A stretch of 64,000 nucleotides of DNA from Candidatus Omnitrophota bacterium (GTDB taxonomy: Bacteria > Omnitrophota > Gorgyraeia > Gygaellales > JAQTUX01), in NCBI GenBank assembly GCA_028707125.1, contig JAQTUX010000001.1, positions 394,375 to 458,374 on the forward strand. Reading direction: 5' to 3'. The stretch's first letter is position 1. Each line of letters opens with the position of its first letter. Positions 1 to 64,000 of the stretch are shown piece after piece. The notes beneath the pieces were generated by a model that made no database searches, had not been told where the DNA came from, and saw only the letters and a program-made list of their open reading frames with translations. The translations under genes and the position numbers were made by a program.

Positions 1-826
1 CGATTCGATCGTTTTCGGCACGGGGTTGGAGTTTAAGGATACTATAACGCAGCAGCTTGAGGGCTTATTGAACAGAGGCCGGACTTCTCCTTACTGCGAA
101 GTGATAAACGGAGGCGTGGGGGACAGCAATCTGGAAGCCGAGTCGCTTCTGATCCAGGAGAAGATGGATATTCTGAAGCCGGATATTATTTTGCTGGGGG
201 TTTATTTAAACGATCTTTCTCCTCCCGCCGGTTATCTGAAGGGCATGGATATATACCGCAATCATCTGTTGTATAAGTGCCATCAGGTAAAATGGATCAG
301 AGAGAGCAATATCTGGAATTACGCGCTGAAGGGATTGGAGCGCAGGATAAACAGCGCCATGCTTTTTGCTTATATCTCCGGTAATATACGGCACCTTTGG
401 GTGATAGATTACAACGGGCGCGAATGGTTAGAAGACCCCGCGGAATTTAAGAATTTGGTATATAAGGCGCGCTATGATTGGGGCATGGCCTGGGACGAAG
501 GCCTGTGGGGCAGAGGGTTCGGCCTCATTAAGCAAATACAGGGCATCTGCAGCTCCAGGAACATCAAATTCGCGGTGGTCATACTGCCTGTTGAACCCCA
601 GGTATTATTTAAAGGCGATCTTCCCGTAATAAGGAAACCGCAGGATATGCTCGCTGCTTTTCTGGGGGATATGCGCATACCTTGTCTGGATATGTTGAGC
701 GTACTGCGCGTTCATAAAGACGAGCGTATCTTTTATGACCATTGCCATTTTACTCCGTTTGGCGCATCGTTGGTCGCCGGGGAGATCAGCGCTTTTCTTG
801 AAGGGATAGACGGATATGCCGGCTGA
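1..826 (+). CDS. SGNH/GDSL-family hydrolase (5' partial; reading frame continues upstream of window, block I 'DSIVFGTG' is encoded at nt 2-25)
   Basis: ORF track 26..826 uses TTG, but the same frame is open to nt 2 and encodes D-S-I-V-F-G (GDS block I); block III 'GVYLNDL'; block V 'YDHCHFTPFG' (DxxH). Stop overlaps next start (ATGCCGGCTGA). Confidence 0.55.
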   Translation, partial: DSIVFGTGLEFKDTITQQLEGLLNRGRTSPYCEVINGGVGDSNLEAESLLIQEKMDILKPDIILLGVYLNDLSPPAGYLKGMDIYRNHLLYKCHQVKWIRESNIWNYALKGLERRINSAMLFAYISGNIRHLWVIDYNGREWLEDPAEFKNLVYKARYDWGMAWDEGLWGRGFGLIKQIQGICSSRNIKFAVVILPVEPQVLFKGDLPVIRKPQDMLAAFLGDMRIPCLDMLSVLRVHKDERIFYDHCHFTPFGASLVAGEISAFLEGIDGYAG

Positions 827-1850
827 ATTAAGGAAAGGTATCCATAATTCCGTGCTCGCGGTATTTGTTTTATTGATTTCCGCGCTGATACTATACCTTG
901 GCCTGGAGGTATTCTTTACCCTGAAGGGTGAATACGGCCTCGAGCAATTTATTGTCGGCGACTCTCGCTGGAATGCCGATGTAAAGAACGGCGTGCATAT
1001 GGCCTTTTCGCTTTCCTCAAATCCCGGCCTGGGCTGGGAATTAAAGCCGGCGGAACTGATAAATAAATATGACAGGTTTGAGGAGAAGGCGAGGGAGAAG
1101 GCTCCGGGCGTGTTCAGGATAATCGCCATCGGAGATTCTATCGCGCAACAGGGGTATTTTGAGAGGTTCCTGGAGGACAGGTTAAATGAGGACGCGCTGG
1201 GCATGCGTTTTGAGGTCTGGAACTGCGGGGTATCCGGATACAATATAACCAATTATTATTACTATTTCAGGGACATAATACCTAGATTCAAACCGGATTT
1301 CATCATACTGGCTTTATGTCTGAATGATTTTAGCGGGATCAATTTAACCATCCATGATGGGAAGCGGTTCGTGGAGTTCTTCAACCCTTTTATTGCCCTA
1401 GATTTTCCTTTCAGCAGCCGTCTTTTCCTGCATTCCAGGGTCTACCGGTTTATCGTATTCGGCCTGGAGCGCTATATACTTGAAAGGGCGAGTATGGAAG
1501 AGATCCTTGTCGGGAAATTCGACAAGATGCTTCAACTGGCCAATGAGAGGAACCTGAAGATCGTGGCCCTGATCTGGCCGCATATGAAGAATCAATATGA
1601 CAGCGCACAGCAGGATGAACACATCCGGATCAGGCATATTCTGGAAAGCGGGGGCGTTCCCTACGCTGACATGCACAAAAGCTTTACAGACAGGGACGCC
1701 CCCGGCTTGAAAGAATACCCCGGGGATTATGTCCACCCTTCAGAAAAGGCATTTATGATGATGTCTGAAGATATATACGATTTCGTATCCGGCTATTTGG
1801 AAGATAATTTTAATTTTTCATTCCACCAGAAAGGAAGGCGTGCGTCATGA
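816..1850 (+). CDS. Membrane-anchored SGNH/GDSL hydrolase or acyltransferase
   Basis: N-terminal TM helix; block I 'FRIIAIGDSIAQQGY', block II 'WNCGVSGYN', block III 'LALCLNDFSG', block V 'GDYVHPSEKA'. Confidence 0.65.
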   Translation: MPAELRKGIHNSVLAVFVLLISALILYLGLEVFFTLKGEYGLEQFIVGDSRWNADVKNGVHMAFSLSSNPGLGWELKPAELINKYDRFEEKAREKAPGVFRIIAIGDSIAQQGYFERFLEDRLNEDALGMRFEVWNCGVSGYNITNYYYYFRDIIPRFKPDFIILALCLNDFSGINLTIHDGKRFVEFFNPFIALDFPFSSRLFLHSRVYRFIVFGLERYILERASMEEILVGKFDKMLQLANERNLKIVALIWPHMKNQYDSAQQDEHIRIRHILESGGVPYADMHKSFTDRDAPGLKEYPGDYVHPSEKAFMMMSEDIYDFVSGYLEDNFNFSFHQKGRRAS

Positions 1851-2437
1851 GCATACAGGAAAGGGTCAAGAAGATCGGCAGGAACCTTGTGAAATTAAAT
1901 CAGACGGGGCAGCCGCAGGTGCCCGCCGGCAGGGTATTGATCGTTGATAACGGCTATGCCTCATACAGGCATCTTGAGCTGGCGATAGAGCGCACATTGC
2001 AATACGCGGACAGAGGCAGCGTATCCATAATAACGTTTGAACACAGGAAGGGTTTTATATCCGGCAGGTTCGGCCAGATAGATATCATTACCCCTGCTGT
2101 GCCCAGTGCAGGGCGTTACGAGATAGCGTCTCTTATGCTGCGGTACAGGCGTATGGGTTTCAGGCAGATAATCATACTTTCGCTGGACGTAACGCCCATA
2201 CTCGCGTCTTTGCTGTTTACAAAAAGCAGCCTGTTCCTTTATAACCGCTGGGAGCAATGGTGGGAACTGAAGCGGCTGGGCGTAAATGACGGTATCGCGT
2301 TTATGGCGAGGTCGGTTATCAACCTGTTTATATTCGCGTATCTTATTCTAGTGTTCTTGCTCATCCGCGCGAAGATGGCATTTAATATAATACGTTTCAA
2401 AGGCAAGGGCGGGATAGATGACGGCGTATTCGCGTAA
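1847..2437 (+). CDS. Hypothetical protein, soluble N-terminal half plus C-terminal hydrophobic segments
   Basis: ATGA overlap with upstream stop; no recognisable motif; C-terminal 'INLFIFAYLILVFLLI' TM-like. Confidence 0.35.
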   Translation: MSIQERVKKIGRNLVKLNQTGQPQVPAGRVLIVDNGYASYRHLELAIERTLQYADRGSVSIITFEHRKGFISGRFGQIDIITPAVPSAGRYEIASLMLRYRRMGFRQIIILSLDVTPILASLLFTKSSLFLYNRWEQWWELKRLGVNDGIAFMARSVINLFIFAYLILVFLLIRAKMAFNIIRFKGKGGIDDGVFA

Positions 2438-3479
2438 TAACGAGATCAACCTGAAAGAAGAATTAAGGAAGGATATAGTCCTTGAGTCAATGCCGCGCAG
2501 GGTCCAGGTCATTCTGACGACAAAATGCAATTTAAGATGCATTATGTGCGGCAGGTTCAGCTGCGACCCTTCTTTGACCATGCCGCTTGATCGGGTTAAA
2601 AAGATCTACAGCTTGTTCCCTTATTTGCAGATAGTGGACTGGCAGGGCGGAGAGGTGTTTATCCTGGATTATTTCAAGGGGCTTTTTCTTGACGTGTCGG
2701 GGAATTTCCCGCATATTATGCATAATATAACCACCAACGCCCTGCTGATAGACAATGAGTGGGCGGATGTGCTGGCGGGGTCAAACGTGTGCCTGCAGTG
2801 TTCCATAGACTCCGTGACCGAGCCCGTTTATGAGTCTATAAGGGTGGGCGGAAGCTTCAAGGCGTTATCGCGCAATCTTGACCTTATAAATGAAGCGAAG
2901 GCGGCGCGTGCCGGCAACGTAAATCTTGACCTGGTGGCGATAGTAATGAAGCGCAACCTCAAGGAGATGGTGCTGTTCCCTGATTTTTGCAGAAAATATA
3001 ATTTCAGGAGTTTGAGGTTTAGCGCCCTGTGGCCGGATAAGGCGCCCGAAGAGGATATCTTAAGCAGGCCAGAAAGAGACACCTTTCAGTATTTAAACGA
3101 CGCGCTTGTTCAGATCAAGGATAAATGCCGGCAGTATAACATTAATTTTCACTGCACATTTGATTCATTGGTGAGGGCGCATCTGGAGGGCGGTGATAAG
3201 GGCGGCGGTCAGTGCGGCGTTCCTGCGGAAGAAGGCGCGAAGGTGAGGGTCATAGAGTGCCGTATGCCCTGGACCAATCTGTTTATAAACGCCAATGGCG
3301 ATGTCTATCCGGAGTGCAAGTGCCAGCGCCCCGCGGGGAACATAGAGAGGGATTCTCTGGAGGAGATATGGAACAACAGCACTATGCAGATCTACCGCAG
3401 TTTAATAAGATGGGGCGGTGCGGACAAGATCTGCTCTGAGCAATGTAAATTCCGCGGTTCTTTATATGAAAAGTTGTAA
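2418..3479 (+). CDS. Radical SAM enzyme with C-terminal SPASM/twitch auxiliary-cluster domain
   Basis: 'TTKCNLRCIMCGRF' (CX3CX2C), 'WQGGEVF' (GGE SAM motif), C-terminal Cys-rich 'QCG...ECRMPW...ANGDVYPECKC...CSEQCK'. Confidence 0.75.
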   Translation: MTAYSRNNEINLKEELRKDIVLESMPRRVQVILTTKCNLRCIMCGRFSCDPSLTMPLDRVKKIYSLFPYLQIVDWQGGEVFILDYFKGLFLDVSGNFPHIMHNITTNALLIDNEWADVLAGSNVCLQCSIDSVTEPVYESIRVGGSFKALSRNLDLINEAKAARAGNVNLDLVAIVMKRNLKEMVLFPDFCRKYNFRSLRFSALWPDKAPEEDILSRPERDTFQYLNDALVQIKDKCRQYNINFHCTFDSLVRAHLEGGDKGGGQCGVPAEEGAKVRVIECRMPWTNLFINANGDVYPECKCQRPAGNIERDSLEEIWNNSTMQIYRSLIRWGGADKICSEQCKFRGSLYEKL

Positions 3480-3502
3480 TAACGAGATATAATGATTTTG
3501 TT

Positions 3503-4891
3503 ATGAAAATATTGCAGATAGTACACAGCTTGCCTCCTTATAATTCCGGCGGTACGGAGGTCTACACTTCAGGCCTCTCGCGGGAGCTGTCCAGGCGCCA
3601 CGACGTCTTTATCGTCCATCGCGTAAACGATCCTTCCAGAGAGGAATATGACGTAAGGTTCCGGCGGCAGGGGAGGGTCAATATATTTGAGATTAACAAC
3701 ACGTTCAGGGAATGCGGTTCTTTCCGGATGCTGTATCAAAACTCTCATATACTGGAAAGGTTTTCCGGAATACTTAAAGATATAAGGCCGGATATCGCCC
3801 ACATTCAGCATCTTTTATTCCTTTCCACGGATATTATAAAGCACCTTAAGTCCGAAGGGGTGCCGGTTGTCTTCACCCTGCACGATTACTGGATGTTCTG
3901 CCAGCAGGGGCAGTTGTTTAACAGGCGTAACGAGGTGTGCCCCGGGCCGTCCGCTGAGCGCTGCTATGAGTGCCTGAAGTACCTGCTTGGCATAAGGGGA
4001 AATGTTATGAGATCATACATTTTCCTCAAGAAATACCTATCCGCTCATTTGCTGGGGTTATCAAAAGAACTGTATTTCGCCTTTGCCCGGGCCGGCTTCT
4101 TGAAAAAAGCAACCGCCATGGATTACATAGAGCGGCGCGCCGGACACATAAGAGAGATGCTGGATATGGCCGATGCCCTTATTTCGCCCTCGCATTTTTT
4201 AAGACAAAGATTTACGGAGTTTGGGGCCAGGCCGGAGAAGATACGGGTTTTGCCCTACGGTTTAGATTACAGCCGTTTTAATAATATAAGTAAAGAGCGG
4301 GGTGGCAGGACAACGAGCGTCGCTTTCATAGGCACATTGCTGCCTGCTAAAGGCGCGGATGTGCTGATCAAGGCCTTCAACAGGCTGGGGGAGGCTGATG
4401 TTGAGCTCAATATTTACGGCCGGCTTTATCCCTATAAGGGATACGAATATTATACCGGTCTGCTCCGGGGCCTGGCGAGGAATAAGAGAGTGAGATTTAT
4501 GGGCGAATTTCATAATGATGACATAGGAAGCATACTCGGCAGGGCGGATGTCCTGGTCGTTCCTTCGGTCTGGCCGGAGAATTCCCCGCTTGTTATACAA
4601 GAAGCGCAGCTGGCAGGGGTACCTGTAATAGCGTCCAGGACAGGAGGCATCCCGGAACTGATAACTCATGGAGAGAACGGGCTGTTGTTTGAGCCGGCAT
4701 GCGACCAGGATTTATACAGGCAGCTGAATTTGTTTATTCATGACCGGCCGCTGGCAAGGCGCCTTAGGGCTGGCGCGGTAATGCCTATGTCTATCGAAGA
4801 GAATGCCTGCAGGGTCTCTGATGTTTATTATGAAGCAGGGGCGGCATGCCAGCCGGCTCTATCGTTGGGGGCTTCGTACAGTGGAATATAA
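3503..4891 (+). CDS. GT4 (GT-B fold) glycosyltransferase
   Basis: 'VVPSVWPENSPLVIQEAQLAGVPVIASRTGGIPELI...GENGLLFEP' typical group-1 glycosyltransferase C-terminal motif. Confidence 0.75.
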   Translation: MKILQIVHSLPPYNSGGTEVYTSGLSRELSRRHDVFIVHRVNDPSREEYDVRFRRQGRVNIFEINNTFRECGSFRMLYQNSHILERFSGILKDIRPDIAHIQHLLFLSTDIIKHLKSEGVPVVFTLHDYWMFCQQGQLFNRRNEVCPGPSAERCYECLKYLLGIRGNVMRSYIFLKKYLSAHLLGLSKELYFAFARAGFLKKATAMDYIERRAGHIREMLDMADALISPSHFLRQRFTEFGARPEKIRVLPYGLDYSRFNNISKERGGRTTSVAFIGTLLPAKGADVLIKAFNRLGEADVELNIYGRLYPYKGYEYYTGLLRGLARNKRVRFMGEFHNDDIGSILGRADVLVVPSVWPENSPLVIQEAQLAGVPVIASRTGGIPELITHGENGLLFEPACDQDLYRQLNLFIHDRPLARRLRAGAVMPMSIEENACRVSDVYYEAGAACQPALSLGASYSGI

Positions 4892-5990
4892 GAGGGATTG
4901 CCGTTATTTCAGGGGCAGTGTCCCCTGCCTGTTCAAAAGATTGTGCAGGGGATGCAGGAAATATCAGAAAATAACCAAGAAGATACTCGTTATAAAGTTG
5001 GCTTCGGCAGGCGATGTATTAAGGACTACGCCGTTGTTACGTGCCTTAAAAAAGATACACCCCGGCGCCTACATGGTCTGGCTTACATCAAAAGAGGCCG
5101 CAGCCGTCCTTGAAGGCAATCCCTTCATTGATGAGGTGCTTTCTTCAGGTTTCGCTTCTTCAGCGAGGCTGATCATGGAGCGTTATGATTGGGTGATATC
5201 GCTGGATAAGGCGGCGGAGGCGGCGGCAATAGCGTCTATGGTCAAGGCGCAGAGGAGGTCGGGATATGGCTTGGGTCCTGACGGGAGGATTTTTCCTTTT
5301 GACAAGGATGCCGAATACGGGTTTATCCTCGGGCTTTCCGATGACCTTAAATTCAGGCGAAATAAGAAGTCATATCAGGAAATAGTATTTGAGACCTGCG
5401 GCCTGCATTTTAGAGGGGAAAAATATGTCCTGCCTTTCAGCGAGAAACAACGCGAGTTTAAACATAGGTTTATGAAGGCAAAGAGGCTGCATAATGATCG
5501 GTTAAAGATAGGGCTTAACACAGGATGCGGTCCGGTTTTTCCCTATAAAAGATGGACGGAGGATGGCTTTGCGGGGCTGGCAGAGCGGTTGATCAGGGCG
5601 GGGGACGCGAAAGTCCTGCTTCTGGGCGGAGCGGAAGAAGAAGAACGCAATAGCAGGATATCGCGAAGATTGGGCCGCGCCGTAATTGACTCCGGGTGCG
5701 GGAATTCGTTAGCGGAATTCGCGGCAATTATTGACTGTTGCGATGTGGTAGTTTCTTCAGATACCCTGGCTATGCATATCGCCATTGGCCTGGGGAAAAA
5801 GACCGTCTGCTTGTTCGGCCCTACCTGTCCCCAGGAAGTAGAATTGTATTCAAACGGTTTAAAGATATCATCATCTTTGGGCTGCGCTCCATGCTATAAG
5901 GATCATTGCGCTCAAGACGGCAAATGTATGAAGGGGATATCCGTGAGCCAGGTGTATTCGGCGGTAAGAAAAATGATGGCTGAAAAATAA
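4803..5990 (+). CDS. GT9 heptosyltransferase-family glycosyltransferase (RfaF/WaaC-like); true start uncertain (possibly TTG near 4938)
   Basis: 'KKILVIKLASAGDVLRTTPLLRAL', 'VVSSDTLAMHIAIGLGKKTVCLFGPT'; 89-nt overlap with upstream gene if ATG 4803 is used; Cys-rich N-terminal extension. Confidence 0.65.
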   Translation: MPAGSLMFIMKQGRHASRLYRWGLRTVEYKRDCRYFRGSVPCLFKRLCRGCRKYQKITKKILVIKLASAGDVLRTTPLLRALKKIHPGAYMVWLTSKEAAAVLEGNPFIDEVLSSGFASSARLIMERYDWVISLDKAAEAAAIASMVKAQRRSGYGLGPDGRIFPFDKDAEYGFILGLSDDLKFRRNKKSYQEIVFETCGLHFRGEKYVLPFSEKQREFKHRFMKAKRLHNDRLKIGLNTGCGPVFPYKRWTEDGFAGLAERLIRAGDAKVLLLGGAEEEERNSRISRRLGRAVIDSGCGNSLAEFAAIIDCCDVVVSSDTLAMHIAIGLGKKTVCLFGPTCPQEVELYSNGLKISSSLGCAPCYKDHCAQDGKCMKGISVSQVYSAVRKMMAEK

Positions 5991-6061
5991 TCCCCGATAT
6001 TTGTCAGCGGGGAAGAAATATAGACGTTAAAATGGGGGTTGATTTCCAAAGGAGGTGCGCA

Positions 6062-6670
6062 ATGAAGAGATTGTTGGCGGCTGTGTTGTTTCTTACCTTA
6101 TTCGTAATAGCGGCCGTATTTTTTAAGCCGGCGATGCTGGTGGACATGTTCAAGGGCGGTAAGCAAAAGCAGGCGCCGCAGCAGGCCAAGATGGTAGTTG
6201 CTGATGCGCCAAAACTGCCGGAGCAGATCAGCGCCTATTACCGTAAGGCAAACTGGGATGAAGCGATCAGGCTGGCAAAGATGCATCTGCAAGTCAGCCC
6301 CAACGACAGTACCATCCGCATTATCATGGCCGAGAGCTATATCAATAAACGCGATTATTCTTCGGCCGAGCGCGAGATCAAGGAAGTATTAGAGCGTGAG
6401 CCGAGCAATGTATGGGCATTGAGGGTGCTTGCCTGGGCCTATCTATCAGAAAAAAAGAACTCAGAGGCGCAAGACGTTATTGATAAGGCGCTGCTGGTCA
6501 ATCCCAAAGACGACGGGGTTAATTTTACCGCCGCGCAAGTTTATTCGGCATTAGGCAGGCTTCGCGAAGCATTGAAATACATAGAGAGCGCCCTGGTATC
6601 GCAGCCCGATAATAATCAGTTTGTTGCGGTAAAGAAAAGAATAGAAAAGAAGATCAGCCAGGCAAAATAG
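6062..6670 (+). CDS. TPR-repeat protein with N-terminal signal/anchor
   Basis: ATG 6062 preceded by 'aaaggagg'; 'MKRLLAAVLFLTLFVIAAVFF' then TPR-like repeats (ORF track start 6032 is inside the RBS). Confidence 0.6.
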   Translation: MKRLLAAVLFLTLFVIAAVFFKPAMLVDMFKGGKQKQAPQQAKMVVADAPKLPEQISAYYRKANWDEAIRLAKMHLQVSPNDSTIRIIMAESYINKRDYSSAEREIKEVLEREPSNVWALRVLAWAYLSEKKNSEAQDVIDKALLVNPKDDGVNFTAAQVYSALGRLREALKYIESALVSQPDNNQFVAVKKRIEKKISQAK

Positions 6671-6677
6671 ATACCCG

Positions 6678-7601
6678 GTGGATAATCCAGACATATCGGT
6701 AATAATACTTACTAAAGACGGCGGCGGCACACTGGACAGGTGCCTGAGCGCGCTGTTCAGCCAGGATATAGATATGCCCTTTGAGGTGATCTGTATTGAT
6801 TCCGGTTCCCGCGATGACACCCTTGACATATGCAGGTCACACAGGGTTAGATTGTTCCGTATTGAAGAGCGCGAGTTTAACCATGGGCTGACACGCAATC
6901 TTGCCGCAGGCAAGGCAAAGGGAGATTATATAATATTCTTAAGCCAGGACGCGGTTCCTGTCGGCAATGATTGGATGAGGCGCTTGATCGACAACTTGAT
7001 CAATGATGATGAAGCGGCAGCTGCCTACAGCAGGCAGCTGCCCCATCAGGACGCGGATCTATTGACGAAGATGGAGGTCCACGGGCAATCTGCGGCGGGA
7101 TGCGGCAGGCAGATACGGCAGATGAAAGACCGGGATGTGTTTGAAAATATGCCCCCCCTGGAGAAGCTGCGGTTCTGCAGTTTTGATAACGTGTCTTCCT
7201 GCATAAGAAAAAGCGTATGGCGTGAGATCCCGTTTTCCGAGACCGATTTCGCAGAGGACCTTGCCTGGGCCAGGCAGGTATTGGGCGCAGGCAAAAAGAT
7301 AGTGTTTGAACCGCTATCCGTTGTGGAACATTCGCACAAGAGGGGAGTATTTTACGAATTCCGCAGGGCCTATATCCATCATTTCAAAACCCGTGAATTG
7401 TTCGGTTATGTCCCGGTGCCCGGGCCCGTAGAGGCGCTTCTTTCTTCATTAGCGTTGTCTTTCAAGCAGATAAAGCGGCTTATCAGCGCGGGGTACCCTG
7501 TTTCCAGTACTTTTTATGCCGTTGCCAGGACGCCGCTTATTTGTTTTTCCCGCGCCCTGGGGCAATACAAGGGAGCGCGAGACGCGATAAATCACGCGTA
7601 G
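6678..7601 (+). CDS. GT2 glycosyltransferase
   Basis: 'ISVIILTKDGGGTLDRCLSALFSQ', 'YIIFLSQDAVP' GT-A fold motifs. Confidence 0.7.
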   Translation: MDNPDISVIILTKDGGGTLDRCLSALFSQDIDMPFEVICIDSGSRDDTLDICRSHRVRLFRIEEREFNHGLTRNLAAGKAKGDYIIFLSQDAVPVGNDWMRRLIDNLINDDEAAAAYSRQLPHQDADLLTKMEVHGQSAAGCGRQIRQMKDRDVFENMPPLEKLRFCSFDNVSSCIRKSVWREIPFSETDFAEDLAWARQVLGAGKKIVFEPLSVVEHSHKRGVFYEFRRAYIHHFKTRELFGYVPVPGPVEALLSSLALSFKQIKRLISAGYPVSSTFYAVARTPLICFSRALGQYKGARDAINHA

Positions 7602-7622
7602 TTTTCGCTGGATTACGGAGAC

Positions 7623-8993
7623 ATGCATAATAGATCTGCGCGATCAATTTCTTTAGTATTTCCTATGTACAATGAGAAGGACTACCTTCCTGTCGCCGTA
7701 GAGAAGGCCAGGAAGGTATTAGGCGAACTGACTGATAATTACGAGGTAATAATAGTAGATGACGCCTCAACGGACGGCTCCGGTGAAATGGCGCGGGAAC
7801 TGGCAAGGAATGATGAAAAGATAAGGGTATTAAGGCACAAAAAGAACAGCCGGCTGGGATGCGCGCTTAAGACCGGTTTTAATAACGCCAGGGGCGGCAT
7901 AGTGGTTTATTCCGATATGGATCTGCCGTTTGACCTGGAGAACATTAAGCGGTTCATCCCGCTTTTAGACGAGGCGGATATAGTCGTGGGCCGGCGGATC
8001 GGAAGCAGGGATTCCCTGTTAAGGTCGTTGTATTCTAAGGCGTATAACGGCCTGATAAGGGCGGTGTTCGGCATAAAGGTAAGCGATGTCAACTTCGCCA
8101 TGAAAATATTTAAAAGAGATATCCTGGACCTGTTAGAGTTAAAGTCCGACGGCTCATTTATAGATGCGGAGCTCCTGATCAGGGCCGTGCGTTTGGGCTA
8201 CATAGTGAAGGAAGTAGAGGTCGCCTATCGCGCCAGGCAATACGGCGTATCGCACCTGTGTTCCCTGCCGGTAATATTCAAGATCATCGCGGAAATGGTT
8301 AAATTGCTTCCTGAGTTAAAGGGATTATCAAGAGAGAGGATGCTGTATATCAAGGCGAAGCGCCTGTATAAAGGCCGCGGGTTTAAGGTCTTAATGCACA
8401 ATGCCGTCAGATATCATACCTGTCCTTTTGGCAGGATAATAAGATTGCTTCCCGAAGAGGGTAAATTCCTGGATCTGGGGTGCGGCAACGGATTCTTTAC
8501 AAACATTATCGCCATCGGAGGCAAAAGACGCAATGTGGCCGGCATTGACATTGATAAACGTAAGATAGATCTCGCCCTGGCTTTAAGAGGCAATAGCCGT
8601 AGCGCGGAGTTCCTGCGGGGGGATCTGGCCTCGCCGGATTTCATGCTGCCTGATGAGGCCTATGACTGCATTACATTGGTAGACGCGTTGTATTTATTGC
8701 CCTATCCTCAGCAGGAGGGCCTGCTCAGGGATTGTTTTGATAGCCTGTCTCCGGGAGGTATTCTAATAATAAAAGAGATGGCTAAGAGGCCGATGTTCAA
8801 GTTTTTATTTAATCTTATTCAGGAGACCATAAGCGTAAAGATAGTAAAGAGCACAATGGGCGGTAGATTCTATTTCAGGAAAGAACAATCTTATTTAGGC
8901 CTGCTTAAAGAGATAGGTTTTAATACGCAAAGTATTCATTCAGGCAGCGGATATCTTCATCCCCATCTTATATTCTTATCCAGGAAGCCGTGA
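7623..8993 (+). CDS. Bifunctional: polyprenyl-phosphate sugar synthase-like GT2 (DPM1/ArnC/GtrB-like) fused to class I SAM-dependent methyltransferase
   Basis: 'SLVFPMYNEKDYL...YEVIIVDDASTDGS...VVYSDMDLPFD' (DxD); C-terminal 'FLDLGCGNGFFT' SAM motif I. Confidence 0.7.
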   Translation: MHNRSARSISLVFPMYNEKDYLPVAVEKARKVLGELTDNYEVIIVDDASTDGSGEMARELARNDEKIRVLRHKKNSRLGCALKTGFNNARGGIVVYSDMDLPFDLENIKRFIPLLDEADIVVGRRIGSRDSLLRSLYSKAYNGLIRAVFGIKVSDVNFAMKIFKRDILDLLELKSDGSFIDAELLIRAVRLGYIVKEVEVAYRARQYGVSHLCSLPVIFKIIAEMVKLLPELKGLSRERMLYIKAKRLYKGRGFKVLMHNAVRYHTCPFGRIIRLLPEEGKFLDLGCGNGFFTNIIAIGGKRRNVAGIDIDKRKIDLALALRGNSRSAEFLRGDLASPDFMLPDEAYDCITLVDALYLLPYPQQEGLLRDCFDSLSPGGILIIKEMAKRPMFKFLFNLIQETISVKIVKSTMGGRFYFRKEQSYLGLLKEIGFNTQSIHSGSGYLHPHLIFLSRKP

Positions 8994-11212
8994 AGAAAAC
9001 AATAGTCCTTATTCATCCCCCCGTTGATTTGGGCCAGCGATATGGGTGGCTGGCATTTGCCGGAGGAATAGAGCCGCCGTTAGGGCTGTGTTTCCTGGCT
9101 GCCGCCTTGAGAGAAAGGGGGTTCAGGGCAGCGATCGTTGACGCGCAGTCGCTGGGATTGGATATAGAGGATACGTTGAATCTCGCCTCGCGATACGATC
9201 CGGATTACATCGGGATAACTTCGGTTACCTCCACGATCTCATCCGCTATGAAGCTGGCGGAGGGCGTTAAGAAGATGCTTCCGCGCGCAAAGGTCATATT
9301 GGGAGGATGCCATGTCAGCGCGCTTGCGGAGCAGGCCATGCGGCAATGCGCTTGTTTTGATATTGGGGTCCTGGGGGAGGGGGAGGCGACCTTGAGCGAA
9401 TTACTGGAGGCGTTGGAGGGCGGCAAAGAGTTGTTTTCAGTGGACGGCATCGTTTTCCGGCAAGGCGGTCAGTTGTTTAAAACCGCCCCGAGAAGGCGGA
9501 TCGATGATATAGATACGCTTCCCTTCCCGGCGTTTGACCTGCTTCCCGGGATAAACAGCCATTACCGTGTTCCGCTCCAAAGCAGGGCAGGCGGCCATTC
9601 CTTTTCACTTATAGCTTCGCGCGGCTGCAGGGGAAGATGCGTTTTTTGCGATAGAGGCGTTTTCGGCAATCATCTCCGGCTTAACAGCGCAGAGTATATA
9701 GTGGATATGGTAAGATACATATATAAAAGAGGCGTCCGTTGCCTTATTTTCGAAGACGATGATTTCCTGGTTTCCAGTAGCAGATTGGCAAGGTTCAGAG
9801 ACCTGATCAGAAGGGAGGGCATTGATATATCCTGGTCCTGTTGCACCCGCATGGATACGTTTGACAAAGACACCCTGCGGATCGCTAAAGACGCCGGGTG
9901 CTGGCAGATAATGGCAGGCATAGAAAGCGCGGAACAGGCCATCCTCGATTTCAGCAATAAAGAGTTGAACTCAGAGATCGTGAGGGGCAAAATAAATCTT
10001 GCGAAAGAATCCGGAATTCAGATAAAGGCCTTCTTGATGTTCGGCAACCCCGGAGAGACCGCAGAGAGCTTAGCGAAGACCACGGATTTCGTCCTCGGGC
10101 TGCCTTTAAGCGATATAAGCATTACATTTTTTACTCCGTTTCCCGGGGCCGATATCTGGAAAAACATCGGTGACTACGGCAGTATAATTCAAAGTTTTGA
10201 CCGGTTTAATTGTTTTGAGCCGGTGTTCCTGCCCAAAGGTATCAGTAAGGATGTTTTGATGAAGTATTATGCTTCAGCCCTGTGCAGATTTTATTTGCGC
10301 CCTCAGATCATAAGGAATTACCTGCGCAGGATAATGCCGTCCGGTACGGCAGCCAGGCCCGGCCATAAAGAAAAACGCCTTATTGTCAGCGCGCATGATT
10401 TTGGCCTGAGCAAGGGCGTAAACGACGGCATTATAGATTCGTTTAAAAAAGGCATAGTTACTAACGCGTCTGTTATTTCCTGCGGGAAATATTCCTCCGA
10501 AGCAATAAATTTCCTTAAAGCCAATCCTGATTTGAAGGCGGGAGTGCATTTATGTTTAACCGAGGAAAGGCCGATCCTGCCCGGCAGCGAAATACCCAGT
10601 CTTATTATGAATGACGGGAGGTTCAGGAGATCAAAGTGGCGGTTGCTTGCCGCCTGTATTTCAGGCAGGATCAAGGCCGGCGATATTGAAAGGGAATTTC
10701 AGGCGCAGATAGCCAGGGTTAAGAGGGAAGGGGTAGAGATCAGCTATCTGGACGGGCATTGTTATGCGCATATGTTACCCGGGATAACGGATATCGTAGC
10801 GCGCCTCGCGCAGAAATATAATATCTCCGGAATACGCCTGCCCCATCAGTCCTTTTGGCTTATTGTTAAAGAAGCCGAAAGCAATAATCTTTCCAGAGTC
10901 ATTTTCCAAATATTGTTGAATTTACGATGTATAATATTAAGGAAACGGTGGAGGCGGTTGGGTTTTTATGATACGGATGATTTTATGGGTTTTGTCAGCA
11001 GCGGTCATTTAACGGAGAATAGACTGTTGAAATTGTTGAGGTCGTTAAAAGGCGGGGTCACGGAGGTGATCTCGCACCCTGCGGACGCCGATGATGAGAT
11101 GCAGAAGGGATATCGGGGATGGAGATATGACTGGGAAGCGAACAAGCAGGCGCTGGTATCCAGCCGCGTAAAGGACGCGATCTCAAAAGGGGGGATAGGG
11201 CTTGGAGCTTGA
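8990..11212 (+). CDS. Trifunctional fusion: B12-binding domain + radical SAM domain + YdjC/ChbG-family carbohydrate deacetylase domain (HpnJ+HpnK-like)
   Basis: GTG start overlapping upstream TGA (GTGA); N-terminal B12-binding Rossmann-like region; 'IASRGCRGRCVFCDRG'; C-terminal 'LIVSAHDFGLSKGVNDGIIDSF...HLCLTEE' YdjC-like. Confidence 0.7.
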   Translation: MKKTIVLIHPPVDLGQRYGWLAFAGGIEPPLGLCFLAAALRERGFRAAIVDAQSLGLDIEDTLNLASRYDPDYIGITSVTSTISSAMKLAEGVKKMLPRAKVILGGCHVSALAEQAMRQCACFDIGVLGEGEATLSELLEALEGGKELFSVDGIVFRQGGQLFKTAPRRRIDDIDTLPFPAFDLLPGINSHYRVPLQSRAGGHSFSLIASRGCRGRCVFCDRGVFGNHLRLNSAEYIVDMVRYIYKRGVRCLIFEDDDFLVSSSRLARFRDLIRREGIDISWSCCTRMDTFDKDTLRIAKDAGCWQIMAGIESAEQAILDFSNKELNSEIVRGKINLAKESGIQIKAFLMFGNPGETAESLAKTTDFVLGLPLSDISITFFTPFPGADIWKNIGDYGSIIQSFDRFNCFEPVFLPKGISKDVLMKYYASALCRFYLRPQIIRNYLRRIMPSGTAARPGHKEKRLIVSAHDFGLSKGVNDGIIDSFKKGIVTNASVISCGKYSSEAINFLKANPDLKAGVHLCLTEERPILPGSEIPSLIMNDGRFRRSKWRLLAACISGRIKAGDIEREFQAQIARVKREGVEISYLDGHCYAHMLPGITDIVARLAQKYNISGIRLPHQSFWLIVKEAESNNLSRVIFQILLNLRCIILRKRWRRLGFYDTDDFMGFVSSGHLTENRLLKLLRSLKGGVTEVISHPADADDEMQKGYRGWRYDWEANKQALVSSRVKDAISKGGIGLGA

Positions 11213-12839
11213 TAGAAAAGATTATTTATCGCTGTCATTATTCCTTTGTGTCTTTTTTCTGCTTGAGGCGTATCAGATACATTTGCCGGGGCTATACGCG
11301 GATGAAGCGTTCCCTGCCACCGGCGCTGTTCAGGTGTTGAAACACGTCGGGCCTTTTCTGATCTCAAAAGAGTTGTTCGGCATGTCCTTGCCCATAGCGT
11401 TTGTCCCATATATGACCTGCCTGGAGAGCTATATACTTATGCCATTCTTCTATCTTTTTGGGATCAATGTCTTTGTCTTAAGGTCTGTCCCCATACTACT
11501 GGGAGGGCTCGTGCTTGTTTTTACTTATATATTTATCAGGCGGATTTTTAACAGGACGGCAGCCGTTATCGCTGTCTTGCTCCTGATGGTCAATCCGGAA
11601 TTCCTCATAGGCACTAAACTCGGTAATGACAGCGGCTCCATGCTGCAGTTTATGAATATGGCGGCCATCCTGTGTTTTTATAATTGGTACCGTTTGAAAA
11701 AAGACAGGCATTTTTTTGCCGCGGTGTTTTTCTGGGGGGCGGGTCTTAGCATAAGGCCATGGTTCTCCTGGCCTATAAACAGTATTATTATTATTTCAAT
11801 TGTGTTCTACAGGTATATAGGCAAGGCGGTAATCGCAAAACTCAGGAGCGCTAAATTTATCGCTGGATCATTATTCGGGTTTGCTTCCGGGGCATTTTTA
11901 ATGCTTTTTTATAATTTTTCTTCCGGTTTCCCCATTATCGGATACATGACTAAGTATATATATGCTACGCGCTGCGGGGTCAACAACCTCGCGTATCTGA
12001 ACAATCTTATGTCAAGGGTCGCCGTATTTAAGAATTATCTTCGCGGGACATTCTCACTGGGAAATATGGGCGGATGGAATCACAGGACGCCCGTTGAGCA
12101 TATATCGGCGGATAATTTATACCCCGCGCTTTTTCTTATATCCGCCGCCTGGCTGTTGTTGTCGTCAGCGGCAAATAAAGGACGCTTCAGCAGGAAGGGT
12201 AAGCTGTTTGTGCTGCTTTTCCCTTTATTTATCCTGCTTCAGAGCCCGTTTACCCTTTCCAGCCTGGGCGGGCCGCATCTTTTTATAATCTACCCTTTCA
12301 TACAGGTCATCATTGCCGTGGCGTTTATAGAGATGCTGCTGATAATGAAAAATAAGGTTAAAATAGCGGCGTGTTTCGCGGTTTGCGTTTTCCTGGTCCC
12401 GGTATTCTCAGAAATAAAGACCGCCTACAGGAACAATTACGCCTATATCGCCGGCACGGGCGGCACAGGAAATTATTCCGATGCCATTTACGATCTGAAC
12501 AGATGGCTGCTGGAAGAAGGCGCCTTAGATCCGGTAGTGCTTGATTGGGGTATTTATCACGATCTTATATTTCTTTCCGGCGGCAGGATCTCCCCGGTTA
12601 CCTTTAATTTTGTTGAGAGCGGCGACAGTAAGGATGTAATGATGGAGCGGCTAAGCAATATTATCGGCGGCAAACAGGATAAGGTATACATATTCCACAG
12701 CCCCAAGTTTACCAATAGATATGTTTATGATGATTTCAATGGTCTGGTAAGGCACAGGGGGAAGAGAGCGATAATGCTTAAAGAATTTTCTCAACGGGAC
12801 GGGGAGAAGGTATTCATAGTATATGCCGCCGGGCGTTAG
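11202..12839 (+). CDS. GT-C fold integral-membrane glycosyltransferase (ArnT/PMT-like)
   Basis: ~12 TM; first-loop 'LPGLYADEAFPATGA' DE motif; TTG start overlapping upstream gene. Confidence 0.6.
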   Translation: MELDRKDYLSLSLFLCVFFLLEAYQIHLPGLYADEAFPATGAVQVLKHVGPFLISKELFGMSLPIAFVPYMTCLESYILMPFFYLFGINVFVLRSVPILLGGLVLVFTYIFIRRIFNRTAAVIAVLLLMVNPEFLIGTKLGNDSGSMLQFMNMAAILCFYNWYRLKKDRHFFAAVFFWGAGLSIRPWFSWPINSIIIISIVFYRYIGKAVIAKLRSAKFIAGSLFGFASGAFLMLFYNFSSGFPIIGYMTKYIYATRCGVNNLAYLNNLMSRVAVFKNYLRGTFSLGNMGGWNHRTPVEHISADNLYPALFLISAAWLLLSSAANKGRFSRKGKLFVLLFPLFILLQSPFTLSSLGGPHLFIIYPFIQVIIAVAFIEMLLIMKNKVKIAACFAVCVFLVPVFSEIKTAYRNNYAYIAGTGGTGNYSDAIYDLNRWLLEEGALDPVVLDWGIYHDLIFLSGGRISPVTFNFVESGDSKDVMMERLSNIIGGKQDKVYIFHSPKFTNRYVYDDFNGLVRHRGKRAIMLKEFSQRDGEKVFIVYAAGR

Positions 12840-12868
12840 GTTGGCCTGCGCGGCCCATAATAGCTGTT

Positions 12869-13882
12869 ATGAAGAGACTGACGGTTAGGCTGGCGCTGGT
12901 CCTGTTCGGGATAGCAGCCGGCATATTTATCTGCGAGTCATTCCTGCGCGTCAATCCGGCATATAGATCCAAATATGGCCTGTTTAGTTTTAAGACCTCC
13001 GAGAAATTGTCGGATATATATAGAGACATAAAATACAGGCCTTCCCCAATATACGGCTATGAATTTATTCCCAACAGCGCTGTCAACGTCAACTCTTATG
13101 GATTATGCGGCCCCGAATATATCCTTAAAAAAGGCAGGGACGTATTCCGGATCCTGTTAATAGGCGATTCCATCGCGGCTCAAGACGGCACAGCCAGATT
13201 CTTGGAGAGCCGTCTTAACACACGGCCCATTCATCCCGGATATAAATATCAATTATGGAATACAGGAGTGCCTTCCTATGATCTGCGCAGGTACGCCCTC
13301 GTTTTGAAGCATAAGGGTTTGGCCTATAAGCCGGATATGGTAATGGTATTTTTCTGCTACGGAGACCTTGATATAGACAGTTCGTTTTACTGCAGGGGCA
13401 AAGAGGGCGCTGTGTATAGATACAATATCTCTCTGCCGGAGCTGACCAAGCAGCGCATACCGAATTATCTCTTATTGAAACATTCTTATCTCTATAGATT
13501 TCTAATTTTTCAGGCAGAGTCATATCTGTCCGGCAAGAAATCCTCCATCGGCAATTCCGGCAGAGAGGATGCAGCTCTGACATACCTGTCTGCCATAAAA
13601 GCCCTCTGCGTTAAGAACGACCTGTATTTATTGGGGGTGGTGTTCCCGTCTCTTAAGCCCGCGGCGGAATATTCGGCGTTAGAGAGGGAGCATTTTGTCA
13701 TCTTGCGCGACACAATGGATGTTCTGGGTATCGATTATATAGATTTATGCGGGCTTATACCCGAAGAAAAGAGGGCGGCGATCAGGGAGAGAAGGGATGA
13801 TGTCTTCCATCCCTCTTCCGAAGGGCAGGGCCTTATCGCCGATATTATCTATGAATATATCAAGGTCCATTTCAAAGGATAG
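12869..13882 (+). CDS. Membrane-anchored SGNH/GDSL hydrolase or acyltransferase
   Basis: 'FRILLIGDSIAAQDG', 'WNTGVPSYD', 'RRDDVFHPSSEGQG'. Confidence 0.6.
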   Translation: MKRLTVRLALVLFGIAAGIFICESFLRVNPAYRSKYGLFSFKTSEKLSDIYRDIKYRPSPIYGYEFIPNSAVNVNSYGLCGPEYILKKGRDVFRILLIGDSIAAQDGTARFLESRLNTRPIHPGYKYQLWNTGVPSYDLRRYALVLKHKGLAYKPDMVMVFFCYGDLDIDSSFYCRGKEGAVYRYNISLPELTKQRIPNYLLLKHSYLYRFLIFQAESYLSGKKSSIGNSGREDAALTYLSAIKALCVKNDLYLLGVVFPSLKPAAEYSALEREHFVILRDTMDVLGIDYIDLCGLIPEEKRAAIRERRDDVFHPSSEGQGLIADIIYEYIKVHFKG

Positions 13883-15491
13883 GGCGCGGGGTAATTTAAT
13901 AATCCCGATAGTATTAGTAATAGCGTACTTTTTACTGCAATTATCCCTGATCAGCCTGCCGGGGATCTTCTGCGATGAGGCCATAGACGCGAATCTGGCT
14001 ATCAGGACCATAAAGGGGCAGGGTACACCCCTCGGCATTGATCTTTTTGGCCGGCGCCTGCCTCTGATGATGAGCGATAACCACAGCGCCTTGACCGCCT
14101 ACCTCCTTATTCCTTTCCTGCAGGTTTTCGGCGCGCGCGCATATTCCCTAAGATTATTGACCATATTTGTTGGCTCATTGACATTGCTGGCCGTCTATTT
14201 ATTCACTAAGGAATTATTTGACCGCAAGTCCGCGATATTGTCCATGTTTCTATTGGTGATCAATTTTGCGTTTCTTGTTGATACGAAGATGGGGATAGTG
14301 CACGGTTCAATGATGCAGGCGGCAATGATGTTCGCCTTATTATGCCTGTTGAGATGGTACCGGTCGGGAAGGCTACCGTATTTTTTTACGGCGATGTTTT
14401 TATTGGGCATCGGCATCAGTATAAAGCTATGGTTCATCTGGTTCGTTCTTTCCCTGTTTATTTGCGCCCTGATCTTCAGGCATGCGCTGCTGGCCATGAT
14501 CGGGGGCGATAAAAGGCGTTATATCAGCATGTTGTTTGGGCCGTTATTCTTCGGCTGCGGAGCGCTCTTAATATTACTGTATAACATCGGCACCGGTTGC
14601 TCCACGTTAAGGTATATTTTCAATAACGCTCATTTCACCATAGATGGCGCAGATAATTTTGCCTATTTTGGCAATCTCGCCTTGCGATCCACGCATTTAC
14701 TTGATTACATAAAGGGGGTCACGCCATGGGGTTCTTCATACAGCGGTTATTCACCAATATTCTTCCTGTTGTCGGTCGCCTGGCTTCTGTATCTCCTGGC
14801 AGCCAGGAGATCCGGGCTCTTCCCCAAAAACAGGGTTTTATTCCTTCTTATTTTGACCTTATCTATTTTCTTACAGAGCCCTTTCACGATGACGACCTTG
14901 AAGGCCACGCATATATTTTTGCTGTTTCCTCTCCTGCAGATAATATCAGGCGTAGCGTTTATTGAAGCCGTCTTTTATTTTAGAAAAAACGCGAAGCTCG
15001 TTTTTATCTGCGTTATAATCTTATTTGTGTCCGTATTCGTTGAGGCAAAGAAAACAATTAACGGTTACCTCTATTTTCAACGGACAGGCGGAGAAGGGCT
15101 TTTATCCGATTCCATCAACAGCCTGTCAGGATGGCTTATGGAGAGGAAGGGGGGCAATATAATCATCCTGGACTGGGGGATCAGTGATAGCTTGTATTTT
15201 CTCACAAGGGGAGAGATGGAAAACAGGGTTTATGATCTCGCCGCCTATTGCAGCGGTATTCCAACGGACGCAGGCAATGGAAGGCAGGAGGAGTTTATGG
15301 GGATGCTTAGCAGCCGCCTTAGGGAGAGAGATAGCCTGTATGTGTGCTTTTACCCTAATTATGAACAGGGAAACCGCTGCTGGGATATTTTCAGACAGCT
15401 TATAAAGGAAAGTGATCTGTCGTTATCGGAAGAGAAGAGATTCTATCAGAGGGACGGCAGGGTTGCCTATGCCGTGTTTTCTCTGAAATAG
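13797..15491 (+). CDS. GT-C fold integral-membrane glycosyltransferase (paralog of 11202..12839); start may be ATG 13851
   Basis: 'LPGIFCDEAIDANLA' DE motif; 'WYRSGRLPYFFTAMFLLGIGISIKLWF' aligns with paralog 'WYRLKKDRHFFAAVFFWGAGLSIRPWF'. Confidence 0.6.
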   Translation: MMSSIPLPKGRALSPILSMNISRSISKDRARGNLIIPIVLVIAYFLLQLSLISLPGIFCDEAIDANLAIRTIKGQGTPLGIDLFGRRLPLMMSDNHSALTAYLLIPFLQVFGARAYSLRLLTIFVGSLTLLAVYLFTKELFDRKSAILSMFLLVINFAFLVDTKMGIVHGSMMQAAMMFALLCLLRWYRSGRLPYFFTAMFLLGIGISIKLWFIWFVLSLFICALIFRHALLAMIGGDKRRYISMLFGPLFFGCGALLILLYNIGTGCSTLRYIFNNAHFTIDGADNFAYFGNLALRSTHLLDYIKGVTPWGSSYSGYSPIFFLLSVAWLLYLLAARRSGLFPKNRVLFLLILTLSIFLQSPFTMTTLKATHIFLLFPLLQIISGVAFIEAVFYFRKNAKLVFICVIILFVSVFVEAKKTINGYLYFQRTGGEGLLSDSINSLSGWLMERKGGNIIILDWGISDSLYFLTRGEMENRVYDLAAYCSGIPTDAGNGRQEEFMGMLSSRLRERDSLYVCFYPNYEQGNRCWDIFRQLIKESDLSLSEEKRFYQRDGRVAYAVFSLK

Positions 15492-15498
15492 CCGTCTT

Positions 15499-16719
15499 AT
15501 GAGAGATATGCTGACAGGGTTTGCGAGAAATATCTTCATGGTATCCTGCGCCGTCGTCTTGTTTCTCGCGCGCTTAAAGGACTTATTGATAGGCAGCCAC
15601 TTTGATCTGAGCCCTGATTCTAAAAGCTACATAAGCGCCGCAGGCCATCTTTTGAGCGGAGAGGGATTTTATATAACAAGCTACTTCGGCCAGGAAGTGG
15701 CAAAGAGGGCCTATCTGGACTGGCCTCCATTATATCCTGTTTTGATCGCCGCATTGGGCCTTTTCGGGCTTGACCTCGTTGACGCGGCAAGGCTGATCAG
15801 CACGGCGTCTTTGGTAGCCATGATCGTTCCCCTTTATATGATCTTGAATAAGATAACAAAAAGCGCGGTTTTCTCAGCGATAGGCGGGATCCTTATAATG
15901 GTTTCCTGGCCATTTCTGGAGATCTCCCGGCACGCCTGGACAGAAACGCCTTTTATGTTCTTATCCTATGTGGCCCTGTTTTTTATGATGGATTTCAATA
16001 AGGAAGGCAAGCTATTAAACAGAGAATTTATACTGGGAACGCTTTTTGTCCTTTTGTCCTGCCTGATAAGATGGACGGGCCTGCTGCTGGTTTTTTATGG
16101 GGCCGCGCTTATTTTATTCCAGAGGGGAATTAAGCGGGATCATAAAACATATCGATTGCTCTTTTTCCTGTTCGTCACATGCCTGCCGCTTCTTTTATGG
16201 TGCTTCCGATCGGTGCATATCACGGGAGACCTGGGGTATATATTCGGAGACAAGGAATTTCATGCTTCTCAATATCGGCATTTTGTCAGGAATATATCCC
16301 TTACCTTACGCACTATTTATCTGGACCTGTTCAGGATAGATACGCCGTTTCTTGCTTATTGCGGGTTATTCCTGTCTTTATTTCTCTCTCTGAAAAATAA
16401 TTTTTTATACAGGTGCAAGGTGTTTATCGGGTATGTCATATTATATTTTATATTTATCAGCGGAATTGTCTCGTTAGTGGCCTTAGATGAGATGGGAACA
16501 AGATATACCGTGTCGATGTACCATTCCATAATGATCCTGATCTTTGTCATATTTTATGATAGCGTAAGAAGCTTCTTCGCGTCAAACTTAAGAATGAAAT
16601 CAGCGATATTTATCTTTTGGTTGTTTTTCGCGTGTTTAGTTTATGCTCAATCTCTGGAAATGTCGCGGTTGGTTGTTTCCCTGTTCTTTTCCCAAATGGC
16701 AATACATACAGGGCGCTGA
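15499..16719 (+). CDS. Polytopic membrane protein, possibly short GT-C/PMT_2-like transferase
   Basis: ~10 TM; 'LSPDSKSYISAAGHLLSGEGF' in first loop; no soluble domain. Confidence 0.4.
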   Translation: MRDMLTGFARNIFMVSCAVVLFLARLKDLLIGSHFDLSPDSKSYISAAGHLLSGEGFYITSYFGQEVAKRAYLDWPPLYPVLIAALGLFGLDLVDAARLISTASLVAMIVPLYMILNKITKSAVFSAIGGILIMVSWPFLEISRHAWTETPFMFLSYVALFFMMDFNKEGKLLNREFILGTLFVLLSCLIRWTGLLLVFYGAALILFQRGIKRDHKTYRLLFFLFVTCLPLLLWCFRSVHITGDLGYIFGDKEFHASQYRHFVRNISLTLRTIYLDLFRIDTPFLAYCGLFLSLFLSLKNNFLYRCKVFIGYVILYFIFISGIVSLVALDEMGTRYTVSMYHSIMILIFVIFYDSVRSFFASNLRMKSAIFIFWLFFACLVYAQSLEMSRLVVSLFFSQMAIHTGR

Positions 16720-16736
16720 TAACTAAGAGGTATATT

Positions 16737-18461
16737 TTGAGAGATGTCACCGGCGCGCTTAAGGGTGTTTTCAAGCCGGATTTATTGATAATTATCCTGA
16801 TCGCGCTCATATATTTATCCCTTTCATTGCCGGGATTGAATCTGATCGGATTTGTGGAAGATGAGGTTATACCCGGTATGTTCGGTGTCAACCTTCTTGA
16901 AGGCCGGCGCCTCTGGGACGGAAGCGATGTCGGCATTCGTCTCGGAGGGATGAGCCTGCCGGTTAATCTTATTACCCCGTATTATTTTGCTCTGTCTTCT
17001 TACCTGTTGATCCCTTTCTTTATTTTGTTTGGTATCAGCATATTTTCTTTAAGATTGCTGGGCGTTTCGCTGGCGCTGTTATCATTAACGTCGTTATACT
17101 ATATATGCCGAACGATATTCGGCAGAAAGATCGCCGTGCCGACTGTATTCTTGCTTGCCTGCAGTTCAGCATTTGTATGGTCTACCAAGGTTGAGCTCTC
17201 CATAACAGAGAATCTGTTGAATTTTTTCTTCTGGTCGGCCGTTGCGCTTTTTCTGCTGCGTTTCAGCGGTAAGAGAAGCATTGTTTATTTTTATCTGGGG
17301 TGTTTCTTATTAGGCGCGGGGTTAAGCGTTAAATTTTCTTTCCTGGCAAGAATATTTGGATTCGGCCTGGCATTTATCGTTGTTTTTTATGGTAAAATAG
17401 CTGATTTTATCAGGTCAAACTTGAAGATAAAGCAGGCGATAGTTTCCGCTGTTTGTTTCTGCGCGGGCGCATCCTTGTTTATTTATTACAATGTGGCCAC
17501 CAGCGGCTCTACTTTTAAGCTGGTGAAATATTTGTATACTTGCACTGATGGAGACAATATTAATAATCTGGATTTTAAGGCTAACCTGGAGAGGAGGATC
17601 GGCCAATTCAATACTATCATACAGGAGTATCCGATAGCTGAGCAGGATTGCCTGCCGGCAGATTCTATGGAAGGCCAGGCGGAGCCCTTTATATATAACG
17701 CAAGGAAAATGACGCTGGCGATATTCTGGCCGGCTTTCTTAGCCAATTGCCTGTTTTCTCTCATGCGGGGGAAGGCGGGGCAGAGGAAATACCTGCTTAT
17801 ATATACGGCTTACTTTGTTATATTCTTGACAACTTTGTTCACCCCAGCTTCTTCAAGGACGTTCCATATGTTCGCGCTTGAGCCGATCCCGGCGTTTACC
17901 GTGTCGCTTTTTTGCTGCAATATATGGGACGGTATCACAAAAAGATACGCGGCGGGCAGGCCGCTGCCTGCGCTAATCGCGCTTTCAGCAGTTATTTTAA
18001 TTGCCGGGCCCTTTTTAATGGTTGATTTCAGAAATCACGCCGCATACAACCTGTTATTGCGTAAGACAGGCGGGACATATTTAGGCGCCGTTAGATATGA
18101 AATTGTGGATTATATCCTTGAGAATGGTATTGCCGAGAACGCCTTATTTATTACCGTAGGCGGGAGAAACGGAAAAGAGCCCATGCTTTTCCTGGCTAAG
18201 GGTAAGATTGACTTTGACGATAAGATCAACGGCATGACGGTAGAGGGGCCTGACGAAATATGCGCAGCGGCAGCGGATACAATGTTGAAGACCGGTAAAA
18301 AATTGTTCTTTATTTTTACCGCCTTGCCGCAACGGATTTATTTAGAAAAATATAATATGCTCTATGGATGTTTGAATAAAGCCGGAAGCAGGATGTCTCT
18401 GCGGCGCGTATTCTACAACCGGCTTAATGAACCGCAGTATTACTTATATCAGGCGCGATGA
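16737..18461 (+). CDS. GT-C fold integral-membrane glycosyltransferase (third paralog); ORF track start 16617 overlaps upstream gene by 100 nt, TTG 16737 preceded by 'aagagg' is more likely
   Basis: 'LIGFVEDEVIPGMFG' DE motif; architecture parallel to 11202 and 13797 ORFs. Confidence 0.5.
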   Translation: MRDVTGALKGVFKPDLLIIILIALIYLSLSLPGLNLIGFVEDEVIPGMFGVNLLEGRRLWDGSDVGIRLGGMSLPVNLITPYYFALSSYLLIPFFILFGISIFSLRLLGVSLALLSLTSLYYICRTIFGRKIAVPTVFLLACSSAFVWSTKVELSITENLLNFFFWSAVALFLLRFSGKRSIVYFYLGCFLLGAGLSVKFSFLARIFGFGLAFIVVFYGKIADFIRSNLKIKQAIVSAVCFCAGASLFIYYNVATSGSTFKLVKYLYTCTDGDNINNLDFKANLERRIGQFNTIIQEYPIAEQDCLPADSMEGQAEPFIYNARKMTLAIFWPAFLANCLFSLMRGKAGQRKYLLIYTAYFVIFLTTLFTPASSRTFHMFALEPIPAFTVSLFCCNIWDGITKRYAAGRPLPALIALSAVILIAGPFLMVDFRNHAAYNLLLRKTGGTYLGAVRYEIVDYILENGIAENALFITVGGRNGKEPMLFLAKGKIDFDDKINGMTVEGPDEICAAAADTMLKTGKKLFFIFTALPQRIYLEKYNMLYGCLNKAGSRMSLRRVFYNRLNEPQYYLYQAR

Positions 18462-19420
18462 AAGAGACGGTATCCATAATTATAGTTAACCATAATAGAA
18501 AGGAGTATTTAAAAAGGTGCCTGGACTCCGCGCTCTGCCAGAGCTATCCGGATATTGAAGTGATAGCCGTGGATAACGCGTCCACAGATGGTTCGGTGGA
18601 ACTGTTAAAAAATATGTTCTCCTCCGTCACATTGATCCTCAATAAGGATAATGAGATGTACGCGCGGGCTCAGAACTCCGGCATATCTCAATCCAGAGGG
18701 CAATATGTATTATGTTTGAATAACGATGCCGTGCTGGATAATAATTATGTTGCCGAATGCGTAAAGATAATGTCGGAGAAGAAGGATGTCGGCATGGTTA
18801 CGGGCAAGGTCCTGCTTATGGACGGCAAGACCATAGATTCTACCGGGCAGTTCCTGTCAAGGTCAAGGAGGCCGTACGACAGAGGTTATCGCAAAAAAGA
18901 TAAGGGGCAGTATGCGACAGGGGGTTATGTTTTCGGCCCAGGCGGCGCGGCGCCTCTGTTCCGGCGGTCCATGTTGGAAGAATTAAGTCTACCCGCTGTT
19001 AACGGCGGCTATGCCTATTTTGATGAGGATTACGGGATGTTTTACGAGGATCTGGACCTGGCCTGGAGGGCGAACAGGCGCGGCTGGAGGGCTTATTATA
19101 ACCCAAAGGCAGCCGCTTATCATGTAAGGGGGGGCAGCTGTCAGGAGAAAAAAACCTTATTTTTGTTCAGACGCGATTTCGTTTGCCTACCGAGGCATCT
19201 TCAGTCGCGCCTTATAAAGAACAGGTACGCGACCATAATAAAAAACGAGTCCATAGCAGGGTTTCTTTCTAACGGTTTATTTATTCTGGGATATGATCTG
19301 AAATTATTTTTGTATATGTTCCTGCTGCGGCCGGCGTTGTTTATAGACCTGTTCAGGGATCCGGGATTCTTAAAATATGCCTGTCACAAAAGGAAGTATC
19401 TGGCGGACACGGCTGCATAG
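18458..19420 (+). CDS. GT2 glycosyltransferase
   Basis: 'VSIIIVNHNRKEYLKRCLDSALCQSYPDIEVIAVDNASTDGS', 'YVLCLNNDAVL'; ATGA overlap with upstream stop. Confidence 0.7.
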   Translation: MKETVSIIIVNHNRKEYLKRCLDSALCQSYPDIEVIAVDNASTDGSVELLKNMFSSVTLILNKDNEMYARAQNSGISQSRGQYVLCLNNDAVLDNNYVAECVKIMSEKKDVGMVTGKVLLMDGKTIDSTGQFLSRSRRPYDRGYRKKDKGQYATGGYVFGPGGAAPLFRRSMLEELSLPAVNGGYAYFDEDYGMFYEDLDLAWRANRRGWRAYYNPKAAAYHVRGGSCQEKKTLFLFRRDFVCLPRHLQSRLIKNRYATIIKNESIAGFLSNGLFILGYDLKLFLYMFLLRPALFIDLFRDPGFLKYACHKRKYLADTAA

Positions 19421-19423
19421 CTC

Positions 19424-20470
19424 ATGATTATAAGGATTAAAGAACTGCTTAAGAATATATCGCTGGCTGCCGCATCTTCTTTTATTGTTTTGTTTATAAT
19501 TAATTATTTTGTGGGTATATTCTTTGATAAAGAGATCTCCAGGGTGCAATGGGCGCAGGACCATACGGTAAGATTAAGGATGTCGGATAACCCCGAGATA
19601 ATGTTTGAGGCCACCCCTAATATAGGGGAGGCAAACAGCCAGGGGCTGAGGGATTTTGAGTATAGTTTTAAGAAGCCCAATGGCACACGCAGGATCGCGG
19701 TAATCGGTGATTCCATATCCTATGGTATAGGAGTTGAAGTAGAGGAGTCATGGCCTAAGCAGCTGGAAAAGAAATTGAATGAAGATAACGCCGGCGCCAG
19801 ATTTGAGGTCATAAATTTTTCCGTTCCCGCTTATTCAACCGTGCAGGAAGCGGAGGTCCTGAGGACCAAGGCGGTAAAATATGACCCGGACCTTGTCATC
19901 ATAGCGGCCTTTGAGAATGATAACGCCATTTACAGTTCGGAGATGAATAAAATATTTTCCAGTGAAGCGTCTCCGGATTATTTTGACAGCGTGCATGTTT
20001 TGTTCGACCCCGGGCTATCCGGCTTTCAAAGGTCTATCTACAGCAGCAGCCTCGGAAAGTTTATCAGGTACAGGCTTGCCCTGCTGAAGGATTCTGGTTT
20101 AAATAGATCAGGTATCCTGAGATATCCCAGCCCCGGCAGACATATAAGATATATCAGCGAATATTACAACGACGTTGATGTTATCGGTTCGGGCTTTAAG
20201 AAGATAAGTTCAGTACTCAGAAAGCACAGGCTGCCTTGCCTGGTAGTATTTTTCAGTCATACGGAAAACACGGTTGTCCGCGATAAGATCAGCGGGATAT
20301 GCCGGGAAAACAGCATCGCCTTTATGGATACAATGCACCTTTTTCCATACAAAGAAGAGGACATCAAGGGAAGTTATTATATAGATAACTGCCATCTGAC
20401 GCCGTATGCCCATGCGCTTTATGCCGATGAGGTTTATCTGAGATTGAGATCAATGGGGGTCGCGGGATAG
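19424..20470 (+). CDS. Membrane-anchored SGNH/GDSL hydrolase or acyltransferase
   Basis: 'RRIAVIGDSISYGIG', 'INFSVPAYST', 'IDNCHLTPYAHA'. Confidence 0.6.
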   Translation: MIIRIKELLKNISLAAASSFIVLFIINYFVGIFFDKEISRVQWAQDHTVRLRMSDNPEIMFEATPNIGEANSQGLRDFEYSFKKPNGTRRIAVIGDSISYGIGVEVEESWPKQLEKKLNEDNAGARFEVINFSVPAYSTVQEAEVLRTKAVKYDPDLVIIAAFENDNAIYSSEMNKIFSSEASPDYFDSVHVLFDPGLSGFQRSIYSSSLGKFIRYRLALLKDSGLNRSGILRYPSPGRHIRYISEYYNDVDVIGSGFKKISSVLRKHRLPCLVVFFSHTENTVVRDKISGICRENSIAFMDTMHLFPYKEEDIKGSYYIDNCHLTPYAHALYADEVYLRLRSMGVAG

Positions 20471-20485
20471 GGACTGACCGCTATT

Positions 20486-22048
20486 ATGGACCGGTTTGTA
20501 TTCAGACAGAAGATAGTGTATGTTTTAGCCGGCATAATGCTGGCCTTAGCCGCCCTTGAGCTGGGTATGCGCATAACAGGCAAGGTCCTAAGTTATAGAC
20601 AAAACAGGCGCAACACAATGGCATTACAGCGCAGTGGCGCATACCGCATTTTATGCCTGGGCGAGTCCACCACCGCGGGGCAGTGGCCGCTTTTCCTGGA
20701 AGAGATGCTTAATGAGAAGAAAACAGGGCTGAAATTTACGGTGATAGATAAGGGCGTCCCGGGGACCAACACCGGTTTCATAGTATCTATGCTGGAAGAG
20801 AATATTGACCGGTATAAACCCGATATGGTGATCACCATGATGGGGGCTAATGACGTTTGGACCAATATAGTATACAGGGGCACCCTGGCTGTGAGGACGG
20901 AGATATTTCTTAAAAATTTCAGGATATATAAGCTATTCAGAATATTAGCGGTGAATATTGCCGGGAAGATCCAGATAAGGCATGACGTAAAAGAGGCGGC
21001 CACTGCCCCGGTCCCCGAACATGATTACCTGAAATTGGCCGGTTCCTATGAGGCGCAAGGGCAATATGGCGAAGCGATCGCCATGTACCGCAAGGCCATC
21101 GAGGCCGATCCGGATAATAGCCGCATATATCAGACGTTAGGCATGCATTATCGTGAACAGGAAAAATACGAAGAGGCCGAACGCGTCCTGCAACGAGCCA
21201 TTGAAATCGACCCGCGTAATGATTATGCGTATGTAGAGCTGGGGCGTTGTTATCTGGAGAGAAAGATGTGGGATAAGGGGATACCGGTATTGGAAAAGGC
21301 CATAGATATTAATCCTCGTGAAACATACGCTTATTTATTCCTGGGCATGGCCCTTAATGAGCTGCAGCAATGCGATAAGGCGATAGGGATATTAAAAGGC
21401 GCGCTGAACAGCGATCCGGATAATGTGTTTGCGCTGGAGGCGCTTGCGATATGCTCTGAGGGCCCGGGGTTATTCAAGGAACGGGAATACGCGTTTAAGA
21501 GATTGATAGCCCGTAATCACAGGGCCGCCTGGGCTTATGTTGAGCTGGGGCGCAGTTATGGCAAGCAGGGCAGGTTTGCCGAAGAGAGGGCTTTATATGA
21601 GAGTGGTATCGAGTCGTATCAGCGAAAAGACTTCCTCTACCGCCTGATCGCGTTATCTTTTGAGAAGGAAGGAAGACATAATATGGCAAGAAGGTATTTT
21701 AATATGGCCGCGGAGATGTCGATGAAACAGTATGATCATATAATGGCGCAGAATTATCGGCTCCTGAAAGATATCGTTAAAAGCAGGGGATTGCAGCTGG
21801 TATGCGTGCAATATCCAATGCGCAGCGCAGAGCCGTTAAAGGCGATGTTTGAGGTTACCGAGGGGGTTATTTTCGCAGATAATGAGAAAATATTTAAAGA
21901 CGCTGTAGCGGCAGGCGGATATGGGGAATATTTTGTAGATAATTTCGGCGGCGACTTCGGCCATTGCACCGATAAAGGCAACCGCCTGTTAGCCGGGAAT
22001 ATAGCCGATACCATAGAAAGGGAATATTTCAGTGGAATGCCGCGATAG
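20486..22048 (+). CDS. SGNH-family enzyme with ~6 TPR repeats inserted between block III and block V
   Basis: TM helix; 'YRILCLGESTTAGQWP' (block I, GES), 'KGVPGTNTG' (II), 'MMGANDVW' (III), TPR-like repeats 'AIAMYRKAIEADPDN...', then 'GGDFGHCTDKGNRLLAGNIA' (block V DxxH). Confidence 0.6.
   Translation: MDRFVFRQKIVYVLAGIMLALAALELGMRITGKVLSYRQNRRNTMALQRSGAYRILCLGESTTAGQWPLFLEEMLNEKKTGLKFTVIDKGVPGTNTGFIVSMLEENIDRYKPDMVITMMGANDVWTNIVYRGTLAVRTEIFLKNFRIYKLFRILAVNIAGKIQIRHDVKEAATAPVPEHDYLKLAGSYEAQGQYGEAIAMYRKAIEADPDNSRIYQTLGMHYREQEKYEEAERVLQRAIEIDPRNDYAYVELGRCYLERKMWDKGIPVLEKAIDINPRETYAYLFLGMALNELQQCDKAIGILKGALNSDPDNVFALEALAICSEGPGLFKEREYAFKRLIARNHRAAWAYVELGRSYGKQGRFAEERALYESGIESYQRKDFLYRLIALSFEKEGRHNMARRYFNMAAEMSMKQYDHIMAQNYRLLKDIVKSRGLQLVCVQYPMRSAEPLKAMFEVTEGVIFADNEKIFKDAVAAGGYGEYFVDNFGGDFGHCTDKGNRLLAGNIADTIEREYFSGMPR
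21791..22020 (+). repeat. ~230-nt segment with high nucleotide identity to 30774..31003 (3' ends of the two SGNH-TPR paralogs)
   Basis: e.g. 'aagctggtatgcgtgcaatatccaatgcgcagc' vs 'aagctggtatgcgtgcagtatcctatgcgcagc'; '...ggcgacttcggccattgcacc...' vs '...ggtgacttcggccactgcacg...'. Confidence 0.6.
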
Positions 22049-23444
22049 GGCTGTTTATTTACCAGGGTTTTTTCATAAGCCGGAGAACATATTTGCTATT
22101 ATAGGGTTAATGTGGGGAATCCTGTTTGTATTTATAACCCCTCCTTTTCAGGCCCCTGATGAGGACCTTCATTTTTACCGCGCCTTTCATGTTTCCGAAG
22201 GCAATATAAAAGCTTCATTGCGCTCGGGCACGGCCGGGGGCCATCTGCCGCGCAGCCTCGAAGACACGGTCAAGGTCTTTTCCGGCGTGTCTTTTTTCCA
22301 TAAGCATAAACAGAAAATAGGGGATATTATTTCTGCTGCCGGCCGTCCGCTTGACAGTGAAGACAGGGTATTTATTAATTTAAGGGCTATGGCGCGGCTC
22401 TCCCCGGTTGCCTATATCCCGCAGGCCCTGGGCATTATGCTGGGCAGGCTATTCGATCTCCCCGTGTTAATACTGATGTATCTGGGCCGTATATTTAACC
22501 TGTTATTCTGGATATTGGTCATGCGCCGCGCCATCAAAAACATCCCGTTACTTAAATGGGGCGTTTTGCTGTTAGCCCTTATGCCCATGTCGTTGTTTCT
22601 GGCCTCTTCCCTGAGCGCTGACGCGATGACAAACGCCCTGTCATTTCTTTTGATCGCGGTATTCCTGCGATGCGCGTTTGATAAGGGCGTATCCGTTATA
22701 AGCAGGAGAGAATTGGCCGTATTATTTTTATACTCTGGCCTGGCCGCCCTAAGCAAGCCGTACCTGTTTCTTGCATTATTGTTTCTTTTGATCCCGCGGG
22801 AGAAGTTTTGTTGCCTGAGAAGTTACCTTAAGGTATTTTTCTCATTGTTGTTTACCGGCATAGTTGTTCAGGGCATATGGTGCTTTACGATCAGGGAGCT
22901 GTTTGTGAGTATCAGGGCGGGAGTGGAAGCGTTGCCGCACATTTCTCTCGTTGTATTCGACCCCCTTAAGTACCTCGCGGTTTTGATCGGGACGCTGTAT
23001 GCGAACGGGTTTTTTTACGCCGATTCGTTCATAGGCAGGCTTGGCTGGCTGGATACTCCCTTGCCGTTATTTCTGGTTATCTCGTATTACGCTGTCTTGA
23101 TCCTCGTCCCTGTTCTTGAGCGCCCCTCCGGGATAACGATCCATTACAGGCAGAGAGTTGTGGCGCTTATAACAGCATTGGCGGGGTTTATTTTCGTGTT
23201 TACATCTCAGTATCTGTCTTATACGCCTTTATGGGGCGATATTATTGAAGGGGTGCAGGGCAGGTATTTCATTCCTTTCGCGCCGGTGTTATTCTTGATC
23301 CTCTATAACGGTAATATGCCGTTTAATATCAGGCGCTACGCTGCCATAGTAACAGGTTATGCCGTATTCGCGTTAAGTTACACATTGGTAGTTCTGGCGT
23401 GCCGGTATTATCTCCCGGTTGAATTTTATAACGCCCTCAGGTAA
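22032..23444 (+). CDS. DUF2142-like GT-C membrane protein (putative polyprenyl-P-sugar-dependent transferase)
   Basis: 'FITPPFQAPDEDLHFYRAFHV' PDE motif typical of DUF2142; ~10 TM. Confidence 0.55.
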   Translation: MECRDRAVYLPGFFHKPENIFAIIGLMWGILFVFITPPFQAPDEDLHFYRAFHVSEGNIKASLRSGTAGGHLPRSLEDTVKVFSGVSFFHKHKQKIGDIISAAGRPLDSEDRVFINLRAMARLSPVAYIPQALGIMLGRLFDLPVLILMYLGRIFNLLFWILVMRRAIKNIPLLKWGVLLLALMPMSLFLASSLSADAMTNALSFLLIAVFLRCAFDKGVSVISRRELAVLFLYSGLAALSKPYLFLALLFLLIPREKFCCLRSYLKVFFSLLFTGIVVQGIWCFTIRELFVSIRAGVEALPHISLVVFDPLKYLAVLIGTLYANGFFYADSFIGRLGWLDTPLPLFLVISYYAVLILVPVLERPSGITIHYRQRVVALITALAGFIFVFTSQYLSYTPLWGDIIEGVQGRYFIPFAPVLFLILYNGNMPFNIRRYAAIVTGYAVFALSYTLVVLACRYYLPVEFYNALR

Positions 23445-23477
23445 ATGACGGCGTTTTAAAATGACGGCTAATATACC

Positions 23478-25541
23478 ATGATCGTCATGAAACCGATATT
23501 GTATTATATCGACCCGGGTTCGGGGCTGCCTTTCTCGGGCTCGGGCCCGTTAATATCGGGCTTGCTGGCCGGGGTCATCGGATTTCTTTTGTTCGGCCTT
23601 AAGTGTCTTTTCAGGTTATTCAGAAGGCGCATTCCGCAGTTAATCTTAGTTGTTATCATAGCATTGATCATAATGATTGTGAGGTCAGATATGTTTAAAG
23701 GGCTATTTATGCAGGATTCAAAGAAAGTAATCATTTTAGGAATGGATGGTCTGGAGCCGGGTATCGTAGAGAAATTGATGAGGGAGGGGAGATTGCCGAA
23801 TTTTTCCCGCCTGAAAGATATAGGCGCTTATAGCAAGCTGCATACATCTATTCCCTCTGAATCAGCGGTCGCCTGGACCAGCTTTTATACGGGGACAAAT
23901 CCCGGCAAACACGGAATATACGATTTTATCATGCCGCGGTTTGAGAATTATCTGCCATATTTGAGCCTGACCAATACGCGCGCGGGAAGAGGCATCGCCA
24001 GGTACCAGCAGGGCGATGCGTTCTGGGATATTGCCTCAAGACATAGAATACCCAGCACTATATTATTCTGCCCTAATACCTTTCCGCCGGATAAGATCTA
24101 CGGAAAGATGCTTTCCGGAATGGGGGTTACGGATTTGCGGGGGACGATGGGCACCTTTTCCTTTTATACAACCGCGCAGCCCTCCGGTAAAAAGGATACC
24201 GGCGGCCAGGTTTATTATGTAAAGGCCGAAGGCAACAGGATAAATACTTCTTTATTGGGGCCCAGGGATTCCTCGGGAAGCAAAAAGAAGGATTTCGCTA
24301 TTCCTATGAAGATCGTTTTGCATCCCGAAAAGGGGATGGCCTCTATTGAGTTGGATAATAAGAGATTTGAATTGCGTGAATCCGAATGGTCCGCGTGGAC
24401 AAGGATCAGGTTTAAGATCGGCGCGATAAAAAAAGTAAGCGGTACATGCAAATTTTACCTGAAGCGGATAGGCCCTGTTTTTGAACTTTATGTAAGCGCG
24501 ATAAATATCGACCCCAGGCATCCGGCTTTTGCCGTCTCCTATCCTGAGGATTACGCGGCCAAGATCGCCGAAGAGACAGGGATGTATTCTACCTTAGGCA
24601 TGCCTCATGATACCTGGGCGTTGAATGAAAACAGGATCGCCTACGGGACATATCTTCAGCAGTCAGACAGTATCTTTTCTGAAAGAGAGGCGATATTTAG
24701 AAATGAGTTGAAGAAATTCAGCAGGGGCATATTTTTCTTTTATTTCGGCACGTCCGATTCCCTTCAGCATATGTTCTGGCGTTTCAGCGGCCCCGGACAC
24801 CCTGATTCCGGCAGAGGCCTGCCCGGACCTTACGGCGATGTGATCGAGACGCATTACCAGCGCCTGGACGGGATCCTGGGAGAGGTGTTGGATGGCTGCG
24901 TGGATAACAATACGTTGGTGATTGTGCTTTCTGACCATGGGTTCACGGCTTTCCGCAGGGCAGTGCATATAAACAGGTGGTTGATAGAAAATGGCTTTAT
25001 GCGTCTTAAAGGCGGCGAAAAGGCAGGCGAGGAGTTTTTTGCTAATGTGGACTGGGCAAGGACCCGGGCCTATAGCCTGGGATTTGGCGGCATTTACATA
25101 AACCGGATCAATCGCGAGAGGGAGGGCATTGTATATCCGGGTAATGATAGCGAGGATGTAAAAGGCGCCATAAAGAAGAAACTGCTTGGTTTAAAAGACC
25201 CCAGGACGGGCCAGAAGGTGGTTAATAATGTCTATATCGGGAAAGAAATATTCCAGGGTCCCAATACAGATAAGGCGCCGGACCTATTTATAGGATTTGA
25301 TCACGGATTCAGGGCGTCATGGCAGACAGCCCTGGGCGCCGCGCCCGAGGCGCTTATTGAAGACAATATGAAAAACTGGGGAGGAGACCACCTGGTTGAT
25401 CCCGCTCTGGTGCCGGGCATATTATTGGTCAACAGGAAAATAGAGCGTAATGATCCCAACATAGTTGATATAGTCCCTACGATTCTAAGATTTTATGGCA
25501 TTGAACCCCCGGATGATCTTGACGGCCGGCCCTTATTTTAG
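23478..25541 (+). CDS. Membrane-anchored alkaline-phosphatase-superfamily enzyme of the NPP/type I phosphodiesterase family
   Basis: Two N-terminal TM; 'VIILGMDGLEPG', 'SIPSESAVAWTSFYTGTNPGKHGIYDF' (NPP-like nucleophile region), C-terminal 'NWGGDHLVDPA'. Confidence 0.6.
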   Translation: MIVMKPILYYIDPGSGLPFSGSGPLISGLLAGVIGFLLFGLKCLFRLFRRRIPQLILVVIIALIIMIVRSDMFKGLFMQDSKKVIILGMDGLEPGIVEKLMREGRLPNFSRLKDIGAYSKLHTSIPSESAVAWTSFYTGTNPGKHGIYDFIMPRFENYLPYLSLTNTRAGRGIARYQQGDAFWDIASRHRIPSTILFCPNTFPPDKIYGKMLSGMGVTDLRGTMGTFSFYTTAQPSGKKDTGGQVYYVKAEGNRINTSLLGPRDSSGSKKKDFAIPMKIVLHPEKGMASIELDNKRFELRESEWSAWTRIRFKIGAIKKVSGTCKFYLKRIGPVFELYVSAINIDPRHPAFAVSYPEDYAAKIAEETGMYSTLGMPHDTWALNENRIAYGTYLQQSDSIFSEREAIFRNELKKFSRGIFFFYFGTSDSLQHMFWRFSGPGHPDSGRGLPGPYGDVIETHYQRLDGILGEVLDGCVDNNTLVIVLSDHGFTAFRRAVHINRWLIENGFMRLKGGEKAGEEFFANVDWARTRAYSLGFGGIYINRINREREGIVYPGNDSEDVKGAIKKKLLGLKDPRTGQKVVNNVYIGKEIFQGPNTDKAPDLFIGFDHGFRASWQTALGAAPEALIEDNMKNWGGDHLVDPALVPGILLVNRKIERNDPNIVDIVPTILRFYGIEPPDDLDGRPLF

Positions 25542-25546
25542 AGACC

Positions 25547-26347
25547 ATGCATTATCTTGATGAGTTAGAAAATACAAGTATTTTTATAATCCGGGAAGCC
25601 CATTACAAATTTGCAAATATCGCCGCCCTGTGGTCTATAGGCAAGGATTCCACTACGCTTCTATGGCTTTGCCGCAAGGCGTTTTTCGGTAAGATCCCTT
25701 TTCCCATAATCCACATAGATACCGGATACAAGTTCCCCCAGATGTATAAATTCAGGGATATTTATGCTGAGAAATGGGGATTGGACCTTATTGTCGGCAG
25801 GAATGAAAAGGCCATAGAAAAGGGTTCTTCGCCCGAGAAAGGCAGGTTAGAGTGCTGTGATCTGCTTAAAACCGAGGCCTTAAAACAGACAATAGCCGGG
25901 CATGATCTCAAGGCCCTGCTCTTAGGCATAAGACGGGATGAGCACGGCATCAGGGCCAAAGAGCGGTATTTTTCTCCGCGCGACGACAAATTCCGATGGG
26001 ATTATCAAAACCAGCCTGCTGAGCTCTGGGAGCATTATAAATCCAGCTTAGAAAAAGAAGGACATTTCAGGGTCCACCCGTTGCTCCATTGGACAGAACT
26101 GAATATCTGGCAATATATAAAGAGAGAAAAGATCCCTGTAACAGGGCTCTATTTTGCCAGGGGCGGCAAGCGTTATCGCAGCATCGGCTGCGTTCCTTGC
26201 TGCCGGCCCGTTGATTCAAAAGCAGATACCATAGATAAGATCATAGATGAACTTAAGACGACCCGGATCGCCGAACGCTCAGGAAGGGCGCAGGATAAAG
26301 AGAATGCCTATGCGATGCAGAAGTTAAGGTCGTTAGGGTATATGTAG
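25547..26347 (+). CDS. cysD: Sulfate adenylyltransferase subunit 2
   Basis: PP-loop 'LWSIGKDSTTLLWL', 'LHWTELNIWQYI', C-terminal 'RYRSIGCVPCC...MQKLRSLGYM'. Confidence 0.8.
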   Translation: MHYLDELENTSIFIIREAHYKFANIAALWSIGKDSTTLLWLCRKAFFGKIPFPIIHIDTGYKFPQMYKFRDIYAEKWGLDLIVGRNEKAIEKGSSPEKGRLECCDLLKTEALKQTIAGHDLKALLLGIRRDEHGIRAKERYFSPRDDKFRWDYQNQPAELWEHYKSSLEKEGHFRVHPLLHWTELNIWQYIKREKIPVTGLYFARGGKRYRSIGCVPCCRPVDSKADTIDKIIDELKTTRIAERSGRAQDKENAYAMQKLRSLGYM

Positions 26348-26354
26348 AAAGCCG

Positions 26355-27194
26355 ATGGAATTGACATTAATCTTTATTGTAATAATGATTATGACCGCAT
26401 TTATATGTGAGTATGTGGATTCAACATTGGGCATGGGATACGGTACGGCGCTTACCCCCATCCTTTTACTCTTGGGGTTCAGCCCTTTACAGATCGTGCC
26501 TACGATATTGTTATCCGAATTGATCACCGGAATATCGGCGGGGCTCCTGCATCATAAGCAGGGCAATGTAGAATTCAAATTAAAGACGAATAATCTTGCT
26601 TTGATCTTTCGGAAAGTAAGTTCCCTGGGGTTTAGAGAAAGTTTCATAAGGGGTGTTTCCAAACATCTGAAGATCGGTCTGTTGCTGGCCGTCTGCAGCG
26701 TAATAGGGACTGTTGCCGCGGTCTTTGTCGCGGTTAACATTCCTAAATTCTGGCTTAACCTCTATATCGGATGTCTGGTGTTTTCAATGGGGATAATTAT
26801 CATTGTCTGCTTTAATAGAAGTTTCCCCTTTTCCTGGAGAAAGATTACCTTTTTGGGCATAATTGCTTCTTTTAATAAAGGGATGAGCGGAGGCGGATAT
26901 GGGCCGTTGGTAACCAGCGGCCAGATTTTATCCGGGGTTGATGGTAAGAGCGCCGTAGGCATTACCTCTTTGGCCGAAGGTTTGACCTGTGCGGTGGGGG
27001 TAATCACCTATCTATTCGTTGCCAAAAATCCCATTGATTGGAAATTGGCCCCCTATATTATTACCGGCGCTGTGTTGTCCGTGCCTTTTTCAGTAATAAG
27101 CGTAAAAAAGATAACAGGGGAGAGATTAAAAATAGCCATCGCCTTGTTTACCATAATACTTGGCGCGGCGACTATTGTACGAACCTTACGTTGA
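26355..27194 (+). CDS. TSUP (TauE/SafE) family anion permease, putative sulfate/sulfite transporter
   Basis: ~8 TM, duplicated 4-TM halves, 'GMSGGGYGPLVTSGQIL'. Confidence 0.65.
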   Translation: MELTLIFIVIMIMTAFICEYVDSTLGMGYGTALTPILLLLGFSPLQIVPTILLSELITGISAGLLHHKQGNVEFKLKTNNLALIFRKVSSLGFRESFIRGVSKHLKIGLLLAVCSVIGTVAAVFVAVNIPKFWLNLYIGCLVFSMGIIIIVCFNRSFPFSWRKITFLGIIASFNKGMSGGGYGPLVTSGQILSGVDGKSAVGITSLAEGLTCAVGVITYLFVAKNPIDWKLAPYIITGAVLSVPFSVISVKKITGERLKIAIALFTIILGAATIVRTLR

Positions 27195-27195
27195 G

Positions 27196-28425
27196 ATGAA
27201 TGATGACACGCTTAAATTAGTTATAGTCGGCCATGTGGACCACGGCAAATCTACGTTAATAGGCAGGCTGCTGTTTGATACCGGCTCGTTGTCTAAAGAT
27301 AGGATCGAGGAAATAGAAAAGACCTCAAAGGAATTAGGCAAAGAGTTTGAACTCGCCTTCCTGACGGATCATCTTAGGGAAGAAAGGGAAGGGGCCAGGA
27401 CTATAGATACTACACAGGTTTTCTTTTCCGCCGGCAAGAGGCATTACGCCATAATTGACGCGCCCGGGCACGTTGAGTTTATAAAAAATATGATCACAGG
27501 CACAACGCATGCGGACGTCGCGATCTTAGTGGTGAGCGTAAAGGAAGGGGTAGAAGAGCAAACCAGGAGGCATGCCTATTTACTGAAAATGTTAGGCATA
27601 AGGAATCTGATCGTTGCCGTGAACAAAATGGATATGGTTGATTATAGCCGGTCCGAGTTTCTGGCGGTTAAGAGGAAGACGGAGGAATTACTGTCCTTGA
27701 TCGGTATTGCTGCCCTGGATATCATCCCCATATCTGCCAGGGAAGGAGATAATATTATCAGTGATTCAAGGCGAATGCTTTGGCACAGAGGCCGTTCTTT
27801 GCTGGAGGTGTTAGATGGGGCAGGTTTAGACGCGTTTACCGGCAGCGGGATCCTACGCCTTCCGGTACAGGATATGTATAGCATGGGAGATAAAAAGCTC
27901 TATGTCGGCAGGGTGGAATCCGGAGAACTCAATGAGAAGCAATCGGTATTGGTTCTTCCTTGCAATAAGATGGTAACTGTGGAATCAATTCATAAATTTA
28001 AGAAGAGAATACGCAGGGCGGGCATAGGCGAATGCGTTGGTTTTATTCTTAAAGAACCGGTAATTATCAGCCGCGGCGAGGTTATTTGCGGGGAAAAAGA
28101 TGCCCCCGCGATTACCCGGCGTTTTAAGGCTGTCATATTTTGTATGTCCAACGGGCCTCTTAAAGTTGATGAAGAACTGGTCTTTAAGTGCGTTACTCAG
28201 GAGGTTTTATGCCGGGTTGAAAAGATAGAAAGAAGGATTGATCCCTCTTCGTTGAGGTCATCAGGAAATGACGCGAAGTGCCTGGAATACGCATTGGCGG
28301 GAGAGGTCAGCATAAAGACAGAGCAGCCCGTAGTTATTGATGATTTTCGCAGAGTCAGCCGATTAGGAAGATTCATCTTGGAAAAAGAACACGATGTAGT
28401 GGCCGGAGGAATAGTAACTTATTGA
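27196..28425 (+). CDS. cysN: Sulfate adenylyltransferase subunit 1 (GTPase), no APS-kinase domain
   Basis: 'LKLVIVGHVDHGKSTLIGRLL', 'DAPGHVEF', 'NKMD'; ATG 27196 lies 1 nt after TSUP stop (ORF track 27160 overlaps). Confidence 0.8.
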   Translation: MNDDTLKLVIVGHVDHGKSTLIGRLLFDTGSLSKDRIEEIEKTSKELGKEFELAFLTDHLREEREGARTIDTTQVFFSAGKRHYAIIDAPGHVEFIKNMITGTTHADVAILVVSVKEGVEEQTRRHAYLLKMLGIRNLIVAVNKMDMVDYSRSEFLAVKRKTEELLSLIGIAALDIIPISAREGDNIISDSRRMLWHRGRSLLEVLDGAGLDAFTGSGILRLPVQDMYSMGDKKLYVGRVESGELNEKQSVLVLPCNKMVTVESIHKFKKRIRRAGIGECVGFILKEPVIISRGEVICGEKDAPAITRRFKAVIFCMSNGPLKVDEELVFKCVTQEVLCRVEKIERRIDPSSLRSSGNDAKCLEYALAGEVSIKTEQPVVIDDFRRVSRLGRFILEKEHDVVAGGIVTY

Positions 28426-28458
28426 CTTAGGGTATTTCTCTGTGTTATTATAAATCCG

Positions 28459-29487
28459 ATGTCTAAACTGATCATCAGTTTTACCCGCCAGTTATCCACC
28501 CTTGTCAAGGCAGGCATTCCGCTCCTGCGCGCCCTGCAGATAATCGCCCCCCAGGTCCAGGACAGGCGCTTCAGGAATGCGGTTGAGCAGGTCCTTATTG
28601 ACGTGGAAGAGGGCAAAAGCCTGTCAGAGGCGCTGTCGCTGCACCGCAGGTATTTCTCTAATTTCTACATAAATATGATAAAGGCCGCGGAGGTCAGCGG
28701 CAACTTGGCCGCGGTATTGAAAGAACTCTCCGATTATCTCGTGCAGAACAGGAAACTTTTAAACAGCGTGCGTTCCGCGATGATGTACCCGATCTTCGTT
28801 TTGTTTATGTCCGTAAGCATCCTGGCGATCATAATGGTTTTCGTCATACCTACCTTGACAAAGATCTTCGCGGATCTGGGCGGAGACCTGCCTCCGGCAA
28901 CCAAGCTTCTTATAGGGATGAGTAATTTTATTGTTGAATGGGGATACTTATTCCTTCTGGGGCTTGTTCTTTTCGGCTTTTTTATTTTCTTTATGTCCAG
29001 AAAACCCGCCCTAAGCAGGATTCTAAATGCCTGGAAGTGGAAATTCCCTGTATTAGGCGATATATTGAAGATGGTCACCATCGGAAGATTTTGCCGCACC
29101 CTCGGCACCCTGCTTTCATCAGGAGTAACTATTTTAAAGGGGCTGGAGGTGTTGAGGGAAACCACTATATCTCCTTTGGTGGAAGATGCCCTGGCTTATA
29201 TTTATGAAAAGGTGGAAGGGGGCACTAATCTTTCCGATGCCATGGAAGAAACGGGGGTTTTTCCCCTTACCGTAGTAAAGATGGTGGGTATCGGAGAGGA
29301 GAGCGGCAAGGTTTCCGGCTTGCTTCTGGAAATAGCCGAGGACTATGAAGACGAGGTCTCTACAGCGTTGACCGGTTTTATATCGCTTCTTGAACCTCTC
29401 TTGATAGTGGTGATGGGCGTGATCATCGGATTTATCGTGATATCTTTATTCTTCCCCATATTTACCATGGGAGAGCTGGTAAAATAG
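28459..29487 (+). CDS. gspF: Type II secretion / type IV pilus platform protein GspF/PilC family (short form, 342 aa)
   Basis: Two T2SSF repeats: 'FTRQLSTLVKAGIPLLRALQII' and 'FCRTLGTLLSSGVTILKGLEVL'; 3 TM. Confidence 0.65.
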   Translation: MSKLIISFTRQLSTLVKAGIPLLRALQIIAPQVQDRRFRNAVEQVLIDVEEGKSLSEALSLHRRYFSNFYINMIKAAEVSGNLAAVLKELSDYLVQNRKLLNSVRSAMMYPIFVLFMSVSILAIIMVFVIPTLTKIFADLGGDLPPATKLLIGMSNFIVEWGYLFLLGLVLFGFFIFFMSRKPALSRILNAWKWKFPVLGDILKMVTIGRFCRTLGTLLSSGVTILKGLEVLRETTISPLVEDALAYIYEKVEGGTNLSDAMEETGVFPLTVVKMVGIGEESGKVSGLLLEIAEDYEDEVSTALTGFISLLEPLLIVVMGVIIGFIVISLFFPIFTMGELVK

Positions 29488-29515
29488 CGCGCTCCCTCCT
29501 TCATAAGCACGGTTC

Positions 29516-31021
29516 TTGTCAGAGGATATGCAGAGAACTCCCCCCTCAAAGATAACGCTTCGGCAGAAAATAATGTTGGTGATGTTTGGGCTTGCTCTTT
29601 TTATTCTATTGCTTGAACTGAGCTTACGGCTTGGCAGTTGTATTTTGTCATCTTTTCAGGAATACAGAAACAGGGTTACTTTGAGGCAAAAAGGCGCATA
29701 CCGTATCATGTGTTTAGGAGAGTCAACCACTGTGTTGGGAGGCAGCAACGCCTATCCCTATCAACTCGAGAGAATATTGAACCGGCAGGCAACAGGCATA
29801 AGGTTCAGCGTGGTAAATAAGGGATTGGGAGGGGACAATACCGCGGATATACTAAGCGATCTGGAGGAAAAACTTGACAGATACAAGCCGGATATGATCA
29901 TCGCGATGATGGGCATAAACGATGGCGGGCAGCATATGCGCTATAAAGAAACGCCTGGATCAGGGAGATTATTCTTGAGGTATTTCAGGACGTATAAATT
30001 AGCCAGGATCGCCTGGATGCATATCATGGCCATGGTGAAGGGCGCGGCCGGGCCCAGGGCGTTTCTCAGCCCGAAAGAGTGTTATGCCGAAAGCCCCGGC
30101 TCTATGTCCGATTATAATAGATATGTGGAGGCGGGAAGATTATATATAAAAAAGGACGATTATGCCGGGGCGGAAGACATGTTTGAGAAGGCGCTTGAAC
30201 TGGATCCCGCGGATCCGGGTTTATATATGGAATTAGAGATATGTTATAATAAACAGGGCAAGTTTTCCGACGCGGAGAGGATGTTCACAAAGGCAATAGA
30301 AATCGACCCCGGAAATTACTCCATATATATAGGATTAGGCGTATTTTACAGGGATCAAGGTAATCTTGAAGAGGCCAAGAATATATTGAACAGGGCGATT
30401 GGATTAGAACCGGATTGCCCGGATGCTTATATTGAACTGGCCTGGTGCTATAAGGATAACACGGCGGATGAGCTGCTAAAGAAGGCAATCGAATTGGATA
30501 CCCTGAATTATGATACCTATATAAGTTCCGGTATGCTGTATAAGTACCATAATAACTATATCAAGGCCGAAAGCATGTTTAAGAAGGCGGTCGCGCTGGA
30601 CCCGGATAATGAACAGGGGCATATCTGGCTGGCTGTCTTATACAGCCAGACGGGGAAAGATGATCTGGCGGCAAGATATTACAAGGCAGCGCATCAATTG
30701 AGGGATGAGTATTATAATTCTATGACTTACCGCAATTACCAGGAGCTTAAGAGCATTGTAGACAGAAGGGGCATTAAGCTGGTATGCGTGCAGTATCCTA
30801 TGCGCAGCATAGAGCCGCTGAAAAGAATATTTGAATATCAGGACGGCATTATATTTGTAGACAATGAGAAGATATTTAAGGACGCGGTAGGCAGGGACGG
30901 CTATGGCGTTTATTTTGGGGATAGTTTTGCCGGTGACTTCGGCCACTGCACGCCCGAAGGCAACAGGCTTCTGGCCGAAAATATAGCATTCGTGCTGTTA
31001 AAAGAGTATTTTAATAAGTAA
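29516..31021 (+). CDS. SGNH-family enzyme with inserted TPR array (paralog of 20486..22048)
   Basis: 'YRIMCLGESTTVLGG', 'KGLGGDNTA', 'MMGINDGG', TPR repeats, 'AGDFGHCTPEGNRLLAENIA'. Confidence 0.6.
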   Translation: MSEDMQRTPPSKITLRQKIMLVMFGLALFILLLELSLRLGSCILSSFQEYRNRVTLRQKGAYRIMCLGESTTVLGGSNAYPYQLERILNRQATGIRFSVVNKGLGGDNTADILSDLEEKLDRYKPDMIIAMMGINDGGQHMRYKETPGSGRLFLRYFRTYKLARIAWMHIMAMVKGAAGPRAFLSPKECYAESPGSMSDYNRYVEAGRLYIKKDDYAGAEDMFEKALELDPADPGLYMELEICYNKQGKFSDAERMFTKAIEIDPGNYSIYIGLGVFYRDQGNLEEAKNILNRAIGLEPDCPDAYIELAWCYKDNTADELLKKAIELDTLNYDTYISSGMLYKYHNNYIKAESMFKKAVALDPDNEQGHIWLAVLYSQTGKDDLAARYYKAAHQLRDEYYNSMTYRNYQELKSIVDRRGIKLVCVQYPMRSIEPLKRIFEYQDGIIFVDNEKIFKDAVGRDGYGVYFGDSFAGDFGHCTPEGNRLLAENIAFVLLKEYFNK

Positions 31022-31067
31022 ATATTTTATTGTATACTTATTCAACGCGCCATTTCTATTATAAGGT

Positions 31068-31442
31068 TTGTTTATGATAAGCAGGCATAAGGCTATTTTC
31101 GGGTTTACCTTAATAGAGATAATAATCTCCCTGAGCATCCTTGCCCTGGGGCTTGTGTCTCTGTTTAATTTTTTCCCCGTAGGTTTAACCGCGTTAAGGT
31201 ACGCGCGTAGAGTTAACGATATCGCCCTGTTCGCGCAGAAGCAGCTTGAGCATATCAAGACATTCCCGGATACGACTGAATTATCGGGGGAGGCGGAGAA
31301 CTTTACCTGGCAGATGGCCAGGGCGCCGTTGGACCTGGAGGAGGGCATAAAGGTTACCGTCGTAGAGTTAAAGATAGATTATGAATTCGGAGGGAGCGCC
31401 CTTGAAGAAAGATTTGTCACTTATCTGGACGCGCAGGAATAA
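31068..31442 (+). CDS. Minor pseudopilin (GspI-like) with prepilin cleavage/methylation motif
   Basis: 'HKAIFG|FTLIEIIISLSILALG' (G/F cleavage site, E at +5), 124 aa. Confidence 0.65.
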   Translation: MFMISRHKAIFGFTLIEIIISLSILALGLVSLFNFFPVGLTALRYARRVNDIALFAQKQLEHIKTFPDTTELSGEAENFTWQMARAPLDLEEGIKVTVVELKIDYEFGGSALEERFVTYLDAQE

Positions 31443-31446
31443 GGGA

Positions 31447-34400
31447 ATGAATAACAAAGGGCAGGCGATATTTCTGGTGCTGGGCATACTGACTATCTTA
31501 TTTATAGTGGGCGTGACAATGTTTTATTTTACGCAGAGAGAGCGCGCCGCGGCAGTAAGGTTTGTTGAGAGCGTGCGTTCTCAATACGCGGCAGAGGCGG
31601 GGGTTGTGTATGCCAGGAATATCCTCAGGCAGGATAAGAAGCAGAACGCCGTTGACGGGTTCAACGATAAGCAGTTCACCTTTTTTAAGGGTGAGGATCA
31701 TGATGTAGATAAGGACGGGATAAACGAAAGCCGCTGGCTTACCTTGCGGGACGCGAATAACGGCGAATTCGCGAGGGTCGCCGTGTTGGTTTCCGACGAG
31801 GCGGGCAAGGTCAATATAAATACCGCGGGTACCGGGGTCGCGGCCGGAAACGGGGTCAATCTGTATGAGGTCAACCTGAGCGGTTTACTTTCGGCTATAG
31901 GGCTGCCCGCGCAGCTGGCGGGGGAGATAATCTCCTACCGGCTGGGCCCAAACGGCCTTCCCGGAGACGCGGGCGTAGATGACAATGGCAATAATTATCT
32001 GTTTGAAAATAACGGCTGGGACGACGACAGCGACGGGGTTGTTGATGAAAAAGGCGAAGGCGTGGATGAAATGCAGGAGTGCGATCCCTTTTACGTATAT
32101 GGGGACGACAGGGTCTGGGGCATACCTGAGGGGGTTTCCCGCATCGAGCTCGATCCTTTGGCATTGGATTTAGATAAGGCATTGCGCTACGTCACATCTT
32201 ACTCCAGGGATTATGAGGTCGGCTTGAACGGTTCGCGCCGCCTTTCCTTAAGAGGCGCGAGGGCGCAGGATGTGCTTGAGGCGTTCTTAAGCGCGGGGGT
32301 CACTAATGCCTATAAAAGCGCGGCCGATTTTGTGGACGCGTTCGATCCCGACCTTTCCCAGGCCTATATTGATAAATATTATTTTAAGATACAGCCTTCG
32401 GGCCTGGTCAATCCGGGCGGATGGGTAAGCGCGGGGGGTTCTTACATGGCCCAGGCCGGTTCGGCGGAAGGGGTGTTCCGCTGGCAGAACCTGCCTTTGG
32501 CAGACGGTGAATATTACTGCTCTTTGTACGGCAACCCCTCCTCTGTGTATATCGGCGATGTGGTTTATCCCGACGGTAAGGTTGACGCTGACCTGCGCCA
32601 TATGGCGGTATTGATAAAGAAGGTAACGGTATCCGGAGGCTCTTTTGAGTTAACAATAAGGCCCCATAAGGAAAAGATCTCTTATCTTTCCACCGCTGAG
32701 CTTTCTCTCACGCAGTCAAAACAGGGGCTCAGCCGCGCCAAGATCGCTGGCCGCGAGGCGATAGTCATTAATGAGATCATGCCCAATCTTTCCGTTGAGG
32801 CGTCTGTTTCCGCGAATGACGCTCCGGGAGGCGATTGGATATTTGAGGGAGATTATTTCAAGAATGCCGTACACGAGGGCGGCAAAGCAGGGGAAGGCAA
32901 ATGGGTATTTGAAGAGATAAGGCAGGGTTATTATTATCTGCGGCTTTTGGGCCTGGCGAGTTCGCTTGTGGGAGACGTTTCTTGCGGCGGGGAAAATGCC
33001 TCCGGCGTTATTTCCGGCGACTATCTTCCTGAGCCCGTCTATGTGGGAGGAGACGGAGAATTAAACGTATATATACAGAATAATTCTACGAATCAGACCG
33101 CCTATTTCAAGGGCATCATGCTTACTCAACAGCCGGACGCCGAATACATAGAGCTGCTTAATCTATCCGGCAAGGAGATCGATCTGAGTAATTTTGTGGT
33201 CGAGGTGTATGATAACAAGGGGCAGCTTGCCGTGGGGTATCCCGCGGAGATACCTTCTAATACCGCCATCGGCTCTTACGAATATCTGGTCCTGGCTGTT
33301 GACGCCAAAGATACAAGCCCGGAAGGCCTGAAGAATAACGGCCTGAGCTTTAAGTCCGTCTGGGGCTCCGAGGCGGCAGGCCTTGAGTTTGATAAGACGG
33401 TCAATGCCGGCTACGACCTTATTCCCGACGGGGGCGGCAGCATAATGCTTAAGACGCCGGAGGGATCGGCGGTTGATTCGGTTGAATATGTTTCCGCGGG
33501 CAACTTTGTAGCCCTTGAGCGTTCAGACCCTACCGCCGACTACGACAGCGACGCGGACGGAAAATTTGACGGCTGGTTTAACTGCCTGGATAAAAAAGGC
33601 GGCACACCGGGCGCGGAGAACGACAACAGCGATATGTATGATACCGACCCGTCTACGGGAAAGCCGTACAAACACAGCATAGACGAAGTGGGCGTATTCA
33701 ATCGTTACATCTATAATATAGCCGATTTTGTTAATCTGTCTTCCGGCTCCAGATGGCAGAAAAGGGCGGTTTATGATCTGGCAAAAATAGCGGATAAGTT
33801 TTCCGTGAATTCTTTGGATCTGGCGCTTGCGGGCAATTTTGTTGAAGGCGATTGGCGGCTTAAGTCGGGTATGTTTATTCCCAATCAAACAGGTTCAAGA
33901 GGGCTCTGGCGATGGGATAAGGTCCCCGCGGGGACATTTGATCTGAGGGTGATGGGCGAAGAACAGGGCCACCCTAATTTTATAAAGGTGGGCATCAAGA
34001 TCGGCGAGGAAGGCGAATTCATATCTTCCTCTTCGTTATTGATAGAGAACGGCCAGGCATATTACGGCAAGATCGCGGTGCCCGCGGCTACTTCTCTGGA
34101 GATGGAGATAACGGACAACTCATCGGAGTTGATAGGGTTTAATTACCTTATTATCGAGCCCCTGTATGAGGTCGGCGGCAGGATAAATATAAATACAGCG
34201 CCGGTTGAGGTCCTGGGGGCGCTGTCCCTGTCTTCTTCAGCGATAGACAATATTTTGATCAACAGGCCGTTCGGGGAAGAAGACGCGAGGAAATTAGGTA
34301 CGGGCGAATTGCTTATATCCGATACTTTAGGTGTAAGCGATGAAGAAAAATTAGAGAGTTTTAGACTGATAAGTAATTTGATAACCGTAAAATCGGATAT

Positions 34401-34491
34401 GTATAAGATAGTAAGCGCGGGTGAGGGCATTAAGGAAGGTAAGGCAAGCGGCATAAGCCAGGTAGTAACCGCGGTGGTGCAGAGGCAGTAA
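31447..34491 (+). CDS. Giant GspK-like pseudopilin-associated protein (~1014 aa) with lamin-tail-like domain and acidic Asp-rich repeats
   Basis: N-terminal TM 'NNKGQAIFLVLGILTILFIV'; GspK signature 'VSDEAGKVNINTA' and C-terminal 'GGRININTAPVEVLGAL'; LTD-like 'AEYIELLNLSGKEIDLSNFVV'; 'DDNGNNYLFENNGWDDDSDGVVDEKGEGVDE'. ORF track start 31381 overlaps upstream gene. Confidence 0.5.
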   Translation: MNNKGQAIFLVLGILTILFIVGVTMFYFTQRERAAAVRFVESVRSQYAAEAGVVYARNILRQDKKQNAVDGFNDKQFTFFKGEDHDVDKDGINESRWLTLRDANNGEFARVAVLVSDEAGKVNINTAGTGVAAGNGVNLYEVNLSGLLSAIGLPAQLAGEIISYRLGPNGLPGDAGVDDNGNNYLFENNGWDDDSDGVVDEKGEGVDEMQECDPFYVYGDDRVWGIPEGVSRIELDPLALDLDKALRYVTSYSRDYEVGLNGSRRLSLRGARAQDVLEAFLSAGVTNAYKSAADFVDAFDPDLSQAYIDKYYFKIQPSGLVNPGGWVSAGGSYMAQAGSAEGVFRWQNLPLADGEYYCSLYGNPSSVYIGDVVYPDGKVDADLRHMAVLIKKVTVSGGSFELTIRPHKEKISYLSTAELSLTQSKQGLSRAKIAGREAIVINEIMPNLSVEASVSANDAPGGDWIFEGDYFKNAVHEGGKAGEGKWVFEEIRQGYYYLRLLGLASSLVGDVSCGGENASGVISGDYLPEPVYVGGDGELNVYIQNNSTNQTAYFKGIMLTQQPDAEYIELLNLSGKEIDLSNFVVEVYDNKGQLAVGYPAEIPSNTAIGSYEYLVLAVDAKDTSPEGLKNNGLSFKSVWGSEAAGLEFDKTVNAGYDLIPDGGGSIMLKTPEGSAVDSVEYVSAGNFVALERSDPTADYDSDADGKFDGWFNCLDKKGGTPGAENDNSDMYDTDPSTGKPYKHSIDEVGVFNRYIYNIADFVNLSSGSRWQKRAVYDLAKIADKFSVNSLDLALAGNFVEGDWRLKSGMFIPNQTGSRGLWRWDKVPAGTFDLRVMGEEQGHPNFIKVGIKIGEEGEFISSSSLLIENGQAYYGKIAVPAATSLEMEITDNSSELIGFNYLIIEPLYEVGGRININTAPVEVLGALSLSSSAIDNILINRPFGEEDARKLGTGELLISDTLGVSDEEKLESFRLISNLITVKSDMYKIVSAGEGIKEGKASGISQVVTAVVQRQ

Positions 34492-34509
34492 CATAAGACA
34501 ACAAAAAAC

Positions 34510-34538
34510 TTGACAGATACATATTAACAGGGTATACT
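34510..34538 (+). promoter_or_regulatory. Sigma70-like promoter (TTGACA-17-TATACT)
   Basis: TTGACA 34510-34515, 17-nt spacer, TATACT 34533-34538. Confidence 0.4.
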
Positions 34539-34570
34539 TTATTAGACAGAGCAGTTAAACAGGCAAAGAA

Positions 34571-34599
34571 GCCCCAAAGCGATTTGGGGTTTTTTGTTT
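34571..34599 (+). terminator. Rho-independent terminator-like hairpin (CCCCAAA-gcgat-TTTGGGG + T-run)
   Basis: 7-bp perfect stem 34572-34578/34583-34589 followed by TTTTTTGTTT. Confidence 0.5.
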
Positions 34600-34658
34600 A
34601 TTGAGGCGAGGGCGCCCTTTTTAAGCGATGTTACGCTTAGAAAGGGTGTTTTATTTTT

Positions 34659-35171
34659 ATGAACTTCAAGGAACTATACGAAAGAATATCGCCTAAGCTA
34701 AGGCGGCTGGCAAGGGCTCGCAGCGCGCACCGCGCGTTGTTGGGAGAGGATGACCTTTATCAGGAGGCCTGCCTTCATCTCTGGAATAATTTCAGGGAAG
34801 GCATGCCCGAAGGCGTAAACGAGTCCTATATAGTTAAAAGCTGTGAATTCCATATCCTGAACTATCTTAGGAAGAAGAGGGGGCGTTTTAAGGTCCTGAA
34901 TCTGGATGAGCCGATCAACGAAGGAGGCGACACATTAGGCGATTTGCTTCCCGACAATAAGGCGCGGGGCGAAGAGCACATAGACAGGGCTATAACTATT
35001 GACGACATAAGGAACAACGGCTTTAGCGACAGGGAAAAACAGGTCTTCTCGCTTTTGATCAAGGGCTGCACAGTCAGGGAGGCAGGCAGGGCGCTGGGCA
35101 TATCGCACGTGATGGTGGTAAGGGCCAGGAAGAGCATAATAAGCAAATGGCGGAGAGAAGAAAATAAATGA
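34659..35171 (+). CDS. Small sigma-70 family (ECF-like) RNA polymerase sigma factor
   Basis: Region 2-like 'DDLYQEACLHLWNNF'; region 4 HTH 'REKQVFSLLIKGCTVREAGRALGISHVMVVRARKSII'. Confidence 0.6.
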   Translation: MNFKELYERISPKLRRLARARSAHRALLGEDDLYQEACLHLWNNFREGMPEGVNESYIVKSCEFHILNYLRKKRGRFKVLNLDEPINEGGDTLGDLLPDNKARGEEHIDRAITIDDIRNNGFSDREKQVFSLLIKGCTVREAGRALGISHVMVVRARKSIISKWRREENK

Positions 35172-35312
35172 GTTACCAGGCAGCCCGGTTCCTTACTTAT
35201 ACAGATAGAAGCAGGCAATAGATTATCAAGGTAGATACGTTTTTGGGCAGTGACGTCCAGTTTGATGCTGAGTAAGGCATAAGAGCTGGGCGTTTTTGTT
35301 TAAGGAGGGAAT

Positions 35313-36104
35313 ATGGGAAGAATGACTGTGGTGTTGCTGGTAGTTTTTACCGCCGCGCTTGCCTGGTTCTCGTCGGCTTCATTCGCGTTCAACGCGGGAA
35401 GCCAGGAGGTGGCGGTTACGCTTTCGGAGAGCTACGTGTCCAGCTATATCTGGCGGGGCCAGGATCTTTACGCCGACAACGACGCGGCGCATCAGCCGAG
35501 CATTGATATCGCCCTTCCAGGCCTTTTCCACGGCACGGATGTCTCCGTTAATATCTGGGGCTCTTTTCCTTTGAGCGGGGGCCATGAGGACGCGGAAGAG
35601 ATGGACTATACCATAACCTTTTCAAGGGATATCGGAAAATTGCTTAATCTATCTTCAGGGTATACATATTTCGATTACCCGAATACCGCTAAGACCGCCG
35701 ATGTGCAGGAGCCATGGCTGTCCGCGACGCTGAATAAGCTGCCGTTACTTCCGCTTGATGTCTGGCTGTCAGTATTTGCCGGTTATGATTTTCAGGTTGC
35801 CTCAGGCGGGCCGGATGAGGGATGGTATTATTCCTGGGGTTTTGGCACGGCCCTTCCGCTGCCGCGGTTATCCTTCTTCCAGGAAGAGCAGACGCTGGAG
35901 CTGGGGCTGGTTAATTGGGGCAATGACGGCGTGGCGGATTTAAAGTCGGATTCACTTTACGCGACGGAGTTATCGGCGGCAACTTCCTATGCTTTCAAGG
36001 GGTTCAGCGTGACCCCCAACGTTCATTACACATTGAGCCATGAGGACAGCATCAACAGGGATGACGAGCTCTGGGGCGGCGTTCAGATTAGTTATGCGTT
36101 TTAG
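35313..36104 (+). CDS. Predicted outer-membrane beta-barrel (porin-like) protein
   Basis: Signal peptide 'MGRMTVVLLVVFTAALAWFSSASFA', alternating amphipathic strands, C-terminal 'QISYAF'. Confidence 0.4.
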   Translation: MGRMTVVLLVVFTAALAWFSSASFAFNAGSQEVAVTLSESYVSSYIWRGQDLYADNDAAHQPSIDIALPGLFHGTDVSVNIWGSFPLSGGHEDAEEMDYTITFSRDIGKLLNLSSGYTYFDYPNTAKTADVQEPWLSATLNKLPLLPLDVWLSVFAGYDFQVASGGPDEGWYYSWGFGTALPLPRLSFFQEEQTLELGLVNWGNDGVADLKSDSLYATELSAATSYAFKGFSVTPNVHYTLSHEDSINRDDELWGGVQISYAF

Positions 36105-36124
36105 CCAATAAAAGGGAGGTAGGT

Positions 36125-37366
36125 ATGTCTGCCGTAGGTCTTGATACGCTGTGGGTTTTAATTACCGCGTTCCTCGTGTTCTTTATGCAGGCGGGATTCG
36201 GCATGGTTGAGGCGGGGTTTATCCGAGCCAAGAACACCTGTAATATCCTCACCAAGAATTTCCTGGATTTCTGTATGGCATCGCTGGGCTTCTTTATTTT
36301 CGGGTACGCGATCATGTTCGGCGCCGGAAACGGCTTTATGGGTTTAAGCGGCTGGTTTCTTTCCGGAGCGCAGTCGGGCGCCCCCATACCTCTTTACGCG
36401 TTCTGGCTGTTTCAGGCCGCGTTCTGCGGGGCGGCGGCAACCATAGTCGCCGGAGGCATGGCGGAGAGGATGAAGTTTCCCGCCTATCTCATATACTCCT
36501 TTCTTATCTCCGCGTTTATTTATCCCATAGTCGGCCATTGGATCTGGGGAGGCGGCTGGCTTTCAAAATTAGGTTTCAGCGATTTCGCCGGCTCAACCGT
36601 AGTGCACGCGGTAGGCGGGTTTGCCGCGCTCATAGGAACGCTTATGCTGGGCCCGAGAATAGGAAAATATAACCCGGACGGCACGGCAAACGCGATTGCC
36701 GGCCATTCCATACCGCTTGCGTCGCTGGGCGTTTTTATCCTCTGGTTTGGCTGGTTCGGATTTAATCCCGGCTCAACCTTAAGCGTGGGGGACGGCAGCC
36801 TGATAGCCAGAGTGGCGATTAATACTAATTTAGCCGCTGCGACAGGAGGCATCTGCGCTATGTTCACGGTCTGGCGGATGTTCGGGAAGCCCGACCTTTC
36901 CATGGCCATGAACGGAGCCCTGGCAGGCCTTGTGGCCATCACCGCGCCTTGCGCGTTCGTTGAGCCCTGGGCCGCCATCGCGATAGGGGCTGTGGCGGGA
37001 GTTATTGTAGTTCTGGGTGTAGTGCTGCTGGATAAGGCCAGGATAGACGACCCTGTAGGCGCGGTCCCGGTCCATGCCCTTAACGGCATCTGGGGAACGT
37101 TGTCCATCGGCATCTTCGGACAGAAGGCGCTGGGCCTTGCCAACAACGGCCTGCTTTACGGCGGCGGCTTGAGGCAGTTAGGTATTCAGGCCTTAGGCGC
37201 GGCTTCAGCCGTTGCGTTTGTGCTTTTGACCATGGGGTGCGTATTTAAACTTATAGATATGTTTGTGGGCCTGCGGGTTACACGCGAAGAGGAACTGAAG
37301 GGGCTGGACATAGGAGAGCACGGTATGGAGTCATATTCCGGATTCCAGATATTTACCACGCAATAA
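36125..37366 (+). CDS. amtB: Ammonium transporter
   Basis: 'FLVFFMQAGFGMVEAGFIRAKN', 11 TM, Amt family signature regions. Confidence 0.85.
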   Translation: MSAVGLDTLWVLITAFLVFFMQAGFGMVEAGFIRAKNTCNILTKNFLDFCMASLGFFIFGYAIMFGAGNGFMGLSGWFLSGAQSGAPIPLYAFWLFQAAFCGAAATIVAGGMAERMKFPAYLIYSFLISAFIYPIVGHWIWGGGWLSKLGFSDFAGSTVVHAVGGFAALIGTLMLGPRIGKYNPDGTANAIAGHSIPLASLGVFILWFGWFGFNPGSTLSVGDGSLIARVAINTNLAAATGGICAMFTVWRMFGKPDLSMAMNGALAGLVAITAPCAFVEPWAAIAIGAVAGVIVVLGVVLLDKARIDDPVGAVPVHALNGIWGTLSIGIFGQKALGLANNGLLYGGGLRQLGIQALGAASAVAFVLLTMGCVFKLIDMFVGLRVTREEELKGLDIGEHGMESYSGFQIFTTQ

Positions 37367-37380
37367 TGGGGAGGTAAAAG

Positions 37381-37722
37381 ATGAAACTTGTGATCGCGAT
37401 GATACAGCCGCATAAATTACCCGACGTAAAGAAGGCCTTATTTGATGCCGATGTCCATAAGATGACCGTTACCAACGCCCTGGGCTGCGGCCAGCAGAAG
37501 GGCTATACCGAGACATACAGAGGCGTTATACACGAGGTAAACCTGCTTAAGAAGGTGCGGCTTGAGATAGCCGTAAATGAAGATTTTGTTGAGCCGACCG
37601 TTGACGCTATTATTAAAGGCGCGAGAAACGGCAAGATCGGCGATGGAAAGATATTTATACTGGACCTGCGGGAGTGCGTAAGGATAAGGACCGGGGAGCG
37701 CGGCCCAAAGGCCGTAGGTTAA
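37381..37722 (+). CDS. glnK: Nitrogen regulatory protein P-II
   Basis: '[20 protein letters not shown]...GYTETYRG...[10 protein letters not shown]'; directly downstream of amtB. Confidence 0.85.
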
Positions 37723-37825
37723 TTTATCTGAAAATATGGTTACCAAAACATAAGCATTCTTACTTATATATATGAAGGCTAAAATTTAGGCACATTGTAG
37801 TGTAGAATTAAGCAGTATAGCGGTA

Positions 37826-37884
37826 ATGAACATAGGCGTTCATAGCCGGCTGGACACAGCCGGGGATGAACGCTTTTTTGTTTG
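37826..37884 (+). terminator. Compound intrinsic terminator with an upstream alternative-pairing element
   Basis: ATGAAC(37826-31)-N6-GTTCAT(37838-43) perfect inverted repeat; GCGTTCAT(37836-43) also pairs with ATGAACGC(37866-73) enclosing GCCGGCTG/CAGCCGG inner stem, followed by TTTTTTGTTTG. Confidence 0.5.
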
Positions 37885-37900
37885 AGAAAGGAGAAATAAA

Positions 37901-39412
37901 ATGCCCAAGAAGAAGAATATCAGGGAAGTAGCTGAAGTGAAGACGCGCAACCCGCTTGTCAACGGCTCTTTTGATGAGAAGGCGGCCAGAGAGGTGTTGA
38001 AGCTGGTAAAGGACAAAAACATTCAGATAATTGACCTTAAGTTTAACGACCTGCCGGGCTTATGGCAGCATTTTTCCATACCTGCTTCAGAATTATTGGA
38101 AATGAGCGATATTACCCGTTCGATCTGGGTGGACGGGATAGGTTTTGACGGTTCTTCCATCCGCGGCTTCCAGAAGATCCAGGAGTCGGATATGATACTT
38201 ATACCTGACCCGGCTACGGCTATAGTGGACCCGGTTTGCGAAGTGCCGACCTTAAGCGTCATCTGCGATATCTATGACCCTTTGACCCGCAAGCCATATA
38301 CGCGCGACCCGCGCTATATAGCCAAAAAGGCCGAGAAGTATATAAGGGATACGGGGATCGCCGACGCGGTTTATTTCGGCCCCGAAGCGGAGTTTTTTAT
38401 CTTTAACGATGTGCGTTTTGACCAGACAGAGAATTCGGGGTATTATTTTATCGATTCCAACGAAGGCGACTGGAATACCGGAAGGGCGGAGAACCCGAAC
38501 CTGGGCTATAAGATACGCTTTAAAGAGGGCTATTTCCCTGTCCCGCCGCATGATTCCCTGCAGGACCTGAGAAGCAGGATCATCTTGAAGATGAAGGAGG
38601 CCGGGATCAACGCGGAGGTGCACCACCACGAGGTCGCGACCGCCGGCCAGTGCGAGATAGACATGAAGTTTGACAAGCTCACCAAGATGGGCGACAGCCT
38701 CCTGCTTTACAAATACATCATCAAAAACATGGTCAAAAAAGAGGGCATGGTGGCGACCTTTATGCCCAAGCCGTTATTCGCGGATAACGGTTCAGGCATG
38801 CACTGCCATCAGAGTTTATGGAAGAACGGCGTTAACCTTTTTTATGACAAAAATGGTTACGCGCTTTTGTCCCAGACGGCCAAATATTACATCGGCGGAC
38901 TGTTAAAGCACGCCAACAGTTTAATGGCCTTCTGCGCGCCCACGACAAATTCCTATAAACGGCTTGTCCCCGGATATGAGGCGCCGGTGAACCTGGTTTA
39001 TTCGGCGCGCAACCGCTCGGCCGCGGTGAGGATACCGATGTATTCAGACAACCCCAGGTCCAAGAGGATAGAGTTCCGGCCGCCCGACCCCTCCTGCAAC
39101 GGCTACCTCGCGTTTTCAGCGATGCTCATGGCCGGCCTGGACGGCATACAGCATAAGATAGACCCGGGCCAGCCGATGGATGTTGACCTTTTTGAATTAG
39201 GCGAAGAAGAGATGAGCAGGATCGCCACAGTCCCTTCATCGCTTCGCCGCGCGATAGATGCCCTGGAGGCGGACCACGAATATCTCTTAAAAGGCGGGGT
39301 CTTCACCAAAGACGTAATCGATGTCTGGCTTGAATTCAAGCGCAAAAGAGAGATAGACCCGGTAAGGATGCGGCCGCATCCGTATGAGTTTTATCTGTAC
39401 TTTGATATTTAA
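37901..39412 (+). CDS. glnA: Glutamine synthetase type I
   Basis: 'GIGFDGSSIRGF', 'NGSGMHCHQSLW', 'RIEFRPPDPSCNGYLAFSAMLMAGLDGI'. Confidence 0.9.
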   Translation: MPKKKNIREVAEVKTRNPLVNGSFDEKAAREVLKLVKDKNIQIIDLKFNDLPGLWQHFSIPASELLEMSDITRSIWVDGIGFDGSSIRGFQKIQESDMILIPDPATAIVDPVCEVPTLSVICDIYDPLTRKPYTRDPRYIAKKAEKYIRDTGIADAVYFGPEAEFFIFNDVRFDQTENSGYYFIDSNEGDWNTGRAENPNLGYKIRFKEGYFPVPPHDSLQDLRSRIILKMKEAGINAEVHHHEVATAGQCEIDMKFDKLTKMGDSLLLYKYIIKNMVKKEGMVATFMPKPLFADNGSGMHCHQSLWKNGVNLFYDKNGYALLSQTAKYYIGGLLKHANSLMAFCAPTTNSYKRLVPGYEAPVNLVYSARNRSAAVRIPMYSDNPRSKRIEFRPPDPSCNGYLAFSAMLMAGLDGIQHKIDPGQPMDVDLFELGEEEMSRIATVPSSLRRAIDALEADHEYLLKGGVFTKDVIDVWLEFKRKREIDPVRMRPHPYEFYLYFDI

Positions 39413-39414
39413 GT

Positions 39415-39451
39415 AAACAGCGGGTAGAGAGCGCCTGCCCGCTGTTTTTTA
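39415..39451 (+). terminator. Rho-independent terminator after glnA
   Basis: AAACAGCGGG ...loop... CCCGCTGTTT followed by TTTTTT. Confidence 0.6.
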
Positions 39452-39481
39452 AGCCGGGCGTGATTAAATTTTAGGCAGAAT

Positions 39482-39715
39482 ATGGATGGTTTAGACAAGA
39501 AGATCATTGAACTGGACGGCTCTCTCTATAAAGAGAAACAAGGCATTGTATACAAATATGTTCTAGAGGCGATTGAGAAGCCGTTGATCGAACACGCTCT
39601 GGAACGCACGTATGGCAATCAGCTAAAGGCAGCCAAGATCCTGGGGATCAATCGTAATACTATGCGTACCAAGATCAGGAAATTAGGGATCGACCCGAAT
39701 AAATGGAAGATATAG
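39482..39715 (+). CDS. Standalone Fis-type helix-turn-helix DNA-binding protein (NtrC C-terminal-domain-like, 77 aa)
   Basis: 'NQLKAAKILGINRNTMRTKIRKLGI' matches Fis/NtrC-type HTH; no AAA+ domain upstream. Confidence 0.5.
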   Translation: MDGLDKKIIELDGSLYKEKQGIVYKYVLEAIEKPLIEHALERTYGNQLKAAKILGINRNTMRTKIRKLGIDPNKWKI

Positions 39716-39717
39716 CC

Positions 39718-42700
39718 ATGAGATATGATTATTTGCCTCAAAAACAAGGCCTTTATGACCCGGCCTTTGAGCATGATTCCTGCGGGGTGGGCTTTGTCTG
39801 CGATGTCAAAGGCAGGCGCTCCAGGGCCATTGTTAAGCAGGCGCTTGAGGTGCTCAGGCGCCTGTCCCACAGAGGGGCGGTTGGCTCAGACCCTAAAACC
39901 GGGGACGGCGCGGGCATACTTATTCAGACACCCCATGAATTTCTTAAGAAGGCCTGTGATAACGCCGGGATCGATCTTCCCCGATACGGAGATTACGCGG
40001 CGGGCCTGGTATTTTTACCTGCCGACAGTAAAGAGAGGGATCTCTGCAAGGATACATTTTCAAAGATCGCCGGGGAAGAGGGGCAGTCTATTTTGGGCTG
40101 GCGCGGGGTTCCGGTTGACGATTCCGATATAGGCAAAGGCGCGCGGCAGGCCCAGCCGATAATTGAACAGGTTTTTATAGAGAGAAATAAAAACATAAAA
40201 GAGCAGTTGGCTTTCGAAAGGAACCTCTATGTTATAAGAAAAAGAATAGAGAATGCCGTGAGAGGATCAGGTCTGAAGCAGAAAAGCTTCTTCTATGTTA
40301 CCAATCTCTCCAGCAGGACCCTGTCTTATAAAGGGCTCCTTATGCCCCAGCAGCTGGACAGTTTTTTCCCCGACTTAAAGGATGATTCTTTAAGCAGCGG
40401 TATTGCCGTGGTCCATTCCCGTTACAGCACGAATACATTCCCTACCTGGGACCTGGCGCAGCCGTTCCGTTTCCTGGCGCACAACGGAGAGATAAACACC
40501 TTAAGGGGTAATTTCAATTGGATGAAGGCGCGGGAAGGCCTGCTTAAAAGCGGTTTATTCGGCAAGGATATAGAGAAAATCAAGCCCGTCCTTATTTCTG
40601 GACAGAGCGATTCCGCCACTATTGACAATGCCTTTGAATTGCTTGTGCTGGCAGGCAGGCCCCTCGCGCAGGCGATGATGATGCTCATACCGGCTGCCTG
40701 GGAGAACAACCCTTTGCTTGATGATAAACTAAAGGACTTTTATAAGTATCACGCCTGTATTATGGAGCCCTGGGACGGCCCCGCGGCGATCGCCTTTAGC
40801 GACGGGTTAAGGGTGGGCGCGGTGCTGGACAGGAACGGACTCAGGCCTGCCAGATACATCATCACCAGGCATGACAGCGTAGTGATGGCATCAGAGGCAG
40901 GGGTCCTGGATATCAAGCCGCAAGACATCCTGGTTTCAGGGCGGCTGGAGCCGGGCAAGATGTTATACATAGATACCCTGGAGGGCCGCATAGTCAGTGA
41001 CGATGAGCTGAAACGATCCATCGCCGTAAAAAGGCCTTTTGGCGCGTGGCTTAAAGATAACATAGTTGAGCTCAGGCAGGAGCCGCGAGCGAAGCGGGAT
41101 AAGCGGGAAAAAGAAGGCACGCTTACCTTGATGAAGGCATTCGCGTATACCCGGGAAGACCTGAAGGTTATTATCAAGCCAATGGCGGAAAAGGGGGATG
41201 AGCCGACCGGCTCCATGGGTAACGACACGCCTTTGGCAGTGTTGTCAAAAAGGCCGCAGCCGCTTTACAACTATTTCAAGCAGCTTTTCGCGCAGGTCAC
41301 TAATCCGGCGATAGACCCTATACGGGAGAAATGCGTAATGAGTTTAGAGGGCCTTATCGGGCCTCAGGGGAATCTATTGGATGAGACGCCCGCGCATTGC
41401 CGTAAGCTCAAAGTAGATGAACCGATACTGACCAACGAGGAACTGGAAAAGATAAGGCATATAAAAAATAACGGCTTTAAGACAAAGACAATATCGCTGC
41501 TATTTAAGACGGATAAGAAGGGGGATTTCTTGAAGACGCTGGACAGGGTCTGTAAGGACGCCTCCTCCGCCATAAAGGAAGGATATTCGTTTATTATCTT
41601 AAGCGACAGGGGGGTAAGTAAAGACAGGGCCGCCCTGCCCGCCTTACTGGCTATGGGGGCGGTGCATCATTATCTGGTGCGCGAAGAGATGCGCGCGCAG
41701 ATAGGCATTATCGTGGAGAGCGGTTCTGCCAGGGAGGTGCATCATTTTGCCCTGCTGTTCGGCTACGGAGCCGACTGCGTTAATCCCTATCTTGCCTACG
41801 ATGCCGTTAAATATATTATAGCGGAAGGCGAATTGGATTCAGATCATGTATCAGCCATAGGTAATTACAGAAAGGCGGCGCATAAGGGGATACTTAAGAT
41901 CCTTTCCAAAATGGGCATATCCACTTTGCAGAGTTACAGGGGCGCCCAGATATTTGAGGTCCTCGGGTTGAACGACGAGGTAGTGGACAGGTGTTTTTGC
42001 GGCACCGCCTCCCGTATCGGCGGCGCGGGTTTTGACGTTATCGAGAAAGAGGCCCTGATGGCGCATGAGGACGCCTTTTCAAATAAGCCCATAGAGGCGC
42101 CTTTTTTGTCCAGCGGAGGGCTCTACCAATGGAAGAGAGACGGGGAGTTTCACCTCTGGAATCCCGACAGCATCGCCGCCTTACAGGACGCGTCCCGCAA
42201 AGGCGACTACGGTAAATACAAGGAATTCGCGCGGCTTATTAATGACCAGTCCGCTGATCCCGCTACTCTGAGAGGCCTGCTCAAATTCAAGAAGCAGAAG
42301 CCCGTTCCTGTTGATGAGGTTGAGCCGCTTGAGTCAATAGTCAAACGCTTTGCTACCGGCGCCATGAGCTTTGGCTCTATATCAAGGGCCGCCCACGAGA
42401 CGCTGGCAATAGCGATGAACGGGCTGGGCGCTAAATCAAATACCGGCGAAGGCGGGGAAGACCCCGCCAGATTCTTGCCGCTGCCAAACGGCGGCTCCAG
42501 AAGGAGCGCGATAAAACAGGTCGCCTCAGGCCGCTTCGGCGTCACTACGAATTACCTTGTAAACGCGGATGAGCTTCAGATAAAGATAGCGCAGGGGGCA
42601 AAACCCGGAGAAGGAGGGCAGCTGCCCGGGCATAAGGTCAGCGTGTCCATCGCGAAGACAAGATACACCACTCCGGGAGTGACATTGATCTCGCCGCCGC

Positions 42701-44247
42701 CGCACCACGATATCTATTCTATTGAAGACCTGGCGCAGTTGATATTTGATCTGAAAAACGCGAATCCCCGGGCCAGGATAAGCGTCAAACTTGTGTCCGA
42801 GGCGGGGGTGGGCACTGTTGCCGCGGGCGTTGCCAAGGGCCATGCCGATATGATCTTGATCTCAGGCGGCGACGGAGGCACGGGGGCCTCCCCCATAAGT
42901 TCCATCAGGCACGCGGGCCTTCCCTGGGAGCTGGGATTGTCGGAGGCGCATCAGACCCTCATTTTGAACGGCCTGCGCTCAAGGGTGCGGCTTCAGGCCG
43001 ACGGCCAGATGCGCACGGGAAAGGACGCGGCAGTCGCGGCATTATTAGGAGCGGAGGAATTCGGATTCTGCACTTCGGCATTGATCGTGCTGGGCTGCGT
43101 AATGCTGCGGCATTGCCACCTTAACAATTGTTCGGTGGGGGTGGCTACCCAGGATGAGGTGTTGGAGAAAAGATTCAGCGGCAGGCCGGAATATATAGTC
43201 AACTACTTCCGTTTTGTCGCGCAGGAATTAAGAGAGATCATGGCGCAGTTGGGGCTCAGGCGCGTCGACGATATGATAGGCAGGAGCGATCTATTGCAGG
43301 TGGACGCGGGCATTATCCCCTGGAAGGCAAAGCAGATAGATTACGCGAAAATTCTTTACAGGCCGAATGTCTCTGAAAGCGCAGGCATGTATTGCGAGGT
43401 TAAGCAAGACCATAAAATAGATAAGGTGTTAGACAGGGAGTTGATCAAGCTGGCAGGGCCCGCGTTAGAGCATCGCCAGCCGGTTAAGCAAGAGCTGGCG
43501 ATCAGCAATGTCAACCGCGCGACAGGGGCTATGCTGAGCGGAGAGGTCTGCAGGGCCTTCGGAGAACAAGGCCTGCCCGGGGATACCATCCATTTTAAAT
43601 TCAGAGGGGTCGCCGGCCAGAGCTTCGGCGCCTGGCTCGCGGAGGGCCTGACCTTTGAGCTGGAAGGCATGGCCAACGATTATGTGGGGAAGGGTATATC
43701 CGGAGGCAGGATAATCATTTATCCTGATAGAAACAGCAATTACGATCCGCGCGATAGTATCGTTATGGGCAATACGACCTTCTATGGAGCGATAAAAGGC
43801 GAGGCGTATATCAAAGGGGCCGCGGGCGAAAGGTTTTGCATAAGAAACTCCGGCCTTTACGCCGTGGTTGAAGGAGTGGGCGACCATGGCTGCGAATATA
43901 TGACAGGGGGCAGGGTTGTGATCTTAGGCGGGACAGGCAGGAACTTTGCCGCGGGAATGAGCGGCGGCATCGCCTACGTCTATGACGAAGAGGGCGCGTT
44001 CAGAAACAAGTGCAATATGAATATGGTAGAATTGGAAAGGACAGGCGATGGGGATAAGGAAACGCTCTACAACCTGATCCACAATCATTACAAATATACG
44101 CAGAGCAGGGCCGCCAGGGCGATACTTGATGATTTTGAGGCAAGCTTAGGCAGGTTCGTTAAAGTCATGCCTATTGAGTACAAGCGGATATTGGAAGGCG
44201 CGAAGGTCGAAGAGAAGCTGGGCTTAGCGGAGGCATCGGATGGGTGA
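39718..44247 (+). CDS. gltB: Glutamate synthase large subunit
   Basis: 'EHDSCGVGFVCDVKG' N-terminal amidotransferase Cys; FMN/Fe-S central domain 'GGTGASP'; GXGXG C-terminal domain. ORF track start 39703 overlaps upstream gene; ATG 39718 is more likely. Confidence 0.9.
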   Translation: MRYDYLPQKQGLYDPAFEHDSCGVGFVCDVKGRRSRAIVKQALEVLRRLSHRGAVGSDPKTGDGAGILIQTPHEFLKKACDNAGIDLPRYGDYAAGLVFLPADSKERDLCKDTFSKIAGEEGQSILGWRGVPVDDSDIGKGARQAQPIIEQVFIERNKNIKEQLAFERNLYVIRKRIENAVRGSGLKQKSFFYVTNLSSRTLSYKGLLMPQQLDSFFPDLKDDSLSSGIAVVHSRYSTNTFPTWDLAQPFRFLAHNGEINTLRGNFNWMKAREGLLKSGLFGKDIEKIKPVLISGQSDSATIDNAFELLVLAGRPLAQAMMMLIPAAWENNPLLDDKLKDFYKYHACIMEPWDGPAAIAFSDGLRVGAVLDRNGLRPARYIITRHDSVVMASEAGVLDIKPQDILVSGRLEPGKMLYIDTLEGRIVSDDELKRSIAVKRPFGAWLKDNIVELRQEPRAKRDKREKEGTLTLMKAFAYTREDLKVIIKPMAEKGDEPTGSMGNDTPLAVLSKRPQPLYNYFKQLFAQVTNPAIDPIREKCVMSLEGLIGPQGNLLDETPAHCRKLKVDEPILTNEELEKIRHIKNNGFKTKTISLLFKTDKKGDFLKTLDRVCKDASSAIKEGYSFIILSDRGVSKDRAALPALLAMGAVHHYLVREEMRAQIGIIVESGSAREVHHFALLFGYGADCVNPYLAYDAVKYIIAEGELDSDHVSAIGNYRKAAHKGILKILSKMGISTLQSYRGAQIFEVLGLNDEVVDRCFCGTASRIGGAGFDVIEKEALMAHEDAFSNKPIEAPFLSSGGLYQWKRDGEFHLWNPDSIAALQDASRKGDYGKYKEFARLINDQSADPATLRGLLKFKKQKPVPVDEVEPLESIVKRFATGAMSFGSISRAAHETLAIAMNGLGAKSNTGEGGEDPARFLPLPNGGSRRSAIKQVASGRFGVTTNYLVNADELQIKIAQGAKPGEGGQLPGHKVSVSIAKTRYTTPGVTLISPPPHHDIYSIEDLAQLIFDLKNANPRARISVKLVSEAGVGTVAAGVAKGHADMILISGGDGGTGASPISSIRHAGLPWELGLSEAHQTLILNGLRSRVRLQADGQMRTGKDAAVAALLGAEEFGFCTSALIVLGCVMLRHCHLNNCSVGVATQDEVLEKRFSGRPEYIVNYFRFVAQELREIMAQLGLRRVDDMIGRSDLLQVDAGIIPWKAKQIDYAKILYRPNVSESAGMYCEVKQDHKIDKVLDRELIKLAGPALEHRQPVKQELAISNVNRATGAMLSGEVCRAFGEQGLPGDTIHFKFRGVAGQSFGAWLAEGLTFELEGMANDYVGKGISGGRIIIYPDRNSNYDPRDSIVMGNTTFYGAIKGEAYIKGAAGERFCIRNSGLYAVVEGVGDHGCEYMTGGRVVILGGTGRNFAAGMSGGIAYVYDEEGAFRNKCNMNMVELERTGDGDKETLYNLIHNHYKYTQSRAARAILDDFEASLGRFVKVMPIEYKRILEGAKVEEKLGLAEASDG

Positions 44248-45667
44248 TCCCAAAGGTTTTCTGAAATTAAAGCGGGAGGCAGGGCAATACAGGCCGGTCT
44301 GTGAGCGCGCGGCTGATTTTAAAGACGTCACCCTGCTTCGTCCCGACGACAGATCGCAGCAGCAGGCCTCGCGCTGTATGGACTGCGGCACGCCTTTCTG
44401 CCACTGGGGCTGCCCCGTAGGCAACTACATCCCGGAATGGAACGACCACATGTTCCACGGCCGCTGGGATAAGGCGTTTCAACTCCTTGACGCGACAAAC
44501 GGCCTTCCCGAGATCACCGGACGGCTCTGCCCTGCCCCATGCGAGTATGCCTGTGTCTTAGGCATTAACGACGAGGCCGTGACCATAAGGGAGAATGAGC
44601 TGGCGATCATTGAATACGCCTTTAATAACGGTTTGATCAAGCCCAGGCCGCCGAAAAAACGCAGCGGCAGCGTGGCTGCCGTAGTCGGCTCAGGCCCTGC
44701 CGGCTTAAGCTGCGCCGCAGAACTTAACAGACGCGGGCATAAGGTGACGGTATTTGAGAAGGACGATAAGATCGGCGGCATTATGCGCTACGGCATCCCC
44801 GACTTCAAGCTGGAAAAGTGGGTGCTTGACCGCCGCGTCGCTTTATTAAAAAGAGAAGGCATAGAATTTGTAACCGGCGTGGATGTCGGCGTGGATTATC
44901 CCGTAAAGAAATTAAGACAGGGCTTTGACGCGGTCTGCCTCTGCGGCGGCTCACGCGTCCCGCGCGATCTGAAGATAGAAGGCAGGGCCCTGAAAGGCAT
45001 TCATTTTGCCATGGATTACCTTATCCAGTCAAACAGGCGTAATGCCGGGGAAATTATCAGTAAAGAATTGCTTATAGACGCCAGGGATAAAAAGGTCGTG
45101 ATCATCGGCGGCGGCGATACCGGCAGCGACTGCGTAGGCACCGCCCACAGGCAGGGGGCGAAATGCGTTGTCCAGATAGAGCTTTTGTCTCAGCCGCCCG
45201 AATGCAGGGGCGCTGACTTCCCCTGGCCGCGCTATCCGATGATCCTCAAGACATCCTCCAGCCATGAAGAAGGCGGAGAGCGCCGGTGGTCCGTATTGAC
45301 GAAAAGATTCATCGGAGAACAGGGCAGGGTTAAAAAGATACAGTGCCTGCGCGTTGAATTCGCGAAGGGCCCTGAAGCGGCCTGTCCTGTTATGAAGGAG
45401 GTCCCAGGTTCAGAGTTTGAGATAGAAGCAGACCTTGTGATGCTTGCCGTCGGCTTTGCGCATCCTCAACACGCGGGATTGCTCGCGGATCTAAAGATAG
45501 ATGCCGATCCCAGAGGCAACGTTAAGGCAGGCGGAGATTTCATGACCAATATAAATGGCGTCTTTACTGCCGGCGATATGCGCAGGGGCCAGTCCCTTAT
45601 CGTCTGGGCGATCGCCGAAGGCAGGGCCTGCGCTTATAGCATTGATAGATTCTTGCGTAACGTGTAA
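44240..45667 (+). CDS. gltD: Glutamate synthase small (NADPH) subunit
   Basis: Cys clusters '[17 protein letters not shown]'; FAD/NAD Rossmann '[15 protein letters not shown]', '[12 protein letters not shown]'. Overlaps gltB stop. Confidence 0.85.
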
Positions 45668-45685
45668 TGTGGATCCATATTATTC

Positions 45686-45714
45686 TTGACTGTTCGGCAA
45701 AAATATCGGATAAT
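45686..45714 (+). promoter_or_regulatory. Sigma70-like promoter for pyrG (TTGACT-17-GATAAT)
   Basis: TTGACT 45686-45691, 17-nt spacer, GATAAT 45709-45714. Confidence 0.45.
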
Positions 45715-45732
45715 AATACCCGTAAGGACAAA

Positions 45733-45771
45733 GGCGTCTTTCTATAAAAGGAAAGGCGCCATTTTCATTTT
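45733..45771 (+). promoter_or_regulatory. pyrG leader hairpin with U-rich tail (terminator/attenuator-like)
   Basis: GGCGUCUUUC (45733-42) / GAAAGGCGCC (45751-60), 10-bp stem with one G-U pair, 8-nt loop, followed by AUUUUCAUUUU, ending 5 nt before ATG 45777. Confidence 0.4.
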
Positions 45772-45776
45772 AGAAT

Positions 45777-47378
45777 ATGCCTAAATATATATTCATTACC
45801 GGAGGGGTGGTCTCAAGCCTGGGCAAGGGTATTGCCTCCGCCTCAATAGGCAAACTCCTTGAGTCGCGCGGCTTAAAGGTCACCCTGATCAAATGCGACC
45901 CCTATATCAACGTTGACCCGGGGACGATGAACCCCTATCAGCACGGAGAGGTATATGTCACCGCTGACGGGGCAGAGACCGACCTTGACCTGGGCCACTA
46001 CGAAAGATTTACCAACGCGGCCCTGGGCAAAGATAACAATATAACTACGGGCAAGATCTATTACTCCGTTATATCCAGGGAACGCAGGGGCGATTACCTG
46101 GGCAAGACCGTGCAGATAATCCCCCATATTACCGACGAGATAAAGAACAGCATCAAGAAGGTCGCCGTAGAACAGCGGGTTGACGCCGTTATAGTGGAGA
46201 TAGGCGGCACGGTCGGCGATATAGAAGGCCTGCCGTTCCTGGAGGCGATAAGGCAGATGAGGCTTGAGACGGGCAGCGGCTACGCGATCAATGTCCATGT
46301 CACGCTGGTGCCGTTCATAAAGTCCGCCGGAGAGATCAAGACCAAGCCCACGCAGCACAGCGTCCAGACATTAAGGGAGATAGGCATCATACCCGACATA
46401 ATGCTATGCAGGACAGAGAGGCAGCTTAGCAAAGAGACCAGGGAAAAGATAGCCCTGTTCTGCAGCGTGGATAAGGAAGCGGTCATTTCCGCCATAGACG
46501 CCAAAAGCATATACGAGGTCCCTGTTTTGCTGCAAAGGGAAGGGTTGGACGCGCTGATCGTCCGGCTGCTTAATTTAAAATGCCAGGACGGGGACTTGAG
46601 CGATTGGGAAAACAATGTCCTGAAAAAAATAAAATGCCCCGCGAAGGAAGTAGAAATAGCGGTGGTAGGCAAATATATAACCCTGCAGGACGCCTATAAG
46701 TCCATATATGAATCGTTGACCCACGGCGGCATAGCCAACGCGGCCAAGCTGGCCATAAGAAGGGTTGATTCGGAAGACATAGAAAAAGACGGGCCTGCCA
46801 GATACCTTGACGGCGTCAGGGGCATCCTTGTGCCGGGAGGGTTTGGCTTCCGCGGGATAGAGGGAAAAATAAGGGCGGCTCAATTCGCCAGAGAAAATCA
46901 GATACCGTTCTTCGGCATATGTTTAGGCATGCAGACGGCGGTAATAGAATTTGCCAGGAATGTATGCGGGTTAAAGAACGCGAATTCCACGGAATTCAAC
47001 CCCAATACAAAATATCCTGTTATAGGCCTGATGGAAGGGCAGAAGAAAATAGACGCCAAGGGCGCTACCATGCGCCTTGGTTCATACGAGTGCGCTTTGG
47101 CAAAGGGCGGGCTCAGCCGTTCTGCTTACGGTAAAGACCTCGTCTCTGAAAGGCACAGGCACCGCTACGAGTTTAACAACGATTACCGAGGGATACTTGA
47201 GAAGAAGGGGATGTTTTTTTCCGGGATCTACCGAAAGGGGAACCTGGTCGAGATAATTGAGCTTAAAGGCCACCCCTGGTTTGTCGCCTGCCAGTTCCAC
47301 CCCGAGTTCAGGTCAAAGCCCGATAAATGCCATCCGCTATTCAGGGAGTTTATCAGAGCAGCGATAAGTACCTCTTGA
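45777..47378 (+). CDS. pyrG: CTP synthase
   Basis: '[26 protein letters not shown]', GATase 'GICLGMQ', 'HRHRYEFNN'. Confidence 0.9.
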
Positions 47379-48885
47379 TCTCATGCTGCGTTATCTGGAT
47401 ACGGTATTCTTCCCATTCTTTTCTTTTGTTGTAAAGGAACCTGCTGAAGATGTGCTCTCCCAGCGCCTCTTTCACAAAGGCGCTTTTTTCCGTTTCCAGT
47501 ATCGCCTCGAATAGATTGCCTGGTAAAGATGTAAGCCCCCGCCTCTGCCTTTCCTCCATCGCCATATGGTAGATATTGGGCTCAACCGGAGCGCCGACTT
47601 CATACTTTTTTTCAATGCCTTCCAGGCCCGCGGCCAGCATTACCGCGAACGCGAGGTACGGGTTGCAGGCGGGATCAGGGCAGCGCAATTCCGCCCGCGT
47701 TGCCTTTTCGTTTCCCGGCCGGTACACAGGCACCCTGATCAGGGCGGTGCGGTTTTTCTGCGCCCAGGAAGCGTAAACCGGCGCTTCATAACCGGCAACC
47801 AGCCTTTTGTATGAATTGACCCACTGCGCGGTCAAGGAGCAGATCTCTCTGGCGTGTTTTAGTTCTCCGGCAATGAACTGCCTGGCAATATCAGAGAGGT
47901 GATGTTTGTCTTTTTTATCAAAGAACGCGTTCTTTTTGCCCGTGAACAGCGACTGGTGCACGTGCATGCCCGAGCCGTTTACGCCGAACAGGGGCTTGGG
48001 CATGAACGTGGCATACACGCCGTTTTGCTGGGCGATCTCTTTGATCACGTATTTAGAGGTAATCACGTTGTCCGCCGCCGTAAGCGCGTCGGTATATTGA
48101 GGATCGATTTCGTGCTGGCTGGGAGCGACCTCATGGTGAGACGCCTCCATGGTTATGCCCATTTCTTCAAGCATCCTGACGGTCTTGTTCCTCATGGTAT
48201 TGGCCAGGTCATTGGGTATTAATTCAAAATACGACCCTTCATCTATGATCTCCGGCTTCTTATCGGATTTAAAATAGAAATATTCTATTTCCGGCCCCAC
48301 GAAGAAGGTGAAACCCAGTTTTTCAGCCCTTGCCAGCACTCTCTTCAGGGCATACCTTGTGTCTCCGGGGTAGGGGGTATGGTCGGGGTTCAATATGTCG
48401 CAGAACATCCGCGCGATCACGCCGTTTTCGCTTGTCCAGGGCAGTATCTTAAAGGTGGCCGGGTCCGGCTGCGCGATTATGTCGCTTTCTTCGGCTTCGG
48501 CGAAGCCGGTTACGGAAGAGCCGTCAAAGCCCTTGCCGTGCTCAAGCGCGCCCCTGAGTTCCCCTTCGGTGATCGAAACGCATTTTAAGATGCCGAGTAT
48601 ATCCGTAAACCACAGCTGTATGGTTTTTATATCATTTTCTTCCACCCTGTCCAGGATCTTCTCTATCGCCTGTTTTTTGTTGCTTATGACCGGCGCCCGC
48701 TCCCGTTTTTGCCTCGCGGCAGATCCGCCCGCGGACTTCGGCCCTATCTCACCTTTTGGTATGATGTACTGCCTGCCCGCTTTCTCCGCGGAGATCGCGC
48801 CGTGTTTTATGCGCTCGATCACTGCCTGGCGCGATATGCCTAACAGCTTTGCCGCCTCAGTAGGGCTTAAGTATTCTTTCTTCAT
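47353..48885 (-). CDS. Glutamine synthetase-family protein with N-terminal excisionase/MerR-type HTH extension
   Basis: N-terminal '[24 protein letters not shown]'; then GS beta-grasp 'FDGSSVTGF', catalytic '[12 protein letters not shown]', '[28 protein letters not shown]'. SD CCTCC (rc) 5 nt upstream; convergent with pyrG (26-nt overlap). Confidence 0.7.
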
Positions 48886-48924
48886 TTTGGCCTCCGTTTT
48901 ATGGTTATCTCCTTGTCAAATGTA

Positions 48925-48952
48925 AATATACCATATACTTTACGTTTGTCAA
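48925..48952 (-). promoter_or_regulatory. Sigma70-like promoter for the HTH-GS gene (TTGACA-16-TATATT on minus strand), with a second TTGACAA heptamer at +1
   Basis: rc of 48947-48952 = TTGACA; rc of 48925-48930 = TATATT; TTGTCAA repeated at 48913-19 and 48946-52. Confidence 0.45.
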
Positions 48953-48986
48953 GAAGATTTTGCGGGACTTTTTATCAAATTATTTC

Positions 48987-49014
48987 TTGCAATTCGCGCT
49001 ATCCGCCTTATAAT
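48987..49014 (+). promoter_or_regulatory. Sigma70-like promoter (TTGCAA-16-TATAAT) for 49037 ORF
   Basis: TTGCAA 48987-92, TATAAT 49009-14; RBS 'acggagg' before ATG 49043/49037. Confidence 0.4.
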
Positions 49015-49036
49015 AACATAGAGTAATTAAACGGAG

Positions 49037-49399
49037 GTGAAGATGATCGAAGAAATCAAGCAGGAAAAGGCCGCGGCCAAGCCGGCAGCGGCAAAAAAGA
49101 AGATTAGTTTCAGCCCGGTCTTTCTGCTGGCATTGCTCCTCTTGGCGGCGGCGGTGGTATTGGGCCTGGCGCTGAATCAGGAGAAGGTAAACACGCAGGC
49201 GCTGCAGGAGCGGCTCAATGCCGCTATTTCTGCCAGGACAAAGGCCGAGCAGGAACTGAAGGGGCTGCGCGACGAGAACGCGCTGATCAAACAGGAATTG
49301 GAAGAGACGCAGGTCAAGGTTGACGAATTAGCCAGGCAGCTTACGTCGCTGCAGATCACCCGGCCGCCTGAGCCGGAGACGCAGGCCATACAGAACTAA
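49037..49399 (+). CDS. Small membrane-anchored coiled-coil protein
   Basis: Lys/Ala-rich N-terminus, TM 'FSPVFLLALLLLAAAVVLGLAL', then heptad-like coiled coil. Confidence 0.4.
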   Translation: MKMIEEIKQEKAAAKPAAAKKKISFSPVFLLALLLLAAAVVLGLALNQEKVNTQALQERLNAAISARTKAEQELKGLRDENALIKQELEETQVKVDELARQLTSLQITRPPEPETQAIQN

Positions 49400-49414
49400 A
49401 GGCGTATTTTTTTT

Positions 49415-49443
49415 CTTGCGAGATACATCTTCATAGGGTATAA
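49415..49443 (+). promoter_or_regulatory. Sigma70-like promoter (TTGCGA-17-TATAAT) for the large coiled-coil gene
   Basis: TTGCGA 49415-20, TATAAT 49438-43; followed by leader with A7G8 tract and two hairpins (49487-49502, 49515-49530). Confidence 0.4.
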
Positions 49444-49548
49444 TTTCAGCAGTTTATAATAAGATACGGAGGATAAAAAAAGGGGGGGGACCAGAGGGTC
49501 CCTCTTTCTGTTCGGGGCGCCTTCAGGCGCCTGAATAATAATGGAAAA

Positions 49549-52347
49549 ATGATTAAAAGGATATTATTTATATTATTGGCCGGCGCGCCGCTGTTTTACG
49601 CCTGTGTGTATTCTCAGCCATACGATAATGCGTTAGAGTTTCTTAACAGTTACGCTATCAAGCTGTACAATAAAGGAGACATGCCTTCAGCAAGGCATGA
49701 GTTCCAAAAGGTCCTTCTGGTCGATCCGCAAAACCAGCTCGCCAGATATTATCTCTCAATAATCATCCAGAAATACGCTCCGAAACCCGCCCCGGCAAAG
49801 CCGGCAGTAAAGCCGGCAGTAAAAGTAAAGAAGGTCGATCTCGGTGCGATTGATTTAAAGCTCGCGGAATCCCGGCAGCGCATAGCCCGGCTGGAACAGG
49901 GTTTGTTAAAGAGCGCTATGGAGAATGCCCTGCTTAAGGCGCGGCTTAATGCCGCTCAACAACACAGGGAAGATACAGAGGCCTCTTATATGAACAAGCT
50001 GGTTGATAACTTAAGGAGGCAGATAGGCGAGGCAGGCAGCAGGATAAGAAAGCTTAAGGATAAACTGGCGCAGAAGCAGATAGAGGGCGGGCAGTATGCC
50101 GGATTAGAAAAGAGGGCCGCGGAGATCGAGGCATTGCTTGAAGCCAGGCAGCGGGAGCTTGAGGGCACGCGTAAGGAGCTGCGGGAAGGCCGTATGTCCG
50201 CCGCTTTCGACGCCTCCAGGATCGCTTCTCTTGAGGAGGGCCTCAGCCGTAAGGATGAGATCATAGGGAAACTGGAGAAGGATAGAACGGCGTTGCGGGA
50301 AGAGATTATAAGTATCAGACAGGAAAACCTTAAACTGTTGGAGGGCCTGAGGAGCAATAACGAAGATACGCTGAAACACCTTGAGGAATTTGAATCCATG
50401 ATAGCGCTTAAAGAAGGCGAGATGGCAGCGTTGAGGGATGACCTGCAGAAACGGCTGGCTGAGAAGGAATCCAGGATCAGGGAACTGGCCGAGGCAGCCG
50501 GCGCGGCTGATTCGGATATGGAGGCGTTTAAGGAAGAATTGCGGAGCCGGGAAAGCAGGATAGACGCCTTGACGCGGGAGTTAGATGAGAAGGACGGACT
50601 GATCAGCGACCTGGAAGATGGGCTTAAGGCGCGGCAGGATGAGATCGCCGCGATAAAGAAAGAACTGCGGGAGCGGCTGCTTCAGAAAGAACGCGATGTC
50701 GAGGGCCTGGAAAAGGCGCTTGAGGAAGGCCGGCTCAGAACGGATAGATTTAAGGAGGAAACAGAAGGCCAAAAGCAGAGGATATCCGCGCTGCTTGAAG
50801 AAATAGGGCGGAAGGATAATTTGCTGGATAGCGCGGAAGAGGCGTCGCGGTCGCGGCAGGAGGAGATCTCGGATATGCGCGCGGAGTTGGAAGCCGCGCT
50901 TGCCGGACAGGACATTCAGAGCCAGGAGTTAAGGGGCGGATATGAAGAGCAGATAAGCCGGCTGCTGGGCGCCCTTGAATTAAAAGACAGCGAGATAGAA
51001 GACAGAGATTCCTTAATAGAGGGGCTGCGGGCGGATATCAATGCTAAAGAAGAGGAAGCCTCCGTTCTCAGGGAAGAGCTTGCCCAGGCGTCTTACGCAA
51101 AGGATAAAGATATTGAATCGGTGATCAAGGACTACGAAGGCCGGATAGAGATGCTTCTGCGCAACATTGACGGCAAGGCGGAGGAGATCGGCGGCCTGAA
51201 AAAGTTGAACGAAGACCTGTCCAGCCGCTTAAACAGGCAGCCGGGAGAGGACCTGGTTTCCCTGACAGAGGCCTTAAGATCGGAGGTATCGGAGAAAGAA
51301 GGGATAATCGCCGCCTTGAGTGATGACCTGGAAGAGCAGAGCCGTAAAGTGAGCTCTCTGGAAAAAGAGAAAATAGAGCTTCTCGGTAATCTTAACCGGA
51401 ATAACGAAGAGGCCTTGAAGCGCGTTGAGGCATTTGAAGGCGCGGTTGACAACAGGCAGAAGGAGCTGTTAAGCAGCATTGAGGAAAAAGACAGCCAGAT
51501 AGCCGCCCTTAAGGAAGAAATGGATTTGAAAGAGACGCAGATAAAGAGTATCCAGGATTCCAATGCCAAGCTTGTTGAAGAATTCAACAGGGAGTCCGAC
51601 GGCTACAGAGAACAGATAGAGGGCCTGCAGGATGCCCTGGCTGCCGCCAGAAAGGGCAGGTTGTCCGGGGGAGAATATAAAGAGCGGGTATCCGACAGCC
51701 TTCGCCTTGAGAACGACGTCCTGAAAGGAAAATTAGACCAGGGCAAGCTGGAGCTCCTGAAGAGGGACAGGGCTTTGCTTGAGAAGGATGACGGCCTTTT
51801 TAAGCTGAAGCAGCGCTACGAGAGCCTGGCCGCGCAGAAACAGGAGCAGGAAGACATCGCGCGCGCGAAAGAAGAAGAGAAAAAACGCCTCCAGGAACAG
51901 CTTGAGGATTTAAGAGACAAGGTGTCTTTCTATAAGGGTAAAGAGGTCGAGGGTATAGAAGTATACCTGCGTGATAACCAGTTGATCGTCTATCTGCAGG
52001 AGGTCCTTCTATTTGAGCCGGGCGAGGCGGAGATCAAGGAAGGGGGGTCCTCCGCGCTGGGAAGGATAGCGATGGTGTTGAACGAAGATTTCCCCGAAGC
52101 CAGGATAATTATCATGGGGCATACTGATGACCAGCCGATAAACGTATCGGGTTGGCAGTCCAACTGGGAACTTTCTTCGGCAAGGGCAGTTTCGGTATTA
52201 CACTATTTTTCCGCCAACTTCGGCGTGGATGAGAGGCGCCTGTCGGCAGCCGGTTTCGGAGAGTTTAACCCTGTGGCGTCAAATGATACCCCTGAAGGAA
52301 GGCAGAGGAACAGGAGGGTGGAGATCGCCATAGCGCCGCAGAAATGA
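49549..52347 (+). CDS. 932-aa coiled-coil lipoprotein with C-terminal OmpA/MotB-like peptidoglycan-binding domain
   Basis: Signal + lipobox-like 'LLAGAPLFYAC'; low-complexity 'PKPAPAKPAVKPAVKVKK'; ~700 aa Glu/Lys/Leu-rich coiled coil; C-terminal 'GHTDDQPINVSGWQSNWELSSARAVSVLHYF...NRRVEIAI'. Confidence 0.6.
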   Translation: MIKRILFILLAGAPLFYACVYSQPYDNALEFLNSYAIKLYNKGDMPSARHEFQKVLLVDPQNQLARYYLSIIIQKYAPKPAPAKPAVKPAVKVKKVDLGAIDLKLAESRQRIARLEQGLLKSAMENALLKARLNAAQQHREDTEASYMNKLVDNLRRQIGEAGSRIRKLKDKLAQKQIEGGQYAGLEKRAAEIEALLEARQRELEGTRKELREGRMSAAFDASRIASLEEGLSRKDEIIGKLEKDRTALREEIISIRQENLKLLEGLRSNNEDTLKHLEEFESMIALKEGEMAALRDDLQKRLAEKESRIRELAEAAGAADSDMEAFKEELRSRESRIDALTRELDEKDGLISDLEDGLKARQDEIAAIKKELRERLLQKERDVEGLEKALEEGRLRTDRFKEETEGQKQRISALLEEIGRKDNLLDSAEEASRSRQEEISDMRAELEAALAGQDIQSQELRGGYEEQISRLLGALELKDSEIEDRDSLIEGLRADINAKEEEASVLREELAQASYAKDKDIESVIKDYEGRIEMLLRNIDGKAEEIGGLKKLNEDLSSRLNRQPGEDLVSLTEALRSEVSEKEGIIAALSDDLEEQSRKVSSLEKEKIELLGNLNRNNEEALKRVEAFEGAVDNRQKELLSSIEEKDSQIAALKEEMDLKETQIKSIQDSNAKLVEEFNRESDGYREQIEGLQDALAAARKGRLSGGEYKERVSDSLRLENDVLKGKLDQGKLELLKRDRALLEKDDGLFKLKQRYESLAAQKQEQEDIARAKEEEKKRLQEQLEDLRDKVSFYKGKEVEGIEVYLRDNQLIVYLQEVLLFEPGEAEIKEGGSSALGRIAMVLNEDFPEARIIIMGHTDDQPINVSGWQSNWELSSARAVSVLHYFSANFGVDERRLSAAGFGEFNPVASNDTPEGRQRNRRVEIAIAPQK
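49795..49835 (+). repeat. Short tandem repeat (GCCGGCAGTAAA x2) encoding PAVK-PAVK
   Basis: 'aaagccggcagtaaagccggcagtaaaag' read directly. Confidence 0.5.
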
Positions 52348-52355
52348 CTGGATCG

Positions 52356-54281
52356 CTATTCCAAGTTATTTAATTCTCTTTTTGCCGCGGTTGAATCAGG
52401 CTTCAGTCCAACGACGTTGCGCAGGAGCCGTTTTGCCTCCGCGGTTTTTTTCTGCGCCTTATAGGCAAGGGCGAGGTTGTACATCGCGTCGGCGTAATCG
52501 GGTTTGAGCTCGATCGCCTTTTTATATTCTTCAATGGCCCTGTAATAATCGCCCTTATTCCAGAGGGCGTAACCTAAATTATTCCTGATCTCCGCGAAGT
52601 CGGGTGCGTATTTTTTGCCTTCTTCCAAAAACTCTATCGCCTTGTCATAATCTTCCAGAAGGTTATAATCCACCCCTATGTTATAACAGACATGAGGGTA
52701 ATTCGGCGTGTACTGCAGCGATTCTTTGTAGTATTCTATCGCCCTTGAGAGTTCCCCTCTTTGTTCGTATATTCTTGCCGTAATGGCATAAGGGTATTCG
52801 TCTCCGGGGTCCGCCTCAATGCCTTTTTTGGACCAGTCCAGCGCGGTGTCAAATTTACGATCCATAGCGTAGGCGCGCGCCATTTCTCCGTAGGCCTTGG
52901 CATCCTTCGGGTTGACGGATATGGCCTTTTTGAACTGGGCGCGGGCGCCTTCCGTGTCTTCCTTAAGGAGCAGATTAAACCCTTCCAGCCGGTATTTTCT
53001 TCCCAGGTCCGTCTTGGCGGTGGTCAATCTTTCCCCCAGAGTGGTCCGCGAGAATTCCTTGCCTGTTTCTTCAAGGGCCTTTATGGCCGGGCCCACCTCG
53101 CCGGTCTGATAATACTGGATATATCCGGTCTGGAATTTTGAGAGATTTTTCAGATCGGGGTCGGAGGAGGTCCTGGATAATTCTTCAAGTATTTCCAGCG
53201 CCTCTTTGAATTTGCCCTGCTGCTTCAGGTTGTCGGCGACCTGGAATTTGCTGTCGTCAACGAATTCGGACGCGGGATGTTCTTCTAAGAGTTGCCTGAA
53301 CACCCTGGAACTTTCTTCGTGCTGCGCGTTCAGTTTATACGCCCACCCCAGGTTAAATGCCGCCCTTTGGGCTATCAATGATCCGGGGTCTATATCTATC
53401 GCCTTCTTAAAGGCATCCTGCGATAACTGGAAGTTCATTGTCTTCTGGCTGAGCGTTCCGATCTTGAAATAAAGCATTTGTTGTTCTTTTGGCGCGCTTA
53501 CGGCCGCGGCCTTATCTTGAAGCGACCTTATCTTTTTCTGTATCCCGGTTATCTCATTGATCTTGGCGAGCAAACTTGCGGCTATGTCGATCTCATTGTT
53601 ATCGGTAGAGCGGCCAAGCACTTTAACGCAGGCGCTTTTTGCCCCCGCGTACTGGCCGGATTTAAGCATGCCCTGCGCCATTTTAAGCCGTATATAGTTT
53701 ATGTCGGCCGCGTTAGGGTTTGTCTCTATGAATTCCTTATACAAGACCACGGCTTCCAGGAATTTTCCCTGGGATTCAAACTGGGCTGCCGAATCAAGCA
53801 ACGGAGCCTTTGTTACGGCTTCGGCCGGAGCCCGCGGCAGTAAGAGGCGGTTGAGAAAGGCCCTTATGCCGCGCTTTACTTTGCCGGCGTTTGTAACGAC
53901 GCCGTCTATAAGCCAGGCAAGCGTATTGCGTTTTGCCTCTTTACCCGTGATCATTTCTTTCAGAAAGAACCTCAGGTCCTCCATCTGCACGGGCCTTGCC
54001 TTCTCGCCGGCGATGCCCTTTGAAAGCGTCAGGTAGGCGACGTTACGGGAGGATATCTCTTCTTTTGAGACCTCGTCGATGATGGTAAAATCCAGCAGGC
54101 CCGAGATCTTATCCGCCTCTTTTGCCTCTTTGGCTTCCTTGACCTGAGACAGCGACAGTTGCATGTCCTGCAGGGAGCGGTCTATAAGGTATTTATTATA
54201 TACGGAGAAAAATACGGCGATGGCTGCCAAAGCAGCGAGCGGTTTATAATATTTTTGAAGCGGGATCGCTATGCCTTCCAT
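52356..54281 (-). CDS. Membrane-anchored TPR-repeat protein (~14 TPR)
   Basis: N-terminal TM 'LAALAAIAVFFSVY'; many 'A..Y..A..Y......AI..Y..AL..DP' TPR units; convergent with upstream gene with only 8-bp gap. Confidence 0.6.
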   Translation of the reverse strand: MEGIAIPLQKYYKPLAALAAIAVFFSVYNKYLIDRSLQDMQLSLSQVKEAKEAKEADKISGLLDFTIIDEVSKEEISSRNVAYLTLSKGIAGEKARPVQMEDLRFFLKEMITGKEAKRNTLAWLIDGVVTNAGKVKRGIRAFLNRLLLPRAPAEAVTKAPLLDSAAQFESQGKFLEAVVLYKEFIETNPNAADINYIRLKMAQGMLKSGQYAGAKSACVKVLGRSTDNNEIDIAASLLAKINEITGIQKKIRSLQDKAAAVSAPKEQQMLYFKIGTLSQKTMNFQLSQDAFKKAIDIDPGSLIAQRAAFNLGWAYKLNAQHEESSRVFRQLLEEHPASEFVDDSKFQVADNLKQQGKFKEALEILEELSRTSSDPDLKNLSKFQTGYIQYYQTGEVGPAIKALEETGKEFSRTTLGERLTTAKTDLGRKYRLEGFNLLLKEDTEGARAQFKKAISVNPKDAKAYGEMARAYAMDRKFDTALDWSKKGIEADPGDEYPYAITARIYEQRGELSRAIEYYKESLQYTPNYPHVCYNIGVDYNLLEDYDKAIEFLEEGKKYAPDFAEIRNNLGYALWNKGDYYRAIEEYKKAIELKPDYADAMYNLALAYKAQKKTAEAKRLLRNVVGLKPDSTAAKRELNNLE

Positions 54282-54295
54282 TTTTCACGTCCTTT

Positions 54296-55618
54296 TTAGG
54301 TTTTTTCGTCTTTTCTCTGGTCCAGCACAAATACGCTTTTTTCCTGCGCCTTTGCCTTTTTCTTTACTTCCGCGGTTATGTTGGTCACCTCTACATAGGA
54401 AGAGATCGCCCGATGCGCGTTGGTTGCCCCGGCCATAGATATGCACATCAGAGGGAATTTCTTAACTTCTCCTTCCCTTGATTTTGAGATGATGAACCCT
54501 TGAGCCAGGTCCTCGGTAGAATAGAGTTTTCTTACGCGCTTATCAAACTCCTGGGCCACATAGCCGGTTATCGCCGCGGCCTTCTCGGGAGTGGTTATCA
54601 GCACGAAGTCATCCCCGCCTTCATGCCCCAGAAGGTCGTCTTTGTTGCCGTTTTTCTCTACCGCCTCTTTCAGCACGTCGGCGTTTATCTTTATCGCCTC
54701 ATCGCCTTTAGCAAGGCCGTATTTGTCGTTGAACGCCTTGAAGTTATTAAGGTCGGTATGTATGACTACGAATTTTTTGTTTTCTCTGAGCCGCTGCTCC
54801 ACCCCTTCTCTTATGACTATATTGCCGGGCAGCTTTGTCAGGGGGTTGGCGTTTTCCGCGCGCTCTTTCATCCTTATGAGCGCGACGGTCATTTCGTTGA
54901 AGGTCTCCGCCAGTTCCTGCAGTTCGTCATCGGTATCTATGTAGATGCGTCTTTCCAGGTTGCCCTGCGCCACTACCTTTGTGCCTTCGTTTAATATCCT
55001 TATCGGGCCGATGATGCCTTTTGACATAAGCAGGCCGACGATCATTGTGGCGATGATCACCAGTATAATGCTGAGCATGGCCGGCTTATACACGTCGATC
55101 AGCGCCTCCTGTATATCGCCCAGATAAAATGACAGTTTTGCCAGAAATACCGGCTGCCCCTCCGCGCCGCCCTTTAACGGCAGGTACACATAGAGCATCC
55201 TGCCGGCTTGATCCAGACGGGACTCAAACGGCTTGTCATCGCTTTCGTTTAACAGCCTGTACTTGAGCGCCGCCTCCTTCGTGTTTATTATTTCACCGGT
55301 CTCCTCCGGGCTGGTAGAGGCGATTATCGTGTCGTTATCGTCTATGACCGAGAGGCCTTCTATTACCTGCATACTTTTCAGGTATTCTATTGTGCGGCTT
55401 AGCTCAACGGCCGTCTCATCCGGGCTCGCCCGCAGCGCCGGCTTGAGGTTTTCCCGCACCACTATGGCGCTCATCCGCGCCTTGAGCGTGTTAAGGCGCT
55501 TGAGGTTGTCTACCTGATTGTTGAGCTGGATGGCTACGAAGATACTTATGAGCAGGAGCGCGGAGAAGATCATCAGGGTGGTTATTCTGTTTTGAAGGGT
55601 AAGCCGTATTTTCGCCAT
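54296..55618 (-). CDS. Sensor diguanylate-cyclase-family protein (2 TM, periplasmic domain, HAMP, GGDEF domain with GGDDF variant)
   Basis: 'NPLTKLPGN', 'VVIHTDLNNFKAFNDKYGLAKGDEAI', 'LLGHEGGDDFVLI'. Confidence 0.65.
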   Translation of the reverse strand: MAKIRLTLQNRITTLMIFSALLLISIFVAIQLNNQVDNLKRLNTLKARMSAIVVRENLKPALRASPDETAVELSRTIEYLKSMQVIEGLSVIDDNDTIIASTSPEETGEIINTKEAALKYRLLNESDDKPFESRLDQAGRMLYVYLPLKGGAEGQPVFLAKLSFYLGDIQEALIDVYKPAMLSIILVIIATMIVGLLMSKGIIGPIRILNEGTKVVAQGNLERRIYIDTDDELQELAETFNEMTVALIRMKERAENANPLTKLPGNIVIREGVEQRLRENKKFVVIHTDLNNFKAFNDKYGLAKGDEAIKINADVLKEAVEKNGNKDDLLGHEGGDDFVLITTPEKAAAITGYVAQEFDKRVRKLYSTEDLAQGFIISKSREGEVKKFPLMCISMAGATNAHRAISSYVEVTNITAEVKKKAKAQEKSVFVLDQRKDEKT

Positions 55619-55772
55619 ATCTATTCAAGTCTACTTGAAATGTTGGAATGTGTCAATATTAATGTGTTCCCGGCCCGTACCTGATACTGCTTGACATTGT
55701 TTTATTTTGTAATATACTGAAAAACAGTTATAAATAAGCGGGATTGACCCTTTTGAAAGGAGGCGGTATTAG

Positions 55773-56255
55773 ATGAATAAGCGTCTAGCAGCAGCAACAG
55801 CGGTAGCAGTGGCAGCGGTTTTTTCGTTATATCTTGTGCCTTCTGTATGTTTAGCCCAGGAGGATACCGGAAAGGAATATGCCTACGGCATAGTAAGCAG
55901 CGTCTCTTCAACAGAGCTCATAGTCAAGGACTACGATTATGATAAGGATGAAGAGATGGAGGTAGTTTACGCCCTGGATCCAGGCGTAGAGGTTAAGAAC
56001 GCGGCCTCGTTGCAAGATATCTCCGCGGGCGATGGCGTAGAAATTGACTACGTAGTCACCAACGGCAAAAGGACGGCCAAGGTCATAACTGTTGAGAAGG
56101 CCTCTGATATATATGAAGAGCAGCCGGAGGCAATGGGCGTTGAGCCGGAAGAAGCAACAGCAGCCGCGCCGGTAGAAAAAACGCCTGAGATGGCGCCGGC
56201 AGCAATGGAACCAGCGCCGGAAGAGGCAGAGACAGCAGTAAAAACCGGGTATTAG
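55773..56255 (+). CDS. Small secreted acidic protein
   Basis: Signal peptide 'MNKRLAAATAVAVAAVFSLYLVPSVCLAQE'; Pro/Glu/Ala-rich C-terminus; promoter-like TTGACA-16-TATACT upstream; RBS 'aaaggagg'. Confidence 0.4.
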   Translation: MNKRLAAATAVAVAAVFSLYLVPSVCLAQEDTGKEYAYGIVSSVSSTELIVKDYDYDKDEEMEVVYALDPGVEVKNAASLQDISAGDGVEIDYVVTNGKRTAKVITVEKASDIYEEQPEAMGVEPEEATAAAPVEKTPEMAPAAMEPAPEEAETAVKTGY

Positions 56256-56278
56256 GCATAAATAGTATCTCTTACAAT

Positions 56279-56319
56279 AACCCGCTGCAACATATTTAGT
56301 TGCAGCGGGTTATTTTATT
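56279..56319 (+). terminator. Rho-independent terminator
   Basis: AACCCGCTGCAAC-atatttag-TTGCAGCGGGTT then ATTTTATT. Confidence 0.6.
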
Positions 56320-56342
56320 CTATAGTTTTTGATGCGAAGGTA

Positions 56343-56371
56343 TTGACATAGATTTATTTATACTATATAAT
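56343..56371 (+). promoter_or_regulatory. Sigma70-like promoter for lysS operon (TTGACA-17-TATAAT)
   Basis: TTGACA 56343-48, TATAAT 56366-71. Confidence 0.5.
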
Positions 56372-56380
56372 TACCCTGCT

Positions 56381-57823
56381 ATGGTCGAGAATGAACTTAT
56401 AACGCAGAGGAAAGACAAGTTAAAGGCCTTAAAGGATAAGGGGCTGGATCCTTATCTGAACAACAGTTTTTCCCGGGATGAGATCGGCATCTGCCTCTCG
56501 CGGTTTGAGGAAGGCAGGAAGGCCGCGGTAGCGGGCAGGCTTATGCAGAAACGCCTGCACGGAAAAGCCGCGTTTGCCGACCTCAGAGATTCAACCGGCA
56601 CGCTCCAGCTCTATTTTGCCAAGGACGCGCTGGGGGATGAGAAATTTGAAGATTTCAAATGTATTGATATCGCCGATATCCTGGGCGTTAAGGGCGAAAT
56701 GTTCAAGACGCGCACGGGGCAGGTCACGCTTAAGGTCTTCGATTTCACGCTCTTGTCAAAGGCGGTAAGGCCCCTGCCTGAGAAGTGGCACGGCTTAAAA
56801 GACGTTGAAACCAGGTACAGGCAGAGATACCTTGATATCATTGCCAATAGCGAAGCCGGCAGCGTATTCATATTAAGAAGCGGGATAATATCCTGCTTGA
56901 GAGAATTTTTAGACGAGAGAGGGTATCTTGAGGTTGAAACGCCCATGATGCACCCCATACCCGGAGGCGCCGCGGGCAGGCCGTTTCAGACCCACCACAA
57001 CGAATACGACATAGACCTTTACCTGCGCATAGCTCCGGAGCTTTATCTGAAAAAACTGCTCGTGGCAGGGTTTGACAAGGTCTACGAGATAAACCGAAGC
57101 TTCAGGAACGAGGGCGTCTCTACCATGCATAATCCCGAATTCACCATGCTTGAGGTCTATGAAGCGTTTACCGATTATCAGGGGATGATGGAATTATGCG
57201 AGGAGATGATAGTATACGTCATAAATAAGGTTGCCGGCGGCACAAAAATAGAATACCAGGGCAGGGAGCTGGATTTCCAGAGGCCGTGGAAGAGGGTTTC
57301 CTTCGCCGGGCTGGTAAAGGAAAAATTCGGCATCTCGCCGTCTGATCCTCTTGAGGATATGGTGGAAAAACTGCGTAAGAAGGGGAAGATCGAGGCGCGG
57401 GCAGTTCTTACGCGCACTCAGGTGACGAAGATCATTGAGGATCTGCTTGAGGAAGATATGCCGGGATACCCCGTAATGGTCACCGACTATTTTACCTCAA
57501 TGAGCCCGCTGGCAAAGGCCAGGAAGGACGACCCCCTGGTCTGCGAGCGCTTTGAGCTGTTTATCTCCGGCATTGAGGTGGGCAACGCCTATTCGGAGTT
57601 GAACGACCCGTTTGAACAGAGGAAGCGTTTTATAGAGGAAATAGAGGCGCTGCCGGGAGAGGAAAAGAAGAACGTTGACGAGGACTTCCTGCTGGCGCTT
57701 GAGCAGGGCATGCCTCCGGCGGGCGGGTTGGGCATAGGCATTGACCGGCTGGTCATGCTTTTATCCAACCAGCCGTCCATAAGGGACGTGATATTGTTTC
57801 CTTTGCTGAGGCCCGGACAATAA
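56381..57823 (+). CDS. lysS: Lysine--tRNA ligase, class II
   Basis: N-terminal OB-fold region; class II motifs 'FRNEGVSTMHNPEFTMLEVY', 'GGLGIGIDRLVMLL'. Confidence 0.9.
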   Translation: MVENELITQRKDKLKALKDKGLDPYLNNSFSRDEIGICLSRFEEGRKAAVAGRLMQKRLHGKAAFADLRDSTGTLQLYFAKDALGDEKFEDFKCIDIADILGVKGEMFKTRTGQVTLKVFDFTLLSKAVRPLPEKWHGLKDVETRYRQRYLDIIANSEAGSVFILRSGIISCLREFLDERGYLEVETPMMHPIPGGAAGRPFQTHHNEYDIDLYLRIAPELYLKKLLVAGFDKVYEINRSFRNEGVSTMHNPEFTMLEVYEAFTDYQGMMELCEEMIVYVINKVAGGTKIEYQGRELDFQRPWKRVSFAGLVKEKFGISPSDPLEDMVEKLRKKGKIEARAVLTRTQVTKIIEDLLEEDMPGYPVMVTDYFTSMSPLAKARKDDPLVCERFELFISGIEVGNAYSELNDPFEQRKRFIEEIEALPGEEKKNVDEDFLLALEQGMPPAGGLGIGIDRLVMLLSNQPSIRDVILFPLLRPGQ

Positions 57824-59013
57824 TGCGTTTTGAATTTAAGCTCGCGTTTCGCTATTTGACAACCGGAAGAAAAGAGCGGTTTATCTCGCTCATCGGCCTG
57901 ATATCCATACTGGGCGTGGCAATAGGGGTTATGGCGCTTATAGTGGTGCTGGCGGTGATGAGCGGCTTTGACCGCGAGCTCAAGGACAAGATAGTAGGCA
58001 GTTTCGCGCATATCACCGTTGAATCGGAAGCCGGCATAGCCGACTACGGCGCTTTGGCTGAAACGATAAAGAGCGTCCCTATGGTTGAAGCGGTCAGCCC
58101 TTACATCCAGGGACAGGTGTTGATCTCCGCCTACGATAAGCTTTTCCCCGTGGCAGTGCGCGGCATAGAGCCGGATACAGAGAAAAATATTTCCAAGCTC
58201 CGGGAATATATAACAAAAGGTGATTTTGACGGGCTCAAAGATGATGCCTGCGTTATCGGCAGCGAGCTGGCTTATTCTTTCGGGCTGGGCATAGGCGATA
58301 CCTTGTCGGTGTATTCACCCCTGTTTTCCAAAGATAAGGCGCATCTGGCCGTGGCCGCCGTCTTTAACTCAGGGATGTATGATTACGACTCAGGCCTGAT
58401 CTTTGTAAATATAGGCACTGCCCAGCGGCTCTTCGGTATGGGGGGCGCGATCGCCGGAGCCGCCGTGAAGCTGAGCGATCTGGACGCCGCGGACAGCGTC
58501 AAGCTGAACATACACAGAAAGCTCGGCTTCAATTATAAGGTGATGTCCTGGATGGACAGGAACAGGAACTTTTTTGCCGCGCTCCAACTTGAAAAGGTGA
58601 CCATGTTCATCATACTCGCGCTTATTGTCCTGGTCGCCTGTTTTAACATAATCAGCACGCTGATAGTAATGGTCGTGCAGAAGACAAGGGATATAGGCAT
58701 ACTGCGCACCATAGGCGCCACGAGGAAGAGCGTGAGGCGCGCGTTCATGCTGGTGGGTTTGCTTATCGGCGGCTCCGGCATATTGGCCGGCACAGGCCTG
58801 GGTGTGCTGCTGTGTTTGCTGCTTAAAAAATACCAGTTCGTGAAGCTTCCGGCGGACATATATTATATCCAAACCCTGCCCGTGTACCTGAAGTTATGGC
58901 CGGATATAATCTGTATCGTATCGTCGGCGTTATTGATAATATTCCTTTCTACCATTTACCCGGCAGCCAGGGCAGCCAGGGTCGTGCCTGCCGAGGCATT
59001 GAGGTATGAGTAA
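57823..59013 (+). CDS. Lipoprotein-releasing system permease (LolC/LolE family, FtsX-like)
   Basis: 'MRFEFKLAFRYLTTGRKERFISLIGLISILGVAIGVMALIVVLAVMSGF'; 4 TM with large periplasmic loop; TAATG overlap with lysS. Confidence 0.8.
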   Translation: MRFEFKLAFRYLTTGRKERFISLIGLISILGVAIGVMALIVVLAVMSGFDRELKDKIVGSFAHITVESEAGIADYGALAETIKSVPMVEAVSPYIQGQVLISAYDKLFPVAVRGIEPDTEKNISKLREYITKGDFDGLKDDACVIGSELAYSFGLGIGDTLSVYSPLFSKDKAHLAVAAVFNSGMYDYDSGLIFVNIGTAQRLFGMGGAIAGAAVKLSDLDAADSVKLNIHRKLGFNYKVMSWMDRNRNFFAALQLEKVTMFIILALIVLVACFNIISTLIVMVVQKTRDIGILRTIGATRKSVRRAFMLVGLLIGGSGILAGTGLGVLLCLLLKKYQFVKLPADIYYIQTLPVYLKLWPDIICIVSSALLIIFLSTIYPAARAARVVPAEALRYE

Positions 59014-59672
59014 TGATAGAGGCGCGCAAATTAAATAAGGTATACGGCACGGGCAGCCGCTCGCTTCATGTGCTCAAGGACATAGATATCAGGATCCGCA
59101 AGGGGGAGTTTGTTTCCATAGCCGGGCCGTCGGGCGCGGGCAAGTCCACGCTGCTGCATCTTCTCGGCGGCATAGACCTTCCCACAAGCGGAGAGGTATT
59201 TTTTAACAGCGTTGACCTGTACAGCCGGCCCGAGGAAGAGGCCTCGCGCATCCTCAATAAAAGCGTCGGCTTCGTGTTCCAATTCTATTACCTGCTGCCT
59301 GACTTTAACGCGCTGGAGAACGTTTCCTTTCCGGCGCTTATTGCCGGGGCCGCGGACGCCGGGAGCAGGGCAGAGCGGTTGATCGACAGGTTCGGTTTGA
59401 GGGAGAGGATGAATAATTTTCCCGCCCAACTTTCAGGCGGGGAACAACAGCGGCTGGCTATAGCCAGGGCGCTGATAAACGGCCCCGAGGTCCTGCTTTG
59501 CGATGAGCCCACGGGCAACCTTGATTCCGAGAACGGGGAACGCGTCCTTTCCATCCTGAGCGAGTTAAACAGCGATAACGCGACCACCGTTGTGGTGGTG
59601 ACCCATGACGAAGCGGTCGCGGCGCGGGCGGACAGAGTGATCCATTTGAAAGATGGAGTTGTGTTGAATTAG
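59013..59672 (+). CDS. lolD: Lipoprotein-releasing system ATP-binding protein
   Basis: Walker A 'GPSGAGKST', signature 'LSGGEQQRLAIARAL', Walker B 'LLCDEPTGNLD'. Confidence 0.85.
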   Translation: MIEARKLNKVYGTGSRSLHVLKDIDIRIRKGEFVSIAGPSGAGKSTLLHLLGGIDLPTSGEVFFNSVDLYSRPEEEASRILNKSVGFVFQFYYLLPDFNALENVSFPALIAGAADAGSRAERLIDRFGLRERMNNFPAQLSGGEQQRLAIARALINGPEVLLCDEPTGNLDSENGERVLSILSELNSDNATTVVVVTHDEAVAARADRVIHLKDGVVLN

Positions 59673-59681
59673 GAGGTATCT

Positions 59682-60551
59682 ATGAAGATATGGCTTAATG
59701 GTAAATTAGTGGCGAAAGACGAGGCGCGCGTGTCGGTGTTTGACCACGGCCTGCTTTACGGCGACGGCGTGTTTGAAGGCATAAGAAGCTACGGCCGCCG
59801 CGTGTTCAAGTTAAGGGAACACGTTGACCGGCTGTATGAGTCCGCCCACTCAATAATGCTTAAGGTCCCTTTAAGCAAGGAGCAGATGATAAGGGCGGTC
59901 ATCGCCACATTAAAGGCGAATAATCTAAAAGATGCCTACATCCGGCTTGTGGTTACCCGCGGAGAGGGGGACCTCGGGCTTGACCCCAGGAAATGCGCGG
60001 GCAGGCCGACGATATTTATCATCGCGGATAAGATCGCGCTCTATCCCGAGCGCCTGTACAGGGACGGCCTGGAGATCATTACCGTTCCGACGATGCGAAA
60101 CCTGCCTGAGGCGCTTAATCCTCAGATCAAGTCGCTGAATTACCTTAATAATATACTGGCCAAGATCGAGGCGGCCAATTCAGGCTATGACGAGGCGATC
60201 ATGATGGACCATCTGGGTTATGTCGCCGAATGCACGGGGGACAATATATTCTGCGTGAAGCGCAGCCACCTCTATACCCCGCCTCAGTGTATGGGGACAT
60301 TGCGCGGCATCACGCGCGATACGGTGCTGGAACTGGCCAGAAAGGAAAGGATCCCCACGCACGAGCACGTATTGACCAGGCATGAGCTGTTTATCTGCGA
60401 TGAGGTGTTCCTCACCGGCACCGCCGCCGAGATAATCCCCGTGGTAAAGGTGGACGGCAGGCAGATAGGCGACGGAAAGCCCGGCAGGATCACCAACAGG
60501 CTTATCAGGGAATTCAGAAAAGCGACCAGGACCGGCGGAGTGAAGTACTAA
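59682..60551 (+). CDS. Class IV (fold type IV) aminotransferase, branched-chain amino acid aminotransferase-like
   Basis: 'VSVFDHGLLYGDGVFEGIRSY', 'ECTGDNIFCVK', 289 aa. Confidence 0.6.
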   Translation: MKIWLNGKLVAKDEARVSVFDHGLLYGDGVFEGIRSYGRRVFKLREHVDRLYESAHSIMLKVPLSKEQMIRAVIATLKANNLKDAYIRLVVTRGEGDLGLDPRKCAGRPTIFIIADKIALYPERLYRDGLEIITVPTMRNLPEALNPQIKSLNYLNNILAKIEAANSGYDEAIMMDHLGYVAECTGDNIFCVKRSHLYTPPQCMGTLRGITRDTVLELARKERIPTHEHVLTRHELFICDEVFLTGTAAEIIPVVKVDGRQIGDGKPGRITNRLIREFRKATRTGGVKY

Positions 60552-60562
60552 AGGGAGGGTTT

Positions 60563-61120
60563 ATGCTTTGCGATGTCTGCGGCAAGAATGAAGCGAGTAT
60601 GCATCTTACCGAGATAGTCAACGGTGAAATGGCGGAGCTGCATCTTTGCGAGAAGTGCGCGGCGGAAAAGAGCATGGAGGTCCAGCAGCAGTTCGGATTG
60701 GCGGACCTGCTTGCCGGGCTCTCGCATCTTGGGGAAAAGGCGGCGATAGAAAGGGACGCTTTGGGATTGAAGTGCCCCAACTGCCGCATAACTTATGAGG
60801 ATTTCAGGAAGGCGGGCCGGCTGGGCTGCAGCGAATGCTACAACGCCTTCAGAAAATACCTGGCGCCTCTTTTAAGGAAGATACACGGCTCAACCAGCCA
60901 TACGGGAAAGTCACCGCGGTTTAAGGCAAAGGCGGCAGCGGCTTCCCGGGCGCCGAAACTCAAGAAGGCCGATGAGGCCCTTGCCGGGCCACGGGCCAAG
61001 CCGGGCGACGACGTCGCTGAGCTGAGGGCAAGGCTGCAGAAGGCGATAGCTTCGGAGGAGTATGAAGAGGCGGCGCGGCTGCGCGATAAGATACGGGAAT
61101 TGGAAAAAAGGAGCAAATAA
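60563..61120 (+). CDS. mcsA: McsA-like protein (zinc-finger plus UVR domain; arginine kinase activator)
   Basis: Four CxxC pairs 'CDVCGK','CEKCAAE','CPNCRI','CSECYN'; C-terminal UVR 'EEYEEAARLRDKIRELE'. Confidence 0.7.
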   Translation: MLCDVCGKNEASMHLTEIVNGEMAELHLCEKCAAEKSMEVQQQFGLADLLAGLSHLGEKAAIERDALGLKCPNCRITYEDFRKAGRLGCSECYNAFRKYLAPLLRKIHGSTSHTGKSPRFKAKAAAASRAPKLKKADEALAGPRAKPGDDVAELRARLQKAIASEEYEEAARLRDKIRELEKRSK

Positions 61121-62172
61121 TGCGGCTGGATGACCTGTTGAATCAGACGAGCGAGTGGCTCAAAGGCACGGGGGCCAATTCCGACATAGTGATATCTTCG
61201 CGCGTGCGGCTGGCAAGGAACCTGGAAAAGTACCTGTTTTCCAACTGGGCGGATAAGGCCGGCAGCGAAGAGGTGCTTAAGAAGGTGGAGGCGGCCGTCA
61301 AGCAGAGCAACCTGCTTAAGACGATGATGATCATACGCCTGGCAGACCTGGACGTCCTGGATAAGCAGTTCCTCATCGAGCGGCATCTTATGAGCCATGA
61401 GCACGTCCAGAAGCCAGACGGCAAGGCGCTGATCGTGGACGACCAGGAGATCGTGGCGATAATGGTCAACGAAGAAGACCACCTTCGCATGCAGGTAATG
61501 CAGTCGGGGTTTGATCTGATAGAGGCATGGAATATAATGAGCAAGATAGACGATGAGTTGTCCGCCCGGCTTAATTTCGCCTTTTCCGAAGAGTGGGGGT
61601 ATTTGACCGCCTGCCCCACTAACACGGGCACGGGCTTAAGGGGCAGCGTAATGCTTCATCTGCCCGCGTTGGTGATCACACGCCAGATAAATAAGGTATT
61701 GGCGGCGGTGGGCAAGCTGGGCTTTAATACGAGGGGTTTTTACGGAGAGGGCACGCAGGCGACAGGCAATTTCTTCCAGATCTCCAACCTTGTTTCATTG
61801 GGGCACATGGAAGATGAGATCATAGAAAATATGAACGGGCTCGTGCGCCAGATAATCGATCAGGAAAGGCAGGCAAGGAACGTCCTGATAGGCCAGCACA
61901 AGGCGATGCTGGAAGACAAGATCGCGCGCTCGCTGGGCGTATTGATGAGCGCGCATATCATATCCAGCCAGGAGACCACCGACCTGCTTTCCATGGTGCG
62001 GCTGGGCGTTGATATGGGGCTGATAAAGGATATTGACAGGCGCACGGTGAACGAGCTTTTTATCATCACGCAGCCGGCGCACCTTCAGAAATTTGAAGGC
62101 AAGAAACTGAGCGCGCAGGAGCGTGACGAGAAAAGAGCCGAGATCATCAGGGAAAAATTAAAACAGAAATAA
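61120..62172 (+). CDS. mcsB: Protein arginine kinase (ATP:guanido phosphotransferase)
   Basis: Phosphagen-kinase signature 'CPTNTGTGLRGS'; TAATG overlap with mcsA. Confidence 0.85.
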   Translation: MRLDDLLNQTSEWLKGTGANSDIVISSRVRLARNLEKYLFSNWADKAGSEEVLKKVEAAVKQSNLLKTMMIIRLADLDVLDKQFLIERHLMSHEHVQKPDGKALIVDDQEIVAIMVNEEDHLRMQVMQSGFDLIEAWNIMSKIDDELSARLNFAFSEEWGYLTACPTNTGTGLRGSVMLHLPALVITRQINKVLAAVGKLGFNTRGFYGEGTQATGNFFQISNLVSLGHMEDEIIENMNGLVRQIIDQERQARNVLIGQHKAMLEDKIARSLGVLMSAHIISSQETTDLLSMVRLGVDMGLIKDIDRRTVNELFIITQPAHLQKFEGKKLSAQERDEKRAEIIREKLKQK

Positions 62173-62190
62173 ATATTAAGGAGGATAGCG

Positions 62191-64000
62191 ATGTTCAACA
62201 GATTCACCGAAAGGGCGAGGAAGGTAATAATACTGGCAAAGGAGGAGGCCAGGAGGTTTAACCACGATTACATCGGCACAGAGCACATACTGCTGGGGCT
62301 CATACGCGAGGGCGAAGGCGTCGCCGCCGCCGTATTGCAGAAATTGGGCCTGAGCCTTGAGACGATCCGGCTTGAGGTGGAGAAACTGGTCCAGCCCGGG
62401 CCGTCGACCCAGATACTGGGCGACATACCGTTTACCCCGCGCGCCAAAAAGGTGCTGGAGCTGGCAGCGGAAGAGGCGCGCTCAATGGGCCATAACTACA
62501 TCGGCACAGAGCACATACTGCTGGGGCTCATACGCGAGGGCGAAGGCGTTGCCTCGCAGGTCCTGATGAACCTCGGGCTTGATTTTGACCGCGTGCGCAA
62601 TGAAGTTATATCTCTGCTTGGTTCCGCTATCCCCGGTTTCAGCGGACAGCAGCAGCAGGCAAAGACCAAGACCCCGGCGCTGGATGCCTTTGGCCGCGAC
62701 CTGACCCAGCTGGCCAAAGACAACAAGCTTGACCCCGTCATAGACAGGACCAGCGAGATAGAGAGGGTCATACAGATATTAAGCCGCCGCACAAAAAATA
62801 ACCCCGTGCTTTTAGGCGAGGCAGGCGTGGGCAAGACCGCCATAGTTGAAGGCCTGGCGCAGTCCATCATCGCCGGCAACGTGCCTGAGGTATTAAGGGG
62901 CAAGCGCATCGTGGTGCTTGACCTGGCGCTTATGGTCGCCGGCACAAAATACCGCGGCCAGTTTGAAGAGAGGATCAAGGCGGTCATGGAAGAGATCAAG
63001 CGCTCCAAAGACGTCGTGGTGTTCATTGACGAGCTTCATACGCTTGTGGGCGCGGGGGCGGCAGAGGGGGCGATCGACGCCTCCAATATACTAAAGCCGG
63101 CGCTTTCCCGCGGCGAGATACAGTGCATAGGCGCCACCACCCTTGATGAATACAGAAAGTACATTGAGAAGGACGCCGCCCTTGAGAGAAGGTTCCAGAC
63201 GATCATGGTGGACCCGCCGACGGTTGACCAGACCATCGCTATCTTAAAGGGCCTGAGGGACAGGTATGAGGCGCACCACCGCGTCAAGTTCACGGACGAG
63301 GCGCTGGAGGCGGCGGCAAAATTATCCGACAGGTATATCTCGGGCAGGTTCCTGCCGGATAAGGCGATCGACCTGATCGACGAGACCGGCTCGCGCGCGC
63401 GGCTCAACGTCCTGGTCGTTCCGTCGGAGATAAAGGAATTAGAGCGTAAGGTGGAGGAGCTGAGGAAGGAAAAGGAAGAGCTGATAAAGAGCCAGAACTT
63501 TGAAAAGGCGGCCGGCTTAAGGGACCAGGAAAGGCAGGTAAGGACCGAACTTGACAAGGCGAACAAGGAGTGGAATGCCGCCAAGGATAAGACGATGCCT
63601 GAGATCAGCGCCGAAGATATCGCCAAGATCGTGGCGCAGTGGACGGGCATACCCATTTTCCGCCTGGAAGAGAAGGAAAGCGAGAAACTGCTTAAGATAG
63701 AAGAAGAACTGCATAAAAGCGTTATAGGGCAGGAGGAGGCGATAAAGACCATCGCCCGCGCGGTCAGGCGTTCGCGCGCCGGTATCAAAGACCCGCGCCG
63801 GCCCATCGGCTCATTTATATTCCTGGGGCCGACAGGCGTAGGCAAGACCCTGCTCGCCAGGGCCCTGGCCGACTTTATGTTCGGCGACCAGGACGCCCTT
63901 GTCCAGCTGGATATGTCGGAGTATATGGAAAAGTTTAACGTCTCGCGCCTGGTGGGCGCGCCTCCCGGATACGTGGGATACGAAGAGGGCGGGCAGCTGA
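62191..64000 (+). CDS. clpC: ATP-dependent Clp protease ATP-binding subunit ClpC (3' partial, runs off window); absent from supplied ORF track
   Basis: ATG 62191 after 'aaggagga'; two Clp_N repeats '[18 protein letters not shown]'; Walker A '[16 protein letters not shown]'; UVR-like linker; second AAA '[15 protein letters not shown]'. Confidence 0.9.
62269..62549 (+). repeat. Perfect 53-bp direct repeat (62269-62321 and 62497-62549) inside clpC, 228 bp apart
   Basis: 'tacatcggcacagagcacatactgctggggctcatacgcgagggcgaaggcgt' occurs twice verbatim. Confidence 0.8.

Follow-up and report, generated by a model that had tools for sequence, protein, structure and literature searches.

In the alginate system, AlgK acts as a scaffold and acetylation needs the MBOAT partner AlgI. 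Genes for pilin-modifying enzymes (TfpO/PilO, TfpW) lie beside pilin genes. An SGNH-type catalytic domain and tetratricopeptide repeats (TPRs) occur in one polypeptide, encoded in a surface-polysaccharide locus, in TviD, the Vi-antigen O-acetyltransferase of Salmonella Typhi, whose TPR region binds the polymerase TviE and mediates membrane association (PMC8760489). AlgK, a TPR protein, and AlgX, an SGNH-type polysaccharide modifier, are reported to form one modification and secretion complex (PMC9734138).

We analysed a window of 64,000 nucleotides (the whole stretch of DNA presented here) from a Candidatus Omnitrophota genome. One of its genes, hereafter the SGNH-TPR gene, is predicted from sequence and structure modelling to encode a membrane-anchored SGNH esterase or acyltransferase with a TPR array inside the catalytic fold (Table 1).

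Table 1. Features of the SGNH-TPR gene and of its surroundings in the window
Feature	Position	Strand	Description	Basis
Non-TPR SGNH paralog	816..1850		membrane-anchored	hhalign
B12-rSAM-YdjC fusion	8990..11212			
Non-TPR SGNH paralog	12869..13882		membrane-anchored	
Non-TPR SGNH paralog	19424..20470		membrane-anchored	
Paralogous SGNH-TPR gene	20486..22048	+	520 aa; inside glycan cluster	BLASTP, same Pfam pattern
gspF/pilC-like platform gene	28459..29487	+	342 aa	Pfam T2SSF E 4e-61; NCBIfam GspF E 1e-96
SGNH-TPR gene	29516..31021	+	501 aa; start TTG 29516 or ATG 29528	ORF list, Pfam, homologs
N-terminal membrane anchor	29570..29635	+	residues ~19-40; E34 and R38 family-invariant	
SGNH N-terminal half	29696..29926	+	strands 1-3; block I G68-E69-S70, block II G103, block III G133-I-N135-D136	
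Nested TPR array	30110..30706	+	residues 199-397; 12 helices, about 6 repeats	Pfam, AF2, Foldseek
SGNH C-terminal half	30719..31006	+	helix 402-418, strands 4 and 5, block V	invariant columns, AF2, hhalign
Block V, D474-F-G-H477	30935-30946	+	in C-terminal ~100 residues	
Minor pseudopilin gene	31074..31442 (start 31068 or 31074)	+	leader MISRHKAIFG, followed by FTLIE	N_methyl E 7e-5
Giant GspK-like minor pseudopilin gene	31402..34491	+	~1014-1036 aa	LTD E 3.5e-8, weak T2SSK match
Two strong terminator-like hairpins	34566..34652	+	end of gspF to gspK-like unit	

SGNH fold, TPR array and membrane anchor

The SGNH fold is recognised in two parts. On the full-length protein, the Pfam family Lipase_GDSL_2 matches residues 66-145 only, covering profile positions 1-83 of 178 (38.1 bits, cut-off 32.9). 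When residues 151-397 are deleted in silico, the Lipase_GDSL_2 score is 43.4 bits (E 7e-11), and the match to Lipase_GDSL reaches profile position 173 of 208. With this TPR-deleted core, the family profile also matches solved SGNH/GDSL esterases in the PDB (E 1.7e-6 to 2e-5); the D..H region of one of these, 7DDY, aligns with block V, a short stretch that is not significant alone. The G68-E69-S70 motif is invariant in 24/24 family members and sits at the end of a strand (residues 61-68) in the AF2 model. Within the family G133, N135, D136 and H477 are invariant, G103 is nearly so, and D474 is kept in at least 90% of the members. The model (mean pLDDT 80) has further strands at residues 96-105 and 127-131, followed by the TPR helices and by strands at 421-425 and 445-448, a predicted fold of five strands flanked by helices, alpha/beta/alpha as in the SGNH superfamily. 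The features by which the SGNH/GDSL superfamily is recognised (block I Ser, block II Gly, block III GxND, block V DxxH and a profile match) are all present in the sequence.

The TPR array is placed between blocks I-III and block V, in the loop after block III. Several Pfam TPR families score above their cut-offs, with TPR_1, TPR_19 and TPR_2 matching residues ~200-395 (E 1e-24 to 1e-25; TPR_1 2e-25), and the 12 helices of the array are modelled with pLDDT values of ~90-97. Five copies of the repeat are visible at the DNA level (30169-30603, spacing 102/90 nt). The best Foldseek matches of the model are a consensus TPR, the OGT TPR and MamA. Pfam, AF2, the 102-nt DNA period and Foldseek all identify tandem 34-residue helix-turn-helix repeats. 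The full-model Foldseek search against the PDB returned TPR proteins only and is therefore uninformative on the SGNH subfamily.

On the Logan assembly, the public gene call begins only at residue 73 and gives a protein of 429 aa that would have neither the membrane anchor nor the catalytic Ser. The long reading frame is taken as the real gene because all homologs conserve the 72 residues that the shorter call omits. Hydropathy peaks at 2.64 over residues 19-37, and a long AF2 helix (residues 15-59) covers the anchor region. Among 24 family members, the mean net charge beside the anchor is +3.2 on the N-terminal flank and +1.2 in the first 15 residues of the C-terminal flank; because of this higher charge on the N side an N-in/C-out topology is favoured, as read from the charge count alone, and with a C-terminal flank of 25 residues the charge on the two sides is about equal. 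A lipoprotein or pilotin reading based on LGSC (residues 39-42) was rejected, as C42 is not conserved: neither the family consensus nor any of the five other members checked has it. We also rejected identity with the PilF/PilW/Tgl pilotins: the protein scores 95.3 bits with NCBIfam PilW against a cut-off of 154 and has no conserved lipobox Cys. Foldseek places generic TPR matches of the model far ahead of those to PilF (E 2e-7), and the PilF/PilW names carried by homologs are generic TPR matches.

Paralogs, neighbouring genes and a proposed function

The second SGNH-TPR gene of the window is 37% identical to the first over the full length (BLASTP, E 5e-106), far beyond chance, and has the same Pfam pattern, which bears out the observation in the initial annotation that the two genes share a split SGNH plus TPR architecture. 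A recent duplication of this gene was rejected as the origin of the first, as the paralogs are 37-40% identical but homologs in other genomes reach 43-53%. Three other membrane-anchored SGNH paralogs in the same cluster lack TPRs. They share the N-terminal anchor, the SGNH blocks and the insert site with the SGNH-TPR protein, but carry a short helical insert of ~40-100 aa where the latter carries a six-TPR solenoid. The TPR-deleted core aligns end to end with one of them (816..1850; hhalign probability 97.5%, E 8e-12), and the short insert of this paralog falls at the TPR site.

Homologs of the SGNH-TPR protein are numerous (more than 2100 proteins at E<=1e-5 among 8000 candidates scored, and 543 relatives in GTDB species representatives). 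Most are from Omnitrophota MAGs and are named only "TPR repeat protein". By these searches, the SGNH-TPR proteins form a large and highly paralogous family centred on Omnitrophota, with public names that are generic TPR or PilF. Recognising the family sharpens the annotation of envelope-glycan loci in this uncultured phylum.

For the 78 best SGNH-TPR loci of other genomes, neighbouring genes were characterised by a bulk Pfam scan. At positions +-1 and +-2, 56 of 263 neighbours are themselves SGNH-TPR paralogs, and tandem multi-copy arrays occur. Foremost among the other 190 neighbours are Radical_SAM (13+13), SPASM (6+6), PMT_2 (2+4), B12-binding, carbamoyltransferase and GT2/GT1 families. One locus (L072) echoes the window, with two SGNH-TPR genes, Wzy_C, GT2, CysD, CysN and three alkaline-phosphatase-family genes. 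The 28-kb cluster directly upstream of the gene in the window comprises PMT_2-type GT-C enzymes, GT2/GT4, DUF2142, an alkaline-phosphatase-family protein and CysDN, together with five SGNH paralogs, one of the SGNH-TPR type and four simpler. Few direct homologs of the window GT-C, DUF2142 and other cluster proteins were found in the 78 loci by BLASTP.

We lean, with modest confidence, towards a role in acyl-ester editing of the envelope glycan made by this upstream cluster. The SGNH-TPR protein would be a single-pass inner-membrane protein with its catalytic part most likely in the periplasm. Ser70, His477 and Asp474 would form the triad and Gly103 and Asn135 the oxyanion hole of a functional SGNH esterase or acyltransferase, and the six-repeat TPR solenoid, predicted to sit in the loop where simpler paralogs hold their short helical insert, may offer a partner enzyme or the polymer a surface to dock on. 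The family travels with genes for envelope-glycan decoration, and the enzyme would most likely act, by removal or transfer, on acyl esters (acetyl ones, probably) of the glycan or glycoconjugate that the cluster builds. No MBOAT/AT3 match was found in 19 window proteins scanned, including all large membrane proteins of the 1-35 kb region. This makes a classical periplasmic O-acyltransferase less likely than a hydrolase or an enzyme with another donor.

The substrate could instead be another component of the envelope, either O-acetylated peptidoglycan, as for Ape/PatB-like enzymes, or membrane lipids and lysophospholipids, possibly those of prey or host cells. DUF459, the PatB family, exceeds its Pfam gathering score on the TPR-deleted core (31.3 vs 27.2 bits), lysophospholipase/TesA-type esterases in the PDB match the same core, and the tandem arrays suggest diversification against variable targets. 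However, Lipase_GDSL_2 outscores DUF459, the closest solved relatives of the core are generic GDSL esterases and an acetyl-xylan esterase, no PatA-like MBOAT gene lies nearby, and the neighbours are recurrently glycan-decoration genes. We regard such a substrate as unlikely.

The gspF and pseudopilin locus

The initial annotation placed the SGNH-TPR gene between gspF and a GspI-like pseudopilin gene, and this placement holds. Relative to canonical GspF, the gspF product is missing the first ~65 residues (it covers model positions 66-401 of 401), and its orthologs are also ~340 aa long. The match of the pseudopilin to XpsI/GspI is weak and below the cut-off (E 3.6e-5), and it also matches PilV weakly. 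The N-terminus of the giant protein encoded downstream is GspK-like (NCBIfam GspK E 2.5e-10, below cut-off), and its orthologs are 33-38% identical over most of the length, and over the full length in the locus L084. The SGNH-TPR gene is co-directional with gspF (28-nt gap) and the pseudopilin gene (52-nt gap). No terminator comparable to the hairpins at the end of the unit was found in the gaps (29488-29515 and 31022-31073) or anywhere before 34.6 kb, and co-transcription in the source genome is plausible. Promoter-like matches are weak and commoner than in shuffles throughout, and the promoter and terminator scan therefore does not settle the transcription units. The same gene order occurs on an independent Logan assembly (17.8 kb, SRR22315508). 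A search around the SGNH-TPR gene for target-site duplications, or for repeats flanking it, gave nothing convincing; the TPR period is the one real repeat family there.

The arrangement appears unique to the source genome among the loci compared. The pseudopilin and GspK-like genes directly follow gspF, with no SGNH-TPR gene, in all ten orthologous Omnitrophota gspF loci (GspF 49-58% identical; orthology of the pseudopilin and GspK-like genes by tblastn in the first six, by Pfam only in the last four). Conversely, a GspF homolog within 10 kb was detected in none of the 78 best SGNH-TPR loci of other genomes; any T2SS/T4P-type gene was detected in four (a prepilin ORF in one, a T2SSE-family ATPase in three), and no T2SS family is in either top-25 list of neighbour families for these loci. 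In Omnitrophota, T2SS/T4P genes frequently flank giant-gene loci (13/14; bioRxiv 10.64898/2026.06.07.730766). The SGNH-TPR family is highly paralogous and, because such flanks are frequent, chance adjacency is plausible. By this comparison, the position of the SGNH-TPR gene is on balance probably a lineage-specific insertion into an otherwise conserved operon, and would not be a marker of the substrate.

The initial annotation had gone further and proposed the pseudopilins or their cargo as the modified substrate, with conservation of the adjacency in related genomes as the check. The adjacency is absent from the related loci compared, so this proposal is poorly supported. It would have the SGNH-TPR protein recruited to the pseudopilus operon, acylating or deacylating a glycan adduct or an acyl adduct on the minor pseudopilin, on the LTD-containing GspK-like tip or on T2SS cargo, with the TPRs docking on the platform. 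The shared strand, the short gaps, the terminators placed only after the GspK-like gene and the recurrence of the arrangement in the independent assembly are in its favour, as are the glycan genes that flank a related T2SS-like module at two loci (L084 and L089). Set against the comparative counts, the common T2SS/T4P flanks and the generic TPR origin of the PilF/PilW labels, these points leave it improbable. Were it true, a link between glycan tailoring and pseudopilins would be a new post-translational control of the T2SS or type IV filament, although the comparative data lend it no support. A related version, to which we likewise give little credence, is that this lineage captured one copy of a so far undescribed class of membrane-anchored SGNH enzymes, massively expanded in Omnitrophota, and that it edits acyl esters on a glycan of the giant LTD tip pseudopilin or of the cargo, its TPRs serving as lid or dock next to the active site; such a capture would tie the tailoring of surface glycans to the machinery of type II secretion or of a type IV filament.

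Finally, the commonest non-paralog neighbours (Radical_SAM in 26 of 190, SPASM in 12 of 190) could point to a peptide substrate rather than a glycan, bound by the TPRs, which commonly bind peptides, and acted on by the SGNH domain as an esterase or protease with radical-SAM/SPASM partners, but neither precursor-peptide genes nor RiPP-type partners were identified, sugar-modifying domains are fused to the radical-SAM genes of the window or lie beside them (as in the B12-rSAM-YdjC fusion) and the other recurrent neighbours are glycan enzymes, which makes this very unlikely.

Comparison with known systems

Pilin-modifying enzymes are recognised by conserved adjacency to pilin genes, which the SGNH-TPR family does not share (0/10 gspF loci; a prepilin ORF in 1/78). 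The shuttle partner of the MBOAT/AT3-SGNH systems (PatA/PatB, AlgI/AlgJ/AlgX and OatA) was likewise not found among the 19 window proteins scanned, which sets the locus apart from the alginate system with its MBOAT partner. In the alginate AlgK-AlgX pair, to which AlgJ and WssI are related (PMC9734138, PMC4148444), TPR and SGNH are separate proteins, whereas here they are in one chain.

Compared by its described features, TviD is of a different type. Its TPRs follow the catalytic domain, while those of the SGNH-TPR protein are nested between blocks III and V; it has an atypical Cys-His(-Asp) site and lacks blocks II and III (PMC8760489), while the canonical Ser, Gly, Asn and DxxH are invariant or nearly so in the SGNH-TPR family. 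No transmembrane anchor is present at the N-terminus of TviD, and the enzyme co-purified with TviE, a GT4 polymerase; the SGNH-TPR protein, in contrast, has a signal-anchor helix and is probably periplasmic. Blocks I-III and the DxxH region of the SGNH-TPR core recur in its best solved matches, such as the Geobacillus acetyl-xylan esterase Axe2 (3W7V) and the GDSL protein 7DDY, but these are soluble single-domain enzymes of ~220 aa with neither anchor nor repeat insertion.

A word search of a 2022 review of the 16 SGNH families (PMC9487903) gave no occurrence of "TPR" or "insertion", and the nested SGNH/TPR architecture is a variant that it does not describe. The SGNH-TPR proteins are canonical SGNH enzymes whose catalytic fold contains a repeat array, and they provide a natural test case for an inserted scaffold that redirects an SGNH active site.

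A TPR array nested in an SGNH fold

On the full-length SGNH-TPR protein, the Lipase_GDSL_2 family (Pfam) matches residues 66-145, corresponding to profile positions 1-83 of 178 (38.1 bits, cut-off 32.9), while many TPR families cover residues ~200-395 (E about 1e-25). The D-x-x-H block V is found as GDFGHCT near the C-terminal end of the last ~100 residues. Block I (G68-E69-S70), block II (G103), block III (G133/N135/D136) and block V (D474/H477) are invariant or nearly so in a 24-member family alignment. The AlphaFold2 model built on this alignment (mean pLDDT 80.4) comprises an N-terminal part with a long helix (15-59), strands (61-68, 96-105 and 127-131) and a low-confidence linker, 12 helices in the TPR region (199-397, pLDDT ~90-97), and a C-terminal part with a helix (402-418), two strands (421-425 and 445-448) and final helices. 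The initial annotation had described the same architecture for the paralog at 20486..22048. The comparison bears this out, as the two proteins share their Pfam pattern and align over their full length (BLASTP, 37% identity, E 5e-106).

Removal of residues 151-397 in silico leaves a core of ~200 residues that scores 43.4 bits against Lipase_GDSL_2 and whose Lipase_GDSL match reaches profile position 173 of 208. DUF459/PatB also passes the Pfam cut-off on this core, as might be expected if the enzyme acted on an envelope substrate other than the glycan of the upstream cluster (e.g., O-acetyl-peptidoglycan or lipids), but it scores lower than Lipase_GDSL_2, and we regard such a substrate as unlikely. 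Compared with solved structures, a core profile of 16 sequences matches the SGNH/GDSL esterase 7DDY (E 1.7e-6); it also matches the Geobacillus acetyl-xylan esterase Axe2 (E about 1e-5). An hhalign comparison with the non-TPR SGNH paralog 816..1850 spans the core from end to end (probability 97.5%, E 8e-12), and this paralog carries a ~40-residue insert at the exact TPR site. Since the core rebuilds the SGNH match and this paralog has an insert at the same place, the TPR array represents an expanded insert at a variable site after block III. Judged by its sequence, the protein has all the defining features of the SGNH superfamily and is a member of it.

Hydropathy peaks at residues 19-37. Over the 24 sequences, the net charge averages +3.2 in the 15 residues before the helix and +1.2 in the 15 after, which favours an N-in/C-out topology; we infer rather than observe this topology, because the bias vanishes with a 25-residue C-flank, which gives both sides roughly the same charge. 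E34 and R38, in or beside the membrane helix, are invariant in the alignment. They belong to an LLE-x-x-LR motif, with an acidic residue and a basic one about four positions on, that is invariant in the SGNH-TPR family. Similar motifs occur in non-TPR anchored SGNH paralogs (the sites listed are 816..1850, 12869..13882 and the SGNH-TPR gene 20486..22048). The motif may mark a specific contact within the membrane, either with a lipid-linked substrate or with a partner protein. The public gene call starts at residue 73 (429 aa), which would cost the protein its membrane anchor and the catalytic Ser70; this call is too short, as the sequence upstream of residue 73 is conserved.

A search of a 5.8-billion-protein collection (8000 candidates scored) returned more than 2100 homologs at E<=1e-5, a lower bound. 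Nearly all of the top homologs conserve the N- and C-terminal halves alike and vary in TPR number. Those with names are mostly from Omnitrophota MAGs, some being labelled Patescibacteria or Elusimicrobiota, and bear just the labels 'tetratricopeptide repeat protein' or 'PilF'. No close ortholog appears to have been sampled, since the nearest non-self relative among the matches listed is just 44-48% identical. The family lacks a model in NCBIfam, which gives generic TPR matches only, all sub-threshold; the best, PilW, reaches 95 bits where the cut-off is 154, ruling out a PilF/PilW pilotin identity.

Coordinates of the SGNH-TPR gene and other features in the window
Feature	Position	Strand	Description
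B12-binding radical-SAM enzyme	8990-11212		one 740-aa ORF, fused to YdjC-like (carbohydrate deacetylase family) domain
Putative part of glycan cluster	20486-28425		SGNH-TPR, DUF2142, Phosphodiest, CysD, TauE, CysN
T2SS/T4P-like module	28459-34652		conserved in Omnitrophota
SGNH-TPR gene	29516..31021	+	ORF of 501 aa
LLE-x-x-LR motif	29615-29629		E34..R38
Public gene call	29732-31021		L085:7782-9071
TPR period in DNA	30169-30603		five copies, 102/90-nt spacing
Two strong terminator hairpins	34566-34652		after GspK-like gene; module ends here
glnA	37901-39412
Second glutamine-synthetase-like gene	47353-48885	-	N-terminal HTH/excisionase-like extension; near glnA and gltBD

Gene order around gspF

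The gene was initially placed between gspF and a GspI-like pseudopilin gene, and this is correct. The upstream protein is GspF (Pfam T2SSF, E 4e-61; NCBIfam GspF, E 1e-96, model positions 66-401), the gene downstream encodes a protein with a prepilin N_methyl motif and a weak XpsI/GspI-like match, and the next gene encodes a GspK-like N-terminus plus an LTD domain (Pfam and NCBIfam). An independent Logan assembly (17.8 kb) reproduces this order. The SGNH-TPR gene is probably co-transcribed with its two neighbours, given the shared strand, gaps of 28 nt and 52 nt and no intervening terminator. Downstream of the module are an ECF-type sigma factor, a porin-like gene and amtB-glnK-glnA.

GTDB species representatives contain 543 stretches encoding SGNH-TPR relatives, of which the best 78 were surveyed with up to 10 kb of flank per side. 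The window's GspF, pseudopilin and GspK-like proteins have no BLASTP match at E<1e-6 in these 78 loci. A prepilin-motif scan found one ORF, about 4 kb off (L013), and with GspE, secretin, LTD and other proteins of T2SS-like modules elsewhere in Omnitrophota as queries, the only matches were three T2SSE-family ATPases (L014, L024 and L076).

GspF has many ~340-aa Omnitrophota orthologs (49-59% identity), and we inspected ten gspF loci picked on identity and contig extent (L079-L084 and L086-L089). All ten have a small pseudopilin-type gene within about 0-155 nt after gspF (N_methyl match in seven), without an SGNH-TPR insertion, followed by an LTD protein of 777-999 aa. In L079-L084, tblastn identifies the small gene as orthologous to the window's pseudopilin gene (identity 31-39%, apart from one short match of 52% in L082) and finds GspK-like orthologs 33-38% identical over most of their length (full length in L084); no SGNH-TPR gene was found in these six loci. 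Most of the ten continue with a MerR-type HTH gene and two uncharacterised genes (~480-506 aa and ~365 aa), and a secretin gene is next in L079 and L080, where the contig reaches far enough. Given this uniform order, the SGNH-TPR gene of the window has been inserted, in a lineage-specific way, into a gspF-pseudopilin-gspK-like unit that is otherwise conserved. In the form shared across Omnitrophota, the module encodes a GspF of ~340 aa that is short at its N-terminus (the GspF model has ~65 further residues there), small pseudopilins, either one or two, and a GspK-like protein of 780-1030 aa that bears a lamin-tail (LTD) domain.

The initial annotation had proposed that the pseudopilins or their cargo may be modified by the SGNH-TPR enzyme, and had named lack of conservation in related genomes as refuting. 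The compact co-directional arrangement speaks for this substrate, as does a related module flanked by glycan genes in L084 and L089, but the SGNH-TPR family is highly paralogous and the adjacency is conserved from neither side (gspF nearby in 0/78 SGNH-TPR loci, no insertion in 10/10 gspF loci), leaving the proposal unsupported and, in our view, improbable. Chance adjacency is plausible, because T2SS/T4P genes flank 13 of 14 giant-gene loci in an Omnitrophota survey (bioRxiv 10.64898/2026.06.07.730766). As the glycan-tailoring link to pseudopilins was what gave the finding its interest, that interest is now modest. The modules in L084 (1-10029) and L089 (1-5526) belong to a GspF subgroup 49% identical to the window's, with Glycos_transf_4, GspE and two uncharacterised genes upstream (GT2/GT4 too in L084) and a sugar-nucleotidyltransferase gene downstream. 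They form a second instance, independent of the first, in which glycan genes border this T2SS-like module.

Glycan genes and the proposed function

In the 78 loci, SGNH-TPR paralogs make up 56 of the 263 genes in the +-1 and +-2 positions. By a strict criterion (full-length, single HSP), tandem runs comprise at least 4 genes, and by best-hit label they extend to as many as 7 consecutive ORFs; such arrays occur at L044, L027, L061, L003 and L028, and some MAGs have several. A bulk Pfam scan of the 190 non-paralog neighbours found foremost Radical_SAM (13+13), SPASM (6+6), B12-binding, carbamoyltransferase, PMT_2, GT2/GT1, methyltransferase and sugar-nucleotide enzyme families; T2SS families are absent from both top-25 lists. 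In 13 of the 78 loci, SGNH-TPR genes adjoin homologs of the radical-SAM part of the window's YdjC fusion. A peptide substrate, processed together with the radical-SAM/SPASM neighbours, seems very improbable.

The cluster upstream of gspF encodes PMT_2 GT-C enzymes, DUF2142, GT2/GT4, the B12-rSAM-YdjC fusion, an alkaline-phosphatase-family protein and CysDN (Pfam). Its gspF-proximal part is mirrored by another locus (L072, 9815-21965) with two SGNH-TPR genes, Wzy_C, GT2, CysD, CysN and three alkaline-phosphatase-family genes, a resemblance that points to the sulfate-activation genes as part of the glycan cluster, which would then reach right up to gspF. The glycan may be sulfated or phospho-modified. 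Genes for CysD/CysN and alkaline-phosphatase/Phosphodiest-family proteins adjoin SGNH-TPR genes in these two unrelated Omnitrophota genomes, with a TauE permease in the window.

The SGNH-TPR protein combines the canonical catalytic residues of SGNH enzymes with a membrane anchor and a nested TPR solenoid, and is habitually associated with paralogs and glycan-decoration genes. As the most likely mechanism, we propose that its catalytic domain would face the periplasm and edit acyl, probably acetyl, esters on an envelope glycan from the upstream cluster. Because Pfam finds neither an MBOAT nor an AT3 partner in the window proteins scanned, we lean, with low confidence, towards esterase rather than transferase chemistry. 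The TPR array may be the docking site for the polymer or for a partner enzyme. There is precedent in TviD, which binds the polymerase TviE through its TPR region (PMC8760489), and in the reported AlgK-AlgX complex (PMC9734138).

A 2022 review of the 16 SGNH families (PMC9487903) does not describe a TPR array nested in an SGNH fold; 'insertion' is absent from its text, and TPR from its search listing. TviD-type enzymes differ from the SGNH-TPR protein in domain order, nucleophile and anchor, and a TviD-type identity was rejected on these three differences.
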